A stretch of DNA of 64,000 bases from Candidatus Woesearchaeota archaeon (GTDB lineage: Archaea; Nanobdellota; Nanobdellia; Pacearchaeales; GW2011-AR1), in the NCBI GenBank assembly GCA_964639615.1, contig CAZXHH010000001.1, forward strand, positions 68,092 to 132,091. Direction: 5' to 3'. The translations under genes were made by a program, and so were the position numbers. Below are positions 1-64,000 of the stretch, piece after piece. How positions within the stretch are numbered: the first letter of the stretch is position 1; the number at the start of each line of letters is the position of its first letter. The notes under the pieces are model-generated. The model searched no databases. It was not told where the DNA came from and worked only from the letters and a program-made list of their open reading frames with translations.

Positions 1-930
1 TTTAAACCTGCAATGTCTGCTCTAACTGTTGTTATTTCCTGATTCAAATTTTCCTGTTCTAATCCTGTAGACTCTTGAATTTTTTTATTAATATTAACAA
101 TTTTTTCTTCTGAAACCTTAATGGATTCTGAAATTTTAAGAATTTCGTGTTTTATTTTTTCAATCTCCTTATTTTTCTTAGCAATTGATTCTTCAATATC
201 TTTTATTGAATTTTTTCTTTTTGTCAAATCAACATGAATAATACTTGCTTTGAATTTTTTAATATCTGCTTCAAGTTTTTTGTACTTCAATGCTTGCTGT
301 CTTTCTTTTTCCAGATTGTTAAGATAAGCTGTTCTTTCTCTTAAAATTGAAAAAACTTCTTTTTGCTTTTCTTCTGTTTTCTCAAGCTCTTTAAGTGATT
401 TCTCTTTTCTGGATTCATAAATAGATATTCCTGAAACCTCTTCAATAATTCTTCTTCTTTCTTCTGTATGCATCTTTACAAAGTTCTGAATTTCCCCCTG
501 AAGAACAATGTTAAATCCATTTGGGTCTACTCCTGCCTGTGCAAGCAAAGAGATAACTTCGTTTCTTGTTTTTGTCTCATTGTTAATCTTGTAAATACTT
601 TGTCCATTTACTCTAACTATTCTTTTAATTGATATTTCATCTACATCCATTGCAAAAACTTTATCTGAATTATCAAATACAATTTCAACCATTGCTTCTC
701 TTGCAGGTGAAGCTGCTTTTGTCCCCTGAAAAATTAAATTTCTTGCTTTTGCTGCTCTCATAGATTTAATGCTTAATCTACCTAAAACAAAACATAATGC
801 ATCTGAAATATTTGATTTACCGCTTCCATTAGGCCCTAGAATTACATTAATACCGGATGTAAAGGGTATATCTGTTTTTCTTGGAAAACTTTTGAAACCA
901 TGCATTGTTAATCTTTTTATATAAGCCATT
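1..930 (-). CDS. smc: SMC chromosome segregation ATPase, N-terminal part (continues beyond window start)
   Basis: Reverse-strand translation from ATG at 930 gives MAYIKRLTMHGFKSFPRK...GPNGSGKSNISDALCFVLG (Walker A) followed by long coiled-coil K/E-rich sequence; no stop before position 1. Confidence 0.75.
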
Positions 931-1008
931 AAAAGATAACCTCACCAATCTCTTTTGTTTTCACCATGATATATTCAGTAAATATAGGTTTTTAAGATTT
1001 TCAGAACT

Positions 1009-1680
1009 TTAAATCAATGTTCTTTGGGCAGTCTTAGCAGCATTTGTCTTCCAAGTTTCCCAGGTTTTTCTAAATATTCCATCGTTTTCATGCAAATGTG
1101 CTTTTTTTTGAAGAAACATCATTGTTGCAGGATCTGAAGGATATCCCGAACCAATTTCATCACCATATATTTTTCTTAGATTATCCATCTCTGTTTCCCT
1201 TGCACATTTAGCAAGAATTGATGCAGCTGAACAAGCAATGTGATTTTTATCTGCTTTATGCTCACAAGATATTTCTAAATTTGATAAATTTTCAACTTTG
1301 GTCCTTAAAAGATTAGCCCACTTAGTTATTTCTACTGATGGGCAATCAATTACTACCTTAATTTTAGAATAACCTTTGTTTATTCTATTGATTATTTCTG
1401 CCATTTTGAATGCCTCTAGATGATTTAGATTTGTACCTGAAAGAAGTGTCTCATCTATTTCTGTTGCCGGTGTGACAATAACCTCAAAAGTTTCTGCTTT
1501 TTCACGAATTATATTTGCTAGAAACTCTCTTCTCTTTTGAGTTAATTCCTTACTATCTTTTATTCCTAATTTTTTGAATTCTTTTTCTGTTGCCTCGTTA
1601 ATTAAACATCCTGCTAGTATCATTGGACCAATAACTGGACCTCTTCCTGCATCATCAATACCAAGAATTAACTCACCCAT
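1009..1680 (-). CDS. rnhB: Ribonuclease HII
   Basis: MGELILGIDDAGRGPVIGPMILAGC N-terminus, typical RNase HII catalytic DxAGRG motif; 223 aa. Confidence 0.85.
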   Translation of the reverse strand: MGELILGIDDAGRGPVIGPMILAGCLINEATEKEFKKLGIKDSKELTQKRREFLANIIREKAETFEVIVTPATEIDETLLSGTNLNHLEAFKMAEIINRINKGYSKIKVVIDCPSVEITKWANLLRTKVENLSNLEISCEHKADKNHIACSAASILAKCARETEMDNLRKIYGDEIGSGYPSDPATMMFLQKKAHLHENDGIFRKTWETWKTNAAKTAQRTLI

Positions 1681-1733
1681 AGATGTTTTAAAATAAGAAC
1701 GTTTTTAAGAATTACTGTAATAAATAAATAAGA

Positions 1734-2567
1734 ATGGAAAATTTTCAAATAACTGTAAAAAAAGCACTTTTTGGGTCAGAAATAGAATTTATTCTAAAAG
1801 ATATTGAAGAAGAGATAGCTAAAGATTTTATAGAAGAGGCTTATCAGGAAGGAATACGTTTACAAAAAATATTCAATATTTATAATAAAAATAGTGATTT
1901 GTCTTTGCTGAATAAAGAAAGAAAAAGAAAAATGCCAGAAGAATTTATTTACGTTTTAAATGAGGCATTAAAAATGTGTAAAGAAACAAATGGAGCCTAT
2001 GATATTTCGCTTGGTGCACAATTTTTAGAAAGAAAAAATGGTAAAGAAATTCCAAAATTAGCTTGTTCCTATAAAGATATTGAAATAATTGGAAATGTTA
2101 TTGAATTAAAAAATAAAGAAGTAATAATTGATTTGGGAAGCATTGCAAAAGGGTATATTACAGACAAGATGGCAGATTTTCTTCAGTCAAAAGGAATATC
2201 TGCTGGGCTTATTGATAGTAGAGGAGATATTAGAATATTTGGAAATGACCAAATAGAGATAGCAATCCAGCATCCAAGAGATAAAGAAAAATTTATTGAA
2301 AAAATAAAACTTTCAAATAAAGGCGTTGCAACCTCTGGAGATTATAAACAATTTAATGAAAATTTTGATAAATCCCATATAATAAATAAAAAAGAGTTTA
2401 TTTCTGTTACCGTTGTTGCCGAGAGTCTGACTGAAGCAGACTTATTTGCAACTGCACTAATGGTTTTACCTAAAAATAAGGCTGAAGAATTGTTAAAAAA
2501 GAACAAGAAAATTCGAGCATTGTCTATCGATAAGGATTTAAAGGTAGTTAGATATAATGATTTTTAA
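1734..2567 (+). CDS. apbE: ApbE-family FAD:protein FMN transferase
   Basis: IDLGSIAKGYITD and VATSGDYKQ motifs match ApbE DLGGIAKGY / TSGxYxR signatures. Confidence 0.7.
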   Translation: MENFQITVKKALFGSEIEFILKDIEEEIAKDFIEEAYQEGIRLQKIFNIYNKNSDLSLLNKERKRKMPEEFIYVLNEALKMCKETNGAYDISLGAQFLERKNGKEIPKLACSYKDIEIIGNVIELKNKEVIIDLGSIAKGYITDKMADFLQSKGISAGLIDSRGDIRIFGNDQIEIAIQHPRDKEKFIEKIKLSNKGVATSGDYKQFNENFDKSHIINKKEFISVTVVAESLTEADLFATALMVLPKNKAEELLKKNKKIRALSIDKDLKVVRYNDF

Positions 2568-3870
2568 AATGAATCTCAAAAAAAGTATATTGATTTTAAT
2601 TACAATTTTAATTGTAGGAATACCTATATTACTAGTTAGTCTTAATAGTTCCGGTAAATTTGCTGATTACGGAACAGCTTCACACACTCTAGGACAAATT
2701 GCTGGATTAACAGGCATGACTCTTTTTGCACTTACATTTATTCTTTCAACAAGAGCAAAATTTATTGAAGATGCTTTTAATGGATTAGATAAAGTATATG
2801 GAGCACACGGGGTTTTAGGAGCTAGTGCATTTATACTAATACTCTTTCATCCACTTCTACTTGTTTTAAGATTTATTCCAGAAAAAATTGACCTTGCTGC
2901 AAAATATCTTTTACCTCACGGAGCCTTATCAATAAATTTCGGAATAATTGCACTTGTAGGAATGATTATTCTTATTTGCTTAACAATTTATTCTAATATA
3001 AAATATAATCGATGGAAATTTTCACACGAATTTCTTGGAGCAGTATTCATTTTAGCTGCACTACATATTTTTTTAGTAAGAGGAACAGCTTCCCAAGATA
3101 ACATCTTTGGAGGATATTACATTTATGCAATTGTTATTTCCTTAATTGGATTAATAGGATTTGTTTATAACTTGTTATTAAGAAACAAGATTGCTCCCCA
3201 CAAAAGCTATCAAATAAAATCTGTCAATAAACTAACAAATTGTATTTATGAAATAATTCTCTCCCACGAGAAAGAGCAATTAAGATATAAATCTGGGCAA
3301 TTTGTTTTTGTTAAATTCAAAAACAAGATAGTTGGAAAAGAACCACATCCTTTTTCATTAGCTTCCTCATCAAATAATCCTTTATTAAGAATAATAGTTA
3401 AGAATCTTGGAGATTTTACAGGAAGTTTAGACAATTTAAGAGTTGGAGATAAAGTAAATGTTGAGGGTCCATATGGAAGATTTAATTATAAGCGCCATGG
3501 AAGAGAACAAATCTGGATTGCAGGTGGGATAGGAATTACTCCTTTTATTGGGATGGTTGAAGATTTAATGAAGAACAAGTCTCCTCAATCTGTTGAATTG
3601 TATTACACTGCAAAAACAAAAGAGGATTTAGTTTGTATTAATGAACTTAAAGAGATTGAATCAAAAACAGCTAATTTCAAAGTTATCCCCTGGGTTTCAA
3701 ATGAGAAAGGATATTTAACAGCTAAAGAAATAACTAAAGGTAAAAACTTGAATAGTAAAGACTTTTTTATATGTGGTCCTGAAAAACTTAAACAAGATAT
3801 TACTTCTGGGCTAATTAATCTTGGAATAAAAAAAGATAAAATAAATCAGGAGGAATTTGGATTCAGATGA
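2557..3870 (+). CDS. NOX/FRE-like oxidoreductase: ferric-reductase-like heme TM domain fused to FAD/NAD(P)-binding domain
   Basis: Six TM helices with paired His (HTLGQIAG...HGVLGAS; HEFLGAVFILAALHIF), FAD motif HPFSLAS, NAD motif GGIGITPF. Confidence 0.65.
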   Translation: MIFKMNLKKSILILITILIVGIPILLVSLNSSGKFADYGTASHTLGQIAGLTGMTLFALTFILSTRAKFIEDAFNGLDKVYGAHGVLGASAFILILFHPLLLVLRFIPEKIDLAAKYLLPHGALSINFGIIALVGMIILICLTIYSNIKYNRWKFSHEFLGAVFILAALHIFLVRGTASQDNIFGGYYIYAIVISLIGLIGFVYNLLLRNKIAPHKSYQIKSVNKLTNCIYEIILSHEKEQLRYKSGQFVFVKFKNKIVGKEPHPFSLASSSNNPLLRIIVKNLGDFTGSLDNLRVGDKVNVEGPYGRFNYKRHGREQIWIAGGIGITPFIGMVEDLMKNKSPQSVELYYTAKTKEDLVCINELKEIESKTANFKVIPWVSNEKGYLTAKEITKGKNLNSKDFFICGPEKLKQDITSGLINLGIKKDKINQEEFGFR

Positions 3871-4139
3871 ACTTAAAGAAAGCTGTTGGAATATCATTAA
3901 TTATCTTTATACTAGTATTTGGTAATATAATTGCATTTGGTTATTTTGGAACCAAATTAACAAAAGTTGAAAATCCTATAAATTCTTCTAGTTCAGAAAA
4001 TACAACTAATTTGGAAAACAAAACAAAAGTAAATTCTAGTGCAAATATTAGCAAAACTGTTATTAATGAAACTAAAAATCAAACAACTGTAACGCCTAAA
4101 CCGACGCCAAGTCCTCCCCCAGTTACAAGAGCTTCATAA
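3867..4139 (+). CDS. Small pilin-like / membrane-anchored peptide with N-glycosylation-sequon-rich Ser/Thr/Pro tail
   Basis: KKAVGISLIIFILVF class III signal-peptide-like N-terminus; 7 N-x-S/T sequons in ~60 aa; TPKPTPSPPP tail. Confidence 0.4.
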   Translation: MNLKKAVGISLIIFILVFGNIIAFGYFGTKLTKVENPINSSSSENTTNLENKTKVNSSANISKTVINETKNQTTVTPKPTPSPPPVTRAS

Positions 4140-4193
4140 TACTTCTAGATATGTTTAAAAATGAAAGTTATCTTTGAAAAGTATTAATTATAT

Positions 4194-4269
4194 AGCGGGG
4201 TGGAGCAGCCTGGAGTGCTCGCCGGGCCCATAACCCGGAGGTCGTGTGGTTCAAATCCCACCCCCGCTA
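4194..4269 (+). tRNA. tRNA-Met (CAT), probably initiator tRNA
   Basis: Hand-folded: acceptor AGCGGGG/CCCCGCT with A1:U72, D-stem GAGC/GCTC, anticodon stem CCGGG/CCCGG with three G:C pairs next to loop CCCATAA (anticodon CAT), T-loop TTCAAAT; no encoded CCA. Confidence 0.65.
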
Positions 4270-4289
4270 TTCTTAAAAGAGAAAACAAG

Positions 4290-4460
4290 ATGAAAATATT
4301 TACAAGAAAATTTGGAATTATTTTGCTGATTGTTGGAATTGCTTTTCAATTTCTAAATATGTTGACTTATGGTTTGTGGGGAATTGACATTGATATTCTT
4401 GGAGCTTTAATTTTCATAATTGGATTAGTGATTATGATAGCTTGTTGGAAGAAAAAGTAA
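4290..4460 (+). CDS. Small membrane protein (start moved to internal Met to avoid tRNA overlap)
   Basis: MKIFTRKFGIILLIVGIAFQFL... two hydrophobic helices; track ORF 4200..4460 N-terminus overlaps the tRNA. Confidence 0.35.
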   Translation: MKIFTRKFGIILLIVGIAFQFLNMLTYGLWGIDIDILGALIFIIGLVIMIACWKKK

Positions 4461-4664
4461 ATAATAGCTTACCAGATTTATTACACACTACAAGAAACCT
4501 TATGTTTTTTACTTACTAACTACATTGTGTGCCATGTGAGAGATTTAAAAAGCTTTCCGTCGCTGACATTAGCTTTAAATAGTTTCAGTTTGAGACTAAA
4601 AAGGCAAGTACAATGGAGAGAACAAAAAATGGCAACCAAAACAAACAAATTAAAAAAAAGAAAG

Positions 4665-5405
4665 ATGCCTGTAATTGCATTAGCCCAAATAAGATATTCT
4701 GGTGAAAATAATGTTCAAAAGATAAAAAAATTCATAAAATTAGCCAAAAGTAAAAAAGCTGAAATTGTTTGCTTCCCTGAAAGTTGTGTGAGCAAGTATG
4801 AAAATCTTTCTTTAACTGACCCTTTAGTAAAAGAAATTAGAAAGGCTTGCAAAGAAAACTCAATCTGGGCAATTGTTACAGATTCTTTTGAATTCAAAGA
4901 AAATTACTACAAAGCTGCATTATTAATTGACAGAGAAGGAAACATTAGAAGACACTATAAAAAAATAAATTTATATGACGATTATACAAAAGAAGGAAAA
5001 AGAGTTTTTGTTTATCAAACTGATTTTGCAAAAATAGGAATTGCAGTTTGCTGGGACATGGCTTTTCCAAAACTTTTTAGAAATATGAAAAAAAAGGGAG
5101 CCGAAATTGTTTTTTGCCCTGCACACTGGTGTTATGAAACTAAAGCTTACAAAACAGATCATAAAAAAAAGGAAACAATTCTCTTGAAATCAATGGTACA
5201 ATCAAGAGCATTTGAAAATTTAAAATTTATTGCAGTATGCAATCCTGTTCTTACAAGAAAGGATATAATCTCTTATTCAGGAATATATTCTCCTCATGAG
5301 GTTCTTGAAGAAATAGAAGATAAAGAAGGATTAATAACTGCTAAAGTTAATTTAAATGAAAGTAAGAAGTTCTCAAAGATTTATCCTGGAAAAGGGAAGT
5401 GGTGA
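4665..5405 (+). CDS. Carbon-nitrogen hydrolase (nitrilase superfamily)
   Basis: MPVIALAQIRY..., catalytic region CFPE, GIAVCWDMAFP (E-K-C triad context); start 4629 (MATK) also possible. Confidence 0.7.
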   Translation: MPVIALAQIRYSGENNVQKIKKFIKLAKSKKAEIVCFPESCVSKYENLSLTDPLVKEIRKACKENSIWAIVTDSFEFKENYYKAALLIDREGNIRRHYKKINLYDDYTKEGKRVFVYQTDFAKIGIAVCWDMAFPKLFRNMKKKGAEIVFCPAHWCYETKAYKTDHKKKETILLKSMVQSRAFENLKFIAVCNPVLTRKDIISYSGIYSPHEVLEEIEDKEGLITAKVNLNESKKFSKIYPGKGKW

Positions 5406-5969
5406 TTACGTTTTTCTTAAAATTTTCTTTTCAAGATTTAGCAGTGTAAAAAATCCAATTAATGCAAAAAGACCTGTTATTATGAATACCCATTCAAAAC
5501 CTATTTTTTCAGCAACCCACGCTCCAATTCCTGCTGTAATAGCTGTTCCTATACTTACAGAAGAAGAGTAAATTGCATATTGGAAGCCTCTTTTTCCTTT
5601 TTCTAAGTTTGAAGTGAAAAAACTAGACCAGGAAGGATAAGCAAATGCTGCTGCTACACCATAAATAAATTCAACTACATAAATATGGTAGATCTTTGTT
5701 GAAAGAATATATCCTATTGGAACTAAAACAAATAAAGCTGTTCCAAATCTCAGCATCCATAATCTGTCTTTTGGATTAAATTTGTAAGCAAATAATATTT
5801 GAAGAAGAGCATGAGTTATCATAAATATTGCGCTTGCAATACCTGCAGCCATAATTGTTCCACCAATAAGATTATCTTTTATGAAAATTGCAAGAATTGG
5901 AGAAACTAATCCAAATCCGCTTAAAACAAAAATATCTGAAATAATCAATAATTTTAGTGTCTTATTCAT
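5406..5969 (-). CDS. MFS-like 6-TM half transporter (possibly truncated)
   Basis: 187 aa, six predicted TM helices resembling an MFS N-domain; convergent and abutting the nitrilase gene. Confidence 0.45.
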   Translation of the reverse strand: MNKTLKLLIISDIFVLSGFGLVSPILAIFIKDNLIGGTIMAAGIASAIFMITHALLQILFAYKFNPKDRLWMLRFGTALFVLVPIGYILSTKIYHIYVVEFIYGVAAAFAYPSWSSFFTSNLEKGKRGFQYAIYSSSVSIGTAITAGIGAWVAEKIGFEWVFIITGLFALIGFFTLLNLEKKILRKT

Positions 5970-6045
5970 CTTTTTTTACCTCAGATAAGATTATAATTTT
6001 AGGATTATAAATCTTTTTGGGACTGAATTTTTTTAGTGAATTATT

Positions 6046-6093
6046 CAGTACTTAAAAATATTTAAATAGTACTGCAATAGTATATCAGTACTT
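6046..6093. promoter_or_regulatory. Three AGTACT palindromes (cAGTACTt / tAGTACTg / cAGTACTt) spaced ~21 and ~19 bp, overlapping a TATA-like tttaaata box upstream of trxA
   Basis: Read directly: ttcagtacttaaaaatatttaaatagtactgcaatagtatatcagtacttatagg; putative operator. Confidence 0.4.
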
Positions 6094-6095
6094 AT

Positions 6096-6102
6096 AGGAG
6101 GT
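6096..6102 (+). promoter_or_regulatory. Shine-Dalgarno AGGAGGT, 6 nt upstream of trxA ATG
   Basis: aggaggttaaaatATG. Confidence 0.6.
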
Positions 6103-6108
6103 TAAAAT

Positions 6109-6429
6109 ATGAAACCAATTCAACTTAATGAAGAAAATTTCGAAAAAGAAGTCTTAAACAGTGAAATTCCTGTAATAATAGACTTTTTTGCTGATTGGTG
6201 CATGCCGTGTAAAATGATGGCTCCAGTATTTGAAAATTTGAGTGAACAATATAAGGGTAAGCTTAAATTTGCAAAAGTAAATACAGACGAACATCATGGA
6301 ATAGCAGCAGAATTTGGAATCCAAGGAATTCCTGCTTTGGTTATAATGTCAAAGAACAAAGAGATAGGAAGAATTGTAGGATTTGCATCTGAGTCAGTAT
6401 TGAAAAATAAAATTGATCAAATTTTATAA
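6109..6429 (+). CDS. trxA: Thioredoxin (atypical CMPC active site)
   Basis: FFADWCMPCKMMAPVFE thioredoxin fold motif; 106 aa. Confidence 0.8.
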   Translation: MKPIQLNEENFEKEVLNSEIPVIIDFFADWCMPCKMMAPVFENLSEQYKGKLKFAKVNTDEHHGIAAEFGIQGIPALVIMSKNKEIGRIVGFASESVLKNKIDQIL

Positions 6430-6430
6430 A

Positions 6431-7351
6431 ATGGAAGAAAAAAATTTATACGATGTTTTAATTATTGGAGCTGGTGCAGCAGGATTAACTGCAGCAATTT
6501 ATTCCAATAGATATGGAATAAAAAATGCTATAATCAGCAAAGATGTAGGAGGTCTTGCAGCAACTGCTCACAAAATTTGTAATTATCCCGGATTTAAGGA
6601 AATTTCTGGTTTTGAATTAATGAATAAAGTAGGGGAACAAGCAAAAGGAATTGGTGTTGAGATAATTAACCAGGAAGTCTTAGAAATTAAGAAGAAAAAA
6701 GACTTATTTATTATTAGAACACAGAAAAACGAATATTATTCTAAAAAAATAATTTTCTCAGCAGGAATGCAAAGAAGAAAATTAAATATTGAAGGTGAAG
6801 AAAAATTATATGGCAGAGGTGTAAGCTATTGTGCGACATGTGATGCTGGATTTTTTAAAAATAAAATTGTTTCTGTTGTAGGCGGAAGCGATGCTGCATT
6901 AAGTGCAGCACTTTTAATTGCAGAATTTGCTTCTAAGGTTTATATTATAAGCAGAAGAGGAGATTTCTCTAAGGCAGAAGCTGCCTGGGTAAAACTTGTA
7001 AACTCAGAAAAAAAGATTGAATCATTATTTAATGAAGAAGTTTTAGAGATAAAAGGGGAAAACAAAGTTGAATTTTTAAAATTAAAATCTGGTAGAAAAC
7101 TCCAAACAGATGGTATTTTTATTGAAGCAGGTTCTGTTCCAATGGTTGATTTGATTAATGATTTAAAGATAAAACTTGAGAACGGATTTATTAAAGTAGA
7201 CCATAATCAGGAGACAAATGTAAAAGGATTCTATGCTGCTGGTGATATAACAAATCATAAACTAAAACAGATAGTAACTGCTGCTGCTCAAGGAGCGACT
7301 GCTGCATACTCTTGTTTTGAAAAGCTTAAAACTGAAAAAGTAAAAAAATGA
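6431..7351 (+). CDS. trxB: Thioredoxin reductase
   Basis: YDVLIIGAGAAGLTAAIY FAD-binding GxGxxG, redox-active CATCDAGFF, second Rossmann motif VVGGSDAAL. Confidence 0.8.
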   Translation: MEEKNLYDVLIIGAGAAGLTAAIYSNRYGIKNAIISKDVGGLAATAHKICNYPGFKEISGFELMNKVGEQAKGIGVEIINQEVLEIKKKKDLFIIRTQKNEYYSKKIIFSAGMQRRKLNIEGEEKLYGRGVSYCATCDAGFFKNKIVSVVGGSDAALSAALLIAEFASKVYIISRRGDFSKAEAAWVKLVNSEKKIESLFNEEVLEIKGENKVEFLKLKSGRKLQTDGIFIEAGSVPMVDLINDLKIKLENGFIKVDHNQETNVKGFYAAGDITNHKLKQIVTAAAQGATAAYSCFEKLKTEKVKK

Positions 7352-7695
7352 TTAATTTTGCGTGTAAGCAATTTGACCTTGAAGAGACAATCAGGTGCAG
7401 TTTTAGTTTAACTAAGGCAGAATTTAAGATTTTTAAATTTCTTATGAAAAATAATACTAAAAGATTTGAGAGTAAAGAACTTGCAAAAGAATTACATTTA
7501 GAACTTTCAACTGTTCAAAGATCAATGAAAAAAATGAGTGAAAATGGAATAATTATTCGTTCAAAAGTTAACTTGGAAAATGCAGGATATACTTATTCTT
7601 ATTGTATCTGTGAAAAATATAAGATAAAAAACAAGGTTAAAGAGATAATTCAGAGTCAAACTAATAAATTTGAAGAAGAAATTGAGAAGTGGTGA
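7348..7695 (+). CDS. Small winged-HTH transcriptional regulator, third gene of trx operon
   Basis: KELAKELHLELSTVQRSMKKMSENGIIIRS helix-turn-helix pattern; overlaps trxB stop. Confidence 0.45.
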   Translation: MINFACKQFDLEETIRCSFSLTKAEFKIFKFLMKNNTKRFESKELAKELHLELSTVQRSMKKMSENGIIIRSKVNLENAGYTYSYCICEKYKIKNKVKEIIQSQTNKFEEEIEKW

Positions 7696-7785
7696 GTATT
7701 TGTCCTAACCTCAAAACAATATATTTATAAGTATTTTTGAGTAGTTTTCTTTGTACATTTTCGTTGTAAAAACGAGATTTTTACT

Positions 7786-7866
7786 GCCCACTTCGCATAG
7801 AGGTATTGCAGGAGATTGCTAATCTCCGCCCTTCGGGGCTCGCAGGTTCGAGTCCTGCAGTGGGCG
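7786..7866 (+). tRNA. tRNA-Ser (GCT)
   Basis: Acceptor GCCCACT/AGTGGGC, anticodon stem GGAGA/TCTCC, loop TTGCTAA, long variable arm GCCCTTCGGGGC, T-arm GCAGG-TTCGAGT-CCTGC; followed by T-run. Confidence 0.85.
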
Positions 7867-7906
7867 TTTTAATAACATATATAAATAATTAATTCCTAGA
7901 TTTTTG

Positions 7907-8065
7907 ATGCCAATGGTTGACTTAGAGGATGATGGCTCAATAGAAAGAGCAAAGAAAAAAGATGGAGTTATGCATAAACATATTTATTGTCAAAAATGTG
8001 GACGTCCTAAACCATGCAGAAATCCTGATTGCACACAGTTACATTGCAATTGCAATACTCTCTAA
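7907..8065 (+). CDS. Unannotated 52-aa Cys-rich zinc-ribbon-like protein
   Basis: MPMVDLEDDGSIERAKKKDGVMHKHIYCQKCGRPKPCRNPDCTQLHCNCNTL translated by hand; below ORF-track size cut-off. Confidence 0.35.
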   Translation: MPMVDLEDDGSIERAKKKDGVMHKHIYCQKCGRPKPCRNPDCTQLHCNCNTL

Positions 8066-8071
8066 TTTTTA

Positions 8072-9445
8072 TTATACAGTATAATTCTTAGCTGAACTAG
8101 GGTTGAAAGAAAATATTTTAAGGAAATCTGCTACTCTTTCTCTCAATAATTTTGAATGCTCAACCCCTTGTCTAACTTCCCTTAATTTTGGTGCAATAAA
8201 TATATTCGGAATTAATCTCAAAACAAAGCTTATGAAAAATACAAGCAAAATTCCAGTTAATCCAAATAACTTTAAGTTTGGCATGCTAAGCAACTGTCCA
8301 CCAAGCAATCCTCCCAAAAATGTTCCAATTGAATTAATAAAACCAAAATATGCAAAGCATAAAATTATTCTTTGCTTTGTAACTGCATCATAAATGAAAT
8401 TACTTGTTGAGAGATTATAAGCTGCCCAGACAAATCCTGAGAAAAACTCAACAATAAAGAGATAACTCACTAATACCCAAATTGGAGCTTTCATTAAAAA
8501 TATAGAAAGTACCCATAAAATTGGTACAAAAGATGTCATAAATCCAGCTACTTTCAGTACTCTAATTGTTCCAATCTTATCTATTTTTTTTCCAATAAAT
8601 GCTAAGAATAATAGTGGAGAAAGTAATTCACTTAATTTAATCAAAGTAAATGAAAGATAAGAAAGATGAAGTTCCTTAATCATATAAACTGAAAAGAAAG
8701 GAGAAGCAATTGCAACAGCGAAGGCAATTATTGAAGTATAAATTACAAATTTTCCAAAATTATTAGAAGGCATCTTTTTGATGAATTGAAAAAAGCTAAA
8801 ATAAGAAGCTTCATCTTTTGTCGCTTTAGGCTCATATTGTCTCTTTAAAAAATAAAAACTAGTGTACCTTCCAATTGAAGCTAATAAGAATAAAATTGCA
8901 AACCCAAAAAATACTTGCCCTTCCTGTTTAAATGAATCTAGAATTAAACCTGCAGTTAACATGCTTAGGATTACAACAAAACCATTTAGCCTACTTCTTT
9001 TTCCAAAATAAGAACCCCTATTTTCCTCTACTAAATCCTGCATCCAGGAAGTCCAAGCAGGTGAAGCAATTGCCCCTGAAATTATAATTATTGAATAACA
9101 GATTATCAATAATATAGAAGCATATACAAAATTTAAATTAAGGAAAAAATATGAAAAACCAACTAAAATTAATGGAATCCAAAAAAATGCCTGAATAAAC
9201 ACAAAAGGCAAGACCATGCTTTTTCTTTGTCTTTTATAATATTCCTTTGTGAGAATTACTCTGAAAAAATTTCCAATAAGTGTTGGTAATGCTTCAAGAA
9301 TTCCAATTAATCTATTAGAAAATCCTAGAGATAAAGCGTATGGAGTAATATATCTTAATCCGACCCCATCCATTAAGCCGTAGAATGCCCCGTCACGTAA
9401 ACTATTCTTTTTTCCCTTTTCTTTCAAAATCTTTTCTTCTTCCAT
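8072..9445 (-). CDS. MFS transporter
   Basis: 457 aa, ~12 TM helices, typical MFS loop between TM2-3 (GLMDGVGLRY). Confidence 0.65.
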   Translation of the reverse strand: MEEEKILKEKGKKNSLRDGAFYGLMDGVGLRYITPYALSLGFSNRLIGILEALPTLIGNFFRVILTKEYYKRQRKSMVLPFVFIQAFFWIPLILVGFSYFFLNLNFVYASILLIICYSIIIISGAIASPAWTSWMQDLVEENRGSYFGKRSRLNGFVVILSMLTAGLILDSFKQEGQVFFGFAILFLLASIGRYTSFYFLKRQYEPKATKDEASYFSFFQFIKKMPSNNFGKFVIYTSIIAFAVAIASPFFSVYMIKELHLSYLSFTLIKLSELLSPLLFLAFIGKKIDKIGTIRVLKVAGFMTSFVPILWVLSIFLMKAPIWVLVSYLFIVEFFSGFVWAAYNLSTSNFIYDAVTKQRIILCFAYFGFINSIGTFLGGLLGGQLLSMPNLKLFGLTGILLVFFISFVLRLIPNIFIAPKLREVRQGVEHSKLLRERVADFLKIFSFNPSSAKNYTV

Positions 9446-9511
9446 ATACTCTTTTCATCTTTCCCTCCTCGGTTGTAGGCAATCAGAATATACTGAAGTT
9501 TATTTAAAAAT

Positions 9512-10342
9512 CTATCTTGTAATATCAGAAGTCTTTTTCCACTGAATATAATTTTTTTCAAGTAGCTCGATTACCTTTTGTCTATCTTCACTTTTACCTA
9601 AACCTTTCCAATCTATAACTGCAAAATCAACTTCTTCATAAGTTTTCTTAACTGCTTCTAAAATCATTTCTTGTGTAATAGGCATATTATACTCTGAAAT
9701 TATATGTGCAAAAGCAACATTTGATTTTTGCTGAAGCGCATTAAAGCTAGGACAATAATGTGGTCCCCCAATACCTATTGCAATCTCTCTATATTTATTC
9801 TCTTCGAATTGTTCAATTGTCTCTTGAATTGTCTTTGCAATAATAAAACCAACTCTTCTATTTCCCCATTCTAATTCAGTTGAACCAATTTCAATAAATA
9901 CACATGGCTTGCTTTCAATTAATGGCCCATGATGAGTTACTTCTAATGTAACAGAATACTCTTCTAAGTTTGCCTCTTTAACTTGGTCATTTAATTTATT
10001 AAAAATAAATTTGTTAAACAAAGCAGAAGATAAACAAACTTTACCTGGCATACCCCCGAAGTCTGCTTTTGAGAAATTCCCTGGAGCATGAACTGAAAGA
10101 GTTTTTCCTCCTTTCTCTGATTTATGCTTTGATGCAAAAATTATGAAGTCATATTGATTTATCCTTCCCATATCTAAATTTTCAGTATAGATTGTCTCTT
10201 CATCAACTAAGTAAAAATCAAAACTTGCTTTATTTTGCCAAGAAGAAAGAACAGGATTATCTTTAAATTGAGATAAGTGCGAACAGATGTTCATTCCTGC
10301 CTTATCCTTCTTACTAGCTATTACTAAATACTTTTTGAACAT
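9512..10342 (-). CDS. dtdA: D-aminoacyl-tRNA deacylase, archaeal type
   Basis: FASKHKSEKGGKTLSVHAPGN, VTHHGP, FIEIGSTELEW, GIGGPHY, IDWKG align with Pyrococcus DtdA conserved blocks. Confidence 0.8.
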   Translation of the reverse strand: MFKKYLVIASKKDKAGMNICSHLSQFKDNPVLSSWQNKASFDFYLVDEETIYTENLDMGRINQYDFIIFASKHKSEKGGKTLSVHAPGNFSKADFGGMPGKVCLSSALFNKFIFNKLNDQVKEANLEEYSVTLEVTHHGPLIESKPCVFIEIGSTELEWGNRRVGFIIAKTIQETIEQFEENKYREIAIGIGGPHYCPSFNALQQKSNVAFAHIISEYNMPITQEMILEAVKKTYEEVDFAVIDWKGLGKSEDRQKVIELLEKNYIQWKKTSDITR

Positions 10343-10434
10343 AAAATATTGGAGATAAAATAATTTAAATGGTTTTTGATGGTAGAGGATAATATTATAA
10401 TTAATTATAAAAACCCTCTTAATCTAAATAAATA

Positions 10435-10695
10435 ATGAAAGAGATGTTTCAGTTCATAATTGCAATTGTTATTTTAATTCTTGGAGTTCCGATTGGAAAT
10501 ATTTTAGCTAAAAATACAAAAGAAGAACTAAAAGACGGTAAAATTTGGTTTTTAATTTTAATTTTCATCTGCTTAATTGGAGTAATTTTAGGTTTAATTT
10601 TCAAAAACGATATTCTTCTTTTTACATTCCTTTTTATTGCTGTTGTTACAAGCAGAAGTTTGAAAATTAAGGAAGATAAAAAAAAGAGAAGATAA
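10435..10695 (+). CDS. Small membrane protein
   Basis: 86 aa, two to three hydrophobic helices, KR-rich C-terminus. Confidence 0.3.
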   Translation: MKEMFQFIIAIVILILGVPIGNILAKNTKEELKDGKIWFLILIFICLIGVILGLIFKNDILLFTFLFIAVVTSRSLKIKEDKKKRR

Positions 10696-10718
10696 AAACT
10701 TAAAAACTAGGATAATTC

Positions 10719-10967
10719 TTGAAACAAATGGAAGAAAAAAATATTGAAAAGGATTTAACTAAGATAATTGAAGAAGTCAATGCTAATTTTTCAGGAAAAC
10801 TGCTCTGTGGATGTTCTCCTGGAGAAGAGCAACTATTGGAAATTTATGAAGATGTTAAATATATTGAATTTATAGGAGCGTTTAGATACAAAGCAAAGTC
10901 AATGAAAGAACTTAAACCTCTTTTTGAGTATATAGAAAAAAATAATTACAAAACTAATCTTGAATAA
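10719..10967 (+). CDS. Hypothetical protein
   Basis: 82 aa ORF with plausible coding composition. Confidence 0.3.
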   Translation: MKQMEEKNIEKDLTKIIEEVNANFSGKLLCGCSPGEEQLLEIYEDVKYIEFIGAFRYKAKSMKELKPLFEYIEKNNYKTNLE

Positions 10968-10997
10968 TTATAAAAACACTTCTTTGTTATTTTATCT

Positions 10998-11771
10998 ATG
11001 ACAATTAGAATAGGTCCTGGAGGATTAGGTCCTGTAAAAGAGGCTGAAGGAAATTTAAAGGAGTATAACAAATTTAATTTTGGAAATTGTGAAGTAGAGT
11101 TCACTTATCAGGTTTATATGAATAAAGAAGAAGCTGAAAAAATAGGAAAGATTGCAAAAGAAAAAAACATAAAATTGAGTATTCATACATCCTATTTTGT
11201 AAATTTAAATTCAGAAGAAAAACAGAAAGTTCACGCAACAATGCAAAGAATTCTAAAATGCTGTGAAATAGGACACTATCTTGGTGCCAAAAGCATTGTC
11301 TTTCATCCAGGATATTATGGAAAATCAAAAGATAAGGAAGAAACATTTCAAAACATTAAAAAAAGAATTATAGAAATGATGGAAACAGTTAAAGAAAAAA
11401 AGTGGGATGTTGAATTATGTCCTGAAACAATGGGCAAAGTAAATGTATTTGGGAGTGTTGAAGAAATATCCAGATTAGTAAAAGAAACAGGATGCAGTTT
11501 TTGTATTGATTTTGCACATGTTTTGGCTCGTGATAAAAAGGTTGATTATGAAAAAATAAAGAAACTATTCCCACAAAAAGAATGGCACTGCCATTTTTCT
11601 GGAATTGAATATACTGAAAAAGGAGAAAGGAATCATATTAATTTAAAGAAAGAACAATGGAAAGAATTATTTGACAATTTACCGAAAGATAAAGAAATCA
11701 CAATTGTCTGTGAAAGTCCAGATCCTGTTGGTAATTGTATTGAAGGTTTGAAAGTTTTGAAATCACAATAA
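10998..11771 (+). CDS. AP endonuclease family 2 / xylose-isomerase-like TIM-barrel protein (endonuclease IV-like)
   Basis: SIHTSYFVNL, VFHPGYY, ELCPETMGKV, CIDFAHVLAR parallel the Nfo metal-ligand blocks. Confidence 0.55.
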   Translation: MTIRIGPGGLGPVKEAEGNLKEYNKFNFGNCEVEFTYQVYMNKEEAEKIGKIAKEKNIKLSIHTSYFVNLNSEEKQKVHATMQRILKCCEIGHYLGAKSIVFHPGYYGKSKDKEETFQNIKKRIIEMMETVKEKKWDVELCPETMGKVNVFGSVEEISRLVKETGCSFCIDFAHVLARDKKVDYEKIKKLFPQKEWHCHFSGIEYTEKGERNHINLKKEQWKELFDNLPKDKEITIVCESPDPVGNCIEGLKVLKSQ

Positions 11772-11802
11772 TTCTTATAAATTAAATAAATCTGCTTAGA
11801 AA

Positions 11803-12216
11803 ATGGAAGAGTCACAATTTGATGTAAATGCACTTGCTAAAAAGTATGCTGAAAATTATGGAATAACTAAGCAAGGGGAAAAAGAATCAGATTATAATTA
11901 TAGAAGCAGAGTTTCTGGAGAGTTAAAGAAACAAGGCCGCCTTATTGAAGCTCATGAAGCTTTTTCTGGTAGAAGATATGATGACCCGAATCAAGGAGAA
12001 TGGGGGCCAATGACAGGACTTCTTGGTGCTGCTGCAAAAGCACTGCAGGGAATTGAATTTTCACCTAGCGATTATGAAGAACAAATTGGAGACGATTTAG
12101 CAGCAGGACAATTAGTGAAACATCATAGAAGAGACAATGGATTAGCTGAAATTATAAGAGTTCTTGGTCCAGATGGTGCAATAAATATGATTGACGTTGT
12201 AAGAAAATTGAAATAA
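11803..12216 (+). CDS. Hypothetical protein, locally elevated GC
   Basis: 137 aa; GC noticeably above neighbours. Confidence 0.35.
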   Translation: MEESQFDVNALAKKYAENYGITKQGEKESDYNYRSRVSGELKKQGRLIEAHEAFSGRRYDDPNQGEWGPMTGLLGAAAKALQGIEFSPSDYEEQIGDDLAAGQLVKHHRRDNGLAEIIRVLGPDGAINMIDVVRKLK

Positions 12217-12228
12217 ATTTTATCTAAA

Positions 12229-12984
12229 TCAAGCTCCAATATTCAATAGAGTCAATCTATACATTATCAAAATACCAAGTAAAATTCCTGCAAGATTTCT
12301 GAATGAAAATTTATTTTCTTGTTGTTTGTGTATTTCTGGAATTAAATCACTGCCTGCAATATATAAGAAACCACCCACTGCAATAGGCATTACAATATAT
12401 GAAAATATCGCTGATTTTTCAGAGAAAATTATTCCAATTATTGCTCCAACAAGTGCAACCAGGGCTGAGAGAAAATTAAATAGAAGTGCTTTCTTTTTTG
12501 TATATCCAGAATATAATAAAACTCCAAAATCTCCTATTTCTTGGGGAATCTCATGAATTATTACAGCTAAAGTTGTTGCTATTCCTAGAGATATGCTTGC
12601 AAAATAAGAAGCAGATATAATTAAACCATCAATTAAATTATGCATTCCATCTCCAATTAAATTCATTGGGCCTAAATGATGCTTATGCACTTCACAATTT
12701 TGGTCATGACAGTGTCTCCATCTTATAAAATTTTCAATAACAAAAAATAAGATTATCCCTCCAAGAACTAAGAATGCTACTGTCAGTGTAAAACCTGTTT
12801 GTGAAATTATCTCTGGTAGCAAATGTAAAAAAGCCCCTCCTAAAAGAGAACCTACTGAAACAGCAACAAGAAATAAAATTAATTTATTCAAAGTTTTCTT
12901 TTTTATAAAAATAAAAAATATTCCTATTAAAGAAATTAATGAGATAATTATAACACTTAATATTATTGCAAATTGCGTATTCAT
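12229..12984 (-). CDS. ZIP family zinc/iron permease
   Basis: HEIPQEIGDFGVLL signature, His-rich loop HCHDQNCEVHKHH. Confidence 0.8.
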   Translation of the reverse strand: MNTQFAIILSVIIISLISLIGIFFIFIKKKTLNKLILFLVAVSVGSLLGGAFLHLLPEIISQTGFTLTVAFLVLGGIILFFVIENFIRWRHCHDQNCEVHKHHLGPMNLIGDGMHNLIDGLIISASYFASISLGIATTLAVIIHEIPQEIGDFGVLLYSGYTKKKALLFNFLSALVALVGAIIGIIFSEKSAIFSYIVMPIAVGGFLYIAGSDLIPEIHKQQENKFSFRNLAGILLGILIMYRLTLLNIGA

Positions 12985-13062
12985 TAAATTAAAAATGATT
13001 TAACACTTTTAATAGTTTAGGGTTATCAATAATAATATAAACCTGATTTTTTTAATTTTATC

Positions 13063-13779
13063 ATGTTATACTTAATAGGGTTAGGATTAGATGAAAAAAG
13101 CCTTTCAAAAGAAGCAATTGAAATAATTAAGAGATGCAAGAAAGTTTATCTTGACAATTATACTGTTGATTTTCCATATACTCATCAGGAATTAATTGAT
13201 GAGATAGGTAAAAAGGTAATTTCTGCAGATAGAGAAAAAGTTGAAAATCTTGAAATTGTAGGCGAAGCAAAAAAAATGGATATTGCTCTTCTTGTTTATG
13301 GAAGCCCTCTAACTGCTACAACTCACATTACACTGATTGAAGAAGCAATTCTTTCTGGAATAAAATATAGAGTCATAAATAATGCTTCAATTTTGGATGC
13401 TGTTGCTGAAACTGGTTTTCAGATTTATAAATTTGGAAAAATCGCTTCAATGCCTGCCTGGAAAAAATCATATGAACCAGATAGTTTTATGGATATTGTC
13501 AAAGAAAATAAATCAATAAAAGCACACACACTTTTACTAATTGATATAGGATTGCATATAAAACAAGCAATTGAGCAGTTAGAAAAAGCTGCAGCAAACA
13601 AAGGTGTCAAATTAGATAGATTAGTGATTTGTCAGTGCATGGGAACAAAAAGACAAAAAATTCTTTACAGAGAGCTTGAAGAAATTAAAGGATATACCGG
13701 TGTGCAAAAACCTTATTGCATTATAATTCCAGGAGAACTTCATTTCGTGGAAAAAAATATGCTCGAAGCATACAAATGA
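13063..13779 (+). CDS. dph5: Diphthine synthase
   Basis: MLYLIGLGL...GSPLTATTH...QIYKFGK...HTLLLIDIG...IIIPGELHFVE collinear with archaeal DphB. Confidence 0.85.
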   Translation: MLYLIGLGLDEKSLSKEAIEIIKRCKKVYLDNYTVDFPYTHQELIDEIGKKVISADREKVENLEIVGEAKKMDIALLVYGSPLTATTHITLIEEAILSGIKYRVINNASILDAVAETGFQIYKFGKIASMPAWKKSYEPDSFMDIVKENKSIKAHTLLLIDIGLHIKQAIEQLEKAAANKGVKLDRLVICQCMGTKRQKILYRELEEIKGYTGVQKPYCIIIPGELHFVEKNMLEAYK

Positions 13780-13798
13780 AATTAGTTTCGCAAAGAAT

Positions 13799-14596
13799 AT
13801 GAAAAAAAATTTAATTGTTGGACTTACATTTATTTTATTCTCAATACTTTTATCTTTTGCTAATGTATTTTTGATTACTGGAGCTGTTATTGGAACAAAT
13901 ATTTCACATTCTCTTATTACTATCTTAACTCTCGCTTTTTTTCTTTTAGGATTATTGTTTATTAGCAGATTTGGAAAAGGACTTGCAGCACTTGTTCTAG
14001 CTGGAACATTAATTGGAGGGCATGCAATTCATTCGCACAGAGAAAAACAATATTTAGAAGATACAAAAATAACTGCTTCATGGAAAACTGATTTAGGAAA
14101 ATTCCAGAGAACATATAGATGGGATGATGAACTTGATAAAGCTGAAAGAAAATACAAAATACCGAAAGGATTATTGAAAGGGCTTGCAATGAGAGAAAGT
14201 TACGGAGATCCATTGAGGCTAAATGAAGGAGAAGATGGTGGTGCTGGATTGTTTATGTTTCAACCACGGACAGCCAGAGCATATGGATTAAAAACTTATG
14301 GAAAATCTAACAAATCTAGTAAAGACTTGAAACATGGTGAACAATTAAAAGACCTGGTTAAGAAATATAAGAATGATTATAGAAAATTAGCAGAGATAGA
14401 TGAAAGATTTGATACTGAAAAATCTGCAGAAGCTGCTGCTAAATATCTAAGAGAAGATTATGAAAGATATGGTTCTTGGGATGATGCTCTCTCGGCGTAT
14501 AATCAAGGAACACCTGCACCTAGGTCTGATACTACTGAACACGTTAAGGCAGTTAAAAGATATCAGAAATACTACAAAAAGAGAGATAAGCATTAA
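13799..14596 (+). CDS. Membrane-anchored lytic transglycosylase (SLT domain)
   Basis: Three N-terminal TM helices then LAMRESYGDP...GAGLFMFQP...AYNQG, matching SLT catalytic E-S ... GLMQ ... AYN motifs. Confidence 0.6.
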   Translation: MKKNLIVGLTFILFSILLSFANVFLITGAVIGTNISHSLITILTLAFFLLGLLFISRFGKGLAALVLAGTLIGGHAIHSHREKQYLEDTKITASWKTDLGKFQRTYRWDDELDKAERKYKIPKGLLKGLAMRESYGDPLRLNEGEDGGAGLFMFQPRTARAYGLKTYGKSNKSSKDLKHGEQLKDLVKKYKNDYRKLAEIDERFDTEKSAEAAAKYLREDYERYGSWDDALSAYNQGTPAPRSDTTEHVKAVKRYQKYYKKRDKH

Positions 14597-14844
14597 TTCA
14601 TATTAAATTCTAAATTCCTTGCAATCATTCTTGGAGGAGATATTTTTCTGAACATCTCATTATAAAGATTTTCTTTTATTCTATACTTTTTTTGTTCTGG
14701 AGGATCAGCATATTCCTTTCCTTCCACTCCTCCATAAATAAATGAAGAATATCTATCATTCAAAATATTCACTAACCTTTTGTTAAAATCTCTTCTATCC
14801 TCAAGAGGGAGTTTTGCTATATTTATATATAATTCATCTTCCAT
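14593..14844 (-). CDS. Hypothetical protein
   Basis: 83 aa ORF. Confidence 0.3.
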   Translation of the reverse strand: MEDELYINIAKLPLEDRRDFNKRLVNILNDRYSSFIYGGVEGKEYADPPEQKKYRIKENLYNEMFRKISPPRMIARNLEFNMN

Positions 14845-14923
14845 AAAAGATAAGAAAAATGAGCATTTTTAAGTGTTTCTTTCTTTCAAAAATATTAAAA
14901 ACTAGTATTTCTATAAAATTCCT

Positions 14924-17770
14924 ATGGCAAGTATAAAAGAAACTGAAGAAGAAATTCTTAATTTCTGGAAAAAGGACAAAACATTTGAGAAATCATTAAA
15001 GAAAACAGAAAAACAAAAACCATATATATTTTATGATGGACCCCCATTTGCAACAGGGCTTCCACATTATGGACATATTCTTGGCTCTGTTACAAAAGAT
15101 GTATTTGGAAGATTCTGGACTATGAAAGGAAAGTATGTAAGAAGAGTGTGGGGCTGGGATTGCCATGGATTGCCTATTGAAAATATAGCGGAAAAAGGTT
15201 TGGGAATTAATTCTAAAGACGAAATTGAAAAAATGGGTGTTAAGAAGTTTAATGATTATTGTAGAAGCAAGGTACTTGAATATGCTGGAGCGTGGGAAAA
15301 AGTCATTGAAAGAATTGGAAGATGGGCAGATATGAAAAATTCTTACAAAACAATGGATAACGAGTATATTGAAAGTGTTTGGTGGGCATTCAAAAAATTA
15401 TGGGAGAAAGAATATATTTACGAAGGTGAAAAAATTTTAATGTACTGCCCAAGATGCATGACTCCTCTTGCAAAAGCAGAAATTGCAATGGATAATTCTT
15501 ACAAAAATATAAAAGAAGATTCTGTTGTAATAAAATTCAAGTTGAAGAATGAAAAAATAAAAGAGGATAAAATTTATGCTCTTGCTTGGACAACTACTCC
15601 TTGGACACTTCCTTCAAATCTAGCATTGACAGTAAATCCAAAATTAACTTATTTATATATTAAAGACAATTCAGATAAAAATGTTTATTTGCTTGCAAAA
15701 GAAGTAGTAAAAAATTTCTACAAAGACAAAAGAGAATACGAAATAATAAAGGAAGTAAAAGGAAAAGAATTGGAAGGAAAAGAATACGAACCGTTATTTG
15801 ATTATTTTAAGGATACAAAAAATGCATTTAAGATTATACTCGGAGATTTTGTAACAGCTGAAGACGGAACCGGAATAGTTCATACTGCTCCTGCTTTTGG
15901 AGAGGAAGATTATGAAGTCTGTAAAAAATATAATATTCCAATAGTACAACCTGTTGATGAAAAAGGAAAGTTTACAAAAGAAGTAAAAGATTTTGCAGGA
16001 AAATTTGTCCATAGCACAAATAAAGAAATAATTGAATTCTTAAAAGAAAAGAAAAAGATTGTTCTTGTGAAAAATATTGAACACGAATACCCTTTCTGTT
16101 ATAGATGCGATACAAAATTAATTTATCGAGCAATACCTGCTTGGTTTGTAAATATTCAAAAGATTAAACCAAGAGTTCTTGAACTAAGCAAAAAAATTAA
16201 TTGGTATCCTAAATTCCTAAAAGAAGGAAGAGTAAAGTATACTATTGAAACTGCTCCTGACTGGAATATTTCAAGAAATAGATATTGGGCAACAGCTATG
16301 CCGATTTGGGTTTCAAAAGATGGAGAGAAACTAGTAATAGGCAGCATTGAAGAATTAAAAAAATATTCTAAGGGAATAAAAGGAGAAATAGATTTACATA
16401 AGGATTATCTTGATAAAGTTATTTTGAAGAAAGATGGGAAGGAATTTAAAAGAATTCCAGAAGTTCTTGATTGCTGGTTCGAATCTGGTGCAATGACTTT
16501 CGCACAATTTCACTATCCATTTGAAAATAAAAAATTCTTTGAAGATAATTTCCCTGCACAATTTGTTGCTGAATATATTGCTCAAATAAGAGCCTGGTTT
16601 TATTATATGTTAATCTTATCTGCAATTTTATTTGATGAAATGCCCTTTGAAAATGTTGTAACAACAGGAACAATTCTTGGTAAAGATGGGCAAAAGATGA
16701 GCAAAAGCAAAGGAAATTTTACTGACCCCATGATATTAATAGATAAATATGGTGTTGATGCATTAAGATTTTATTTAATGTCAAATCCAGTCATGAATGC
16801 TGAAAATCTGAACTTCTTAGACAAAGGTGTTGATGATGCATACAACAAAGTAATTTCTCTTTTGTATAACACATTAAAATTTTATGAAAATTATAAAGAA
16901 GATAAAATTTCAAAACCAAATTCAAAAAATATAACTGATAAATGGATTCTTTCAAGATTAGTGCAAACAGGAATATCCGTTGAAAAAAATCTTGAAGAAT
17001 ATAATACAATAAAGGCATCAAGCGAAATACTTCAATTTGTGAATGATGTTTCAACAGGTTATATAAGATTAAACAGAGATAGATTTGAAAACGATAAAAA
17101 TGCCAGAATTACTTTAGGTTATCTATTAGAGAATTTATCCAAGATAGTTGCTCCTCTAATTCCATTTGTTTCTGAAAAAATATACCAATCATTAGATAAA
17201 AAAAATTTATCTGTGCACCTACAAGATTATCCAAAATTCAAAGAGGATGATGTAGATACAAACCTTCTTCAAGAAATTACTCAGGCTAGAGAAATAATTT
17301 CAAAAGGATTAGCTGAAAGAGATAAATCACAAATTGGATTAAAATGGCCTCTTCAAAAAGCAAAAATTTATGGAAAGGATGTTGATTTAAATGACGAATT
17401 AATTGAAATATTAAAATCTCAACTTAATGTTAAAGAAATAGAAGTTGAAGATGAAGGAGAATTAAAAGTTGAATTAGATACAAAAATCACTCCAGAACTT
17501 GAAGCAGAAGGATATGCTCGTGAATTGTCAAGACAAGTTCAAGAATTTAGAAAAAAATTAGGATTAAATAAGAAGGAGACTATTCAACTTTATATTCAAT
17601 CAGAAAGCAATTTGAAAGAATTAATTTCAAATCAGATTGAATTTATAAAATCTAGAACAAATTCCAAAACAATTAATTTTGTTACAACCCTGGAGAAGGA
17701 AAACTTTAAAAATGAGATAGACTTCTCTATTAAAGATAAAAGGGGTAAAATAGGAATAGTTAAAAAATAA
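14924..17770 (+). CDS. ileS: Isoleucyl-tRNA synthetase
   Basis: PPFATGLPHYGHIL (HIGH), KMSKSKGN, WDCHGLP; 948 aa. Confidence 0.9.
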   Translation: MASIKETEEEILNFWKKDKTFEKSLKKTEKQKPYIFYDGPPFATGLPHYGHILGSVTKDVFGRFWTMKGKYVRRVWGWDCHGLPIENIAEKGLGINSKDEIEKMGVKKFNDYCRSKVLEYAGAWEKVIERIGRWADMKNSYKTMDNEYIESVWWAFKKLWEKEYIYEGEKILMYCPRCMTPLAKAEIAMDNSYKNIKEDSVVIKFKLKNEKIKEDKIYALAWTTTPWTLPSNLALTVNPKLTYLYIKDNSDKNVYLLAKEVVKNFYKDKREYEIIKEVKGKELEGKEYEPLFDYFKDTKNAFKIILGDFVTAEDGTGIVHTAPAFGEEDYEVCKKYNIPIVQPVDEKGKFTKEVKDFAGKFVHSTNKEIIEFLKEKKKIVLVKNIEHEYPFCYRCDTKLIYRAIPAWFVNIQKIKPRVLELSKKINWYPKFLKEGRVKYTIETAPDWNISRNRYWATAMPIWVSKDGEKLVIGSIEELKKYSKGIKGEIDLHKDYLDKVILKKDGKEFKRIPEVLDCWFESGAMTFAQFHYPFENKKFFEDNFPAQFVAEYIAQIRAWFYYMLILSAILFDEMPFENVVTTGTILGKDGQKMSKSKGNFTDPMILIDKYGVDALRFYLMSNPVMNAENLNFLDKGVDDAYNKVISLLYNTLKFYENYKEDKISKPNSKNITDKWILSRLVQTGISVEKNLEEYNTIKASSEILQFVNDVSTGYIRLNRDRFENDKNARITLGYLLENLSKIVAPLIPFVSEKIYQSLDKKNLSVHLQDYPKFKEDDVDTNLLQEITQAREIISKGLAERDKSQIGLKWPLQKAKIYGKDVDLNDELIEILKSQLNVKEIEVEDEGELKVELDTKITPELEAEGYARELSRQVQEFRKKLGLNKKETIQLYIQSESNLKELISNQIEFIKSRTNSKTINFVTTLEKENFKNEIDFSIKDKRGKIGIVKK

Positions 17771-17853
17771 CTACCTATCAGTAATCCAATAAGTTTACTC
17801 TTTTATCATAATAAAGTTTAAAAGGCAAAAGCACTAAGGTAATTACAAGTAAA

Positions 17854-18660
17854 ATGATAGTAAAAGATGAATTTTTAAGCAGATTAAGGAAGATTTTCGA
17901 TTTAAATCTATATGAAGTTAAAGTTTGGACAGCTCTTTTATCGAGAGGAACTTCAACTGCAGGAGAATTAAGTAATATTTCTGATGTTCCTCGTTCAAGA
18001 ACATACGACATTTTGGAAAGTCTTGAAAAAAAAGGATTTATTGTAATGAAATTAGGCAAGCCAATTAAATTTGTTGCATTAAAACCTGAAGAAGTTGTTG
18101 AAAGAGTTAAAAGAAATCTTATAAAATATGCTCAGGAAAGAACAAAAAGATTGGAAACTTTGAAAGACGATGAGGTTTTAGAAGAACTTAACGGATTATT
18201 TACAAAAGGAATTAAATTTGTTGAACCAAGTGAACTATCTGGAAGCCTTAAAGGAAGACAAAATATTTACAATCACATGGATATGATGATTCGTGATGCT
18301 GAAAAATCAGTAACTATTGTTACAACAGCTGAAGGACTTAATAGAAAACTTGAAGCATTAATGCCTGTGTTAGAAAAAACAAAAAAGAGAGGAGTGAAAG
18401 TTAGAATTGCTGGTCCAGTAAATAATAATAATCTTAAAGTTGTAAGAGAATTAAAAAAAGTTGCTGAAGTAAAAAATATGGAAAATATAAGAGCAAGATT
18501 TGTAATTATTGATGGTAATCAAGTAATGTTTATGCTTTTAGATGATGAAAAGTTCCATCCAAATTATGATATAGGAATTTGGATTAACACAGAATTCTTT
18601 GCTCAAGCGTTGGAACAAATGTTTGATCTTGCATGGAAAGATATGAAACAGGTGAAGTAA
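17854..18660 (+). CDS. TrmB-family transcriptional regulator
   Basis: N-terminal wHTH LYEVKVWTALLSRGTSTAGELSNISDVPRSRTYDILESLEKKGFI plus C-terminal TrmB-like domain. Confidence 0.6.
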   Translation: MIVKDEFLSRLRKIFDLNLYEVKVWTALLSRGTSTAGELSNISDVPRSRTYDILESLEKKGFIVMKLGKPIKFVALKPEEVVERVKRNLIKYAQERTKRLETLKDDEVLEELNGLFTKGIKFVEPSELSGSLKGRQNIYNHMDMMIRDAEKSVTIVTTAEGLNRKLEALMPVLEKTKKRGVKVRIAGPVNNNNLKVVRELKKVAEVKNMENIRARFVIIDGNQVMFMLLDDEKFHPNYDIGIWINTEFFAQALEQMFDLAWKDMKQVK

Positions 18661-18771
18661 AGGTATATATTCCAAACATATAAAAACCAAAATATATTTT
18701 ATACAATATAATTATTAGATAAAATTGAAAGGAGGTATAAAATGGCTAAATAAAGTGTTACAAAAAAAGCG

Positions 18772-18987
18772 ATGAATGGTGAAACATGTGAAAATAGTAA
18801 TTGTCATTGCAGAAATGGTATGATAAGAATTGGAGCAATGGCTTTTATCCTATTCTTAGTTACTGTCTGGCCAAAAGTTGGAAACTGGCTTACAAGTGTT
18901 CCATGGTGGGTTTACCTTATAATCTGGATAGTGTTTTGCGGTGCATCAATGGGAATGAAGAACAAATGTATGTGCTGTAAAAAATAA
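18772..18987 (+). CDS. Small Cys-rich membrane protein
   Basis: 71 aa; N-terminal CxxC-like Cys cluster, two TM helices, C-terminal CMCC. Confidence 0.3.
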   Translation: MNGETCENSNCHCRNGMIRIGAMAFILFLVTVWPKVGNWLTSVPWWVYLIIWIVFCGASMGMKNKCMCCKK

Positions 18988-19070
18988 TTAAATTATTTTT
19001 TTAATTACGATTTCTAATTTTTTATTTATTTTAAAAACATTTATAAAATCAGAAAAAATCAGATATTCTC

Positions 19071-19400
19071 ATGGGATTTTATAGAGATGAAGAAAAAAGA
19101 GAATACATACGTGAAATTAAGAGAGATAGAAAATTAGGTAGAAATCTTTTTATCGGAGGATTAGCAGGACTTTCGCTATTGGGCTTAGAATATCTTACTG
19201 GAATTTCTCCAGAGATTACCAATGTCCCTGTTGACCAAATGAATTTTTATCAAGATTTACATTTAGGAGTATTATTATTATCTTCTTTAGCGGCCGGGGG
19301 CGGAGCATCAATTTATGGAATAACTTACCTTGTTGGCCCAAAGATGAATAAAACAAAATCAAAAGAAAATAATCTTGAAAAAACATCAAAAAAAGATTAA
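19071..19400 (+). CDS. Small membrane protein
   Basis: 109 aa with two hydrophobic helices. Confidence 0.3.
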   Translation: MGFYRDEEKREYIREIKRDRKLGRNLFIGGLAGLSLLGLEYLTGISPEITNVPVDQMNFYQDLHLGVLLLSSLAAGGGASIYGITYLVGPKMNKTKSKENNLEKTSKKD

Positions 19401-20225
19401 TTTTTCTAATTCTTTTATACTTTTTACTCTAGAAATCTCATCTCTTAGCTTTGCAGAACCTTTTATCCCTTTTGTAAAATTGCTAAACTGAAGTTTTATT
19501 TGCCTAAAAGGAAGTTTGTATTTTTTGGCAAGAGTAAAGTATTCTTCAAAAGACTTTTCAAAATGGGTATTTGTTAGTTTGGAAAATATTTCTGGTCTTC
19601 CTATTGCCTCTCTTCCAATCATAACATAATCAAATTTCTTTAATAGTTCTTTACAGTTCTTCTCATTAACATTTCCGGAATAAATTACAGGTAAGAAAGT
19701 TTTTGATTTTATTTCTTCTGCAAATTTTAAATCTGGTTCTCCTGAATAACCCTGAGACTGCGTTCTTGGATGAATGCACACTGCATCACAATATTTTTCT
19801 GCAAGTTTCAATATTTCAAAAGAAATATCTGATTTTCTCATTTTAAGAGTTAGAGGTTTTTTTGTATTTTTTCTCATAACTTTCAATATTTTTTCTACTA
19901 TTGCTAAATCTTTCAAAAAACTTCCAAACCCGTGTCTTCTTGCATTTTTTGCTGGACATCCCAAATTTAAATCCCAGAAAGTTACCTGAGAATCATATTT
20001 TTCCATAAATTCTTTTATCCCATTGGTATTTGTACAGAAAAGCTGTAGAGCTGGTTTATCGTCTAAAAAAATTTCTTTTTTGTTAAGAGGATTAATCATC
20101 CCAGTATAAGTTAAACCACAACCTGCTTTTTTACAAATAAGTCTAAAAGCAATATCATTTATCTCTTCCATTGGAGCAAGAAATATTCTGTTCTTTAAAT
20201 TTAAACTTTCAAATTTATTTTCCAT
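19386..20225 (-). CDS. tRNA-dihydrouridine synthase
   Basis: FLAPMEEINDIAFRLICKKAGCGLTYTGMI Dus-family TIM-barrel N-terminus; conserved catalytic Cys context. Confidence 0.65.
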   Translation of the reverse strand: MENKFESLNLKNRIFLAPMEEINDIAFRLICKKAGCGLTYTGMINPLNKKEIFLDDKPALQLFCTNTNGIKEFMEKYDSQVTFWDLNLGCPAKNARRHGFGSFLKDLAIVEKILKVMRKNTKKPLTLKMRKSDISFEILKLAEKYCDAVCIHPRTQSQGYSGEPDLKFAEEIKSKTFLPVIYSGNVNEKNCKELLKKFDYVMIGREAIGRPEIFSKLTNTHFEKSFEEYFTLAKKYKLPFRQIKLQFSNFTKGIKGSAKLRDEISRVKSIKELEKLIFF

Positions 20226-20232
20226 AAAATCA

Positions 20233-20439
20233 TTAAAATAATTTAAACAAACTAATTACTGCTCCAATAATTGTTGTTACGATTACAATCCAGCCAAAAA
20301 CAACCATAACTGCATGAGGAATAAATCCAATCTGTAAAACTCCGTCAATCATTCCAAATGCAACAGCCAGAGAAACAATAATTCCTGTTAACCAAATAAT
20401 AAAATTCAAAAAGTTACTAAAGAAATTTATTTTTGCCAT
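20233..20439 (-). CDS. Small two-TM membrane protein
   Basis: 68 aa; immediately downstream of argS. Confidence 0.3.
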   Translation of the reverse strand: MAKINFFSNFLNFIIWLTGIIVSLAVAFGMIDGVLQIGFIPHAVMVVFGWIVIVTTIIGAVISLFKLF

Positions 20440-22154
20440 TACATCTGCTCCAAAGGTTCAATTCCTAAAAGATTTAATGAATTTGCTAAAACTTGCTTAA
20501 AACAAATTACTAAATCCGCCCTAAACTTTTCTTTGTCTGAATGCAAAACTGGACAAGCATGATAAAATTCATTAAATGTCTTAGCTAATGAATAAGCATA
20601 GTTTGCTAATATAGATGGATTTAATTCACTAAATGATTTTGCAAGAATCTCTTTAAAATCTGCTAATTTTTTTAACAGGGCAATTTCTTTTTCTTCTAAT
20701 TCTTCAATAGAATATTCTTTGTCTGCACTTTCTGAACTCTTTTTCTTTTTTAATTTCTTTAAGATGCTTGAGGCCCTTGCATAACTATAAAGAATATATG
20801 GGCCAGTATCCCCTTCAAAATCTATTGATTCTTTAGGATTGAATATCATATCTTTCTTTGTATCTACCTTAAGAAGAATATATTTTATTGCTGCAAGAGC
20901 AATTTTAAGACTTCTCTCTTCAAGTTGCTTTTTATTAAGTTTATATCTTGATTTTAACTCCTCTTTTACTAGATTCTGAACCTCATCAATTAGATTGTCT
21001 GCATCAACTACTGTCCCTTCTCTTGATTTCATTCTTCCTTCTGGTAAATTAACCATTCCGTAAGAAAGATGTTTCATCCCTTCAGTTTTTAATCCCAATT
21101 TTTTCAGAATGGTAAACAAAACATCAAAATGATAGTTCTGTTCATTTCCAACAACGTAAATAGATTTGTCAAGTTTATGTTTGTTATACTTCAATTGAGC
21201 TAAATATAAATCCTGGGTAATGTAAATTGAAGTGCCGTCTTCCCTTAACAAAACTTTTTCTCCAAATCCTTCTTTTTTCAAATCAGCAATAACAAATCCA
21301 TCTTTTTTTGTAAATATATTATCTTTAAGTCCTTTTTCTACAATTTCTTTTCCCTTTTCATAAATTTGACTTTCAAAATATTCTACATCATGATAAATTC
21401 CAAATCTCTTGTAAGTCTGCTTAAATCCATCTAATGCCCATTTATTCATTTTTTTCCAAAGTGCAATAACTTTTTTGTCTCCTGCTTCCCATTCCTGAAG
21501 CATTCTATGAGATTCTTGTTCCATTTGAAAATCTGTTTTCTCTTTTTGATTAAACAAAACATAATAATCTCCTACAAAATGGTCTGATTTCTGCTTTTTA
21601 GTTGGTTTCTTGTTCTTACCATATTTATCATAAGCGGCCATTGATTTACAAATGTGTATTCCTCTATCATTATTTAGATTTGCACGAATTACTTTCTCTC
21701 CATAAAATTCTGAAATTCTTGATACACTCTCTCCAATAGTCATATTTCTCAAATGTCCTAAATGTAGTGGCTTGTTTGTGTTTGGAGAAGGAAATTCTAC
21801 CATTGTTTTTATTCCAGATTGTTTTATTCTGCCATACCTATCTGCATCAAATTTAATTTGTTCTATTAGTTTCTTGGCTAATTCTTTTCTGTCAACAAAG
21901 AAGTTTATGTAAGGCCCACTTGTCTGTATATCATCGAAACCTTTTGGGATATCTTTGATATGTCCTCTTATATTAAGTGCAACTTCTGATGGAGGAGATT
22001 TTAACTTTGAAGCAAGGAAAAAGCAAGGAAAAGCATAATCTCCTTTATCTGGAGTAGGAGGAACCTCAATAAATTTCTTAATTTCTTCCTCTTTTAATTG
22101 CAATCCTTCTTCTTTTATAGCTTTAATAAGAATTTTCAAAATCACATCTTCCAT
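20439..22154 (-). CDS. argS: Arginyl-tRNA synthetase
   Basis: PNTNKPLHLGHLRN class I motif, C-terminal DALR anticodon-binding region; 571 aa. Confidence 0.9.
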   Translation of the reverse strand: MEDVILKILIKAIKEEGLQLKEEEIKKFIEVPPTPDKGDYAFPCFFLASKLKSPPSEVALNIRGHIKDIPKGFDDIQTSGPYINFFVDRKELAKKLIEQIKFDADRYGRIKQSGIKTMVEFPSPNTNKPLHLGHLRNMTIGESVSRISEFYGEKVIRANLNNDRGIHICKSMAAYDKYGKNKKPTKKQKSDHFVGDYYVLFNQKEKTDFQMEQESHRMLQEWEAGDKKVIALWKKMNKWALDGFKQTYKRFGIYHDVEYFESQIYEKGKEIVEKGLKDNIFTKKDGFVIADLKKEGFGEKVLLREDGTSIYITQDLYLAQLKYNKHKLDKSIYVVGNEQNYHFDVLFTILKKLGLKTEGMKHLSYGMVNLPEGRMKSREGTVVDADNLIDEVQNLVKEELKSRYKLNKKQLEERSLKIALAAIKYILLKVDTKKDMIFNPKESIDFEGDTGPYILYSYARASSILKKLKKKKSSESADKEYSIEELEEKEIALLKKLADFKEILAKSFSELNPSILANYAYSLAKTFNEFYHACPVLHSDKEKFRADLVICFKQVLANSLNLLGIEPLEQM

Positions 22155-22204
22155 TAAATATTAAATAAAAAAAGATTAATAAATGTTATTCTCCATATAA
22201 ATTA

Positions 22205-22447
22205 ATGCCAAATCAAAAAGAGGCTTTAGATAGACTAAATAAAGAGAAAGATTATGAGGATAAAATAGCAAATGATTTGTTAAACTATTATCTTGTTTCT
22301 ATTGACAAAATATTTGATTTAACTTCAACTCAAAGAAATAAAATAAGAGAAGGATTATCAACTATCGCGCACGATTCCCAGATGCACAGCGAGATGTTTA
22401 ATCTTTTGATAAATTACGTATTGAACAATGGAGAAACTGAATACTAA
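22205..22447 (+). CDS. Ferritin-like half domain (ExxH), possibly N-terminal part of a split gene
   Basis: SQMHSEMFNLL ExxH motif; overlaps the next ORF by 20 nt in another frame. Confidence 0.35.
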   Translation: MPNQKEALDRLNKEKDYEDKIANDLLNYYLVSIDKIFDLTSTQRNKIREGLSTIAHDSQMHSEMFNLLINYVLNNGETEY

Positions 22448-22643
22448 AAAACAACTTCTTGAAGGCCTGAAAGACTTACTTGCAGTTGAAATTCTTGCAA
22501 GAAAAAGTTATGAAAAAGATATTATGACATTTAATAATTTTAAGATAGTGGATACTATTGAGAAGATAAAGATAGATGAAGACAGACATATTAATATGCT
22601 AAAAGAGATGATAAAACTCCTTGAAAAGAAGAAAGAGGAGTAA
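22428..22643 (+). CDS. Ferritin-like half domain (ExxH), possibly C-terminal part of a split gene
   Basis: EDRHINMLKEM ExxH motif. Confidence 0.35.
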   Translation: MEKLNTKKQLLEGLKDLLAVEILARKSYEKDIMTFNNFKIVDTIEKIKIDEDRHINMLKEMIKLLEKKKEE

Positions 22644-22680
22644 TCAAAACATTTATAATTGATTTTTTTCTAGATTTTTT

Positions 22681-22929
22681 ATGGCAGAAATAAATAAAGA
22701 CAATCTTGAAAAAGCACTTGGAGATAAAGCTGAAAAGAAGGGACAACCAATGCCAAAAGAAATGGAAATTGGATTCCATCAAGGTTCTTTGAATACACTT
22801 CTTAATGAAAGAAATGAGATGATAAGAATGGTTCAGCAGATTGAAAGAGTTATGCAAATGCATGTGAAAAGACTTGAAGAACTAGGTGTTAAAATAAAGG
22901 TTGAAAAACCAGAAGAAAAGAAAAAATAA
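22681..22929 (+). CDS. Hypothetical coiled-coil protein
   Basis: 82 aa ORF. Confidence 0.3.
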   Translation: MAEINKDNLEKALGDKAEKKGQPMPKEMEIGFHQGSLNTLLNERNEMIRMVQQIERVMQMHVKRLEELGVKIKVEKPEEKKK

Positions 22930-22984
22930 GCTTCTTTTTATTCTAAATAGCAAGAGTTATAAATAATTAATATTTAACTTAAAA

Positions 22985-24118
22985 ATGGATAGTGAAAAGA
23001 GATTTAATCTTATCAAAAGAAATACAGAAGAAGTTATGACTGACGAGGACTTGAAAGCTCTTCTTGAAAGCGGAATAAAAATAAAACATTATATTGGTTT
23101 TGAAATTTCTGGAAAAATTCATCTTGGAACAGGATTAATGTGCATGTCTAAAGTAAAAGACTTTATGGATGCAGGAGTGGATTGTTCTATATTTTTAGCA
23201 GACTGGCATACCTGGATAAACGACAAATTAGGCGGAGACAGAGATGTAATCAAAAGAGTTGCTGTTGAATATTTTAAAGAAGGTATGGAAGCTAGTTTAA
23301 AATGCCTTGGTGGGGACCCAAAAAAATTGAAATTTGTTCTTGGAAGTGATTTATATCATCACAATGATGATTACTGGGTTACAATGGTTGATATTAGCAA
23401 AAACATTAATCTTGCAAGAATGATGAGGAGTATTACAATCTTAGGTAGAAAAGAAGGAGAAGGGGTTGATTTTGCTAAATTAATTTACCCTTCAATGCAA
23501 GTTGCGGATATTTTTGCACAAGGAATTAATCTTCCTCATGCTGGTCTAGACCAGAGAAAAGCTCAAGTTATTGCGAGAGAAGTTGCTTTAAAATTAAAGG
23601 AAAATGCTTTATTAGATAAAGAAGGTAAAAAAATCAAACCTGTTGCAGTTCATCACCATTTACTTTTAGGATTAGGAAAACCTTCAATCTGGCCTGTTAC
23701 AAAAGAACAGCTTCCAGAATTATTATCTGAATTAAAAATGAGTAAATCTAAACCAGACAACTGCGTATTTATTCATGATTCTCCTGAAGAGATTAAAAGA
23801 AAAATTAATCAGGCATTTTGTTTGGAAGGTGAAACTGAATTTAATCCAATTCTAGACTGGACAAAATATTTAATTTTTAGAGATGAAAAATGTAAATTGG
23901 AAATTAAAAGACCTGAAAAGTTCGGTGGAAATAAAACTTATACTTCTTACAAGGCTCTTGAAGAAGATTTTAAAGAGAAAAAATTGCATCCAATGGATTT
24001 GAAAAATGCTGTAGTGGAAGCATTGATAGTACTTCTTGAACCTGCTAGGAAACATTTTGAAAAACCAAAGCAAAAAAAGATGCTTGAAGAACTTGATGAA
24101 ATTCTAAAGAAGAAATAA
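22985..24118 (+). CDS. tyrS: Tyrosyl-tRNA synthetase, archaeal type
   Basis: NLIKRNTEEV...IGFEISGKIHLG, KMSKSKPDN, IKRPEKFGG, LHPMDLKNAV closely parallel M. jannaschii TyrRS. Confidence 0.9.
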   Translation: MDSEKRFNLIKRNTEEVMTDEDLKALLESGIKIKHYIGFEISGKIHLGTGLMCMSKVKDFMDAGVDCSIFLADWHTWINDKLGGDRDVIKRVAVEYFKEGMEASLKCLGGDPKKLKFVLGSDLYHHNDDYWVTMVDISKNINLARMMRSITILGRKEGEGVDFAKLIYPSMQVADIFAQGINLPHAGLDQRKAQVIAREVALKLKENALLDKEGKKIKPVAVHHHLLLGLGKPSIWPVTKEQLPELLSELKMSKSKPDNCVFIHDSPEEIKRKINQAFCLEGETEFNPILDWTKYLIFRDEKCKLEIKRPEKFGGNKTYTSYKALEEDFKEKKLHPMDLKNAVVEALIVLLEPARKHFEKPKQKKMLEELDEILKKK

Positions 24119-24132
24119 ATTTTATTTAATGT

Positions 24133-24342
24133 CTAATCATCATACTCGGGGATTACTTTTTTATAAAAAATGCTTAAAATCCAACGAGTAATTACTCCAA
24201 AGACAATTATTCCTATAAAAAACATAATCCAACTCATTACATTATCCAAATCTGAATATAAAAGTTCTATACCTAAACCTATTATTCCTCCGAATAATGC
24301 TCCAATTAATAAATAAATCATTTCTTTAGTTGGTTTCTTCAT
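24133..24342 (-). CDS. Small two-TM membrane protein
   Basis: 69 aa. Confidence 0.3.
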   Translation of the reverse strand: MKKPTKEMIYLLIGALFGGIIGLGIELLYSDLDNVMSWIMFFIGIIVFGVITRWILSIFYKKVIPEYDD

Positions 24343-25547
24343 TTTATTTCTAAATAAGATTTAATCTCTAAATTACAAATTTCATCTGTGCAACCAAAAC
24401 TAGCATATTTGTAAGGATTAAAAGTTTTTTCAGAATTTGCAGATATCTTAAATGTTTCTACCTCGGTTATATCTACTCCAAGAATAGAAGAATATAGTCG
24501 ATACATCACATTAACAGAAATATCCTTATCTTGATTATTTGCTATCCTAATCCTTGAGCCATTATTTTGAACGATTAAAAGATTATTCTGGTAGTCTTGA
24601 ACTCCTCTTTGGTATTGTTCTAAAGATATCTCTTTTAATTCATTGCTTTTATAATCAAACCACCTACCTGCTCCACAATCACAATCAATAATCTTAACTC
24701 TTATATCAATAGAATAAGAATTTAAAATCCAGGGAGAACAAACCTTCGTGCAAAAGTCTCTAACTATTGGAGAACTATCTCCTTGTGCATACCAATCTAT
24801 TCCATTAAAACTTTGGATAATCGTCTCTAGATTATTTTCTGAATTTTCTTCTTTTTTATTATCTGGATAAAATAGAATTATTCCAAGAATTATTAAAATA
24901 ATTCCAAGAATACCCCCAATTATCCTTCTCTTTTTTTTCTTTCTTCTCTCTGTATCTCTTCTTTCTTTTTCCTCTCTTCTCATTTGTTCTTCTTTAAACA
25001 ATCTTTTTCTTTTCTCTTCTTCTTTTCTTTCAATCTTTCTTTTTTCTTCTTGTAATTTTTCATATTTTTCTTTTTCTTCTTTTCTTTTTTCTTCTTGAAG
25101 AGATATTTTTCTTTCTTCAACTAATCTCTTTTCTTGCTTAGCTTTTGTTTCCCAATATAATTTTTCTCTTCTTTCTTTTGTTAGCGTGGCCTCTTGAAGA
25201 ATAATTTCTCTTTTCTCTGGAAAAGTTAGTTTCTTATTTCCTTCTGCTCTTTTGTTTATTAAAAAAATATCAATTTGTTTAGAATTTTCAAATTTCCTTT
25301 TTTTTCTAATTTGTTCCCCATGTATCCAATCATGCTCTTCTTTTGTGCAAATATAAAGATTTTTTATGGAATTATTGAATGTCTCCCCATCAATATGGTG
25401 AACAATATAAGCACCAAATGGTTTTTGATATTTGTCTCTGTCTTTATCATAGATATATTTTTTTGCTACTTCTCTACTTTGCAGATTTCCTTCTTCTGTA
25501 AGTATGTATTCATTGTTAGGATTATTTCTAAATCTCTCTAACGGCAT
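24339..25547 (-). CDS. HNH nuclease domain - K/E-rich single helix - TM - Cys-containing ectodomain protein
   Basis: YIVHHIDGETFNNSIKNLYICTKEEHDWIH (HNH motif); ~90-aa EEKRKEEKEK... charged segment; TM IIGGILGIILIILGIILF; C-terminal 190 aa with 6 Cys. Confidence 0.5.
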   Translation of the reverse strand: MPLERFRNNPNNEYILTEEGNLQSREVAKKYIYDKDRDKYQKPFGAYIVHHIDGETFNNSIKNLYICTKEEHDWIHGEQIRKKRKFENSKQIDIFLINKRAEGNKKLTFPEKREIILQEATLTKERREKLYWETKAKQEKRLVEERKISLQEEKRKEEKEKYEKLQEEKRKIERKEEEKRKRLFKEEQMRREEKERRDTERRKKKKRRIIGGILGIILIILGIILFYPDNKKEENSENNLETIIQSFNGIDWYAQGDSSPIVRDFCTKVCSPWILNSYSIDIRVKIIDCDCGAGRWFDYKSNELKEISLEQYQRGVQDYQNNLLIVQNNGSRIRIANNQDKDISVNVMYRLYSSILGVDITEVETFKISANSEKTFNPYKYASFGCTDEICNLEIKSYLEIK

Positions 25548-25643
25548 TAATTTCTAAAGTATTCAAATCTTTAAACCTTTTCATTAAAATCCCAGAAAGA
25601 ACGACCTCTAACTCAATTATATTTTGAATAGGCTAATCTAAAC

Positions 25644-26033
25644 TTAACTTTTAAATTCCCAAGCTCCTTTAATAATTATTTTGGGATTATCTATACTTAA
25701 TGCTTCTTTAAAACCTCTAACAAAAAAGTCAAGAGTTGTATACATTGACCAAGAACCATTTTCTATTTTTAGGATAAATGTTTGTTCATTCATTTGTTCA
25801 AACTTATGTATTGAATCAGAAGATACTTCTCTTGAAAGATTATTATAAAGCATAAAAACTTTTCTTGAATTTTCAACATTATTTGGAAATCTAATTCTTA
25901 TTTGAGCTTTTGCAGGCTTTACACTGATTTGTTCTCGTGTTATAACTATGCTTTGCTTTTCACGTTCTTTTTCGTAAGTTTGTGCTTCACTCAATTTTAA
26001 ACTTCCATCAGGATTAAATTGTAAAAAGCCCAT
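25644..26033 (-). CDS. Hypothetical protein
   Basis: 129 aa ORF. Confidence 0.3.
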   Translation of the reverse strand: MGFLQFNPDGSLKLSEAQTYEKEREKQSIVITREQISVKPAKAQIRIRFPNNVENSRKVFMLYNNLSREVSSDSIHKFEQMNEQTFILKIENGSWSMYTTLDFFVRGFKEALSIDNPKIIIKGAWEFKS

Positions 26034-26068
26034 TTTAATTTTAAGAAAAAGTGTCTTTTAAATCTATT

Positions 26069-26080
26069 ATGCGGGTGAAA
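26069..26080. repeat. 12-bp direct duplicate (atgcgggtgaaa) of the tRNA-Leu 3' end, 55 bp from the tRNA
   Basis: Identical 12-mer at 26069-26080 and 26135-26146. Confidence 0.5.
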
Positions 26081-26135
26081 AGAAACTTACCTTTGAATTT
26101 GGAAATTTCTAATTCTCCCTCCTACTTATTTGAAA

Positions 26136-26218
26136 TGCGGGTGAAAGGGTTCGGACCTTCGCAGGCATTAAGCCACTGGATCTTAAGTCCAGCCCGTTTG
26201 ACCACTCCGGCACACCCG
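26136..26218 (-). tRNA. tRNA-Leu (TAA)
   Basis: Reverse strand: acceptor GCGGGTG/CACCCGC, anticodon stem CTGGA/TCCAG, loop CTTAAGA, long variable arm, T-arm GAAGG-TCCGAAC-CCTTT. Confidence 0.8.
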
Positions 26219-26320
26219 CATACTCAAAAAGAATTCAAGAATTGGTTATAAATCTTACTACTAAAAACAATATTTATAAAGAAGAAATTCATTAGCTTAT
26301 CATCTTTGAAAGGAGGAAAA

Positions 26321-26755
26321 ATGTCTAAAAAAGATTTTGATACTGGTTCAAAAGTTCCATGGCAAGTTAAGACAATAGCAATTTTACACTATATTGCTAC
26401 AGGGTTGTGTATACTTATTGGGTTGTTTATGTTGTTAGGAGCAAAGGGGATAGTTTCTTCATTGGTTGCTTCTAGTCCTGATTTAGAAGGAATACTAACT
26501 TCTGGAATGATTGTTGCTATAGGAATAGTATTTTTCGCAGCTGGAGTTTTGGCTTTCTTTATAGGTAGGGGTCTTTGGAAATTAAGACTTTGGGCAAAAA
26601 TTGTTGCAATAATCTTTGCAATACTCGGCTTTTTATCTGCATTAGTTTCTGTATTTGTCGCATTTAGATGGACACTAATAATAAACCTGATAGTTTATGG
26701 TTTAATTAGCGGTTATTTGCTATTTGATAAAGAAGCTAGAAAAATATTCAAATAA
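26321..26755 (+). CDS. Membrane protein (4 TM)
   Basis: ATG at 26321 preceded by AGGAGG (26311-26316); hydrophobic helices. Confidence 0.4.
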   Translation: MSKKDFDTGSKVPWQVKTIAILHYIATGLCILIGLFMLLGAKGIVSSLVASSPDLEGILTSGMIVAIGIVFFAAGVLAFFIGRGLWKLRLWAKIVAIIFAILGFLSALVSVFVAFRWTLIINLIVYGLISGYLLFDKEARKIFK

Positions 26756-26778
26756 ATTTTTTTATTTTTTATTTTTAT

Positions 26779-27780
26779 TTAGTCAAACATTTCTGAAATA
26801 GAAATTCCTTTCTGAGCTCTGTAAATTGCTTCAGCAAAAGTTGGAGTCATATCAATAATCTCAACTTTATCCTTTCCTTCTTTAGGAATATCGTGGGTAT
26901 TGCTCGCCATAACTAAATCAAAGTTTTTAGCTACACAATCTACTCCTTCTGTAAATAATCCGTGTGTTGAATATATCATTACCTTTTTTGCACCATTTTC
27001 CCTTAGCTTTTTAGAAGATTCAATAAATGTTCCTCCAGAATCACAAATATCATCTAAAATTAAAACATCTTTATTCTCAACATCCCCTAAAAACCACATG
27101 TTTCCAATTTCCCCGGGTTTTGAACGAAGTTTATGAGTAAATGCAAAATTATAATTATGTTCTGAAGAATTAGTTTTATTTGCATCAATCATTCTCTTAA
27201 GGAAAGACATTGCTCTTCCAACGCCCCCAGCATCAGGAGAAGCTATTACTAAATTTTCTAAATCAGAAGAATGATTCTTTTTAATATAATCTACAACTGT
27301 TGGAAAACTATAAAGATTATCTATAGGTATTGACGCTGGATAAAACCCTTGAATTTGAGGAGAGTGCATATCCATTGTAATTATTCTTTCTGTTTTTGGA
27401 GAAGTTAATGCTTTTGCTAAAGCTCTTGCAGATATTGGAACTCTAGATTTATCTTTTCTATCTTGCCTTGACCAATCCATATTTGGCAGAACATAACTTA
27501 AACTATTTACAGAAGCACTTAGAAGTAAATCTTGCATTAATTCTAACTCAACCCACCATCTACAAGGGTCTTTGTTTGAAGATTGAATATAATAAATATC
27601 TTTTCTTCTTACATTTTCTGGAACATGCGGTAAAAATTCATCATTACGAAAATTTGTATTTTCTATTGGGCTAAGAGTAAATTCCTTAAAATGATATTTA
27701 TCATGAAGATAATTTTGAATTTTTGCTCCAAAAGTCCAAGCAGGGGTTTTAGGATCTGCAAGAAGCACCACATTTTCCAT
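26779..27780 (-). CDS. prs: Ribose-phosphate pyrophosphokinase (PRPP synthetase)
   Basis: DIYYIQS, PNMDWSRQDRKDKSRVPISA, ITMDMHSPQIQGFY, LILDDICDSGGT PRPP-binding loop. Confidence 0.8.
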   Translation of the reverse strand: MENVVLLADPKTPAWTFGAKIQNYLHDKYHFKEFTLSPIENTNFRNDEFLPHVPENVRRKDIYYIQSSNKDPCRWWVELELMQDLLLSASVNSLSYVLPNMDWSRQDRKDKSRVPISARALAKALTSPKTERIITMDMHSPQIQGFYPASIPIDNLYSFPTVVDYIKKNHSSDLENLVIASPDAGGVGRAMSFLKRMIDANKTNSSEHNYNFAFTHKLRSKPGEIGNMWFLGDVENKDVLILDDICDSGGTFIESSKKLRENGAKKVMIYSTHGLFTEGVDCVAKNFDLVMASNTHDIPKEGKDKVEIIDMTPTFAEAIYRAQKGISISEMFD

Positions 27781-27829
27781 AAAAATAAATCACAGAAATG
27801 CATTTATATTAATTGCTGTATTAAAATAT

Positions 27830-28615
27830 ATGAAAAAGAGAGAATATAAAATTATTCTGACAATTTTAATTCTTATATTTTTTACAATAAATTACAACAA
27901 TCTTGATAGCTTTGTAACAAAAAACTTTGATAATCAAGAAACAATTGTTGTTGAAAGAGTTATTGATGGGGATACGCTTGTTGATAGCGAAGGAATTCAT
28001 TACAGATTATTGGGAATTAATACTCCAGAAAAAGGAGAGCCTCTTTATTTAGATGCAAAAAAATTTCTTGAAGAAAAAACAATAAATCAAACAATAATTG
28101 TAGAAAAAACTAAAAAGGATAGATATGATAGAGAACTTGCATATTTTTATCTTGGAAAAGCAAATATTAATGAAGAAATTGTAAACAAAGGGTATGCAAA
28201 TTATTATTTTCCTGAAGGAAAGGATAGGTATTACTCAACTTTTTTGGATGCTTGGCTGAATTGCATAGATTCTAACATAAACTTGTGTGAAAAATCAGAA
28301 GATAAATGCTCTTCATGTATCCAATTAACAAAGTGGGATTTTGAAAACCAAGAGATTAGTTTTTACAATAAATGCTCTTTTGACTGTAATTTAAATGGTT
28401 GGACATTAAAAGACGAGGGAAGAAAAAAATTTGTTTTTGAAAACTATATATTAAAGGGCTTAAATTATGTTAATGTTATTGTTGAGAATAAAACTAATTC
28501 TGCAAATAATCTTTATTGGAAAAATGAAGAATATGTCTGGACCTCTTCAGGAGATAGTTTCTTTTTAAGAGATGGAGAAGGAAAGTTAGTGCTTTGGGGG
28601 ACTGAGAATTATTAA
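27830..28615 (+). CDS. Secreted staphylococcal-nuclease (SNase)-like nuclease with C-terminal lamin-tail-like domain
   Basis: Signal/TM N-terminus; VIDGDTLVDSEGIHYRLLGINTPE thermonuclease motif; C-terminal NGWTLKDEGRKKFVF LTD-like. Confidence 0.65.
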   Translation: MKKREYKIILTILILIFFTINYNNLDSFVTKNFDNQETIVVERVIDGDTLVDSEGIHYRLLGINTPEKGEPLYLDAKKFLEEKTINQTIIVEKTKKDRYDRELAYFYLGKANINEEIVNKGYANYYFPEGKDRYYSTFLDAWLNCIDSNINLCEKSEDKCSSCIQLTKWDFENQEISFYNKCSFDCNLNGWTLKDEGRKKFVFENYILKGLNYVNVIVENKTNSANNLYWKNEEYVWTSSGDSFFLRDGEGKLVLWGTENY

Positions 28616-28733
28616 ATAGCTAAGATAATCTAGGGTTATCAATTAACTCTTAAATCGTTTAATAATAATATGAATAATCGATTAATGGAGAGTTGCCCAA
28701 ATAACTATTTCTATGAATATTGCATCAAAGAAA

Positions 28734-29228
28734 TTACATCAATTCGCTACAATCTTCTGGAGGAATAATATAAATACTACCATATCCATTATCAACTATT
28801 GCTTTATTAACAAATAAATTATCTCCCCAATCGTTTACATAAACAAATCTCAATAATCTTCCGTAAGCATCTTTGTCTTTTAAAGAAGAATTAAAACTAA
28901 CTTCTTTGTATAAAATAAGTTCTCTAAGAAATGCTTTTGATTCTTCATAACCTTGTTCTTTTTTTTCTGGAGCATCTACACAGAGCAATCTAACTTTAAG
29001 CATTTTGTCTGTTGTTTCATCATAATATTCAAAAGTATCTCCATCAATTATTTTTACAACAGTATTATTATTTAGCTGTGATTTATTGTAAGCTTTTGGA
29101 AGAGAAGAAATAAATGCCACAATTAACAGAATAAACACAATAAAAACCATCCAATAAACTATCTTATCCCATTCTTTTTTAATTTTCAGCTCATCATTTG
29201 GAAATTGTGATTGATCCTCTTTTTCCAT
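28734..29228 (-). CDS. Membrane-anchored SNase-like nuclease
   Basis: N-terminal TM; VKIIDGDTFEYY...VRLLCVDAPEKKEQGY...YGRLLRFVYVND SNase motifs. Confidence 0.65.
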   Translation of the reverse strand: MEKEDQSQFPNDELKIKKEWDKIVYWMVFIVFILLIVAFISSLPKAYNKSQLNNNTVVKIIDGDTFEYYDETTDKMLKVRLLCVDAPEKKEQGYEESKAFLRELILYKEVSFNSSLKDKDAYGRLLRFVYVNDWGDNLFVNKAIVDNGYGSIYIIPPEDCSELM

Positions 29229-29353
29229 ATTTATCCTATCGCACCTGTTCCTTTAAATCTTTTGTTTTTATTAAACTCTCAATTCAAAGTAATAACAAAA
29301 AACATTTTATTTAGGACAATAATCTTTTAAAACAGGAAACGTCATCAAAGGCA

Positions 29354-32300
29354 ATGGAGAAAAGGGAAAAGTGCTGGAAGTTATTTCTAATTAACATACT
29401 AATTTTAACACTAAGCTTTTCTTTTATTAGTGCTTCTACTTCACTAACAAGCATTAATGTTAATCCTTCAATTACAAATTCTAATCCAGTTCTAACTGTA
29501 ACGCTTAGTGAGAGTAATTCTTCATACCTAATTTCTGGTGCAGAATATTTTATTGATAGTGCTGGTGTAAGTGGAACAGGAAATAGTTTAACTGCTTCAG
29601 ATGGAGCATATGATGAACTAACTGAAGATACAAGTGCTAGTATAGATCTAACAGGTTTAAGTCAGGGCAGCCACACAGTTTATGCTCACGGATTAAATAA
29701 CAATTCTGAATGGGGTGCTTTTTCTACAGTCAGTTTTACAAAAGATACAATTATCCCTACACTAACCTCAATGCAGATTACTGGAGCATATGGTGCTACA
29801 AATAAAATTTCTCCTCAAAATGCAGATGGAAAGTATGATTCTGTTAGAATTATTATGAATTCAAGTGAATCTGTTGATTGGGGAAAAACATCAGTATTAA
29901 ATTCTACAGGACAGGAAATAAAATATTTCAATGGCCCTTCTGGTTATATTAATTCAAATATAGAAACTTGGGATGGAAAAAATAGTTCTGGAAATTATGT
30001 CCTTGATGGAGTTTACACAATTTATACAAATATAACAGACCAAGCAGGAAACTCAAATTTAATCTATGTGGGTTCAGTGATTATAGATAATACTGCTCCA
30101 ATTGGGACAATCACAAAAGGAACTCCTATAATAAGTAACAATGATTTAACACAAGAAATAACAATAAATTATAATGAAGTTATGGATACTTCTTATAGAC
30201 CACTGATTAACTTTACAAATAATATTGGAGAGATTAGAAGTACTGGAGGAAGTTGGAGTACAAATCAAATTTGGACAGAGAATTTCCTTGTTGAAGATGC
30301 AGATGAAGAAACAACAAACGTAATTATTTCTAGTTCATTAGCTAAAGACCTTGTTGAAAACTCAGAAGCTACTTCTATTTCAGCTTCTTTTTCTATTGAT
30401 ACAAAAGCTCCTGTTATCTCTAGTTTGCAAATTAATGCTTCAGATATAGAAATAAATAATGATAATGATGTAACAATTTCAGCAGACATTAGCGAAGGAA
30501 TGTCTACCCCAATAAATGTCTGGCTTGAAGGAAACTGGACTGGGACTTCTGCAAATAACACTTTAAGTTCTTCTTCAGGACATTATAGTTATACTATAAG
30601 CAAAACTCAACTTTCAAATCAGGAATATGTGGGATGGAGAATTTTTACAAGAGATTCTAGAGGAAATATTAGAAGTACAAGCATAAATGGTTTTTTAGTT
30701 AAAAATAGAGCTCCTTTATTTATTCCTTCTATAAATAATATGTCTTGGATTGAAGATGGAGGTTCAAAGACAATTAACTTATCTGATTATTTTTATGATT
30801 TAGATAAAGACATTCTTAATTATACTGCAACAGTTGTTTCTAACAGAGGACCAACATCAGATCCAAATCCTCTTGGGGGAATAACAGTTACAATAAACAA
30901 TGCAACAAAAATTGCAACAATTTCATCAACCTCAGATTGGAATGGTGATGGAACAATTATATTTTATGCTTGGGACTTTGTTGGAGGATACAATAGGAGC
31001 AATACAGTTTATGTAACAGTTATTGCTGATGATAATGAAGCTCCAACACTAACAAGTTCTTTGAGCCCAGTAAACTTCAGTGAAGATACAACTTTCTCTT
31101 TGCAATTATTCTGTGATCCAAATGACCCTGCACAAGTTTGCTTAAATTATAGATATGATGCATCATATATTGATTATAATTCAAATCTAACTGTATCTGT
31201 AAATCCTTCAACAGGACAGGTTACATTAAGTCCAAAATTAAATTGGAATGGGTTAACTTATGTTAAATTTCTTGCTGATGATAATGGAGTTCCTTTAGAA
31301 ACAGGAAGTTTAGTTGTTAGAGTAAATGTAACTCCTGTAAATGATAATCCTATATTAGACGCTCCTGATATAAGCATGATAGAAAATTCTGCTGCACCTT
31401 CTCCAATTAATTTGCTTTCTTATACAACGGATGTAGATAACCAATTAACTTCTATGGTTTATAATTTGGTTAGTCAATCAAATACAAGTTTAATTAATTG
31501 TAGCTTAAATGTAAATACAATAAACTGTGGAGCACCTGCATATAACAAATATGGAATTTCAGATTTAATAGTTAGTGTAATAGATGGAAGTGGTGGCAGT
31601 GATAGTCAAAAGATTACTATTGAAGTAAAAAAGAATCATGCTCCAACAATAAGATCATATTTTCCTGTTGAAAATCCTTTGATAAGAACTGGAAGGCCCC
31701 AGACTTTTGTACTTGTTGCTCAAGATGTTGATAATTTAACAGCTTTAAATTATGTCTGGAAAGTAGATGGAACAATTGTTCAGAATGGAATAGATAATAA
31801 TTATATATTTACACCTTCAGCTGAAAGCAATTATATTGTTAGTGCTGAAGTAAGTGACGAAGTTCCAAACACAGTAACAAAAAGCTGGACAGTTAAGGCA
31901 ACTACTTATCCAATTACAACAGAGTTTAATGGTGATGAAACAACAAATCTTTCAAATCCTTCTTTAGATTTAACAAATGTAAGTTTAGTTTTAGAAAATT
32001 CATACGGTAAAATTGAATTTTTATCTCCTGTTGATTTAACAAAGGCTTGGGACTTGGACAATAATGTTGAAATTTCTTCAAACGGATTAGTTGCTGTTAA
32101 TACTCAGTTATATCCTGCCTTAAATAAACCTGCAAGAATTACACTTTATGGATTGAGCTATAGTTCTTTACCTAAAGTTTATTATTCTTCGAGCTTCACA
32201 ACTTCTCCATTGACTGTTCAACAAGAATGTTCTTCACCTAGATGTAATTTACTCAATTATACTGCATTCCCTACATCTGCTGGAGAGGTTACATTTACTG

Positions 32301-33376
32301 TCTCTCAATTCAGTTCATATGCTGTTAAAGGAAGTGGAATTAATTATGATATTAACAAACTTGATTTAGACAAATGTGAAAACGGAGTCCAAGGAAATCT
32401 AACTGTTGAAATAAAAAATCCTGATGAGGATGAATCTTTTGGACCTGGAGCAGAAATTAAGATTAAATTAAAAGTATCAAACGATAATTCTTTTGATGAT
32501 AAATTCATAGCCAAAGGAATTTTATATAATTTAGATGAAGAAGATGAAGAGGAAACAGAAGAAAGTGATTCTGTTGAAATAGAAACAGAAGATTCAGAAA
32601 CAATTGAATTCTCATTAATTGTCCCAGAAGATATGGATGAAGAAGATGATTATGTTCTATTTGTTAAAGTCTATCAAAAAGGAGAAGAGGAAAATCAATG
32701 CAATTATCAAATAATTGATTTATCTCTTGAAAGAGAAGAACACAAAGTTATAATTAATGATATTGTTTCTGATTTAGAAATTAATACTGGGGAAAAATTA
32801 AACCTTGATATTGATTTAGAAAATATTGGAAGTTCAGACGAAGATGAAGCATATATCAAAATAACAAATAGCGAATTAAAATTAAATGAAAAAACAGATA
32901 CATTTGAAATTGAGAAATATGGTGACGATAATGAATTGACAATAAGCCATAGCATTTTAATTCCACAAAACGCAGCAGGAAAAGAATACACTTTAAGAGT
33001 AGAGGTATTTTATGAAGATGGAAGCACTTTCCAAAATTATATAATAAATGTAAATAATAAATCAATTATAAGTTATGTACCTACAGAAAACTTAATTTAC
33101 TTATCTTCTTCGCAGTCTTCAGGATCTGGAAGTTCTAGTCCTAAAACAATTACTGCATCAAAAACAACTATAACAGGAAAAATAACTGAAAAAGCAGAAG
33201 TTGAAGAAGAGGCTGCTCTTAATGTAAATCTAGATACAGAAGATAAAATAGCTTCTGAATTTAGTACAAATAAGAGTTCAGTAAAAGTAAATTATAATTA
33301 TCTTCCGATAGTGCTTGGTATCGGTATATTGATTTTTGTTTTTGCAATAGTATATCTTTTAATAAAGAAAAGATAA
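29354..33376 (+). CDS. Giant (1340 aa) surface protein: signal peptide, Ig/cadherin-like repeats, acidic segment, Ser/Thr linker, C-terminal TM anchor (S-layer/adhesin candidate)
   Basis: N-terminal signal peptide; PVNDNPILDAPD cadherin-like motif; dozens of N-x-S/T sequons; DEEDEEETEESD acidic run; SSSQSSGSGSSSPKT linker; LPIVLGIGILIFVFAIVYLLIKKR anchor. Confidence 0.6.
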   Translation: MEKREKCWKLFLINILILTLSFSFISASTSLTSINVNPSITNSNPVLTVTLSESNSSYLISGAEYFIDSAGVSGTGNSLTASDGAYDELTEDTSASIDLTGLSQGSHTVYAHGLNNNSEWGAFSTVSFTKDTIIPTLTSMQITGAYGATNKISPQNADGKYDSVRIIMNSSESVDWGKTSVLNSTGQEIKYFNGPSGYINSNIETWDGKNSSGNYVLDGVYTIYTNITDQAGNSNLIYVGSVIIDNTAPIGTITKGTPIISNNDLTQEITINYNEVMDTSYRPLINFTNNIGEIRSTGGSWSTNQIWTENFLVEDADEETTNVIISSSLAKDLVENSEATSISASFSIDTKAPVISSLQINASDIEINNDNDVTISADISEGMSTPINVWLEGNWTGTSANNTLSSSSGHYSYTISKTQLSNQEYVGWRIFTRDSRGNIRSTSINGFLVKNRAPLFIPSINNMSWIEDGGSKTINLSDYFYDLDKDILNYTATVVSNRGPTSDPNPLGGITVTINNATKIATISSTSDWNGDGTIIFYAWDFVGGYNRSNTVYVTVIADDNEAPTLTSSLSPVNFSEDTTFSLQLFCDPNDPAQVCLNYRYDASYIDYNSNLTVSVNPSTGQVTLSPKLNWNGLTYVKFLADDNGVPLETGSLVVRVNVTPVNDNPILDAPDISMIENSAAPSPINLLSYTTDVDNQLTSMVYNLVSQSNTSLINCSLNVNTINCGAPAYNKYGISDLIVSVIDGSGGSDSQKITIEVKKNHAPTIRSYFPVENPLIRTGRPQTFVLVAQDVDNLTALNYVWKVDGTIVQNGIDNNYIFTPSAESNYIVSAEVSDEVPNTVTKSWTVKATTYPITTEFNGDETTNLSNPSLDLTNVSLVLENSYGKIEFLSPVDLTKAWDLDNNVEISSNGLVAVNTQLYPALNKPARITLYGLSYSSLPKVYYSSSFTTSPLTVQQECSSPRCNLLNYTAFPTSAGEVTFTVSQFSSYAVKGSGINYDINKLDLDKCENGVQGNLTVEIKNPDEDESFGPGAEIKIKLKVSNDNSFDDKFIAKGILYNLDEEDEEETEESDSVEIETEDSETIEFSLIVPEDMDEEDDYVLFVKVYQKGEEENQCNYQIIDLSLEREEHKVIINDIVSDLEINTGEKLNLDIDLENIGSSDEDEAYIKITNSELKLNEKTDTFEIEKYGDDNELTISHSILIPQNAAGKEYTLRVEVFYEDGSTFQNYIINVNNKSIISYVPTENLIYLSSSQSSGSGSSSPKTITASKTTITGKITEKAEVEEEAALNVNLDTEDKIASEFSTNKSSVKVNYNYLPIVLGIGILIFVFAIVYLLIKKR

Positions 33377-33407
33377 AATTAATATAGTTCTGGGAGTTCT
33401 ATAATTC

Positions 33408-33620
33408 ATGTTTAAAGATAACCCTTTTCTTCCAAATAAAGAATACATGCCTGATTGGGAATTTAAAATGCTCTACGACAGTTATGTAGAACAGAATAAA
33501 TATATTAAACTTACAAATAACACAAATAATGTTGTTCAATCTGAACTTGAAAAGATAGATCATCTCGAGGCTGAAGCATCTTTTCAAAAATTACTTCTAA
33601 AAAAGAAAAGACTTAATTAG
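33408..33620 (+). CDS. Hypothetical protein
   Basis: 70 aa ORF. Confidence 0.25.
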   Translation: MFKDNPFLPNKEYMPDWEFKMLYDSYVEQNKYIKLTNNTNNVVQSELEKIDHLEAEASFQKLLLKKKRLN

Positions 33621-33662
33621 GCATAGATTTAAAAGCAAAAAAATTTTTATTTTTCGATAAAA

Positions 33663-34031
33663 ATGAAAAATAAAAAACCAAAATTTTGGGGAAAACTTGC
33701 AAGCATCGATTTAGTTGGATGCAATGACAATGTTAGTAATCCCCGGGAGATTCGGCGGTTTTGCATAGAAATCTGTAAAAAAATTCACATGAAAAGATTT
33801 GGTCCAACTCATTTGAAAAGATTTGGTGTTGGAAAATTAGAAGGATATTCTTTTATGCAGTTTATTGAAACTTCTTCTATAACTGCACATTTTGAAGAAC
33901 AACAAAATCCAAAAAAAGCATTTATTGATATTTTCAGCTGTAAAGATTTTGATGAAAAAGACGCAGCTAACTTTTGTAAAAAATTCTTTGGAGCTAACAA
34001 GGCCAAATTAAGAGTGTTGATAAGAGAATAA
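33663..34031 (+). CDS. speH: S-adenosylmethionine decarboxylase proenzyme (pyruvoyl-dependent)
   Basis: LVGCN..., FIETSSITAHFEE (self-cleavage Ser context), FIDIFSCKDFD match archaeal/bacterial SpeH. Confidence 0.65.
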   Translation: MKNKKPKFWGKLASIDLVGCNDNVSNPREIRRFCIEICKKIHMKRFGPTHLKRFGVGKLEGYSFMQFIETSSITAHFEEQQNPKKAFIDIFSCKDFDEKDAANFCKKFFGANKAKLRVLIRE

Positions 34032-34086
34032 AATAAAAATTATTCTAAACCAAAAGAGATTTAAACAACAATTCTATTAAATTTTT

Positions 34087-34345
34087 GTAGACTAAGTCGG
34101 CGGGTTAGCCCTCCGCTGCTTGCAAATGGGCTTCATGGCAGACTACGAGTGGGGCGTGATAAGTGCGTTGAGGAATCTTTTTTCCAACGTTGACGCTTTG
34201 TCCGTTTTGATTTCGTAGATGCGAAATGGGTCAGGCCTTGATCGGAGCAGCCCTAAACACCTATTGGAATGCTTAGCGGGTTGCAGAGCCGAGAAGGAAG
34301 AAAGGCTAGTTTCTTAATGTTCTTAGTAGCTAACCACTTGTCTAC
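34087..34345 (+). ncRNA. Candidate SRP RNA (7S RNA)
   Basis: ~260-nt GC-rich (~50%) ORF-free island in a ~30% GC genome; GGTCAGGCC...CGGAGCAGCC resembles the SRP RNA domain IV consensus GUCAGGUCCGGAAGGAAGCAGC; terminal GTAGAC/GTCTAC can pair. Confidence 0.5.
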
Positions 34346-34429
34346 ACTATTAATTTTTTATAAATATACTTCCAAAAACATCTATTTTACGACGATAATA
34401 CTTATAAATAATAAATAAAATATATTTTT

Positions 34430-35026
34430 ATGGAAAGTACTTATCTTATAAAACATCCTTCTCATGCACTTGTTGTTGAAGCAATTCAGACTCTCCCAGG
34501 AGAAATTGAAAGCATAAATTTGGAATTATTTGCTGATGGAGTTCAATTTCCAGAATATCCTGAAAATGAAGCAACAACACAGGGGTATTTGAATACATGC
34601 AAATATCAGAACATAATCCCATTTTCTAGCAAAAGAATAAGATGGAGCTTTAATGTCGAAGAACATATTCCTAAAAATACTGAAGCTATGCAGATGTATT
34701 TTTCTGGAGGAAGAACAAATAGGATATCTTTTGAAATATCTCAGGATTGGCAGTTTAAAGAAATTGATAAATTCAAAGAAATATTATTTCCTTCTCTTTT
34801 AAAAAATAACTACAAAATTTCATCTGGAGAAATTATTATGTCTGGCCATAAAACAGGTTCGCATCAAACTGAAGGATATGCTCCCGACTTAGCATTAAAG
34901 ATAAATTATGGTGAAAAAGGATTGGGGATTCTTGTAGACGATAATTATAGAACTGCTAAAGAAGAAAAACCAAAATATGAAAAGTGGTTTGAAGATTTAA
35001 AGACAAAATACAAAATAAGAGATTAA
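34430..35026 (+). CDS. Hypothetical protein
   Basis: 198 aa ORF, no recognisable motif. Confidence 0.35.
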   Translation: MESTYLIKHPSHALVVEAIQTLPGEIESINLELFADGVQFPEYPENEATTQGYLNTCKYQNIIPFSSKRIRWSFNVEEHIPKNTEAMQMYFSGGRTNRISFEISQDWQFKEIDKFKEILFPSLLKNNYKISSGEIIMSGHKTGSHQTEGYAPDLALKINYGEKGLGILVDDNYRTAKEEKPKYEKWFEDLKTKYKIRD

Positions 35027-35027
35027 A

Positions 35028-35363
35028 ATGGGAAGAAACAGATTGTATCAACAAGGACTTCTAGGAATAATCGAGAAACTTAAGGATAAAGAAGTTAAGT
35101 TTCATGTTAATGAATCTTGCGTCGGAGAAGTTTGTTTAATAAATAATTGTAACAGAGATGCAACACATAAGGTAGAAGAAGTTATTATAGAAGGAGACCC
35201 AAATCCATTAAGACATCCGTTAACAAATTACATATGCTGCAATCATTATAAGAAAGTTTTTGGCGCACTTGCTAAATTGCAATGTGAAAATCAAAAGCAC
35301 GATTTATATTATAAAGCAATAAAAAAAGATTATGAAACATTCTCTGATACAAGGGAAGAATAA
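35028..35363 (+). CDS. Hypothetical Cys-rich protein (7 Cys), translationally coupled to upstream gene
   Basis: CVGEVCLINNCN...YICCNHY...CEN; start 2 nt after upstream stop. Confidence 0.35.
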   Translation: MGRNRLYQQGLLGIIEKLKDKEVKFHVNESCVGEVCLINNCNRDATHKVEEVIIEGDPNPLRHPLTNYICCNHYKKVFGALAKLQCENQKHDLYYKAIKKDYETFSDTREE

Positions 35364-35421
35364 TCCCCTAGATATTTCTTAAATAAAAACATTAATAAAT
35401 TGATTTCTATTCTCTATAAAT

Positions 35422-36552
35422 ATGGGTGAAAAAGAGAAAGATGTTGTTGTTAATCCTTACCAAGTTGAAGGAGAAGTTAATTACGACAGACTTGTTAAAG
35501 AATTTGGATTAGAAAAAATTAACGAAGATATTCTAAAGAAAATTAAAAAGCAGACCGGGGAGCTTCATCCCATGCTGAGAAGAGGAATTATGTTTGCCCA
35601 TAGAGATTTAAATTGGATTTTAAATGAGTATGAAAAAGGGAATAAATTTTTCTTATATACTGGATGTGGACCTTCTGGACCAATCCATTTAGGACATTTA
35701 CAAATGTGGTATTTTACAAAATGGTTACAAGATAAATTTGATTGTGAATTGTATTTTCAGTTTACTGATGATGAAAAATTCCTATACAAAGAGAAATCTT
35801 ATGAAGAAATACAAAAATGGACTGAAGAAAATATGTTAGATGTTGCTGCAATTGGATTCAATCCAAAAAAAACACATTTTATCGTAGACACAAAACATGC
35901 TGGAATCATGTATCCTGAAGCTATAAAAATAGCAAAGAAAATAACTTTCTCAACAATTAAATCTAGTTTTGGTTTTACAGACAGCAACAATATTGGAAGT
36001 ATATTTTACACTTCTATGCAAGCTGTACCTGCAATTCTTCCTTCTGTTCTTAAAGGGAAAAATATTCCTTGTTTGATTCCATTGGGTGTTGATCAAGACC
36101 CCCACTTTAGAATTGCAAGAGATGTTTATCCTAAACTAGGATTTTTCAAACCTGCAATTATGCATAAGGTTATGTTCCCTTCTTTAGAAGGAATGAATGC
36201 TGTAATGAGTAGTTCAAAAGGTGCTGCATTAATCACTGCAAACGATACTCCGGCTGAAGTAAAAAATAAAATAAACAAATATGCTTTTTCTGGAGGAAGA
36301 GATACAATTGAAGAGCACAGAAAATTAGGGGGAAATCCAGAAATAGATGTTTCATTCCAATATTTGAAGCACTTTTTTGAAGAAGATGATAAAAAATTAG
36401 AAGAAATTGAAAAAGAGTACAAATCAGGAAAATTATCAACAGGGGAATTAAAAAAATATGCCATTGAAAAGATAAATAAATTTTTAGCTCAACATCAAGA
36501 GAGAAGAAAGAATGCTAAAAAATTAATTCCACAATATATGTTAAAAGTATAA
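35422..36552 (+). CDS. trpS: Tryptophanyl-tRNA synthetase, archaeal/eukaryal type
   Basis: GCGPSGPIHLGHL (HIGH), KMSSSKGAALI (KMSKS), 376 aa. Confidence 0.85.
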   Translation: MGEKEKDVVVNPYQVEGEVNYDRLVKEFGLEKINEDILKKIKKQTGELHPMLRRGIMFAHRDLNWILNEYEKGNKFFLYTGCGPSGPIHLGHLQMWYFTKWLQDKFDCELYFQFTDDEKFLYKEKSYEEIQKWTEENMLDVAAIGFNPKKTHFIVDTKHAGIMYPEAIKIAKKITFSTIKSSFGFTDSNNIGSIFYTSMQAVPAILPSVLKGKNIPCLIPLGVDQDPHFRIARDVYPKLGFFKPAIMHKVMFPSLEGMNAVMSSSKGAALITANDTPAEVKNKINKYAFSGGRDTIEEHRKLGGNPEIDVSFQYLKHFFEEDDKKLEEIEKEYKSGKLSTGELKKYAIEKINKFLAQHQERRKNAKKLIPQYMLKV

Positions 36553-36553
36553 G

Positions 36554-37021
36554 ATGATAAAAAGAGGGGATAAAAAAGCACAGTTTTACTTTATGGCTAC
36601 AATAATAATAGTAGCTTTGCTAATAAGCATTGTTGTTACAATTAATTATTCTTTAAGAACCAAATCTTATGAAGCAGAAGAAATTGCAAAAGATTTAACA
36701 ATTGAAACAGAAAAAGTTTTGGATTATGATACAATTCATTCAACAAATGAATTAGAAGATTTTGCAAAAGTTTATTCTAGATATGTTGGACAAGATAAAG
36801 AGATTTATTTTATTTTTGTAGATAATGATGGAAGTTCTGAAGCTTTTAGATATGTTGGAGAAAATAAAGTGGATTTTACCTCTAGTTTAGCAGTTGAAGG
36901 AAACGAAATTCAATTTATTATGGATAATAATACCTACAAATTTAATCTTAAGGAAGGAAAGAATTTGTATTTTCTTTTAATTTATGAATCTAAAGGGGAA
37001 AAATATGTATTTTCAGGATAA
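36554..37021 (+). CDS. Pilin-like protein (class III signal peptide)
   Basis: MIKRGDKKAQFYFMATIIIVALLISIVV N-terminus; first gene of pilus cluster. Confidence 0.5.
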   Translation: MIKRGDKKAQFYFMATIIIVALLISIVVTINYSLRTKSYEAEEIAKDLTIETEKVLDYDTIHSTNELEDFAKVYSRYVGQDKEIYFIFVDNDGSSEAFRYVGENKVDFTSSLAVEGNEIQFIMDNNTYKFNLKEGKNLYFLLIYESKGEKYVFSG

Positions 37022-38492
37022 AAGAAAAAGAGGAATAAGTATTGTAGTGGGGTATGTTTTATTAGTAACCTTTGCAATTGTAATCGGAGTAATAGTTTAT
37101 CAATGGATGAAAAGCTATGTCCCTCAGGAAGAAATTAATTGTCCTGATGGTTCCTCAATTTTTTTAGAAGATTATTCATATAATTGCGATACAGAAATTT
37201 TAACTTTGTATTTGAAGAATAATGGAAGATTCAGTCTTGGAGGATATTTTATTTATGTTACTAATAAAGAAGAAGCAAAATTAGCCACAATAGATATTTC
37301 AAAAAATAATACAGACCCTAATGCGATATTAGTTCCTACAGGAATTAAATTCGGAGGAATTGGTTCTTTAAATTATCTTGAAGCTGGACAGGAAGAAGTA
37401 GATTATTTTAATTTAACAGGCATAAATCAAATTTATTCTATTGAAATTTTACCTATAAGATGGCAGGAAGAAAAGAATAAACAAATTTTAGCAACTTGTA
37501 AAACAGTAAAAGTAAGAGAAGAAGTTAAATGTAAGGGAGTTGCTGGCTCATCTTCGCAATGTGTTTTCCCTGTTATAAGTCCTTGTACAGGATTAGAATG
37601 TGGAACTATTGCAAATGGAAGTTGTGGAGACATAATATGTGCACCAAATAATTGTGATGCGGGAGAACATTGTGGTGGAGGAATTTGTGTATTAGATACT
37701 TGTACTGGTGCTCCTGTTCCAAATGACAAAGATTCTCTTTGCGGAATTTATGAATGTGGATTTGTTGCAAATGGAAGCTGTGGAAATGTTTTCTGTGGAG
37801 ATAATAATGGTGCTTGCATTGCTCCTGAAACATGTGATGCTGCAACACATACATGTGAATGTGCTACAGAAAGTGATGCAACATTCTGTACAAGATTAGG
37901 AGCAGAGTGTGGAACTTTAACAGGAACAGATAATTGTGGTGTATTAAGATTAAATGTAAATTGCGGAGGATGTGATGCAGATGAAACTTGTAATAATAAT
38001 ATATGTGAGTGTGTTCCTGAAACTAATGTTCAATTCTGTACAAGATTGGGAGTGCAATGTGGAAGTTTATCTGGAACAGATAATTGTGGAAATTCTAGAA
38101 CAGTAAGCGAATGTGGGCCTTGCTCAGGAGTACAAGTTTGTAATAGTGGTATTTGTGTAACTCCTTCTACATGTAATGGAACTTGGGTAAAGTCTCCTCC
38201 AGAAACTGTTGAATGCGATGGAACTCCATTACCTCCTCATTGTCTTGCTGGATGTAGCTGTGAAGCAGGATATGATTCAAGCGGTGGTGGAGGATGTTGG
38301 ATTTCTGGAACAGGTGCAAGTTGCCAAGCTCATTGTATTTCATTAGGATACACTCAAATTCCTGTTGGAAGTTGTAGACAAAATCAAGCTCAATGTAATA
38401 GCTTCTGTCCTGGAATTATTCCTGGAGTTCTTGAAACAGGAGGAAATCAGTGGTGTACAGCTCCTACAATAAATTGTTGTTGTTGTCAATAA
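37005..38492 (+). CDS. Pilin-like protein with ~330-aa cysteine-rich tandem-repeat C-terminal domain
   Basis: MYFQDKRKRGISIVVGYVLLVTFAIVIGVIVY class III SP; >60 Cys; repeated modules CGxxANGSCGxxxC and FCTRLGxxCGxLxGTDNCG (150-nt DNA repeat 37884/38034); ends NCCCCQ. Confidence 0.55.
   Translation: MYFQDKRKRGISIVVGYVLLVTFAIVIGVIVYQWMKSYVPQEEINCPDGSSIFLEDYSYNCDTEILTLYLKNNGRFSLGGYFIYVTNKEEAKLATIDISKNNTDPNAILVPTGIKFGGIGSLNYLEAGQEEVDYFNLTGINQIYSIEILPIRWQEEKNKQILATCKTVKVREEVKCKGVAGSSSQCVFPVISPCTGLECGTIANGSCGDIICAPNNCDAGEHCGGGICVLDTCTGAPVPNDKDSLCGIYECGFVANGSCGNVFCGDNNGACIAPETCDAATHTCECATESDATFCTRLGAECGTLTGTDNCGVLRLNVNCGGCDADETCNNNICECVPETNVQFCTRLGVQCGSLSGTDNCGNSRTVSECGPCSGVQVCNSGICVTPSTCNGTWVKSPPETVECDGTPLPPHCLAGCSCEAGYDSSGGGGCWISGTGASCQAHCISLGYTQIPVGSCRQNQAQCNSFCPGIIPGVLETGGNQWCTAPTINCCCCQ
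37884..38160 (+). repeat. In-frame ~150-nt tandem coding repeat (FCTRLG...CGxxTGTDNCG modules)
   Basis: ttctgtacaagattaggagcagagtgtggaactttaacaggaacagataattgtgg (37884) vs ttctgtacaagattgggagtgcaatgtggaagtttatctggaacagataattgtgg (38034). Confidence 0.7.
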
Positions 38493-38497
38493 TTAAA

Positions 38498-39019
38498 ATG
38501 AAATCAAAAAAAGCTATTAGTGCAATTGTAGAATATGTTTTGCTTGTTACATTTGCTCTCGTAACTGGAGTTATTGTTTATTCTTTCATGAAAACATATG
38601 TTCCGCAAGAAGAATTAAACTGTCCTGATGGTTCCTCTCTTCAAATAAGCGAATATAATTACGATTGTGCAACAAACATGCTTTCAATTAAATTCACAAA
38701 TTCCGGAAGATTTAGTTTAGGCGGATATTTTATTTATACTACAAATAAACCAAATCAAGAATTAGCAACAATAGATTTAACAAAAAATAATACAGATATT
38801 AATTCGAGATTATCTCCAAATGGAATAAAATTTGGATTAATAGGAGTGGATAATTCTCTTGAGCCAAATCAAGAAGAAACAGATACATATAATTTAACAG
38901 GAATTTCTCAAGCATATTCAATACAAATTGTACCTATAAGATGGCAGGAAAAAAAGAACACTCAAATATTAGTCAGCTGTAAAAACGAAAAAATCAAAAA
39001 AACAATAGAATGTGCTTAA
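38498..39019 (+). CDS. Pilin-like paralog of the N-terminal domain of 37005..38492 (no Cys-rich extension)
   Basis: MKSKKAISAIVEYVLLVTFALVTGVIVY...YVPQEELNCPDGSS...GRFSLGGYFIY...LATID..KNNTD...PIRWQEKKN collinear with upstream gene residues 1-170. Confidence 0.55.
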   Translation: MKSKKAISAIVEYVLLVTFALVTGVIVYSFMKTYVPQEELNCPDGSSLQISEYNYDCATNMLSIKFTNSGRFSLGGYFIYTTNKPNQELATIDLTKNNTDINSRLSPNGIKFGLIGVDNSLEPNQEETDTYNLTGISQAYSIQIVPIRWQEKKNTQILVSCKNEKIKKTIECA

Positions 39020-39056
39020 TCAAAGAATTTAAAAATAATAGAGAATATAAAATAAA

Positions 39057-39539
39057 ATGAAAAAGAGGGCAAAGGGATTATCTCCTGTAATTGCAACTGT
39101 TCTTCTGGTTGCCATGGTTATCTCAATTGCGCTTATAGTATTTTTCTGGATTAAAGGTATGACTGAGGAAGCTGTTACAAAATTTGGAGATCAAAATATT
39201 CAATTAGTATGTGGCCAAGTTGCATTTGAAGCAAGCTACGACCAGGACACACTTTATATTACTAATCCTGGAAGTGTTCCAATATTTGGAATGAATGTTA
39301 AAGTTATTGGGGATGGAGAACATTCCACATTAGATTTAAGAGAAGATTCAATTACCTGGCCAGAAGCAGGTTTAAATCAGGGAGGAGTTTTTTCTAGTGA
39401 CCCTGCATCAGATTCTGAGTTAGTATTTAGTGAAGGGCAGGATATAGTTCTTGTTCCTGTACTTATTGGAGAAACGTCAACTGGAAGAAAAACTTATGTT
39501 TGTGATGAGAATCAATATGGACAAGAAATTACAATATAA
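39057..39539 (+). CDS. Archaeal type IV pilin (class III signal peptide)
   Basis: MKKRAKGLSPVIATVLLVAMVISIALIVFFW canonical archaeal prepilin N-terminus. Confidence 0.65.
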   Translation: MKKRAKGLSPVIATVLLVAMVISIALIVFFWIKGMTEEAVTKFGDQNIQLVCGQVAFEASYDQDTLYITNPGSVPIFGMNVKVIGDGEHSTLDLREDSITWPEAGLNQGGVFSSDPASDSELVFSEGQDIVLVPVLIGETSTGRKTYVCDENQYGQEITI

Positions 39540-40053
39540 GAATAAAGGGCTCTCAACTGTTATTGCTACTGTTTTACTTATTGCTTTAGTTATGGCAACT
39601 TCGACAATTGTCTGGGTCTCAACGAATAAATTAATAGACAGCAAAACCAAAGGAACTCAAGAATGTTTTAAAATAGCCTCTTCTGAAAACGTTGTTTTAA
39701 ATGAAGAGTATACTTGTTTTAACCCTACAACTGATGAAGTTCAATTTTCTTTAGATATTGGAGATGTTGAAATAGATGGTGTTGTTATTTCAATTTTAGT
39801 CGGAGGAAATTCAAAAGTTTTCACTTTGACAAATACTCTCCAAGTAATTAGCGATATAAGGCCTTACAAAGGGGTGGTTGGAGATGCAGTTAAACTTCCT
39901 GGAAAAAATGAGGGAAAAACATATATTGCGAGTGGATTTACAGAATCCGAAGTAATACAATGGATAAAAATTGCTCCTATAATCGATGATAAACAGTGTG
40001 ATATGACTGATGAAGTTTACAAAGTTGTTGATTGTAATCTGCTAGTAAATTAA
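39517..40053 (+). CDS. Archaeal type IV pilin (class III signal peptide)
   Basis: MDKKLQYKNKGLSTVIATVLLIALVMATSTIVWV; start overlaps upstream gene end by 23 nt. Confidence 0.6.
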   Translation: MDKKLQYKNKGLSTVIATVLLIALVMATSTIVWVSTNKLIDSKTKGTQECFKIASSENVVLNEEYTCFNPTTDEVQFSLDIGDVEIDGVVISILVGGNSKVFTLTNTLQVISDIRPYKGVVGDAVKLPGKNEGKTYIASGFTESEVIQWIKIAPIIDDKQCDMTDEVYKVVDCNLLVN

Positions 40054-40092
40054 GATGAAAAATATTATAAAGCAAATCTTATTTAATTTAAT

Positions 40093-40641
40093 ATGAAAAA
40101 AGGTGATTTGAAGAAATCTTTAGTTGGTTGCAAAGGGCAAGTTTGGATTGAAACTGTAATTTACCTTCTTATAGCACTGGTTATGATTAGTTTAGTATTA
40201 GCGTTTGTAAAACCTAAAATTGAAGAACTTCGAGATCAAGCAATAATTGACCAATCAATTGAAATACTAAAAAATATTGACAATTCTATACTTACAATGG
40301 GTGAAGCTGGAAACAAAAGAGTTCTTGAAATTGGAATTAAAAAAGGTACGCTTACAATTGATTCTATAAATGATAATATAATTTTTGAAATTGACAGCAG
40401 ATACTTATATACTGAAGTAGGTCAAACAGTTAATTTAGGAAATATTCAAGCAACTACAGAAGATAAAGGGAAGAACAATCTTGTAACATTAAAAAGAGAT
40501 TTTAGTGAAGAATATAATTTAACTTACAAGGGAGAAGAGAATGCTAAAACCTTTCCCAAATCATCAACTCCTTACACAATCTCTTTGACTAATAAGGGAG
40601 AGTTTTCAAATAAAATAAAGATTGATTTTGATATCCAATAA
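40093..40641 (+). CDS. Pilin-like protein (class III signal peptide)
   Basis: MKKGDLKKSLVGCKGQVWIETVIYLLIALVMISLVLAFV. Confidence 0.5.
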   Translation: MKKGDLKKSLVGCKGQVWIETVIYLLIALVMISLVLAFVKPKIEELRDQAIIDQSIEILKNIDNSILTMGEAGNKRVLEIGIKKGTLTIDSINDNIIFEIDSRYLYTEVGQTVNLGNIQATTEDKGKNNLVTLKRDFSEEYNLTYKGEENAKTFPKSSTPYTISLTNKGEFSNKIKIDFDIQ

Positions 40642-40642
40642 A

Positions 40643-42199
40643 ATGCCAGTAAAAAGTACAGCAATAAAAGACTATCCAAGACCAAAAATAAACTTTAATC
40701 CAGTTGTTCCTCCATTAAAGAGAATTAAAGATAAAACTAAAGTTGATGTAAGATATTGCTTAATCTCTCCTTATACTTTCGTGCATATTCATTGGGATCC
40801 TAAGGTTTATGAAATTGTATATGATATTGAAGAGCCAATTTTAACAGATGAAGAAGAAAAACAGAAAAATGAAATTATGCTTGCAATGAATAATATCATT
40901 GATTTTGAAACAGTTGTTGAAAAAGAAAGAGAAAAACTTCTTGAATATATTGATAAAAGATTCAAAATACTTGCAATAGAACTTGGAATGGAATTATCTT
41001 ATGAAACTTACAAAAAAATATTTTATTACTTATGTAGAGATTTTATGGGTTTTAATGAAGCAGAACCTCTTTTAAGAGATTATTTTGTGGAAGATATTGA
41101 ATGTAATGGTGCAAATTCTCCAATATATATTGTTCACAGAATTTATAGAAATATGAAAACTAGCTTAGTATTTAATGATATGGATAGACTTCAAAGTTTT
41201 GTTGAAAAACTTGCACAAAGATGTGGAAAATATATTTCGTATGCGAAGCCAATTTTAGATGGAAGTCTTCCAGATGGTTCCAGAGTTAATGCTACATATA
41301 CGAAGGATATTACAAGTAAAGGTCCAACATTCACAATCAGAAAGTTCACAAAAACTCCGTGGACTCCTCCTCAATTAATTGCTTTTGGAACATTAAGTCC
41401 TGAAATTCTTGCATATTTGTGGTTATTAGTTCAGTATAAAATGAATATCTTAATTACAGGTGGAACCTCTGCAGGAAAAACAACTCTTCTTAATGCTATT
41501 GCTTTCTTTATCCCTCCTGAATCAAGAGTGGTTTCAATTGAAGATACACGTGAATTAAATCTTCCAAGAGACAACTGGCTACCTAGTGTTGCGAGAAGTT
41601 CTACAGGTGTTGGTACAACAGGAGAAATTAGCTTGTTTGATTTATTGAGAAGTTCATTCAGACAAAACCCAGATTATGTAATTGTGGGAGAAGTTAGAGG
41701 TGCAGAGGCATCAGTATTATTCCAGGGAATGGCTTCAGGACACTCATCAATCAGTACAATTCACGCAGATTCTGTTGATACATTAATTAAAAGATTAGAA
41801 ACTCCTCCAATTGAACTTTCACCTACGCTTCTTAATGTTCTTGATTGTGTATGTATTATGACTCATGCAATAGTAAATAAAGAAGAAACCAGAAAATTAA
41901 AAGAAGTTGTTGAAATAATGAACGTAACTCTTGACGGTATTGCTCTTACAAATACTCCATTTATGTGGAATGCGCTTGAAAATGAATTCTATTCTAAGAA
42001 AAATAGTAAAATTTACGAAAAAATTAGAAAAAGATATGGTATTAAGGTTGAAGACTTAGAAATTGAATTTAGAAAAAGAGTTCAATTATTATATAATTTA
42101 TATCAAAGAAAAATATTCAAATTTGAAGAAGTTCAGGATATAGTAAATGAATACTACAAAAAACCTCAGGAAATTTTGAAAAAATACGGGGTAGAATAA
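40643..42199 (+). CDS. Type IV pilus / archaellum-family assembly ATPase (PilB/FlaI/TadA superfamily)
   Basis: Walker A GGTSAGKTT, Asp box, Walker B DYVIVGEVRG, His box HSSISTIHA; 518 aa. Confidence 0.85.
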   Translation: MPVKSTAIKDYPRPKINFNPVVPPLKRIKDKTKVDVRYCLISPYTFVHIHWDPKVYEIVYDIEEPILTDEEEKQKNEIMLAMNNIIDFETVVEKEREKLLEYIDKRFKILAIELGMELSYETYKKIFYYLCRDFMGFNEAEPLLRDYFVEDIECNGANSPIYIVHRIYRNMKTSLVFNDMDRLQSFVEKLAQRCGKYISYAKPILDGSLPDGSRVNATYTKDITSKGPTFTIRKFTKTPWTPPQLIAFGTLSPEILAYLWLLVQYKMNILITGGTSAGKTTLLNAIAFFIPPESRVVSIEDTRELNLPRDNWLPSVARSSTGVGTTGEISLFDLLRSSFRQNPDYVIVGEVRGAEASVLFQGMASGHSSISTIHADSVDTLIKRLETPPIELSPTLLNVLDCVCIMTHAIVNKEETRKLKEVVEIMNVTLDGIALTNTPFMWNALENEFYSKKNSKIYEKIRKRYGIKVEDLEIEFRKRVQLLYNLYQRKIFKFEEVQDIVNEYYKKPQEILKKYGVE

Positions 42200-42236
42200 T
42201 CAAAATATTTAATAAGACAAAATTACTTTTTCTAAG

Positions 42237-42419
42237 ATGGATAAAGAGGTTGAAAAAGAAGAGGGTCCAGCTAGTTTTTTGAAACAACTTGTAGCAACTT
42301 TAGAAGATGCAAGTTTGAAATTAGAACAAGCTTACAAAAACGACAAAGCTGAACAAGTTAGTGCAATAAAGCAATTTATTCTAAGAATACAGACTAAAAT
42401 TGACGAGGAATTAAAATAA
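42237..42419 (+). CDS. Small helical protein between ATPase and platform genes
   Basis: 60 aa ORF, stop overlaps start of next gene. Confidence 0.3.
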   Translation: MDKEVEKEEGPASFLKQLVATLEDASLKLEQAYKNDKAEQVSAIKQFILRIQTKIDEELK

Positions 42420-43757
42420 ATGGCAAAAAAAGATATGAGAATAATAGCTGAATTAAAGGAAGTCATTTCAAAAGAGAAAAAGATAGTTTCTGAACTTACT
42501 TCTATTCAAAAATATTATAATGAAGCGAGCGAAGGGGAAAAAGGTATGCTAGATTCTCAAATTAAATCCATGAAGGATAATTTGAAACAAACAAATTCTC
42601 AAATTCCAGTTATTTTAGATAAAATACTTACTGCAAAAAAATTAAATCCGGATTGGGAATCTACAGCAGAAAGAGCAGAAGACAAGTGGGCAGATAAAAA
42701 TAAACTTACAAATAAAAATGCTGCTGCAAAACCAAAACAACAAATTCTTCCTTATACTGAAAGAGGATATTCTCTAAGGGAATTGAAACCAACTGTTCTA
42801 GAAAAACAAACAATTAAAAGAATGAAAGAAAAAGACATCAAAAAAGAAGAAATAAAAGAACAGCAAGCTAATGTTTATGTTAAATTTGCTAACAAACTAT
42901 TCTCTAACTACTCTGAGCAGATGGTTAAAGATAAAACATTTGAATTAGAGAGGGATTTAATAAAAGCAAATCTCCCATATACTGAAAGAAGTTATATCTC
43001 AATGATTTTTCTTACTACACTAATAGCAATCGTTGCTAGTATAATTATTGCTCTTTTTTTCCTATTTTTCAATTTAAGTGCATCAATGCCAATAATATCT
43101 AAAGCAACAGATATTGCTCCAAGAATTTGGAAAGTTCTTCTTATTGTTTTATTCGCCCCAATTTTAACTTTTATTTTTATGTATACTTATCCTGGATTGG
43201 AAAGAGGAGCATCAGAATCAAGAATAAATGAAGAATTGCCTTTTGCAACAATTCACATGTCTGCTATTTCTGGTTCTATGATTGACCCTAGCAAGATATT
43301 TGATATTATAATTACAACTCATGAATATCCTTATCTTGAAAAGGAATTCAAAAAACTCCTTAATGAAATAAATCTCTATGGATATGATTTAGTAAGTGCT
43401 TTAAGAACAAGTTCATTTAATTCTCCAAGTAAAAAACTTGCGGAACTATTTAATGGTCTTGCAACAACAATAAATTCTGGAGGAGATTTGCCAGCTTTCT
43501 TTGATAAAAGATCACAGACATTATTATTTGAAAACAGACTTGAACAAGAAAAAAAGACAAAGGCCGCAGAAACTTTTATGGATATGTACATTAGCTTAGT
43601 TGTTGCTGCACCAATGATTTTAATGATTTTACTTATGATGATGAAGATTAGTGGACTTGGAATTTCAATGAGTACTCAAATGATCACAGTTGTTATGGTA
43701 ATGGCTGTTGCAGGTATAAATGCAGTCTTCCTTACCTTCCTTCAATTAAAAAGATAA
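42420..43757 (+). CDS. TadC/FlaJ-like membrane platform protein (T2SSF domain)
   Basis: Long cytoplasmic coiled N-region then TM helices and LATTINSGGDLPAFFDKRSQTL T2SSF-like motif. Confidence 0.6.
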   Translation: MAKKDMRIIAELKEVISKEKKIVSELTSIQKYYNEASEGEKGMLDSQIKSMKDNLKQTNSQIPVILDKILTAKKLNPDWESTAERAEDKWADKNKLTNKNAAAKPKQQILPYTERGYSLRELKPTVLEKQTIKRMKEKDIKKEEIKEQQANVYVKFANKLFSNYSEQMVKDKTFELERDLIKANLPYTERSYISMIFLTTLIAIVASIIIALFFLFFNLSASMPIISKATDIAPRIWKVLLIVLFAPILTFIFMYTYPGLERGASESRINEELPFATIHMSAISGSMIDPSKIFDIIITTHEYPYLEKEFKKLLNEINLYGYDLVSALRTSSFNSPSKKLAELFNGLATTINSGGDLPAFFDKRSQTLLFENRLEQEKKTKAAETFMDMYISLVVAAPMILMILLMMMKISGLGISMSTQMITVVMVMAVAGINAVFLTFLQLKR

Positions 43758-43823
43758 AATGAACAATAAACATTGTATATGTCCTCATAAATTCCGGATA
43801 CAAAATCCAGGAGATTTTGCATA

Positions 43824-44693
43824 ATGGAGATAAAAAACGCACATATAATTGGAATAGTAGTAGGAGTTATAATCGTAGGTTTGTCTTTTTTACTTAGGGG
43901 AACTGATTACTTCTTTTTAACTATAGGAGTAGGAGTTCTTTCTGGAGCCTTGCCTTTTGTAATTAGTTTGATTGCTGAGACAAAGGCTGAAAATGAAAAG
44001 GAAGAGATGTTCTTAGAATTTACAAGAAATCTTGTTGAAAGTGTAAAAACAGGAACTCCTATTAGTAGAAGCATTATTAATCTTAAAGGAAAATCATTCG
44101 GTGTTTTAGGCCCGCATATTAAAAAACTTGCAAATCAGATTTCTTTAGGTATACCAATAAATTCTGCACTTCAAGTTTTTGCTAAAGATGTAGATAATCA
44201 GACTGTATCAAGAACAATAATCTTAATTGGACAAGCTGAAAGAGCAGGAGGAGAGATTGGAGAAATTCTTGAGGCAGTTGCAGAAGCTGTAAGTATTTCA
44301 GATAAGATTAAGAAAGAAAGAAAGGCTGCAATTTCAACACTAGTAGTCCAGGGCTATATTATTTTCTTTGTGTTCATGATGATTATTCTTATAATGCAAT
44401 TTCAAATTCTTCCAATGGTTTCTGGTATTGCAGATTTAGGAGCAATTGGGGGAGGAAATTTTGGTGGAGTCGCAATAAGTGGAAATGCAGGTATTGAAGA
44501 AGATGAAATGTCTAAATCTTTCCTATATCTTCTTTTAATTCAGGGTTTTTTTACAGGATTAACTGTGGGTAAATTAGGTGAAGGCTCAATAAAAGCTGGA
44601 ATAAAACACTCTTTTGCTTTAATGGTAATTTCTTTTACAGTTTCTTCACTAGCGAATATAATTTTTGGTGGAGCAGCTGCAGCAGCAGCTTAA
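43824..44693 (+). CDS. Second TadC/FlaJ-like membrane platform protein (T2SSF domain)
   Basis: TM helices flanking LANQISLGIPINSALQVFAKD...GQAERAGGEIGEILEAVAE T2SSF-like segment. Confidence 0.55.
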   Translation: MEIKNAHIIGIVVGVIIVGLSFLLRGTDYFFLTIGVGVLSGALPFVISLIAETKAENEKEEMFLEFTRNLVESVKTGTPISRSIINLKGKSFGVLGPHIKKLANQISLGIPINSALQVFAKDVDNQTVSRTIILIGQAERAGGEIGEILEAVAEAVSISDKIKKERKAAISTLVVQGYIIFFVFMMIILIMQFQILPMVSGIADLGAIGGGNFGGVAISGNAGIEEDEMSKSFLYLLLIQGFFTGLTVGKLGEGSIKAGIKHSFALMVISFTVSSLANIIFGGAAAAAA

Positions 44694-44848
44694 ATATAAT
44701 TAACTTCTCTGAAACTTAATAAATAAAGAAAAAGGATTATTCATCATAATATTTTATTATTAGTTAATTAGCAAGACAATTCTAAAACATTGTTCAACTG
44801 ATAAATGATGAAAATGAATTTTATCACTAACTAAATTTCTCTCAAAGA

Positions 44849-45787
44849 TTAATCACCCTCATCAAATATATCTTTAGCTAAAGCGTAAATTTCCTTTGAA
44901 GACCTTATTATAGCCGAGTGTGCTTTAACTCTCTTTTTTAATGGAACATCTATTGTTTTAGTTTCTATTACTACTACGCTCTTTGCATCTGGTCCTTTTT
45001 TTATCTTCCCGTCAACAATAATCTTCTCAGAAGAAAGTAATTCATCTATTGAACCATCATTTATATCTGACACGACTCCTTTTACTATCTTTTCATTAAA
45101 AGAGGTTATCCCACTATTGTAAAATTTAAATCCTTCTTTTTTTAGAATATTTACTATTTTTCTTGCAATAGGATCGTAAACTTTCAATTTTCCGTGAGAG
45201 TAAATATATTGTTTTTTAGCACTCTCATCCTCATGAAAATCTAAAACTAATAATGGGGGATAATTTTCAGAATGTTGGATGATATATGAAGAAAGTTCTT
45301 CTGATTCTTTATTTATTGCTTTAGCTGCCTGAGCTTTTCCTGTCTTTTCATCTATAAGAACATGCTCTGATGCACTTACACTTGGAACATCTAACTGGTT
45401 TAATTTTAAATTTCTTCTTTTCAGTGTTGGATATCTCCAATCTCTCCTATATCCAGAAGGATTGCATAATGGGAGAAGGACTATTGGAATTCTTTTAGCC
45501 AATTTATTTAGGTATCTTATGTTCTTTGCAATGGCATTAACTCCTGCGGGCTCTTCACCATGTACTCCAGATATAATCCACAAGGCAGGCCCTTTGTTTC
45601 TTGTTCTAAATGATAGAAGAGGTAAAAACTTCCGTTTATTCTCTTTCATATCTACTCTTTGAGAGCATAAAATTTCTTTTATCCACCTAGAGTCTTTAAG
45701 CCTAGAGAGTCTTCTATAAACTTCTATTATAGACATTCTTCCATCTTTTTTATAAGTTGGAACATTAGGAAAATTAATTTCTACCAT
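44849..45787 (-). CDS. Zinc carboxypeptidase-like protein (M14 / AstE-AspA family)
   Basis: ALWIISGVHGEEPAGVNAI HxxE zinc motif; second His in DFHEDE. Confidence 0.45.
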   Translation of the reverse strand: MVEINFPNVPTYKKDGRMSIIEVYRRLSRLKDSRWIKEILCSQRVDMKENKRKFLPLLSFRTRNKGPALWIISGVHGEEPAGVNAIAKNIRYLNKLAKRIPIVLLPLCNPSGYRRDWRYPTLKRRNLKLNQLDVPSVSASEHVLIDEKTGKAQAAKAINKESEELSSYIIQHSENYPPLLVLDFHEDESAKKQYIYSHGKLKVYDPIARKIVNILKKEGFKFYNSGITSFNEKIVKGVVSDINDGSIDELLSSEKIIVDGKIKKGPDAKSVVVIETKTIDVPLKKRVKAHSAIIRSSKEIYALAKDIFDEGD

Positions 45788-45943
45788 CTTAAAATGTTAA
45801 ATTTAATTAATATAAGATAGCCGAAGAGATTAATAAAGGTTTTTACGACGTTATTTTTAAAAATATCCTATTTTTTACCCATATTTTTGAATCAAATTTA
45901 AAACAATCCTAACATTTTTAAATGAAAGAAGTATTATATTTAT

Positions 45944-46252
45944 ATGAGAAAGGTGGCTGGAGAATTTAAAGAATTCTTAAAAGAGTATAAAGTTATCCCT
46001 TTGGCAATAGCTTTTATTATGGGTGTTGCTGCAACTGCACTTATTCAATCTTTTGTAAATAATCTTATAATGCCAATTATTACTCCATTTATACCTGGAG
46101 GAGCTTGGCAAACTGCAACATTTGCATTAGGAAGAGTTGTAATAAGCTGGGGAGCACTTCTAGCAGCAATTATAAATTTTATAATAATAGCATTAGTTGT
46201 TTTCTTAATTGCAAAATATCTCTTTAAGGAAGAAAAAGTTACTAAGAAGTAA
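45944..46252 (+). CDS. mscL: Large-conductance mechanosensitive channel
   Basis: FKEFLKEYKVIPLAIAFIMGVAATALIQSFVNNLIMPIITPFIPGG typical MscL TM1-loop; 102 aa. Confidence 0.75.
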   Translation: MRKVAGEFKEFLKEYKVIPLAIAFIMGVAATALIQSFVNNLIMPIITPFIPGGAWQTATFALGRVVISWGALLAAIINFIIIALVVFLIAKYLFKEEKVTKK

Positions 46253-46264
46253 TTATTTTATAAA

Positions 46265-47215
46265 ATGATTATTTTAAATTTAATTTTATCTTTAATTTTT
46301 ATTTTTATACTTGTAAAGTCTGCAGATTATGCAATAAAATATTCTTCAAAAATAGCAAAAGCATTAAAGTTTCCAGAATTTATTGTTAGTTTTTTTATAA
46401 TTGCAATAATTTCTGTTCTTCCAGAAGCAACAATTTCTATAATGTCTGCTATTGAAGGAGTTCCAGAAATTGGAATGGGAACTCTCCTTGGTTCAAATAT
46501 TGCAGATTTAACTCTTGTTTTTGGAATAGTTGCTCTTTTTTCTTCTGGTGGAATAAAAGTTAAAAGTAAGATATTAAGAAATGATTTTATTTATCTCATA
46601 TTACTTTTATGCCCTTTATTGCTTGGATTTGATGGCAGACTCTCAAGAATAGATGGTTCAATTTTAGTTATTTTGGGTATATTCTTCTATTTTAAAATAT
46701 ATAAAGAAAGGAAAAAATTTCATAAAAAATTTACTCAGGAAAAAAAAGGCCCTTTTATAAAAAGTCTCTTGCTTCTTATATTAAGTATCCTTGTTTTGCT
46801 AGTAAGTGCATTTTTTACTGTAAAATATGCACAAAATTTTGCTTATGATATAAATATACCTTCAATACTTGTTGGAATAACTTTTCTTGCTTTAGGAACA
46901 TGTCTTCCAGAATTAATTTTCTCAATAAAAGCTGTAAGAAAAAATCATGATGAACTTGCACTTGGAGATATATTGGGCACTGTTATTACAGATATAACAA
47001 TCATTCTTGGAATAGTTGCTTTAATAAATCCTTTCAATTATAATCCTCCTAGTCTTTATGTAATAGGCGGAGCAATGTTTTTAGCAGGAGTCTTTGCAGT
47101 AGGTTTTATGAGATCAGATCATTCAATAAATAAAAAAGAAGGAGTAATTCTCATTATCTTCTATATCTTATTTGTATTTACAGAATTTTTTGCAAATCAT
47201 ATAATAAATCTATAA
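46265..47215 (+). CDS. Na+/Ca2+ exchanger (CaCA family)
   Basis: Two alpha-repeats GTLLGSNIADLTLVFG and GDILGTVITDITIILG. Confidence 0.75.
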   Translation: MIILNLILSLIFIFILVKSADYAIKYSSKIAKALKFPEFIVSFFIIAIISVLPEATISIMSAIEGVPEIGMGTLLGSNIADLTLVFGIVALFSSGGIKVKSKILRNDFIYLILLLCPLLLGFDGRLSRIDGSILVILGIFFYFKIYKERKKFHKKFTQEKKGPFIKSLLLLILSILVLLVSAFFTVKYAQNFAYDINIPSILVGITFLALGTCLPELIFSIKAVRKNHDELALGDILGTVITDITIILGIVALINPFNYNPPSLYVIGGAMFLAGVFAVGFMRSDHSINKKEGVILIIFYILFVFTEFFANHIINL

Positions 47216-49801
47216 TTTAGAATCTAAATATTCTGGAGGATTAAATATTCCTTTTTTATCATATTTTACATAATGAGTATATTTTATAATCTCAAACCAA
47301 AGTATGCTTATTGTTGCTGCTCCAAATGAAAAAAGTATTTCTTTAAGAGTTAATGGATTAAATTTGAAAAGTTGATTAAAAAAAGGAAGATAAATTGATA
47401 ATGCTAAGAAAAATAATGCACCAAATGCAACAAACCAAAAGGCAGTATTCTTTTCAAAGAGAGTCTTATAAATAGGCTTTGAAGTGGACCTGTTAGTTAA
47501 GATTAAAAGAATATTAGAAAATATTAAAGTTGAAAATCCCATTGCACGAGCAGTATTTTCATTATCTGTGTGTTGAATAGTTAAATAAAATACAATAGTC
47601 ATTGCAAGAAGCATTCCAAATCCTTGTAAAATACTATAAATTAATGTTCTTCTATTAAATATTTTTTCTCTTGGACTTCTTGGTTTTCTTTTCATTATAT
47701 TCTCTTCTGCTTTTTCAGCTTCAAATACAATAGAACAAGTAGGATCTATAATTAATTCCAAGAATAAAATATGCATTGGCAAAAGGATAAGAGGCCATTT
47801 AAATATTAATGCTAAAATTGTTATTCCCATTATTGGAATATGCATTGAAAAAACATAAGACATTGCTTTTCTGATATTATCAAAGACTCTTCTTCCCATT
47901 TTTACACCATTAACAATAGATGTAAAGTTATCATCTAACAAAACAATTGAAGAAGCTTCTCTTGCAACATCTGTTCCTCTTTCTCCCATTGAAACTCCAA
48001 TATTTGCAGACTTTAAGGCAGGAGCATCATTAACTCCATCTCCAGTCATAGCTACAATCTCTCCGTTAGCCTTAAGTGCATTTACTAATCTTAATTTTTG
48101 TTGTGGAACAACTCTAACAAAAATATTAATATCCTTAATTTTATTTTTTAATTGAATATCACTAAGTTTCTCAAGTTCATCTCCTGTAATATATTTATCT
48201 GGATTTTTTAATCCTATTTCTAATGCAATATTCTGAGCAGTTCCAGAATAATCTCCTGTAATCATTATAACTCTTATTCCTGCTTCATAACATTCTTTTA
48301 TTGCTTGAGGAACAGTTTCTCTTATTGGATCTTCAAAACCAATTAATCCAACAAATTCAAAATTAAAATCCCGTTGTTCTTTAGGAAGTGCACCTTTTGA
48401 AAAAGCCTTTGCAACTGCAATTACTCTTAATCCTTCTTTTGAAAATCTTGTTACTTCTTTTAAAATTTCTTTTGAACTCTTAGAATTTAAATGACATAAA
48501 TTAATAATTGCTTCTGGAGCTCCCTTTGTTGCAATAATATTTTCATCTTTTCCTGGCTTTGTCCAAGCATGAGAAATTGCCATTAATTTATCAGACAAAG
48601 GATATTCTTGTAAAAGATGCCAATTTTTATGTATAAATTTGCTTTCATTTCCTCTAGATAATTCCTTCAATGCTTTTTCCATTGGATCAAATGGCTCTTT
48701 TTGACTTGCAAGTATTCCATATTCAACTATTTCATTGAATTTCTCAGGTATTTTTTTATTTTCTTCAACAAAGCAAGTTTCATTTTTCCAGTATAATTTT
48801 GTTACAGCCATTTTATTTTGTGTAAGTGTTCCGGTCTTATCTGTACATAAAATTGTTGCTGAACCTAATTCGGAAATTGCCTGTTGTCTTCGTATTAAAA
48901 CATTTTTTTTAGACATTCTCCAAGCACCAAAACCTAAAAAAAGTGTGAGAACAACTGGAAATTCTTCTGGAATTACTGACATTGCAAGTGTTATTCCATT
49001 AAGAACTGCTTCAATCCAATTATCTCTCAAAAGAGCATAAACTATTATAATAATTGCACAAGCCATAATTCCATATATAGCAAAATATTTTACTAAAAAA
49101 CTTGTTTCTTTTTGAAGATTAGTTTTCTCAGATTTTATTGTCTCTAATGATTTTCCAATTTTTCCCATCTCTGTTTCTGCTCCAGTTTCTTTTACAATTC
49201 CAATTGCTGTACCTCTTACAACCAATGTTCCAGAATATACAAAAGGAATATCTTCTCCTCCTGGTTTTTGCATCAATATTTTAAAATTAGTTGTTGATTT
49301 TTTTCTTACAGCAATAGACTCTCCTGTAAGGAGGCTTTCGTCAACAGAAAAATTAGTACAAGCAACAAGAATTGCATCCGCTGGAACTCTATCTCCTTCT
49401 GAAAGTATTATAACATCTCCTTGAACAACCTCTTTACCTGGAATTCTTTTTTTCTCTCCATCTCTAATAACAAGTGCTCTTGGACTTGATAAATCTCTTA
49501 ATGCATCTAATGCCTTTTCTGTCTTATTTTCCTGATAAATTGTTATAAAAATTATAATAACAACAAATCCCAAAAGTAAAAAAGATTCTTTTACATCTCC
49601 TATTAAAATATAAATTAACCAACAAATCCATAACAAAATAAACATTGGTTCTTTAAGAACATCTAAAATTATCTTAAAAGTAGTTTTTCTCTTTTCTTTA
49701 GGAAGTTCATTATATCCTTTTTCCTTAAGCTTTAAACTAGCTTCTCTTTCACTTAATCCAGAGAGATTCATAGATTTTAGTGTCTCTGTGGTGCTCTGCA
49801 T
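47210..49801 (-). CDS. P-type cation-transporting ATPase (P2-type, Ca2+-ATPase-like)
   Basis: CTDKTGTLT, MITGD, GDGVNDAPAL, TGES; 863 aa, 10 TM. Confidence 0.9.
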   Translation of the reverse strand: MQSTTETLKSMNLSGLSEREASLKLKEKGYNELPKEKRKTTFKIILDVLKEPMFILLWICWLIYILIGDVKESFLLLGFVVIIIFITIYQENKTEKALDALRDLSSPRALVIRDGEKKRIPGKEVVQGDVIILSEGDRVPADAILVACTNFSVDESLLTGESIAVRKKSTTNFKILMQKPGGEDIPFVYSGTLVVRGTAIGIVKETGAETEMGKIGKSLETIKSEKTNLQKETSFLVKYFAIYGIMACAIIIIVYALLRDNWIEAVLNGITLAMSVIPEEFPVVLTLFLGFGAWRMSKKNVLIRRQQAISELGSATILCTDKTGTLTQNKMAVTKLYWKNETCFVEENKKIPEKFNEIVEYGILASQKEPFDPMEKALKELSRGNESKFIHKNWHLLQEYPLSDKLMAISHAWTKPGKDENIIATKGAPEAIINLCHLNSKSSKEILKEVTRFSKEGLRVIAVAKAFSKGALPKEQRDFNFEFVGLIGFEDPIRETVPQAIKECYEAGIRVIMITGDYSGTAQNIALEIGLKNPDKYITGDELEKLSDIQLKNKIKDINIFVRVVPQQKLRLVNALKANGEIVAMTGDGVNDAPALKSANIGVSMGERGTDVAREASSIVLLDDNFTSIVNGVKMGRRVFDNIRKAMSYVFSMHIPIMGITILALIFKWPLILLPMHILFLELIIDPTCSIVFEAEKAEENIMKRKPRSPREKIFNRRTLIYSILQGFGMLLAMTIVFYLTIQHTDNENTARAMGFSTLIFSNILLILTNRSTSKPIYKTLFEKNTAFWFVAFGALFFLALSIYLPFFNQLFKFNPLTLKEILFSFGAATISILWFEIIKYTHYVKYDKKGIFNPPEYLDSKL

Positions 49802-49856
49802 TTTTCCTCTTTATTAATAAAATAAAAGAGGTTTATAAAAGTAGAGAAGTAAAAAA

Positions 49857-50351
49857 TTAAACTTTCTTTGTTTTCTTTATACAAACTTTACAACCCTTAA
49901 ATTTCTTTTTTATAAAATCCCTCTTATTATTTGAATGTAAAGCATATTTTCTCTTGATTAATTTACCTAATCTACAATTTCTTGTATGGTAAGTTTTTGT
50001 TTCTGTAGAACCAACAAAATCATATTTTGGAATGTTCAATTTTTTTGGTTTTATCTTTCTTTCAATATAAACAGGTTTTTCCACATATACTGGTTTATCG
50101 ACATAAACTGGTTTGTCTAAATAAACAGGTTTTGGAATTTCTTTAATTATCTCTTGTTTTACGAATCTAGTTTTTTGCTCTTGTCTTAAGATCATAAATG
50201 CAATAAGCAAATAAAAGAAAGTTAACATCCACCCCATTATTAAAACCCCTGTAATATTTAGTTTGAAGAAGATTCCTACTAAGATTACTAAGAGAATTAT
50301 CATTAATCCTAAAACAATTACAATATTTGTTCTTCTTCCTAACTTAACCAT
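49857..50351 (-). CDS. Membrane protein with KPVY tandem repeats and C-terminal Cys cluster
   Basis: Two TM helices; PKPVYLDKPVYVDKPVYVEKPVYIE; C-terminal YHTRNCRLG...GCKVC. Confidence 0.35.
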   Translation of the reverse strand: MVKLGRRTNIVIVLGLMIILLVILVGIFFKLNITGVLIMGWMLTFFYLLIAFMILRQEQKTRFVKQEIIKEIPKPVYLDKPVYVDKPVYVEKPVYIERKIKPKKLNIPKYDFVGSTETKTYHTRNCRLGKLIKRKYALHSNNKRDFIKKKFKGCKVCIKKTKKV

Positions 50352-50426
50352 TATTTTTAGAAAAGATTGTGGTATTTAAACCTTGTGTTTTGTTACTATT
50401 TTATAGTTAAGTCATTTTACTATTTT

Positions 50427-50933
50427 TCATATGCCTGCATTTTTTCTGGCTAATTTAAGCCTATCGAATTTTTTCCAATATCTTCTTCCAACGATATACC
50501 CTTTGCATGAACTAGAACCGCAAAGACATGGATGCTCTTGATAATCATTTAAATCGTACCCATAATCATAATTTAGTTCTTCTCCTTTTTTTATCTCTTT
50601 TATAGAAATTATCCAAATATGGTTGTCAATTATCTTATATTTACAATTTGGACTACAAGAGTGATTGATAAATCTTGCAGGATTCCACGGAACGTTTCCG
50701 TCAATATCTTGTTTTTTATTTAATTCAAATATGAAAACTGCTCCTGAACCTGTTTCTTTTGATTTTTTATATTGTTCTTCTGCTATTCTTTCTCCTTCCT
50801 TTGAGGATACTATTTTCCCAACATATTCTATTATTTTGGTTCCTTTAGGAATATCTTTTCTAGCAAAAACTCCTTTTCCATGAACTTTGGAATTTCTTAC
50901 AATGTAAAATAAATCTACATTTTTGGTTTTCAT
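50427..50933 (-). CDS. SET-domain protein-lysine methyltransferase
   Basis: RFINHSCSPNC and EELNYDYG SET motifs plus post-SET CLCGSSSC. Confidence 0.75.
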   Translation of the reverse strand: MKTKNVDLFYIVRNSKVHGKGVFARKDIPKGTKIIEYVGKIVSSKEGERIAEEQYKKSKETGSGAVFIFELNKKQDIDGNVPWNPARFINHSCSPNCKYKIIDNHIWIISIKEIKKGEELNYDYGYDLNDYQEHPCLCGSSSCKGYIVGRRYWKKFDRLKLARKNAGI

Positions 50934-50970
50934 CAGTAAGAAAATTAAAAATGGTTTAAAATCGTTTGGT

Positions 50971-51042
50971 ATGCCCCCACGAAGATTCGAACTCCGATTA
51001 CAACCTCCGCAAGGTCGCGTTCTATCCGTTGAACTATGGGGG
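50971..51042 (-). tRNA. tRNA-Arg (GCG)
   Basis: Reverse strand: acceptor GCCCCCA/TGGGGGC, D-stem GTTC/GAAC, anticodon stem CGACC/GGTTG, loop TTGCGGA, T-loop TTCGAAT. Confidence 0.8.
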
Positions 51043-51085
51043 CGACAATGATAAATAATTTAAATGGTTCCCGGTTAAAAAAGAT

Positions 51086-52279
51086 ATGTTAATCGGTTTA
51101 GTAGGAAAACCTTCTGTAGGAAAAAGCACATTTTTCAAAGCTTCTACTTTAGCAGAAGTTGAAATAGCATCTTACCCATTTACAACAATAAAACCCAATC
51201 ATGGAGTTGGATACGTAAGAGTTGAATGCATTGATAAAGAGTTTAATTCGCAATGTCATCCAAATCATGGTTTTTGTATAAACCATCAGAGATTTGTTCC
51301 AATAGATTTGATGGATGTTGCAGGTTTAGTTCCTGGTGCAAGTGAAGGAAAAGGTTTGGGAAATCAGTTTTTAGATGATTTAAGAGGAGCAGATATTTTT
51401 ATTCATATAGTAGATTGTGCAGGAGAGACAAATGCTGAAGGAAAATTACTTGAAAAAGGGCAGGAATATGATATAAGTAATGATGTAAAATTCTTAGAAG
51501 AAGAACTAGACAAATGGTTTTTCAATATTTTATCTAGAGCTTGGAAAAGTTTTGCAAGAACAGCAGAAATGTCTAAAGCAAAATTTTCAGAAGCTGTTGC
51601 AAAGCAATTTTCTGGGTTGAAAGTTAAAGAAGATCAAGTTAAAGATGTTTTATTAAAGACTAATCTTCCAGAAAGAGCTTCAGAATGGAATGAAGAGCAA
51701 TTAATGAAGTTTGCTTCTGCATTAAGAAAAGAAAGTAAACCTATGATTATAGCTGCAAATAAGATTGATAGTCCAAATGGAGAGAAAAATTATCTTAAAA
51801 TAAAAGAGACTTTCAGAGAGTATTTAGTTATCCCTTGTAGTTCTGATTCTGAGTTAGCACTTAGACAAGCTGCAAAAGCAGGATTAATTGAATATATACC
51901 TGGAGATAAAAATTTCAAGATTTTAAAAGAATTAAATGAAAAGCAAAAACAAGCTCTTGAAAAAATTAAAACAGGAATCTTAGATAAATACGAATTTGGA
52001 ACAGGAATTCAACAAGTTTTGAATACTGCTGTTTTTGATTATTTGAAATATATTGCAATATTTCCGGCATCTGCAAGTAAATTAGCAGACAGCAAAGGAC
52101 ATGTTCTTCCTGATTGTTTCTTAATGCCTCCTGGAACAACTGCTCAAGATTTTGCATATTATTTACATACAGACTTTGGAAAGAATTTCATCAAGGCAAT
52201 TGATGCGCGTAGCAAGATGGCTTGGGGAAAAGATCACAAGCTAAAACACAGAGATGGTTTAGAAATTGTTACAAGGTAA
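51086..52279 (+). CDS. ychF: YchF/Ola1-family GTPase with C-terminal TGS domain
   Basis: GLVGKPSVGKSTFF G1 motif, DVAGLV G3, NKID G4; 397 aa. Confidence 0.8.
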   Translation: MLIGLVGKPSVGKSTFFKASTLAEVEIASYPFTTIKPNHGVGYVRVECIDKEFNSQCHPNHGFCINHQRFVPIDLMDVAGLVPGASEGKGLGNQFLDDLRGADIFIHIVDCAGETNAEGKLLEKGQEYDISNDVKFLEEELDKWFFNILSRAWKSFARTAEMSKAKFSEAVAKQFSGLKVKEDQVKDVLLKTNLPERASEWNEEQLMKFASALRKESKPMIIAANKIDSPNGEKNYLKIKETFREYLVIPCSSDSELALRQAAKAGLIEYIPGDKNFKILKELNEKQKQALEKIKTGILDKYEFGTGIQQVLNTAVFDYLKYIAIFPASASKLADSKGHVLPDCFLMPPGTTAQDFAYYLHTDFGKNFIKAIDARSKMAWGKDHKLKHRDGLEIVTR

Positions 52280-52281
52280 AA

Positions 52282-52986
52282 ATGAAACTTTCAATAATAA
52301 TTCCAGCATATAATGAGGAAAAAAGAATCCTTAAAACTCTTAACGAGTATTACAATTTTTTTAATAAAAAAATCCCAAATCAATTTGAATTGATTATTAT
52401 CCCAAATAATTGTAATGATAACACATTAAAAATATCAACAGAATTTTCTAAGTCTAAAAAAAATGTAATTGTAAAAAACTTTCCTTACTACACTGGTAAA
52501 GGGGGGGCAATAATAAATGGTTTCAAAGTTGCAAATGGTGAATTAATTGGGTTTACAGATGCAGATAACAGCATAACCCCAGAAAATTTTTACAAACTGT
52601 ATACTTCAATAAATAGTTTTAGTGGAATTATTGCATCGAGAAAAATAAAAGGAGCAAAAATAATACCTAAAAGGGAATTATCTAAAAATATATCTAGTTT
52701 TTTCTTTATGATCTCCGTAAAGATTTTATTTAATTTACATTACGAAGATACTCAGTGTGGTGCAAAATTATTCAAAAAGGAAACTGCAAAATTTCTTTCT
52801 AAAAAAGTTACAGAAAAAGGATGGGATTTTGATGTAAACATGTTATATCTATGCAAGAAAAAAGGATTTAAAATTAAGGAATGTCCAATTATTTGGAGCG
52901 ATTGTGAAGGCTCAAAGTTATCTAATATCGATGGGATAAAGTCCATATTTAATCTATTAAGATATAGATTTAAGGCTTCTTCTTAA
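52282..52986 (+). CDS. Family 2 glycosyltransferase (Dpm1-like)
   Basis: MKLSIIIPAYNEEKRI..., DAD motif FTDADNS. Confidence 0.7.
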   Translation: MKLSIIIPAYNEEKRILKTLNEYYNFFNKKIPNQFELIIIPNNCNDNTLKISTEFSKSKKNVIVKNFPYYTGKGGAIINGFKVANGELIGFTDADNSITPENFYKLYTSINSFSGIIASRKIKGAKIIPKRELSKNISSFFFMISVKILFNLHYEDTQCGAKLFKKETAKFLSKKVTEKGWDFDVNMLYLCKKKGFKIKECPIIWSDCEGSKLSNIDGIKSIFNLLRYRFKASS

Positions 52987-53380
52987 ACGTCCAAAACAAA
53001 GAACCAAAAAAGTTTAAAATTATGCTTGCTCCTGTTCCGCATAAAAAAGCAATATTTCTCCCAAGAAGAGAATTCCCTGTTTGGGATATTACTAAGGAAA
53101 AAATTGCTAAATTAATCAGTGCTGTAATACCATAAACAATAAGCCACTTTGGTAATTGAGACTTGATGCTTCCTTCTTTAGCGCAGAATGTTACATTCCT
53201 ATTCATTGTAAAATTCCAAATCATTGAAACCACAATTCCCAGTACCCTTGAAATTTGGGGCATTAAAAAACTGTTTCCAAGAAAATAAGCAAATGTATTA
53301 AACACAACAAAATCTATAAAAGTTGCAATTCCCCCAACAAAACAGAATGTAATAAATTTAGGTATCCGTTTTATATTCAT
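52970..53380 (-). CDS. GtrA-family membrane protein
   Basis: FITFCFVGGIATFIDFVVFN GtrA N-terminal signature, 4 TM, 136 aa. Confidence 0.6.
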   Translation of the reverse strand: MNIKRIPKFITFCFVGGIATFIDFVVFNTFAYFLGNSFLMPQISRVLGIVVSMIWNFTMNRNVTFCAKEGSIKSQLPKWLIVYGITALINLAIFSLVISQTGNSLLGRNIAFLCGTGASIILNFFGSLFWTFKKKP

Positions 53381-53456
53381 TTTTCATAAAAGGTTGATCT
53401 ATTCTTAAAGTTTGCCAAAAGATATCTATAAATACAGATACTTTATTATCTGTATC

Positions 53457-55310
53457 ATGAACAAAGAGAAGAAATTCTTAATTCTAAGTTCCCTTATTAT
53501 ATTTATAATCTGTTTAATTCTATTTTATAGACCTCTTATTAGCAATCAGCCCTTGGGATTAGATACACTTGGGCATTTGAGCAAAGTTTCGTATCTTAAA
53601 ACGTATCCATTTGCAAACTGGGACATGTCTTGGTATTCTGGAACATTGTCCTTAAAACTGTACTCTCCCCTGTTTTATTACCTCGTTGCAATTTTTCCAA
53701 ATATTTTCTTCGGAGCAAATTTTCTGAGTTTACTAAGTATCTTTCTTACTTGCATTGGCATCTATATTTTTATAAGATATAAAACAAAAAATGAAAAAAT
53801 AGCTTTATTTTCTGGACTTCTATATTTGACTACCCTAAGCATTTCATATTATTGGATTGTTACTGGAAATCTTCCCTACTTCTTTGCATTATGGACTATT
53901 CCTTTTTCATTATACCTTCTTGAAAAATCGCTTTTAGAAAAAAAGAAAAAATATTTTATATTTTACTCGCTCTTTTTTTTGCTAGGAATTTTGATTCATG
54001 TAGTAGTGGGATTTTTAATCGGTTTGTTTATGGTGATTAGAATCTTATTTGATGGAATAAATATAAAAAATATAAAGAAGATCTTCATTTATGGAGCAAT
54101 TCCAGTATTGCTAGCATCATTTTGGTTTATTCCTTTTTTGGCGTATTCAATCCATAACGGAGGATATCTTGGACATGTGCCTACACCAATGCAATTATGG
54201 GGTTTTGATAAAGAAGGTTCTTGGGGATTACAAGTAGCAGGTATTGGAGTTATTTTTTCTTTATTTATTATTTCTTTATTCTTCTTAAAAAAGTACTGGA
54301 AAGAAAAAGATGTAAAATTATATCTCCTTTTTACGGCAATATTAATTTTTCTGCTTTTTGGGGGTTTAAGAAATCATTACCCATATGGTGTTGACCCTGT
54401 TAGGTTTATTCTTCCACTTTCAATTATTCTATGCGTTTTTTTAGGACTTGCCATATCTAAAATGAAATTTTTTGAAAATGGATATTTAACATTTATTTTA
54501 ATTATAGTGCTGCTAATTGGAATTTTTTGGAATATGCAAATAATTAATAAAAATTTTGATAAACTATCCTATTACAAAGAAGATAGCAGATATGGAATCT
54601 TCAAGGAAATAATCTCCGATAAAAAAATTCCTCTAAAAAATGAATTTGAAAATTACAGATTTGGCACTTCAAAATATGTTTTTGGTGAAAATTTAAATTA
54701 TTTTTTCCCCGAGTTACCACAAACTTTTGGATATCAGGATGCAGGCATGCTTAATGCCCCAAGATACTATGATATGAGATGGCATATTTGGCTCTCTGAT
54801 GACATAAACGGTGCAATATACTGGCTTGATTGGTTTGGTATTAAATATTTTGAATCAGAAAATACAGATTTTATAGATAAATTCCTAAATGATTCTCGTT
54901 TTAGAGTGATTATGAAGAACTCAATAAGATATGATTTTACTTTATTTGAATACTTAGATGCAAAACCAATTATATCTTTAGTAGACTACGCAAATGAAAC
55001 TTCTTTTGGCTCAGAAAAATTATTTACATGGAAAAGAGATAATCCGGATGAAGTGATAGTTGAATATAATTCATTGGATGAAAACGATGCTGTTTTATTT
55101 AAGGAATTTTATCATAAAACTTGGAAAGCAAAAGAATTAATATCTAGAGAAAAATTAGAGATACATAAAACTGCAACAGGGTTTATGTATGTAAATCCCA
55201 ATCTAACTTCAAAAGGAGTCGTATTCTATCAATCAAAGACATTTACAGATTATTTAGGGTTGTTATTAACGCTAGTTGGAATAATTCTTTTGATAGCTAT
55301 AAAAAAATAA
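53457..55310 (+). CDS. Large polytopic membrane glycosyltransferase-like protein (possible oligosaccharyltransferase/PMT-like)
   Basis: >10 TM helices in first ~380 aa then soluble domain with WLDWFG (reminiscent of STT3/AglB WWDYG); C-terminal TM. Confidence 0.4.
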   Translation: MNKEKKFLILSSLIIFIICLILFYRPLISNQPLGLDTLGHLSKVSYLKTYPFANWDMSWYSGTLSLKLYSPLFYYLVAIFPNIFFGANFLSLLSIFLTCIGIYIFIRYKTKNEKIALFSGLLYLTTLSISYYWIVTGNLPYFFALWTIPFSLYLLEKSLLEKKKKYFIFYSLFFLLGILIHVVVGFLIGLFMVIRILFDGINIKNIKKIFIYGAIPVLLASFWFIPFLAYSIHNGGYLGHVPTPMQLWGFDKEGSWGLQVAGIGVIFSLFIISLFFLKKYWKEKDVKLYLLFTAILIFLLFGGLRNHYPYGVDPVRFILPLSIILCVFLGLAISKMKFFENGYLTFILIIVLLIGIFWNMQIINKNFDKLSYYKEDSRYGIFKEIISDKKIPLKNEFENYRFGTSKYVFGENLNYFFPELPQTFGYQDAGMLNAPRYYDMRWHIWLSDDINGAIYWLDWFGIKYFESENTDFIDKFLNDSRFRVIMKNSIRYDFTLFEYLDAKPIISLVDYANETSFGSEKLFTWKRDNPDEVIVEYNSLDENDAVLFKEFYHKTWKAKELISREKLEIHKTATGFMYVNPNLTSKGVVFYQSKTFTDYLGLLLTLVGIILLIAIKK

Positions 55311-55312
55311 AA

Positions 55313-55525
55313 ATGAAACTTTCAATTAAACTTCATCCGAATTCTTCTCAGGAAAAAATTGAAGAAATTGAAAAAGACAAATCCTATGAAGTTTGGATAA
55401 AAGAAAAACCAATTGATGGAAAAGCTAACCTCCAACTTATAAAAATTCTAAAAAAATACTTTCACAAAGAAGTTGAACTCATTTCTGGACTTACTTCAAA
55501 AAATAAAGTGATTGAAATTAAATAA
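55313..55525 (+). CDS. DUF167 (YggU-like) protein
   Basis: GKANLQLIKILKKYFHKEVELISGLTSKNKVIEI matches DUF167 G-x-AN...SG.TS..K pattern. Confidence 0.5.
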   Translation: MKLSIKLHPNSSQEKIEEIEKDKSYEVWIKEKPIDGKANLQLIKILKKYFHKEVELISGLTSKNKVIEIK

Positions 55526-55559
55526 AAATTCTTAAAAAGGATAACTAATATAAAAATAT

Positions 55560-55778
55560 ATGAAAATTACAATAAAGGTGAGATTTAATTCAAGTTATCC
55601 TAAGTTTGAAAAAGTTTCTAATGATAAATACATTTTGTATATTCCAGATCCAAGAACAAATCAAAGTGAAGACTTCATAAAAGAACTCCTTGAGAGAAAA
55701 TTAGGTGTAATGAAAAAGAATATTTCTCTATTAAGTGTAAACGAACAAGGAGATTGGTCTTTTCACATTGACGGATAA
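55560..55778 (+). CDS. Hypothetical small protein
   Basis: 72 aa ORF. Confidence 0.3.
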   Translation: MKITIKVRFNSSYPKFEKVSNDKYILYIPDPRTNQSEDFIKELLERKLGVMKKNISLLSVNEQGDWSFHIDG

Positions 55779-55978
55779 GAATTATACATGACCGGTCCTT
55801 CTATTGTGTAAGAGTGATACTCTCTAATTATTTTAAAAGGTTTCACAGGAAATTGTTTTATTAGCTTCAAAATATCTTTACTCTCTTCTGGCTTTTTCTC
55901 TTCACATTTACTTTTATCTTCTAAGGTCATAAGAAATTTACCCGCCAACTATATAAATAGATTATTGTTTTTTAAAAT

Positions 55979-56383
55979 ATGAAATACGAAGAGGCTCCTG
56001 ATTTACAAATAATCGCAGAAGACATATCTAAAACCTTATTCCCTCATATTATAATGGAAAGAGTGAAATGCTATAGAAGTTATGGAAGTTCTACAAGAGG
56101 AACAATTGCCAGATGTCATGCTTTGGGAAAATTAATGCAAAAAGCAATAGGTGTTGAAGCTTATTATGCTCTTGAATTTTTATCTGCAAGATTTGATAAA
56201 TTGACTAAAGAGGATCAAATAAAAACAATAATTCATGAATTAATGCATATACCTCAGACATTTGGTGGAGGATTCAGACATCACGACCATGTTACTGAAA
56301 AAAATGTAAATCTTATGTATAAGACATATATTGCAAAGAAGGAAGGAAGAGAAATATATGAAAGAAAAGGATGGTTTAGCTAA
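55979..56383 (+). CDS. Putative zinc metallopeptidase (HExxH)
   Basis: IIHELMHIP HExxH motif; 134 aa. Confidence 0.4.
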   Translation: MKYEEAPDLQIIAEDISKTLFPHIIMERVKCYRSYGSSTRGTIARCHALGKLMQKAIGVEAYYALEFLSARFDKLTKEDQIKTIIHELMHIPQTFGGGFRHHDHVTEKNVNLMYKTYIAKKEGREIYERKGWFS

Positions 56384-56384
56384 G

Positions 56385-56726
56385 ATGAATCTAATAATAA
56401 AAGAAAATTCTAAAAAAATTCTTGTAAAAAATATCAAAAGACTTTCAGAATTTCAAAAAGGAATAGGATTAATGTTTCATCGAAGAGAAAAATGCCCTGC
56501 AATGCTCTTTGAGTTCAATGAATTGACAAATTTGAAAATTCATTCTTGGTTTGTTTTTTTTCCATTCGTCGCTGTTTGGACAGATAAAAACAATAAAATT
56601 ATTGAAAAAAGAATTATCAAACCGTTCAGAATTTTTATTGGTCCTAAAAAATCTTTCTATAAACTTGTTGAAATACCTATAAACAGCGAATATAAAAAAG
56701 AAATTTCTTTATTATTAAAAAAATAG
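56385..56726 (+). CDS. DUF192-family protein
   Basis: GLMFHRREKCPAMLFEF...AVWTDKNNKII resembles DUF192 GLMFR...MLFxF...WMxNT pattern. Confidence 0.45.
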   Translation: MNLIIKENSKKILVKNIKRLSEFQKGIGLMFHRREKCPAMLFEFNELTNLKIHSWFVFFPFVAVWTDKNNKIIEKRIIKPFRIFIGPKKSFYKLVEIPINSEYKKEISLLLKK

Positions 56727-56818
56727 TAACTATTCTCTAGGAACTCTTTCTCGACGAGGAAAGATTTAAAAAGAATATTAACTATAATAAATCATATTCA
56801 CAAAAAAGGAGGTTAAAA

Positions 56819-56947
56819 ATGGGAACAGTTTTGGTTAAGAACGTTGTTAAAAGAAAGCCAGGATATCTTTACTATGTAGACGGAAAAGGAAACGTATGTG
56901 AAGCTAAGATGGCTAGAGGCGGAAAGAAGAAGAAAAAGAAAAAGTAA
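56819..56947 (+). CDS. Unannotated 42-aa basic protein with poly-Lys tail
   Basis: AGGAGGT 7 nt upstream; MGTVLVKNVVKRKPGYLYYVDGKGNVCEAKMARGGKKKKKKK. Confidence 0.35.
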   Translation: MGTVLVKNVVKRKPGYLYYVDGKGNVCEAKMARGGKKKKKKK

Positions 56948-57068
56948 GGTGACTTATTATTTTTTTATTTTCTTTTAAATTTAATATTTTTTATTTACTC
57001 TTATTCTATTTTACTTTTATTTTATATTCAACAAAAAGCTATATATAACCTATTTTGCGATTAATTTG

Positions 57069-58070
57069 ATGACAATCGTTTTAGGAATTGAATCAACTGC
57101 ACATACATTTGGAATTGGTATTGTTAAAGATGGAAAAATATTAGTAAATATAAGAGATATGTATACTACTGAAAAAGGTGGAATAATTCCTTCTGAATCT
57201 GCAAAGCATCATGCAAAAGTCTCTCATGAATTATATTCTAAAGCTCTTGAAACTTCTGGGATTAAAGAAGATGAAATTAATGCAATTTCATTTTCACAGG
57301 GACCAGGACTTGCTCCTTGTCTTCTTGAAGGAATGAGATTTGCAAAAGAACTTGCAATTAGATTAAAAAAACCTCTTGTAGGAGTTAATCATTGCGTTGC
57401 ACATTTAGAAGTTGGTGCAATAACAGGTGCAAAAGATCCTGTTATGCTTTATGCATCTGGTGCAAACACTCAAGTAATTGCTTATGCATCTGGAAAATAC
57501 AGAGTATTTGGAGAGACATTAGATGTTGGTGTTGGAAATTTTATAGATAATTTCGCGAGGTATGCAGGAATAGGATTTCCCGGAGGACCTATAATTGAAA
57601 AACTTTCAAAGGAGGGTAAAAATTTGATTGAACTTCCTTATAAAGTAAAGGGGATGGATGTTGCACTTTCTGGAATTCTTACAAATTTAAAACAAAAAGT
57701 AGAATCAAAAAAATATTCCATTGAAGATTTATCTTTTTCTCTTCAGGAAACTGTTTTTGCAATGCTTGTCGAGACAGCTGAAAGGGCTCTTGCACATACA
57801 GGAAAAAATGAACTTTTGCTTGGGGGAGGAGTAGCTTGCAATTCGAGACTTCAAGAAATGTGCAGAATTATGTGTGAAGAACGTGAAGAGAAAACAAATT
57901 TCTTTTGCCCTGAAAGAGGCGTCCTAGTAGATAATGGAGCAATGATTGCATATTTAGGAGAAATTATGTTTAATACAAAAAAGATTCCTTTTTCTAAAGA
58001 AGAAATTGAGAAAATTGACATAAGATCTTCTGAAAGAACAGATGATATAAATGCATATTGGAAAAAGTAA
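57069..58070 (+). CDS. kae1: tRNA N6-adenosine threonylcarbamoyltransferase Kae1
   Basis: TIVLGIESTAHTFGIGIV, HCVAHLE metal-binding His pair, ASGANTQ; 333 aa. Confidence 0.85.
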   Translation: MTIVLGIESTAHTFGIGIVKDGKILVNIRDMYTTEKGGIIPSESAKHHAKVSHELYSKALETSGIKEDEINAISFSQGPGLAPCLLEGMRFAKELAIRLKKPLVGVNHCVAHLEVGAITGAKDPVMLYASGANTQVIAYASGKYRVFGETLDVGVGNFIDNFARYAGIGFPGGPIIEKLSKEGKNLIELPYKVKGMDVALSGILTNLKQKVESKKYSIEDLSFSLQETVFAMLVETAERALAHTGKNELLLGGGVACNSRLQEMCRIMCEEREEKTNFFCPERGVLVDNGAMIAYLGEIMFNTKKIPFSKEEIEKIDIRSSERTDDINAYWKK

Positions 58071-58100
58071 TTTTAAAAAGATAATTCCTATTAATATAGA

Positions 58101-58823
58101 ATGAATAAAAGGGGTTCTCAGGTTGAAATGGTAATTTCATTTATGATATTCATAACTTTCTTATTTTTTGTTTTTGCAGCTGCAAAAAATCCATTTGGAA
58201 TAAAAAATGATAAGGAAGGTCTGTTAGAATATGTGGATTTGCAAATTCAAGAACTAGCTTCAGCAGATTTAGAGACAGTTACTATTAATCTTTTAACTCC
58301 AACGGTGCAAAACTGTATTGAATTGGATGATGCAATTTTAGATTTAAATATTAATTCTGGATTTTCCAAAGGAAGTACTGGATTAAACTACAATATTTAT
58401 ATCTCCTCTAGTGATCCGAATGATTTGAGGATTATGAGAACAGGAATTTCTGATAATTTTATAAAAATTTATTCTTCCCCTGTCTTTGAATCGCTTCAGA
58501 TAAATTCTGATGCTTGCCAGATATTAATTCCGGATGTAAATTATGAAATCGGTTTTACAAAAACTCAAAGATATATTTTTCAGGATGAAGTTCTAAGTTT
58601 AATTTCTCAATATCCTTCTAGTTATGAAACACTAAAGACAAATTTGAAAATTCCAAAAGGAACTAATTTCGGATATGGTCTTAAATTGGCAAATGGAACT
58701 ATATTTGAAACTCATGGAGAGGAAGATTCTTCTAATAGCATATACATAAGTGAAAATCCTGTATTTTATGTTGATGATAAAGGAAATATTTTGGCTGGAT
58801 ATCTGAGGGCAAAAATATGGTAA
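58101..58823 (+). CDS. Pilin-like secreted protein (class III signal peptide-like)
   Basis: MNKRGSQVEMVISFMIFITFLFFVFAAA. Confidence 0.4.
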   Translation: MNKRGSQVEMVISFMIFITFLFFVFAAAKNPFGIKNDKEGLLEYVDLQIQELASADLETVTINLLTPTVQNCIELDDAILDLNINSGFSKGSTGLNYNIYISSSDPNDLRIMRTGISDNFIKIYSSPVFESLQINSDACQILIPDVNYEIGFTKTQRYIFQDEVLSLISQYPSSYETLKTNLKIPKGTNFGYGLKLANGTIFETHGEEDSSNSIYISENPVFYVDDKGNILAGYLRAKIW

Positions 58824-59272
58824 AAGACTTTCTTAAACAAAAAAAAGCATGGATTAAACTAATGGAAGTTTTCCTATCTATAGTTCTTATTATAGGAATT
58901 GTTTTAGTGCTTCCAAATGTGAATAATTTTTCAGGAGAAAAAGCTCAAAGAGAAGAGATATTCTCTAAAGAAGTTGCAATACTAAGAGATGTTCAACTAA
59001 ATGATACACTTAGAACAGAAATTTTTTCTGCTGGACTTCCTCCAATAGAGTGGCAGGGATTTGAAACTTCTCTTCCATTAACGCAAGCAAGAATCATTGC
59101 TTTAACTCCCTCGAATTATAAATGTGAAGCAAAAATATGTGATTTGACTAGCTCTTGTATTTTAGAAATAAATTCAAAGAATAGTGTATATGCCCAGGCA
59201 GTAGTCTTCTCTGCAGATAGTACAACTTACTCTCCCAGACAATTAAAATTATTCTGTAGTCAAAAGGAATAA
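58817..59272 (+). CDS. Pilin-like secreted protein
   Basis: KKAWIKLMEVFLSIVLIIGIVLVL; overlaps upstream gene stop. Confidence 0.4.
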   Translation: MVKDFLKQKKAWIKLMEVFLSIVLIIGIVLVLPNVNNFSGEKAQREEIFSKEVAILRDVQLNDTLRTEIFSAGLPPIEWQGFETSLPLTQARIIALTPSNYKCEAKICDLTSSCILEINSKNSVYAQAVVFSADSTTYSPRQLKLFCSQKE

Positions 59273-59400
59273 TTTTAATTGAATTTTATATGAAAACAAT
59301 TGTTATCAAATAATCCCCATCAATCGATTATCATAACCCTTAATTAATTATTCAGATTAATAAATATCTTCGTTAACTAAACTCTCTTTAACACAAAAAA

Positions 59401-60540
59401 TCATCCTTTCCAATTTATTAATGGGACAATATGTCTTAGAACTTTAACACTGCTTTTTTGCATTCCAATTACTTTATGAATATCTTTGTATGCTCTTGGA
59501 GCTTCATCTATAATTTTTTCTGAAACTGTTCCTTTAATTCCACTCATACTTTTTTTAAATTCTTCAATAGAAATTTTTTCTCTTGCTTCTTTTCTGCTAA
59601 GAGCTCTTCCTGCTCCATGAGAAGAGGAATTTAAAAATTTTGAATTACCTAATCCCTCAACTAAAAAAGACCCGTCTCTCATATTTCCTGGTATAACTCC
59701 TCTTTCTCCTTTTTTTGCTGGAGTGGCTCCTTTTCTATGTATAAAAAATCCTTTTTCATAAATTGCATGATTATGATTTTTGTTTACCCACAATTCTGTT
59801 TTAATTTTCTCTCCTAAAATTTGCTCTAAAACTTCAATTACTTTGTAGCTCATTTCTAATCTATTCAGCAAAGCATATTCTAATGCAAAATTTAAAACAT
59901 TAAGATACTCTTTTCCTAATTTAGAATTTGCTTCTAAAGGATATGTTTTTTCATAATCTTTTTTGCTGTTAGAAGCTGAAATCATATATCTTTCTGCTAA
60001 ATCGTGACCTAAACCTCTGCTTCCAGAATGAATAATTAACCAAACTTCTTTTTTTGAAAACCCCAATTCTATAAAATGATTTCCTCCCCCTAAAGTTCCC
60101 AAATGTTTTGTAGCTGAATTTTTAATAAAACTTAGAATATCTTTATTGTATTCTCCTTTTTCAAATTCTTCAATTAATTCCTTGAGCTTTTTCTTTGTCT
60201 TTTCTGATATTTTGTTTTTATCTGCAGTATTTCCAAGTCCCATTGGTATTTTTTTTAGGACTTCTGTGTAAATTTTATCTGTATTTTTCTTGACTTTTTC
60301 AAGAATATCCTTCCCTTTTATCCTAACAGCAATCATACCGCAACCAATATCAAATCCTACCCAAGAAGGCACAATATAATCTTTAGTCTCCAAAACAGCA
60401 CCTATTGGTGCCACATATCCTTTATGGGCATCTGGCATTAAAGCTGCAGCTGTGACAAATTTCTCTGAGTAACATTCTTTAAACTGACGTAAAGTTTCCT
60501 CATCTGCATTTAAAGAGTAATCAAAGATTTTCTTTTCCAT
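59401..60540 (-). CDS. rtcB: RtcB-family RNA ligase (short form)
   Basis: PDAHKGYVAPIG, GGGNHF, HNHA, IPGNMRDGSF, HGAGR conserved RtcB motifs. Confidence 0.75.
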   Translation of the reverse strand: MEKKIFDYSLNADEETLRQFKECYSEKFVTAAALMPDAHKGYVAPIGAVLETKDYIVPSWVGFDIGCGMIAVRIKGKDILEKVKKNTDKIYTEVLKKIPMGLGNTADKNKISEKTKKKLKELIEEFEKGEYNKDILSFIKNSATKHLGTLGGGNHFIELGFSKKEVWLIIHSGSRGLGHDLAERYMISASNSKKDYEKTYPLEANSKLGKEYLNVLNFALEYALLNRLEMSYKVIEVLEQILGEKIKTELWVNKNHNHAIYEKGFFIHRKGATPAKKGERGVIPGNMRDGSFLVEGLGNSKFLNSSSHGAGRALSRKEAREKISIEEFKKSMSGIKGTVSEKIIDEAPRAYKDIHKVIGMQKSSVKVLRHIVPLINWKG

Positions 60541-60655
60541 AAATAGAACTTGCTTTCAAAACTTATAAAATGTTCGAATTACTGTAAAAATGGCTAAAAA
60601 TGGGTATTTAAGGGTATACAGAAACCTTTAAATATAACTACTACATAGTTACAAT

Positions 60656-62398
60656 ATGGTAAAAGCAGGTAAAACTTTAGGAAATTTCTTTCGTGCAGGA
60701 GCATTCTTTTTAGCTAGTGCTTTAATTCCAGCTTGTACTAGCTGTGAAAAAGAGAATTTTCCTCCTGTAGCAGGTATAGAAGTAAGCCCAAAATCAGGTG
60801 AAATCCCTCTTGAAGTGAGAGTAAAAGTCACAGGAACAGATGTAGATGGTGTAGGAGACATAAAATCATATAATCTATTTGTGAACAATGAGAAAATAAA
60901 AAGAAGTTATCCAATTGATACTACAATTACATTTACAGAATCTGGAATTGTAAATGTATATGGGCAAGTAGTTGATTCAAAAAATCAAAGTGATATGACA
61001 GAAACAAATTCTATTGAAGTTTATGGAAAGCATTTTATAGACCAATCTGCTAGCTTAACCGACGATGTAAATATAAAATATGATGCAACTCTTTTTAGAG
61101 TTCCCGAAGCAGAATTAAAAATAAAAAAAGATGGAACAGATTTTATAACAAAAAAAATAACAGATGTTAATCAAACTGGAAAGGATTATGAAAAAACTTT
61201 CACTTCATCTGATGGATTAACAAAAGGAGATTATGAATTTACATTAAAATCTGAAGATTTGGAAAAGAAATCTTCTGTTAATATTCCTAATTATAAACCA
61301 ACTGTAAGCCAAACCTCTCCTGTAAATTTTGATGAAGAAACAGATACAACAGCCTTGCTAAAATCTGATTTTAAAGATAAAAATCTTGAAGATATTAGTA
61401 ATATTAATTATACAAAAGTCACATCTATAGACGGAAAAACAAAAGCTACACTATTGCCTGGAAATAAATTGAAAATAGAAGGACTTCCAAATCAAACTGG
61501 AGCTTATCAAATTGAAATTGAATTTGGAAGTGAAACAGGAGGACTTGAAAAAACAGTTTTAACAGGGAATATAATTGAAGATAAAAGAATAGAAATTAAT
61601 CCTTTTGTTCAACCAAATGACAGCACATTGAATTGGTATGGTTCTGGAGATGTTGATAATAATAATATAGTAAATTCTCAAGATGCAACAAAAATAACTG
61701 AATTAATAAATGGAACTTATTCAAATCCTTCTGATTTAAGATTAAAAGATAGAGCAGATGTTAATGGAGATGGTGTTGTAAATAATCAAGATAAACAACT
61801 TCTTGAAAATAAATTAAATGGTATAATACCTTATCTGCCAGGAGAGTGGAATAAACTGCAAACTCGTGCAGAAAGAGAAGATTGGCTTAAGAAGATGCTT
61901 AAGATTGATGAAGTTAGTGAAATTTCACCATTTCCTGGATGGGATTGCACGCAATATGCTACACAAACTTTTATTAATTTTCATGGAGTTGGAAATCCAA
62001 CAGATATAACAAGATTTTTAGAAGCTTATCCTTATGATTTTTCAAAAAACGGAAGATTTAATTTGCCGTTGTATAAATTAAGCATAATTGAATTTGATTT
62101 AAATGATAAAATAATTTCTGGACATGCAATGAACACAATAGCATTGGGAAATAATATATTAAATTGGAATGATTTATGTAATGTTGAACCTCAATTTAAT
62201 CAAATAAATGTTCAACCAGGAGAAGCTTATCTAATTGGAATAAATTCAAGTTTATATATAAAAGGTACACCTACAAAACTAAAAGTTGGGGAAGATGTTA
62301 ATTTAAGCGAATTTATTAAATATTTAATCAAAAATAAAATTCTTAGCGATGGAATAATTTTAAATAATCCAAATCTAAAAATAATAACTCAAAGATAA
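60656..62398 (+). CDS. Secreted lipoprotein-like protein: beta-sandwich (PKD-like) repeats, two dockerin-like Ca-binding repeats, C-terminal transglutaminase-like Cys peptidase domain
   Basis: Signal LASALIPACTSC; DVDNNNIVNSQD and DVNGDGVVNNQD dockerin-type loops; GWDCTQYA (Cys), SGHAMN (His), NWNDLC (Asp) in transglutaminase-like order. Confidence 0.5.
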   Translation: MVKAGKTLGNFFRAGAFFLASALIPACTSCEKENFPPVAGIEVSPKSGEIPLEVRVKVTGTDVDGVGDIKSYNLFVNNEKIKRSYPIDTTITFTESGIVNVYGQVVDSKNQSDMTETNSIEVYGKHFIDQSASLTDDVNIKYDATLFRVPEAELKIKKDGTDFITKKITDVNQTGKDYEKTFTSSDGLTKGDYEFTLKSEDLEKKSSVNIPNYKPTVSQTSPVNFDEETDTTALLKSDFKDKNLEDISNINYTKVTSIDGKTKATLLPGNKLKIEGLPNQTGAYQIEIEFGSETGGLEKTVLTGNIIEDKRIEINPFVQPNDSTLNWYGSGDVDNNNIVNSQDATKITELINGTYSNPSDLRLKDRADVNGDGVVNNQDKQLLENKLNGIIPYLPGEWNKLQTRAEREDWLKKMLKIDEVSEISPFPGWDCTQYATQTFINFHGVGNPTDITRFLEAYPYDFSKNGRFNLPLYKLSIIEFDLNDKIISGHAMNTIALGNNILNWNDLCNVEPQFNQINVQPGEAYLIGINSSLYIKGTPTKLKVGEDVNLSEFIKYLIKNKILSDGIILNNPNLKIITQR

Positions 62399-62455
62399 TT
62401 TCAATTTAATAATAATAGAAAAACATTTATAAAACTCAATATATTGTATTAGTTA

Positions 62456-64000
62456 ATGGTTAAGAGAGGTGTAAGTAATATTTTTTTATTTGTATTTTCA
62501 ATATTCTCATTTATTTTTATTTTAAATTTTGCAACTAGTGCTTGCACTGGAACTCTAAATTGTGGTTTCATAACAGATTCAACGCAGTGCAATACAGAAT
62601 ATGGTGGTGTCTGTCATTGGGACGGTTCTAGTTGTGTAAGTAATTCTGGAGCTACTTGTGCTGATGTTACATCTACATGTGGAACTGTTGGATGCAGCGG
62701 GGGAGGATGTACAAGTGGGGCCTGTTGTGATACTTCAACTGGTCTTTTCAGACCTTCTTATTTTGCTTGTGCTACATTAAATTCTTTTTATTCATGTGCT
62801 GATGGAAATACAATAAAAATCGAGGGAACAACACAATATTGCACTGGAAGTTCTGCTACATGCGATGGTGCAAAAGTTTGGGAAGTATTTGGAACTTATC
62901 CAGATACTTGCACTAGTTATGGGGGATGTGATCAAACTCTTTTTTATCCTAATGCTTGTGTTTGTGCTAGTACTATGATAGAACCCCCTTCAATTTCTTC
63001 TTGTTCAAGCTGTTCTTCAATTGGCAGTCCTGGATGTATAGGTCTTTGTTCTGATAGTGACGGAGGCCAAAATTATCTTCAACAAGGAATAACTTCAGAT
63101 CCTTATTCAACTGTTACGGATTCATGTAGTGGTGGACAATTAGCAGAATACTGGTGCGCTACACCATATGAATCTACTGGAAATTTCTTTTCTTGTTCTA
63201 CACTCTTTGGCTCTTCTCAATATTCTTGTTTAAATGGAGCTTGCATTTGCACTCCTAATTGTGTTGGAAAAAATTGTGGTAGTGATGGATGTGGGGGATT
63301 TTGTGGGGCTAGTGGAAATTGCCCCCCAGGACAAACCTGTACTTCTGGAGTTTGTGGGGCTCCTCCTTGCGTTCCTGCTTGTTATGATGGAAAAGTTTGT
63401 GGGGATGATGGATGTGGAGGAGAGTGTCTTCCAGGATGTTCTTCTGGATATACTTGCAATGCACTTGGACAGTGTGTTTGCTCTGAAACCTGTTCTTCAT
63501 TAGGATATGAATGTGATTTACAAAGTGTTTGTGGTTCTATGGCGTATTGCGGAAGTTGTGGGTCTGGAGAAGAGTGCAATGGAGGATTATGCGTTCCTGA
63601 AACTACTTTCTGCGGTGATGGAAGTTGTAATGGTGTTGAAACTTGTACAACTTGCGCTTCTGATTGTGGGTCTTGCGCAGCAATAGACACTTATTGGGTA
63701 ATAGATAGTTATGAAAAAAATACAGGGGATATTGTAAAAATAAGAAGTGGAAGTTCTATTGTTATGTATGTCCAAGATGATTTTGGATATTCTGCTGGAT
63801 ATAATAATGTAAGATTTAATATTTTTAAAGAAGGAAGTAGCACACCTCTTAATTCAAATCCAATTACAGGGTTTGTAGATAGTTATGGTAGAATTGGCTC
63901 AAATTGGTATTATGTTGATTCATCTTTTTTAACTGCTCTTGGTTCAGGAGGGAATGTTTATTTTGTTATGTCAATTCCTGGAACTTCAATTTCAATAACA
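62456..64000 (+). CDS. Secreted cysteine-rich repeat protein, 3' end beyond window
   Basis: Hand translation from ATG 62456: signal peptide IFLFVFSIFSFIFILNFATSA, then >60 Cys in 515 aa with repeated NCGSDGCGGFCG / VCGDDGCGGEC modules; no stop before window end (not in ORF track). Confidence 0.55.
   Translation, partial: MVKRGVSNIFLFVFSIFSFIFILNFATSACTGTLNCGFITDSTQCNTEYGGVCHWDGSSCVSNSGATCADVTSTCGTVGCSGGGCTSGACCDTSTGLFRPSYFACATLNSFYSCADGNTIKIEGTTQYCTGSSATCDGAKVWEVFGTYPDTCTSYGGCDQTLFYPNACVCASTMIEPPSISSCSSCSSIGSPGCIGLCSDSDGGQNYLQQGITSDPYSTVTDSCSGGQLAEYWCATPYESTGNFFSCSTLFGSSQYSCLNGACICTPNCVGKNCGSDGCGGFCGASGNCPPGQTCTSGVCGAPPCVPACYDGKVCGDDGCGGECLPGCSSGYTCNALGQCVCSETCSSLGYECDLQSVCGSMAYCGSCGSGEECNGGLCVPETTFCGDGSCNGVETCTTCASDCGSCAAIDTYWVIDSYEKNTGDIVKIRSGSSIVMYVQDDFGYSAGYNNVRFNIFKEGSSTPLNSNPITGFVDSYGRIGSNWYYVDSSFLTALGSGGNVYFVMSIPGTSISIT

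Follow-up and report, generated by a model that had tools for sequence, protein, structure and literature searches.

Results

Organization of the locus

The window, by which we mean the whole 64 kb stretch of DNA that was analysed, carries on its forward strand an open reading frame for a multidomain protein, followed directly by a gene for a cysteine-rich secreted protein. The features of this region are listed below, with the evidence for each in parentheses.

60629..60638, + strand: TATA-like box TTTAAATATA, candidate archaeal promoter (read off the sequence)
60656..62398, + strand: complete ORF, ATG start, 580 aa plus stop (syntenic 566-aa ortholog)
60656..60745, + strand: predicted signal peptide with lipobox-like end, aa 1-30, ...LIPAC27TSC30 (hydropathy, ortholog alignment)
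60752..61033, + strand: module A, PKD-like beta-sandwich, sub-threshold, aa 33-126 (PDB profile search, PKD_4)
61034..61375, + strand: module B, conserved, possibly Ig-like, aa 127-240 (19 homologous segments)
61376..61591, + strand: module C, conserved, aa 241-312 (22 homologous segments)
61592..61645, + strand: conserved pre-dockerin linker EINPFVQPNDSTLNWYGS, aa 313-330 (residue conservation)
61646..61819, + strand: type I dockerin, aa 331-388 (PF00404, PDB dockerin matches)
61649-61684 and 61757-61792, + strand: the two dockerin Ca-binding loops, 12 residues each (sequence)
61820..62395, + strand: C-terminal catalytic-type domain of an unclassified family, aa 389-580 (434 cluster representatives, AF2)
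61946-61948, + strand: Cys431, codon TGC, in GWDCTQYA, aa 428-435 (sequence)
62048-62068, + strand: NGRFNLP loop (conserved in family)
62123-62125, + strand: His490, codon CAT, in SGHAMN, aa 488-493 (sequence)
62186-62194, + strand: Glu511-Pro-Gln513 (family conservation)
62456..64000, + strand: gene for Cys-rich secreted protein, running off the window (58 Cys in 515 aa)

Comparison with related sequences shows that the 580-aa frame did not arise by chance: a Ca. Woesearchaeota MAG carries a syntenic ortholog of 566 aa with matching architecture (locus L001, 4852-6552), and the C-terminal domain, at E<=1e-3, recruited relatives that make up 434 clusters at 50% identity, each counted here by its representative. 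All strings quoted in the initial annotation of this locus are present in the 580-aa translation, and the TATA-like box lies ~18-27 nt 5' of the ATG.

Export signal and amino-terminal region

A lipoprotein-like signal had been proposed from the sequence, and the proposal is borne out by the orthologs. We looked for an n-region and an h-region followed by [LVI][ASTVI][GAS]-Cys within about 35 residues, and the protein has a charged K/R n-region, a hydrophobic h-region (hydropathy peak 1.73, aa 16-30) and then ...PACTSC, with ...LIPAC27-TSC30 departing from the consensus at position -3 or -2. Cys30 aligns with a conserved Cys of the orthologs; among 19 close relatives that we inspected, almost every one has [P/A/F/S][S/G/A]C, with lipobox-like ends that include LPSC, FASC, IPSC and FSGC and -1 residues that are typically S, G or A. 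Hydropathy analysis found no second hydrophobic or transmembrane segment. Since the signal peptide ends in this lipobox-like Cys, the protein is probably lipid-anchored at the cell surface. The mature protein has only two cysteines, C431 and the poorly conserved C508.

By profile comparison, the region between the signal peptide and the dockerin consists of a single PKD-like module, itself below threshold, and two others unrelated to it, so the "PKD-like repeats" of the initial annotation reduce to module A (aa ~33-126), and modules B and C are neither PKD domains nor repeats of it. A profile of module A gave near full-length matches to PKD domains in the PDB (2c26, E=0.033; 4l9d, E=0.096; 4jgu, E=0.13; 9p4n, E=0.2), and its consensus covers PKD_4 completely (1-85/85, E=0.018) at 15.5 bits, below the gathering score of 27 (the PKD families concerned are PF00801 and PF18911). 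Module B has as its sole hint an internalin K Ig-like domain (E=0.054), and its HHalign probability of being a repeat of module A is 1.2%. Module C has no significant Pfam match and is unrelated to modules A or B by HHalign.

A dockerin fused to the C-terminal domain

By its sequence, the segment at aa 331-388 is a type I dockerin. It matches Pfam Dockerin_1 (PF00404) over model positions 2-57 of 57 with 32.3 bits, above the gathering score of 22.9 (E=1.2e-7), and the PDB sequence matches of the protein are all dockerins, the best being 8x39 (E=2.2e-7). The two canonical Ca-binding loops noted earlier, DVDNNNIVNSQD (aa 332-343) and DVNGDGVVNNQD (aa 368-379), are present in full, carry D or N at positions 1, 3, 5, 9 and 12, and align to those of solved dockerins. 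The flanking linkers are conserved as well: P320, Y328, G329, S330 and G331 before the dockerin are >=90% conserved in 120 full-length family members, as are P395, W398 and W410 after it in the family alignment. The dockerin and the C-terminal domain are almost always fused, with a dockerin Ca-loop motif <=90 aa upstream of 126 of 154 family domains; 21 of the remaining 28 have no room for one. No cohesin match was found among the ORFs scanned in the 64 kb window or among the relatives' neighbours (25 of 32 families listed).

A conserved Cys(Ser)-His-Glu triad

The relatives of the C-terminal domain come mostly from Woesearchaeota, Pacearchaeota and Nanobdellota archaea and from at least one Bacteroidales bacterium; one family member sits in a genuine Bacteroidales context. 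Three positions stand out in their alignment. At that of Cys431 the residue is Cys in 124 and Ser in 25 of 153 domains, His490 is His in 151/154, and at Glu511 an acidic residue is present in 145 of 149 (Glu 127, Asp 18). The combination [C/S]-H-[E/D] occurs in 139 of 154 domains (CHE 99, SHE 24, CHD 15, SHD 1). Other conserved residues include Gln437, Asn469 and Asn493, and the 25 Ser variants keep these together with His, Glu and Gln513. Because Ser replaces Cys while the remaining conserved residues are retained, we read the exchange as marking a catalytic nucleophile. In the query, 2 residues follow the catalytic-domain consensus before the protein ends.

An AF2 model of the domain built on a 41-sequence alignment is confident (pLDDT 91.1, pTM 0.88); it replaces an unusable earlier run on a 4-sequence alignment (pLDDT 33). 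In domain numbering, the Cys starts helix 45-56, the His lies in strand 100-110 and the Glu ends strand 121-125. A Cys at a helix N-terminus followed by His and Glu on successive strands is papain-like in outline, as read from the predicted secondary structure. Of the catalytic triad in transglutaminase/papain-like order that the initial annotation had described, Cys431, His490 and their order stand, and the conserved acid is Glu511, not Asp. Triads of the GATase1/PfpI type (Cys-His-Glu) and of alpha/beta-hydrolases were rejected, because the order here is nucleophile-His-acid, His and Glu are 21 apart and no strand precedes the nucleophile, which misfits the residue order, spacing and strand features of those enzymes.

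Alternative identities of the C-terminal domain

The family of the C-terminal domain (aa 389-580) is absent from Pfam and the PDB. Pfam gave no match at E<=10 for the domain of the query, of 41 members or of 2 consensus sequences; NCBIfam gave none for the full protein, and PHROGs gave no recurrent family, and no lysin family, for the domain. A PDB profile search with the family returned nothing. Foldseek with the model returned nothing from BFVD and, from the PDB, a best E of 0.26 with TM<=0.25, though the PDB holds many papain-like structures. A word-index profile search with a diverse family alignment recovered 7 close relatives only and no bridging matches, and in the literature on dockerins, T9SS, Por_Secre_tail and transglutaminase in DPANN, Woesearchaeota and archaea we found no description of the family.

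A confident model with neither a Foldseek match in PDB or BFVD nor a profile match anywhere is what might be expected if the domain were not papain-like, being instead a new fold with a chemistry of another kind, or a binding module without catalytic activity in which the conserved residues serve structure or metal binding; the putative triad is, moreover, read from conservation and secondary-structure placement. Against this, exchange of Cys for Ser with all other conserved polar residues kept is typical of a nucleophile and unlike a structural or metal-binding Cys, the His and the acid are conserved in nearly all members, and the predicted layout, in which the nucleophile opens a helix and neighbouring strands carry the His and the acid, is the classic one for such triads. 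We regard this alternative as unlikely.

Somewhat less probable still is a genuine transglutaminase-core enzyme of the PF01841 type, acting as a surface protease or protein cross-linker. The motifs resemble those of a transglutaminase core, as 15 real PF01841 sequences show (C-x-x-[FY]-[AS] after the Cys, H-A-[W/M] at the His and W-x-x-[VI]-[D/E]-P-[T/Q] at the acid), and the order of helix, strand, His-bearing strand and acid-bearing strand is consistent with the AF2 secondary structure. The transglutaminase core claimed in the initial annotation nevertheless finds no backing in our searches: there is no PF01841 match at E<=10, no transglutaminase-like structure was matched by Foldseek in the PDB, and the dominant acid is Glu, not Asp. 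HHalign of the family against the 15 PF01841 proteins gave a probability of 0.4%, at noise level, but this test is weak because a PF01841-versus-PeiP control also failed. A permissive HHalign alignment that placed Cys, His and acid in collinear register was rejected, as the register shifted on trivial reformatting and shuffling of columns or of blocks reproduced its score in 17/200 and 81/200 cases, respectively. The motifs presumably fit CHAP-type amidases about as well as PF01841, which further counts against this identity.

We give a similarly low rating to a CHAP- or NlpC/P60-like cell-wall amidase or endopeptidase directed against the peptidoglycan peptide stems of a bacterial partner. 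E511-P-Q513, with its polar residue two after the Glu, and C-T-x-[FY] after the nucleophile appear to resemble CHAP motifs, and the family is common to DPANN archaea and at least one Bacteroidales genome. The window also encodes a membrane-anchored SLT lytic transglycosylase (13799..14596; PF01464, E=9.2e-17), an enzyme that we regard as lacking a substrate in archaea. These points are opposed by the absence of any CHAP or NLPC_P60 Pfam match at E<=10, of a PHROGs lysin family and of a CHAP or NlpC/P60 structure among Foldseek matches in the PDB; the protein also has no SH3b, LysM or PG_binding cell-wall-binding modules.

Kinship with Pei, likewise raised in the initial annotation, would make the protein a pseudomurein endoisopeptidase (MEROPS C71) that breaches the wall of a methanogen host, and this we consider highly improbable, because beyond the generic Cys-His-acid order and the idea that Woesearchaeota may associate with methanogens nothing speaks for it, whereas PF12386 is silent on the query and all family members tested, PMBR repeats (PF09373) are missing from the query and 112 relatives, a real PeiP scores strongly with both (PF12386 E=6.3e-96; four PMBR repeats), the family is also found in Bacteroidales, and HHalign against PeiP, an insensitive test, gave 0.2% (all HHalign probabilities against PF01841 proteins and PeiP being <=0.5%).

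Secretion tails and a cysteine-rich neighbour

Por_Secre_tail (PF18962) is found at the C-terminus of 64 of 112 family members, and several of those bearing it are archaeal (Pacearchaeota and an unclassified 'archaeon'). To our knowledge, T9SS is not expected in archaea. The query has no Por_Secre_tail and stops at the catalytic domain.

The downstream Cys-rich protein has no Pfam match. In L001 the gene immediately after the ortholog encodes a homolog (phmmer E=1.8e-11), and in L004 another homolog directly follows P0027, a distant member of the family (E=3e-17; 146 aa aligned at 36% identity). The pairing of the enzyme gene with a Cys-rich secreted neighbour is thus conserved at three loci (the window, L001, L004), and it probably extends to L008, which has a 1582-aa giant Cys-rich DUF4215-type protein of similar kind. 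Because the pair is conserved, the Cys-rich protein is a plausible partner or substrate of the enzyme.

Discussion

Sequence comparison indicates that the C-terminal domain belongs to a real, large and previously unannotated family (434 representatives), and the model suggests that it is probably a papain-like hydrolase. The interpretation offered in the initial annotation holds in part. On the whole, we modestly favour the reading that a tiny, Woesearchaeota-like DPANN archaeon anchors this protein at its surface, with a dockerin joined to a Cys(Ser)-His-Glu papain-like hydrolase of an unclassified family. The protein would be exported by its signal peptide and then probably anchored by lipid at the cell surface. 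Three beta-rich modules, the first PKD-like, would follow as spacers or adhesion modules, and the conserved functional unit would lie at the end, where the Ca-binding type I dockerin is joined directly to an enzyme domain of ~190 aa. Its putative triad is Cys431 (Ser in ~16% of relatives), His490 and Glu511 (Asp in ~10%), in a layout that appears to match thiol enzymes of the papain-like Peptidase_CA clan. Such an enzyme would most likely act on an extracellular protein or a cell wall, where it would cleave, or possibly transfer, peptide, isopeptide or amide bonds. The dockerin may either tether the enzyme to a partner or build a Ca-dependent unit with the enzyme domain, and the product of the gene directly downstream is a candidate for partner or substrate.

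The Peptidase_CA clan includes transglutaminase-core, CHAP, NlpC/P60 and Pei domains. With such papain-like enzymes (PF01841; CHAP, PF05257; NlpC/P60, PF00877; Peptidase_C71, PF12386) the domain shares the nucleophile-His-acid order and, in the AF2 model, the helix/strand placement, and like them it is a small alpha+beta domain that is extracellular and stands alongside binding modules. It differs from them in that neither sequence and profile searches nor Foldseek matched it significantly to any of them, in its dominant Glu and its frequent Ser for Cys, and in an extra N-terminal helix, the NGRFNLP loop, two C-terminal strands and the near-constant dockerin fusion.

Dockerin-bearing proteins that are non-cellulosomal are known (Peer et al. 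2009, as cited in PMC10066038). Our protein resembles them in placing a two-loop type I dockerin on a catalytic domain other than a glycoside hydrolase in an organism without a cellulosome; its best PDB match, 8x39, is a dockerin-bearing serine protease. It is unlike them in that dockerin and catalytic domain form a fixed unit in hundreds of proteins, with a conserved linker on each side; the cohesin search above yielded no partner. A second parallel comes from ultra-small CPR bacteria, whose transglutaminase-like cysteine protease CPR-C4 is recognisable by structure alone; it is a cytoplasmic dimer that has a Zn site and uses a Cys-His-Leu(carbonyl) triad (PMC9108980). Like CPR-C4 and vasohibin-type proteases, our family would be a lineage-wide, unannotated Cys-His enzyme of reduced-genome symbionts with no sequence-detectable relatives. 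Unlike CPR-C4, whose structure is not among the Foldseek PDB matches listed, the present protein is predicted to be secreted, dockerin-fused and Cys-His-Glu. Finally, the family members that end in Por_Secre_tail resemble T9SS cargo of Bacteroidota, from which the query differs in ending at its catalytic domain.

A bolder proposal, which we put forward as speculative and rather unlikely, is that the dockerin and the Cys(Ser)-His-Glu domain together constitute a new catalytic family and a fixed two-part module, common to DPANN archaea and T9SS-bearing Bacteroidota, that would act with the giant Cys-rich neighbour, as a non-cohesin docking scaffold or substrate, in an unrecognised surface apparatus with which ultra-small archaea would remodel their own envelope or that of a host.

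For DPANN archaea, which live in dependence on other cells, a chemistry has been assigned to very few surface enzymes. The family offers a clear candidate active site in which C431, H490 and E511 can be mutated, aa 313-580 as a construct, and a candidate partner or substrate. It would also be a case in which dockerins serve systematically without a cellulosome and without a visible cohesin, and it points to a secreted enzyme module that DPANN archaea and Bacteroidota share across the domain boundary.

The gene and its protein

The open reading frame starts with ATG and encodes 580 amino acids, and every string quoted in the initial annotation lies within it. It adjoins archaeal housekeeping genes in DNA of about 30% G+C (the window as a whole), with archaeal T2SSE/T2SSF pilus genes farther upstream.

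57066-58070: Kae1/TsaD, housekeeping gene
59401-60540, minus strand: RtcB, housekeeping gene
60629-60638: TATA-like TTTAAATATA, ahead of the frame
60656-62398 exactly, plus strand: the open reading frame
aa ~33-126: module A, PKD-like, sub-threshold
aa 127-240: module B, no significant match
aa 241-312: module C, no significant match
aa 332-343: dockerin loop 1, DVDNNNIVNSQD
aa 368-379: dockerin loop 2, DVNGDGVVNNQD
aa 428-435: GWDCTQYA, containing Cys431
aa 488-493: SGHAMN, containing His490

The N-terminus consists of K/R residues, a hydrophobic stretch and the sequence LIPAC27TSC30. Since nearly all 19 close relatives that were inspected have S, G or A before the aligned Cys (LPSC, FASC, IPSC, FSGC, MSGC and others), and the protein has no further hydrophobic segment, the lipoprotein-like signal proposed initially is real, with lipidation itself presumptive. 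Between signal and dockerin lie three modules, whose combination differs from relative to relative. Module A gave near full-length profile alignments to PKD domains of the PDB (2c26, E=0.033; 4l9d, E=0.096; ColH 4jgu, E=0.13; KIAA0319L, E=0.2), and its consensus covers positions 1-85 of the 85 in PKD_4 (E=0.018; 15.5 bits, below the gathering score of 27); the one hint for module B is an internalin K Ig-like domain (E=0.054). HHalign probabilities of at most 1.2% do not support the three as mutual repeats, so the “PKD-like repeats” of the initial annotation are better read as one PKD-like module and two other beta-rich modules.

Dockerin_1 (aa 331-388) is the sole Pfam domain recognised, aligned over model positions 2-57 of 57 at 32.3 bits (gathering score 22.9). 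PDB sequence matches are dockerins only (best 8x39, E=2.2e-7), and an NCBIfam search with the full protein gave no match. Both of the Ca-binding loops noted initially are complete, with D/N at positions 1, 3, 5, 9 and 12.

The C-terminal domain defines a large family with a conserved triad

A word-index search found three close relatives; exhaustive HMMER searching with an alignment of these recovered 434 cluster representatives at E<=1e-3, of which 209 reached E<=1e-10 and 37 reached E<=1e-30. Pfam returned nothing at E<=10 for this domain, 41 diverse domain segments or two family consensus sequences; PHROGs gave no recurrent family, and a profile search of PDB sequences no match. As judged from these searches, the domain is a large unclassified family, covered by no known family searched.

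Residue conservation was counted over 154 aligned family domains. Position 431 is Cys in 124 of 153 and Ser in 25, His490 is kept in 151 of 154, and position 511 is Glu in 127 and Asp in 18 of 149; Gln437 (129), Gly444 (144), Asn469 (144), Pro471 (146), Asn493 (124), Pro512 (125) and Gln513 (127) are also strongly conserved. The joint pattern [C/S]-H-[E/D] is present in 139 of the 154 (CHE 99, SHE 24, CHD 15, SHD 1), with His, Glu, Gln and Asn unchanged in the Ser variants. Replacement of Cys by Ser with the remaining apparatus intact is expected of a catalytic nucleophile, but not of a Cys that binds metal or has a structural role; the only other Cys of the mature protein, C508, occupies a poorly conserved position. 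The Cys and His picked out initially are thus present and strongly conserved across the family, and the acid named there as Asp is in fact Glu511.

AlphaFold gave a pLDDT of 33 with four sequences and a confident model with a 41-sequence alignment (pLDDT 91.1, pTM 0.88, 148 of 194 residues at >=90). In the model, where 386 is added to obtain protein numbering, Cys45 is predicted at the start of helix 45-56, His104 within strand 100-110 and Glu125 at the end of strand 121-125, and the rest comprises two further helices, one extra at the N-terminus (18-32) and one at 62-71, together with two strands at the C-terminus. Papain-like thiol enzymes are typified by a nucleophile that begins a helix, with His and then an acid on consecutive antiparallel strands; among the members of their clan are the transglutaminase core, CHAP, NlpC/P60, arylamine N-acetyltransferase and pseudomurein endoisopeptidase (Pei). 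Foldseek found no match at E<0.1 among 350,542 PDB chains (best E=0.26, TM<=0.25; arylamine N-acetyltransferase 8k56 in the noise only, E ~1) and nothing in BFVD. The best reading of the domain is a papain-like clan enzyme.

Relation to transglutaminases and Pei

The initial annotation had called the domain transglutaminase-like. The Cys-His-acid order and, in the model, a papain-like secondary-structure layout agree with this; PF01841 (transglutaminase core), HHalign and Foldseek lent it no support. The family motifs C-x-x-[FY]-[AS], H-A-[WM] and W-x-x-[IV]-[ED]-P-[QT] resemble those of transglutaminases, which is a lead only, and CHAP-type Cys-His-Glu-x-Asn amidases fit them about equally well. 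HHalign of the 154-domain alignment against 15 real PF01841 proteins gave a probability of 0.4% (E=0.15), and the control for sensitivity, in which the PF01841 profile was aligned with the Pei protein PeiP, failed too (0.13%). A permissive run that placed Cys, His and acid apparently in register was rejected: trivial reformatting produced a different register of equal score, and 17 of 200 column shuffles and 81 of 200 block shuffles reached the observed score. Because of the unstable register, the shuffle scores and the failed control, the HHalign tests count neither for nor against remote homology.

The proposed kinship with Pei found no support. The genuine Pei of phage psiM2 matches Peptidase_C71 (6.3e-96) and carries four PMBR repeats, neither of which occurs in our protein or its relatives, and HHalign gave the family a probability of 0.2% against PeiP. 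Membership in the transglutaminase core or C71 is not demonstrated, and C71 is disfavoured. We consider it likely that the domain is enzymatic, with a triad of nucleophile, His and acid; the stronger statement, that the protein is a papain-like clan hydrolase or transferase at the cell surface, we favour by a small measure.

Dockerin and enzyme domain travel together

Pfam recognises Dockerin_1 in 50 of 112 full-length relatives, and a looser Ca-loop motif lies at most 90 aa upstream of the domain in 126 of 154; 21 of the other 28 domains are too near the protein N-terminus to judge. In the family consensus (NPF.QPN..TLN.YGSGDVN...DRADVNGDG...L.G.I.YLPG.WN.L.T..ER..W..KM..ID.T), P320, Y328, G329, S330, G331, P395, W398 and W410 are each at least 90% conserved. 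From these alignments, dockerin and enzyme domain form one unit with variable decoration around it: N-terminal modules and a lipobox in the subfamily studied here, and elsewhere a C-terminal Ig-like region with a T9SS sorting domain (Por_Secre_tail, ending 64 of 112), FlgD_ig (24 of 112) or CHU_C (7 of 112; all Pfam). The cohesin-bearing scaffold suggested initially was not found: no cohesin turned up among the ORFs scanned in the 64-kb window or, at related loci, among large neighbouring proteins, in the matches listed (25 of 32 families).

Several tail-bearing members lie in clearly archaeal (Pacearchaeota/DPANN) contexts, where T9SS and an outer membrane are not expected, and our literature search found no mention of T9SS sorting tails on such archaeal proteins. 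Tail-bearing members noted in this connection are P0048 and the following:

L003 8001-10532: P0112
L004 8001-9731: P0027, adjacent to a tandem paralog at 6280-7962; each has dockerin, Cys/His/Glu domain and Por_Secre_tail
L008 7001-9283: P0030

Recurrent neighbours and distribution

At four loci, some of them with distant enzymes, the gene directly after the dockerin-enzyme gene encodes a Cys-rich secreted protein; three of these proteins are demonstrably homologous, and the one in L008 is weakly similar.

Window 62456-64000, plus strand, to the window end: secreted, 58 Cys in 515 aa
L001 ~6630-7980: homologous to the window protein (phmmer E=1.8e-11)
L004 9945-14489, after the distant P0027: 1514 aa, 156 Cys; N-terminus 36% identical over 146 aa (E=3e-17)
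L008 9376-14124, after P0030: 1582 aa, DUF4215-type (weak matches); weak N-terminal similarity (E=0.007)

Because the gene pair is kept across distant subfamilies, this arrangement suggests that enzyme and neighbour are functionally linked, the neighbour being perhaps a docking partner or substrate.

Genes for RtcB (frequently together with archease) and for two small membrane proteins (~150 and ~240 aa) also recur beside the enzyme gene (window 57066-60540; L001 423-4707; L003 10884-14738; L007; L008); for RtcB and archease this is probably lineage synteny. The small proteins may be pilin-like, since their neighbours in L003 are T2SSF/T2SSE pilus genes. A radical-SAM/SPASM gene recurs as well (L004 495-2663 and 4174-5755; L008 4617-6198; L002 888-2234; L007 8309-9070), with a methyltransferase in L004 and L008; L004, a DPANN contig, adds a small ORF, YcaO and a nitroreductase in a RiPP-like cluster.

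GTDB representative genomes gave two confirmed matches, in a Ca. Woesearchaeota MAG (L001, 63% identity) and a Nanoarchaeota MAG (L002, 40%). In L001 the gene order matches that of the window, running from Kae1 through two small membrane proteins and RtcB (minus strand) to a 566-aa ortholog that shares the signal, modules, dockerin and domain. Other named relatives belong to Ca. Pacearchaeota (on a contig of 486 kb that also encodes RtcB, archease, OapB/C and T2SSE/F), an unclassified “archaeon” and Nanobdellota. One member, P0140, has a genuine Bacteroidales context (DUF3871, DUF4842, PAD_porph, RadC), so the family occurs both in DPANN archaea and in at least some bacteria that have T9SS.

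Other genes in the window

13799-14596, plus strand: 265-aa membrane-anchored protein, SLT lytic transglycosylase domain (PF01464, E=9.2e-17; weak Phage_lysozyme2)
24339-25547, minus strand: 402-aa ORF, HNH_3 endonuclease motif (E=4e-6), C-terminal membrane-like region
27830-28615, plus strand: staphylococcal-nuclease-domain protein; a second ORF of this kind lies in 27.8-53 kb
29354-33376, plus strand: probable surface protein, 1340 aa, sub-threshold FlgD_ig and Long Rib matches

An SLT domain, of peptidoglycan-cleaving type, in an archaeal fragment may point to interaction with bacteria. Both nuclease-domain proteins, one of which is a fusion with a Lamin Tail Domain (SNase E=2.7e-14, LTD E=6e-9), are probably secreted scavenging nucleases, and the HNH_3 ORF is possibly a mobile or defence element. 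The 1340-aa protein matches the Nup98-type autopeptidase S59 below the gathering score (E=5e-6; 27.0 bits against 28.4) and may be an autoprocessing giant adhesin.

Proposed mechanism and significance

The protein would be exported by Sec and probably lipid-anchored at Cys30, with the three beta-rich modules serving as a stalk or adhesin. The dockerin, whose loop chemistry predicts Ca2+ binding, would tether the enzyme to a partner or else stabilise the adjoining domain. Cys431, activated by His490, which Glu511 would orient, would then attack a peptide, isopeptide or amide carbonyl of an extracellular substrate; we infer this catalysis from the conservation pattern and the modelled placement of the three residues. 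Pseudomurein has no support as substrate; bacterial peptidoglycan is conceivable because of the SLT gene, and of the candidates the Cys-rich neighbour lends itself best to testing.

Neither this domain family nor dockerin-enzyme modules of DPANN archaea are described in the literature that we searched. As a concept, CPR-C4 comes closest: this transglutaminase-like protease, from CPR bacteria, is recognisable by structure only (PMC9108980). The protein is probably a papain-like enzyme of a new family with a fixed dockerin; with function and fold assignment still predicted and the genomic context suggestive, the new family itself is solid and testable.

Follow-up and report, generated by a model that had tools for sequence, protein, structure and literature searches.

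Identification of an open frame for a cysteine-rich protein at the end of the window

The window, the whole 64,000-nucleotide stretch of DNA analyzed here, ends inside a reading frame that starts at ATG 62456 on the forward strand and continues for 515 codons without a stop to position 64000, where the window end truncates it at the 3′ side (Table 1). The random expectation for 515 open codons at the base composition of the window is ~1.5e-16. An in-frame TAG at 62450-62452, one codon 5′ of the ATG, makes the start unambiguous. The frame is missing from the ORF list only because it is open at the window end, as the preliminary description had supposed from the want of a stop codon. The centre of a candidate archaeal TATA box, TTTATAAA, lies ~26 nt 5′ of the ATG; it would be consistent with leaderless transcription from a promoter of the gene's own, though it weighs little because the intergenic DNA is very AT-rich.

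The N-terminus, MVKRGVSN followed by IFLFVFSIFSFIFIL and NFATSA and then Cys, reads as a Sec signal peptide. With its canonical n, h and c regions and an A-x-A-like cleavage site, the protein is predicted from its sequence to be secreted. The same layout, in which (V/I/T)-S-A or A-N-A comes after the hydrophobic core and a Cys lies a few residues further on, was found in the relatives P0131, P0143, P0155, L008 and L009. Cys accounts for 58 of the 515 residues (11.3%); the median over the 36 long ORFs of the window is 0.9%, and apart from this frame only the pilin fusion among the long ORFs is Cys-rich (36984-38492; 10.4%). The earlier claim of a real, secreted, Cys-rich gene at 62456 is thus borne out by the open frame, the signal peptide and the Cys content.

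The N-terminus could be read instead as a class III prepilin-type signal (MVKRG/VSNIFLF...), which would make the protein a second pilin-like fibre subunit. K-R-G before the hydrophobic stretch is superficially like the KRKRG/ISIVV of the pilin fusion, and P0001, the closest relative of the module region, is itself a pilin fusion. However, at about 15-17 aa the hydrophobic core falls short of the 20 aa or more expected of class III signals, a signal-peptidase-I-type (T/V/I)-S-A or A-x-A precedes the first mature Cys in this protein and in the five relatives, neither the Pilin_N nor the arch_flag_Nterm (archaellin N-terminal) profile matched, and the gene lies outside the pilus locus. We regard the prepilin reading as highly improbable.

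Searches of about 5.8 billion clusters and 1.8 billion representatives revealed no close orthologue. When metagenomes were scanned at the protein level with aa 29-265, only remote relatives of module M2 (30-43% identical) came up. No contig in the genome and metagenome collections contained the last 50 bases of the window exactly, and the neighbouring proteins had no record; the sequencing run SRR16308653 contains a strain that is 98% identical. That the protein collections contain a 98% identical copy of the pilin fusion but nothing near-identical to this protein, and that the 3′ end lies beyond the window, would suit a decaying pseudogene or an assembly chimera; such an origin is nevertheless extremely improbable in view of the 515 stop-free codons, the clear start with a promoter-like element, and the module-defining Cys residues, all of which are intact in modules that score well against profiles of other proteins.

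Table 1. Features of the cysteine-rich protein gene, its upstream neighbour and the pilin fusion (window coordinates)
Feature	Residues (aa)	Position	Strand	Basis
Dockerin ORF: upstream neighbour, lipoprotein-like secreted protein with type I dockerin		60656..62398	+	PF00404 E 1.2e-7, above cutoff
Candidate archaeal TATA box, TTTATAAA		62426..62433	+	Read from sequence
Cysteine-rich mosaic protein gene, 5′ part, 515 codons		62456..64000	+	Translation; homologues to E 3e-34
Sec-type signal peptide, predicted cleavage after ATSA	1-28	62456..62539	+	Sequence; layout of relatives
M1, N-terminal cap module, 8 Cys	29-84	62540..62707	+	Alignment with P0131, P0143, P0155
M2, 'C-TSG-x-CCD ... YC(S/T)GSSxxC-DG' module	85-172	62708..62971	+	Profile of relatives
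Linker, Ser/Pro-rich, 2 Cys	173-193	62972..63034	+	Sequence
M3, 'C-x-DSDGG ... EYxC ... GAC' module	194-264	63035..63247	+	Exhaustive HMMER search
A1, DGCGG module, 8 Cys	265-300	63248..63355	+	29.6 bits, local module profile
A2, DGCGG module, 8 Cys	305-340	63368..63475	+	20.2 bits, local module profile
B (SLGY), 'C-x3-C-SSLGY-x-C ... CG-x-C' module, 8 Cys	342-379	63479..63592	+	33.4 bits
C module, FCGDGSCNGVETCTTCASDCGSC, 6 Cys	385-407	63608..63676	+	Same motif at same position in P0001, P0021
D, Cys-free domain, cut by window end	408-515+	63677..64000	+	Beta-rich by eye
Pilin fusion with Cys-rich ectodomain, likely start ATG 37005 as in P0196		36984..38492	+	Type IV pilus locus
Two shorter divergent 8-Cys modules of the pilin ectodomain	193-235, 240-291	37560..37856	+	Cys spacing
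Two B′-type modules of the pilin ectodomain	293-343, 343-391	37860..38156	+	52.1, 51.9 bits, bacterial-homologue profile

Modular organization of the protein

The protein is a mosaic of small, independently reused Cys-rich modules, as every block has its own set of homologues. Behind the signal peptide, the order is the M1 cap, M2, M3 ('DSDGG'), two DGCGG modules (A1 and A2), the SLGY module (B), a CGDGxC cap (C) and the Cys-free domain D. Eight Cys fall in each of M1, A1, A2 and B, six in C, and 20 in M2, the linker and M3 together; the sum, 58, is even. None of the modules matched Pfam, NCBIfam or the PDB sequences, and the Cys-repeat families of NCBIfam and Pfam, including TIGR02232, gave no match at E ≤ 1 to the protein or to its repeat-rich homologues.

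Relatives of M1, M2 and M3 were recovered by exhaustive HMMER search; a word-indexed search with aa 29-263 plus 408-515 returned no homologue. An M1+M2 profile, made from the alignment of relatives with the row from the window excluded, scored 96.1 bits over aa 29-164. M1 was modelled by AF2 with a pLDDT of about 73-90, and M2 appears remotely disintegrin-like, with an inserted hairpin (see below). In the exhaustive search, M3 was also found in tandem arrays in many proteins, for example P0122 and P0127, neither of which has a Pfam family. Separately, P0121, a Bacteroidota-type repeat protein, matched aa 124-162 at E 1.6e-26; this match was not taken as evidence because its score is summed over 16 short repeats.

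The CGDGxC motif of the C module was present in 8 of the 120 hits of the module-region search. The C module, FCGDGSCNGVETCTTCASDCGSC, may act as a junction or cap ahead of the next domain, to judge from its position; it was modelled with low AF2 confidence. For domain D, jackhmmer against the fetched sequences found no homologue. Its identification with the 'AYW' beta-sandwich that recurs in the relatives was rejected (profile score -0.8 bits), and no cohesin match was seen in the protein with Pfam.

DGCGG modules and their distribution

The DGCGG module follows the eight-Cys pattern C-x3-C-x4-CG-x-DG-CGG-x-CG-x-C-x5-C-x4-5-C and has the consensus CVPSCEGKECGDDGCGGSCGSCEAGETCSEGQC. With a profile made from 400 modules of other proteins, both A1 (29.6 bits) and A2 (20.2 bits) were recognized as members; the best of 2000 shuffles scored 8.4 bits, and none reached 29.6. 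The two copies deviate slightly at CG-x-C (CGASGNC and CLPGC). Exact CG-x-DGCGG-x-C units occur twice, CGSDGCGGFCG at aa 274 and CGDDGCGGEC at aa 315. Both units quoted in the preliminary description as repeats are therefore present, but they are the only two copies and do not form a long array.

At least 323 proteins in the databases, from Myxococcota-like bacteria and from archaea, contain the module, usually as arrays with catalytic or binding domains on one side and membrane anchors on the other. Among 120 homologues, 118 carry the core motif, with up to 11 copies per protein by a stricter whole-module pattern; an N-terminal hydrophobic signal was found in 86 of these 118, and a C-terminal TM segment with a basic tail in 24. 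In the examples examined, the arrays lie between functional domains and anchors: in P0012 ('M23 family metallopeptidase' from a Proteobacteria MAG) the array is combined with an M23 peptidase and an anchor, and in P0002 with FDP/PPC-type domains and JDVT-CTERM. For the family as a whole, neither Pfam nor NCBIfam had a model and no solved structure was found, and a literature search on DGCGG, Cys-rich proteins of Woesearchaeota, DPANN disintegrins and DPANN surface proteins found no relevant paper.

The protein shares the eight-Cys module, the secreted context and the tandem use with P0001 (hypothetical protein WC915_06880 of a MAG archaeon), P0012 and hypothetical proteins of Myxococcaceae/Myxococcales. 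The likeness to P0001 extends to module order (two DGCGG, SLGY, CGDGxC), with 59% identity over 83 aa (aa 328-410, E 6e-26). The protein differs from most homologues in having only two DGCGG copies, where they have several (up to 11), and from the DGCGG homologues in its additional N-terminal M1-M2-M3 block, the few close relatives of which are all short.

These homologues also bear on whether the modules could be the delivery arm of an enzyme or toxin, with a hydrolase or toxin in the missing C-terminus directed against another cell's envelope or against polymers, in which case the protein would not itself be an adhesin. Many DGCGG-array proteins have catalytic domains: P0012 and P0016 contain an M23 peptidase, and other homologues match Pfam entries for glycoside hydrolase, trypsin and FGE-sulfatase. 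Behind the modules of P0001 comes a region like the N-terminus of the lacto-N-biosidase LnbX (E 2e-12). One ORF (L033) combines M23, CARDB, M2-like modules, a DGCGG module and an anchor, and another (L034) an M2-like module, RHS repeats and Colicin D. Against this, Pfam and NCBIfam revealed no catalytic domain within the 515 residues, and the closest archaeal relatives with complete C-termini (L009 and L015) end in a beta-sandwich and a TM anchor with no recognized enzyme. A catalytic or toxic C-terminus therefore seems unlikely in this protein.

The SLGY module connects the protein with the pilin fusion

About 24 kb upstream lies the pilin fusion, in which a class III-type signal and a pilin-like N-domain precede the Cys-rich ectodomain. 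The preliminary description had proposed that two unlinked loci share a family of Cys modules, and the similarity does go beyond composition: BLASTP gave 35.8 bits, and 0 of 2000 shuffles of the pilin ectodomain reached this score (maximum 28.5). It had further proposed that the DGCGG-type modules are the related part. The loci are related through the SLGY module; a relation through the DGCGG units is not supported.

As judged from the sequence comparisons, the element common to both proteins is the B (SLGY) module at aa 342-379. In hhalign, this module matched the pilin-type B′ family with 97% probability (E 1.3e-10; reversed controls <1%). Lack of significant profile-profile similarity between the two Cys-rich regions, named beforehand as what would speak against a relationship, was therefore not what we observed. 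An SLGY profile of homologues of the protein retrieved only the protein itself (E 8e-10) and the pilin fusion (E 2e-4) in a six-frame scan of the window. Members follow the pattern C-x2-4-[LYFM]G-x2-CG-x3-8-CG-x3-9-CG-x-C-x3-8-C-x3-7-C, and the profile (n = 15 modules) was drawn from matches to this regular expression, which the pilin modules also satisfy. With it, aa 346-379 of the protein scored 33.4 bits, and the two pilin B′ modules scored 16.1 bits (aa 302-341; 0 of 2000 shuffles, maximum 12.5) and 7.8 bits (aa 352-391).

The B′ form, 'PE(S/T)D-x2-FC-x-R-x-G-x-x-CG ... DNCG ... CG-x-C', has longer loops than the modules of the 62456 protein and an extra N-terminal 'PESD-x2-F' extension, and is undetected by the DGCGG profile. 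The pilin fusion and its bacterial relatives (e.g. P0204, a hypothetical protein of Lujinxingia vulgaris) carry 8-Cys modules of the same superfamily as B, and modules of both kinds, B and B′, co-occur with DGCGG in single arrays, as in P0061. The two proteins differ in export, via a class III signal in the pilin fusion and a Sec signal in the 62456 protein. P0001 and P0021 are archaeal fusions to a pilin N-terminus with B and CGDG modules in the order seen here, P0001 carrying both DGCGG modules in addition. All 24 matches of the pilin-ectodomain search carry ids that are new relative to the match list of the 62456 protein, which suggests that the two lists do not overlap.

The two shorter modules of the pilin ectodomain are those that had been compared with the DGCGG units. 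They scored -6.2 bits (aa 200-235) and 1.9 bits (aa 264-291) with the DGCGG profile, neither of which is significant. The proposed DGCGG echo in the ectodomain amounted to 4.8 bits, a score matched by 29 of 2000 shuffles, and the C-G-x3-4-G-x-C-G-x3-C spacing said to be common to both was found by inspection in the pilin fusion (aa 206 and 258) and not in the DGCGG units. Nor did hhalign support DGCGG-pilin homology: DGCGG and the pilin-type module gave 64% (E 6.5e-5), no better than a palindromic control in which DGCGG was aligned with its reversed profile (49%, E 1.7e-4).

Comparison of M2 with disintegrins and of the protein with known module families

The core C-x-x-G-x-CC-[DN] ... F-[KR] ... 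C ... C-[ST]-G-S-S-x-x-C of M2 is also found in prokaryotic repeat units that score above the Pfam threshold for the disintegrin family PF00200 (L031, E 7e-14). In hhalign, the M2 profile matched five PF00200-positive units from L031 and L035 with 96.7% probability (E 3e-10; reversed control 1.1%), on a shallow template (Neff 1.6). Weak, sub-threshold PF00200 matches were found in 11 of 23 M2 relatives (best E 0.015); the sequence of the protein itself had no PF00200 match at E ≤ 10. No PDB profile match to a disintegrin structure was found for M2, nor a fold match for its AF2 model. In animal disintegrins the integrin-binding motif is carried by a loop. M2 differs from them in that a longer insert replaces this loop, followed by a W-x2-W segment with extra Cys. 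An M2-like module is also present in an RHS/Colicin-D toxin that bears a carbohydrate-binding module.

Foldseek searches with both AF2 models against the PDB and viral models gave nothing significant (best E 0.3, 1.9 and 0.087). The nearest folds, none of them significant, were EGF and LDLR repeats and adenovirus fibre shafts; the top non-significant neighbours were LRP2, LDLR and Notch EGF by fold and the Notch1 LNR by profile against PDB sequences (E 2.6). EGF-like, laminin-EGF, LDLR class A and Notch LNR modules, small disulfide-rich beta-hairpin units used in tandem as rigid spacers in extracellular proteins of animals, provide a working analogy for the protein. Membership in the EGF-like, LDLR-A or LNR families is unsupported, because the similarity is not significant (Foldseek E ≥ 0.3, probability ≤ 0.16, TM ≤ 0.30; HMM E 2.6) and the number and spacing of the Cys residues differ. 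TIGR02232, the Myxococcus cysteine-rich acidic repeat, is likewise a Cys-rich repeat of secreted proteins from the same kinds of organisms, and one relative carries it in a protein (L015, E 1e-9); its motif differs from those described here.

Genomic neighbourhood

The dockerin ORF stops 57 nt before the gene and has syntenic homologues in L006, L007 and L008; in two of these three relatives, a different Cys-rich secreted gene occupies the position of the 62456 gene. The neighbourhood includes the housekeeping genes Kae1 and RtcB. The closest relatives of RtcB are from Woesearchaeota and Pacearchaeota MAGs, in agreement with the DPANN affiliation proposed earlier. In 25 related loci around RtcB, no DGCGG or SLGY module was found at E ≤ 0.01; thus, the repertoire is not uniformly present in the relatives. 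The C-termini of L009, L015 and P0125 consist of a TM helix and a K/R tail.

This setting is relevant to the idea that the protein is a structural component of the envelope, S-layer-associated or part of a sheath, conferring mechanical stability and not specific binding. A secreted, repetitive and rigid-looking protein encoded in a housekeeping neighbourhood would be in keeping with such a function. A core envelope protein is, however, expected to be conserved, whereas this one has a unique module composition and no close orthologue in large collections, and other genes stand at the syntenic position in relatives. A structural envelope role is thus quite improbable.

Proposed role at the cell surface

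Taken together, the 515 codons are probably the 5′ part of a gene that is functional in a DPANN archaeon akin to Woesearchaeota and encodes a secreted modular stalk displaying binding modules for surface contact. A disulfide-braced stalk presenting binding modules at the cell surface appears the most likely role of the protein. The Cys residues would pair as disulfides within each module; the even Cys counts of M1, A1, A2, B and C and the even total of 58 would be in keeping with this predicted intramodule pairing. The DGCGG and SLGY modules would form short, rigid beta-hairpin units of a stalk or spacer. The AF2 model of the module region (pLDDT 82.7) consists mainly of beta-hairpins, two of them in B and one at the C-terminal end of each of A1 and A2; A1 was modelled with a pLDDT of about 85-94, and A2 confidently as well. 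The missing C-terminal part may end in a membrane anchor, as in relatives, so that M1-M3 could project outward and form the binding end, in a putative role in contact at the cell surface, for instance by adhering to a host cell or particle. The resemblance of M2 to disintegrin units and the M2-like module in the RHS/Colicin-D toxin would suit such a binding end.

Cys-rich modules of this kind might alternatively bind metal, in a metallothionein-like or Fe-S/Zn-ribbon-like manner, for metal sequestration or extracellular redox. The Cys content of 11%, the many CG-x-C and C-x2-C spacings and the probably anaerobic lifestyle of the organism, as its DPANN affiliation implies, could be cited for this. 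On the other hand, the same modules are abundant in secreted Myxococcota-type proteins, and many Myxococcota-type bacteria are aerobic. Moreover, in the best-defined modules the Cys residues are even in number and constant in spacing, as is usual for disulfide knots, and the conserved non-Cys positions are Gly/Asp turns, with no His and no Zn-ribbon-like CxxC pairs. Metal binding is accordingly very improbable.

The stalk protein would be one member of a mix-and-match repertoire that is also mounted on type IV pilins, in the same genome and in related archaea. A broader reading, which we offer tentatively and hold to be doubtful as a whole, is that the DGCGG, SLGY and 'FC-x-R-x-G' modules form one unrecognized superfamily of extracellular stalk modules, widespread in bacteria and archaea and exchanged between them, and that DPANN archaea graft them onto type IV pilins and onto Sec-exported proteins with disintegrin-like and DSDGG modules at the tip, as a combinatorial and fast-changing host-recognition set. 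If this is true, variable Cys-rich genes would fill a conserved slot next to the RtcB-dockerin genes.

Considered alone, the protein is plausibly a surface protein of a familiar general kind, a modest and unsurprising one, of which the window contains only part. It adds a member to a kind that is uncurated but widespread. The DGCGG, SLGY/B′, CGDGxC, DSDGG and disintegrin-like 'CCD' modules are very common extracellular modules of prokaryotes, for which the resources searched contain no curated family, structure or paper. Hundreds of secreted proteins now called 'hypothetical', and probably many more, would be better annotated once these modules are defined. DPANN archaea are believed to live in attachment to other cells, and to our knowledge few of the molecules with which they make contact have been described. 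The 62456 protein and the pilin fusion provide two concrete candidates for such molecules, built from the same parts.

Reading frame and export signal

The forward-strand frame from the ATG at position 62456 to the end of the window (62456-64000) was translated into 515 codons without a stop, an opening with a chance of about 1.5e-16 at the local base composition. The start is unambiguous because an in-frame TAG stands one codon before the ATG, and the ORF list lacks the frame solely because no stop is reached before the window ends. The product contains 58 Cys (11.3%; median of the 36 long ORFs of the window, 0.9%), and the only other similarly Cys-rich long ORF in the window is the pilin fusion (36984-38492, 10.4% Cys). 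These results bear out the preliminary description of a Cys-rich open frame with a signal peptide, and both Cys units quoted there were found, at aa 274 and aa 315. The N-terminus, MVKRGVSN-IFLFVFSIFSFIFIL-NFATSA|C, looks like a Sec signal peptide; minor alternatives are a class III signal peptide and, for the frame as a whole, a pseudogene. An element TTTATAAA at 62426-62433, about 26 nt 5′ of the ATG, fits a candidate archaeal TATA box of a leaderless mRNA; as the local DNA is AT-rich, this evidence is weak.

Module composition of the Cys-rich protein

The first database search returned homologues over aa 255-410 only, and the N-terminal blocks proved to have relatives of their own when aa 28-265 were used in an exhaustive HMMER search. 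The protein had no match in Pfam or NCBIfam and no significant match in a PDB sequence search, and a Pfam search with 10 representative homologues found no family for its modules.

Modules of the Cys-rich protein and the gene directly upstream (aa, residues of the protein; nt, window positions)
Feature	Position	Strand	Description
Signal peptide	aa 1-28		Predicted Sec type
M1	aa 29-84		N-terminal cap, 8 Cys
M2	aa 85-172		'CTSGxCCD ... YCSGSSxxCDG ... W' module
Linker	aa 173-193		Ser/Pro-rich, 2 Cys
M3	aa 194-264		'CxDSDGG ... EYxC ... GAC' module
A1, A2	aa 265-300, 305-340		DGCGG modules, 8 Cys each
B	aa 342-379		'SLGY' module, 8 Cys
C	aa 385-407		CGDGSCNGVETCTTCASDCGSC, 6 Cys
D	aa 408-515+		Without Cys, cut by window end
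Dockerin gene	nt 60656-62398	+	Lipoprotein-like secreted protein; type I dockerin PF00404, E 1.2e-7

The DGCGG module was matched by at least 323 database proteins at E ≤ 1e-3. Its core motif was present in 118 of the 120 best homologues, in which a stricter whole-module pattern counted up to 11 copies per protein; among the names of the sources are Myxococcaceae, Myxococcales, Deltaproteobacteria, Proteobacteria and 'archaeon'. Pfam accessions alongside the arrays represent many other domain types, which we take to be M23 peptidase, PPC, FGE-sulfatase, TIG and glycoside hydrolases, among others. Among the 118 motif-bearing homologues, an N-terminal hydrophobic signal is present in 86 and a C-terminal TM segment with a basic tail in 24, and one homologue (P0002) carries a JDVT-CTERM sorting domain immediately after its array. 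This placement suggests that the arrays act as a spacer or stalk.

The AF2 model of aa 258-412 (alignment A1, 51 rows; mean pLDDT 82.7) contained two beta-hairpins in module B, while A1 and A2 each had a single one at the C-terminal end and module C was poorly defined. Foldseek found no significant match to this model in the PDB (best LRP2, LDLR and Notch EGF repeats, E ≥ 0.3) or among viral models (best adenovirus fibre shafts, E ≥ 0.087). The model of aa 28-194 (alignment A3) had a pLDDT of 71, was good over its residues 10-125, and had no significant PDB match (best E 1.9).

Many secreted proteins contain relatives of M2, frequently as tandem copies, for example a protein with RCC1 repeats (P0129) and the ORFs of L029, L032 and L033. 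One further ORF, on L031, clears the Pfam Disintegrin threshold (E 7e-14) over units of the form CTSGACCD...F...C...C...CTGSSATCP. The M2 profile aligned with these PF00200-matching units in hhalign at 96.7% probability (E 3e-10; reversed control, 1.1%), and weak PF00200 matches were present in 11 of 23 M2 relatives; the protein itself had no match to PF00200. The best description of M2, from its sequence, is a remote disintegrin-like module into which a hairpin is inserted, short of PF00200 membership. Tandem arrays of M3 are present in many proteins (e.g. P0122 and P0127), and M3 matched no known family.

A single M2-like 'CTSGACCD...' module was also present in a polymorphic toxin with CBM96, RHS repeats and a C-terminal Colicin D domain (L034:2-2257, plus strand), and the module therefore travels with toxin-delivery proteins too. 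Separately, aa 124-162 (window 62825-62941) resemble 'C-x-GSS-YTLP-x-G ... GTY-x-DTL-x-S-x-x-GCDS', the short unit repeated in large proteins of Bacteroidota type; the match to one of these, P0121 (E 1.6e-26, score summed over 16 repeats), may reflect a common hairpin motif or a compositional effect.

Domain D had no detected relatives in database and fetched-sequence searches and no scoring match to the 'AYW' beta-sandwich, a domain that recurs after the CGDG modules of relatives, and no continuation of the contig past the window end was found. As relatives with complete ends (L009, L015 and P0125) finish in a TM helix and a Lys/Arg tail, a C-terminal membrane anchor beyond the window end is plausible. 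The main rival to the surface-protein reading given below would place an enzyme or toxin in the C-terminal part past the window end, as in several homologues. The Cys-rich secreted archaeal proteins of L009 (6110-7783, minus strand) and L015 (1-2328, plus strand) also have in common a 'CPAQI(Q/K)' motif near the end, directly followed by the TM helix and Lys/Arg-rich tail, and this arrangement may be an unrecognised C-terminal sorting signal.

Relationship to the pilin fusion

BLASTP of the protein against the pilin fusion gave 35.8 bits, a score never reached when the pilin ectodomain was shuffled 2000 times. The B-module profile scored 16.1 bits at aa 302-341 of the ectodomain (0 of 2000 shuffles), and it matched only these two ORFs when the entire window was scanned in six frames. 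The DGCGG profile did not recognise the ectodomain: it scored 4.8 bits, a level reached by 29 of 2000 shuffles. Relatives of the ectodomain comprised 24 proteins, mostly bacterial arrays, and define a pilin-type module, B′ ('PESD-x2-FC-x-R-x-G-x2-CG ... DNCG ... CG-x-C').

The preliminary description had called for a pairwise or HMM comparison of the two Cys-rich regions, and profile-profile comparison of the modules gave a probability of 97% (E 1.3e-10) for B with B′ and 87% (E 4e-6) for A with B. The A-B′ link (64%, E 6.5e-5) is not established because it scored no better than the palindromic control, A against reversed A (49%, E 1.7e-4); the remaining reversed controls were below 5%. In a MAFFT alignment, A modules aligned onto B column by column with small loop insertions, and some proteins, P0061 for example, combine all three types (A, B and B′) within a single array. 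Two archaeal homologues, P0001 and P0021, have pilin-type N-termini (sub-threshold arch_flag_Nterm matches) followed by B and then CGDG modules in the same order as here; P0001 also has two DGCGG modules and is 59% identical to aa 328-410 (E 6e-26). Thus, judged by sequence comparison, the two loci have a module superfamily in common, of which the shared member is the SLGY/B type; the proposed kinship held through this module and not through DGCGG.

The ectodomain relatives include a copy 98% identical over the ectodomain, P0196, from a near-identical strain in Logan run SRR16308653, whose 6.5 kb contig (L026) matches window 34430-40641. P0196 starts at the second ATG, equivalent to window position 37005, and conserves the C-terminus of the pilin fusion (window 38300-38489), ...TAPTINCCCCQ, with four consecutive Cys right before the stop.

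Gene neighbourhood

Genes for Kae1, RtcB, an Obg-like GTPase and a P-type ATPase lie in the window, as does a type IV pilus locus that includes archaeal Pilin_N and a T2SSE ATPase. The nearest RtcB genes (≤74% identical) come from Woesearchaeota, Pacearchaeota and Nanoarchaeota MAGs, which supports the DPANN assignment. Three related Woesearchaeota loci (L006, L007 and L008) keep the gene order of Kae1, two small ORFs, RtcB on the opposite strand and the dockerin-protein homologue; the window yielded no cohesin partner. Past the dockerin homologue, L007 and L008 encode other secreted proteins with 10-11% Cys and different modules, and the genes of L006 are not Cys-rich.

The proteins filling this slot, which the Cys-rich protein takes in the window, in L007 (2-1300, minus strand) and L008 (5833-7875, minus strand) belong to a different Woesearchaeota Cys-rich secreted family, also present in L009, L015 and L017, with repeated '...TNAHG/TNAHA...' and 'YxxCCDF' motifs. 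Elsewhere in the window, an ORF with a 'putative phage metallopeptidase' domain (55979-56383, plus strand; PF18894, E 7e-20) sits within an otherwise housekeeping stretch of archaeal chromosome. A 1340-aa ORF (29354-33376, plus strand) weakly matches the Nup98-type S59 autopeptidase (27.0 bits, cutoff 28.4), an FlgD Ig-like domain and a Rib domain, and may represent a further large protein of the cell surface, one that possibly cleaves itself.

Interpretation

The evidence best supports a mosaic surface protein exported by Sec, whose DGCGG and SLGY modules would form a disulfide-braced stalk and M1-M3 would be the exposed end, provided that the C-terminus is anchored. Five points suggest a role in adhesion or host contact: the protein is predicted to be extracellular, one of its modules is disintegrin-like, some relatives are fused to pilins, the syntenic slot holds variable Cys-rich genes, and the fifth is the DPANN lifestyle; a structural envelope role and metal binding are minor alternatives. 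Read as a mosaic surface protein, it is a candidate contact protein of a DPANN archaeon. Its gene belongs with the extracellular Cys-repeat proteins of a kind that is widespread yet uncurated, and points to several undescribed module families.
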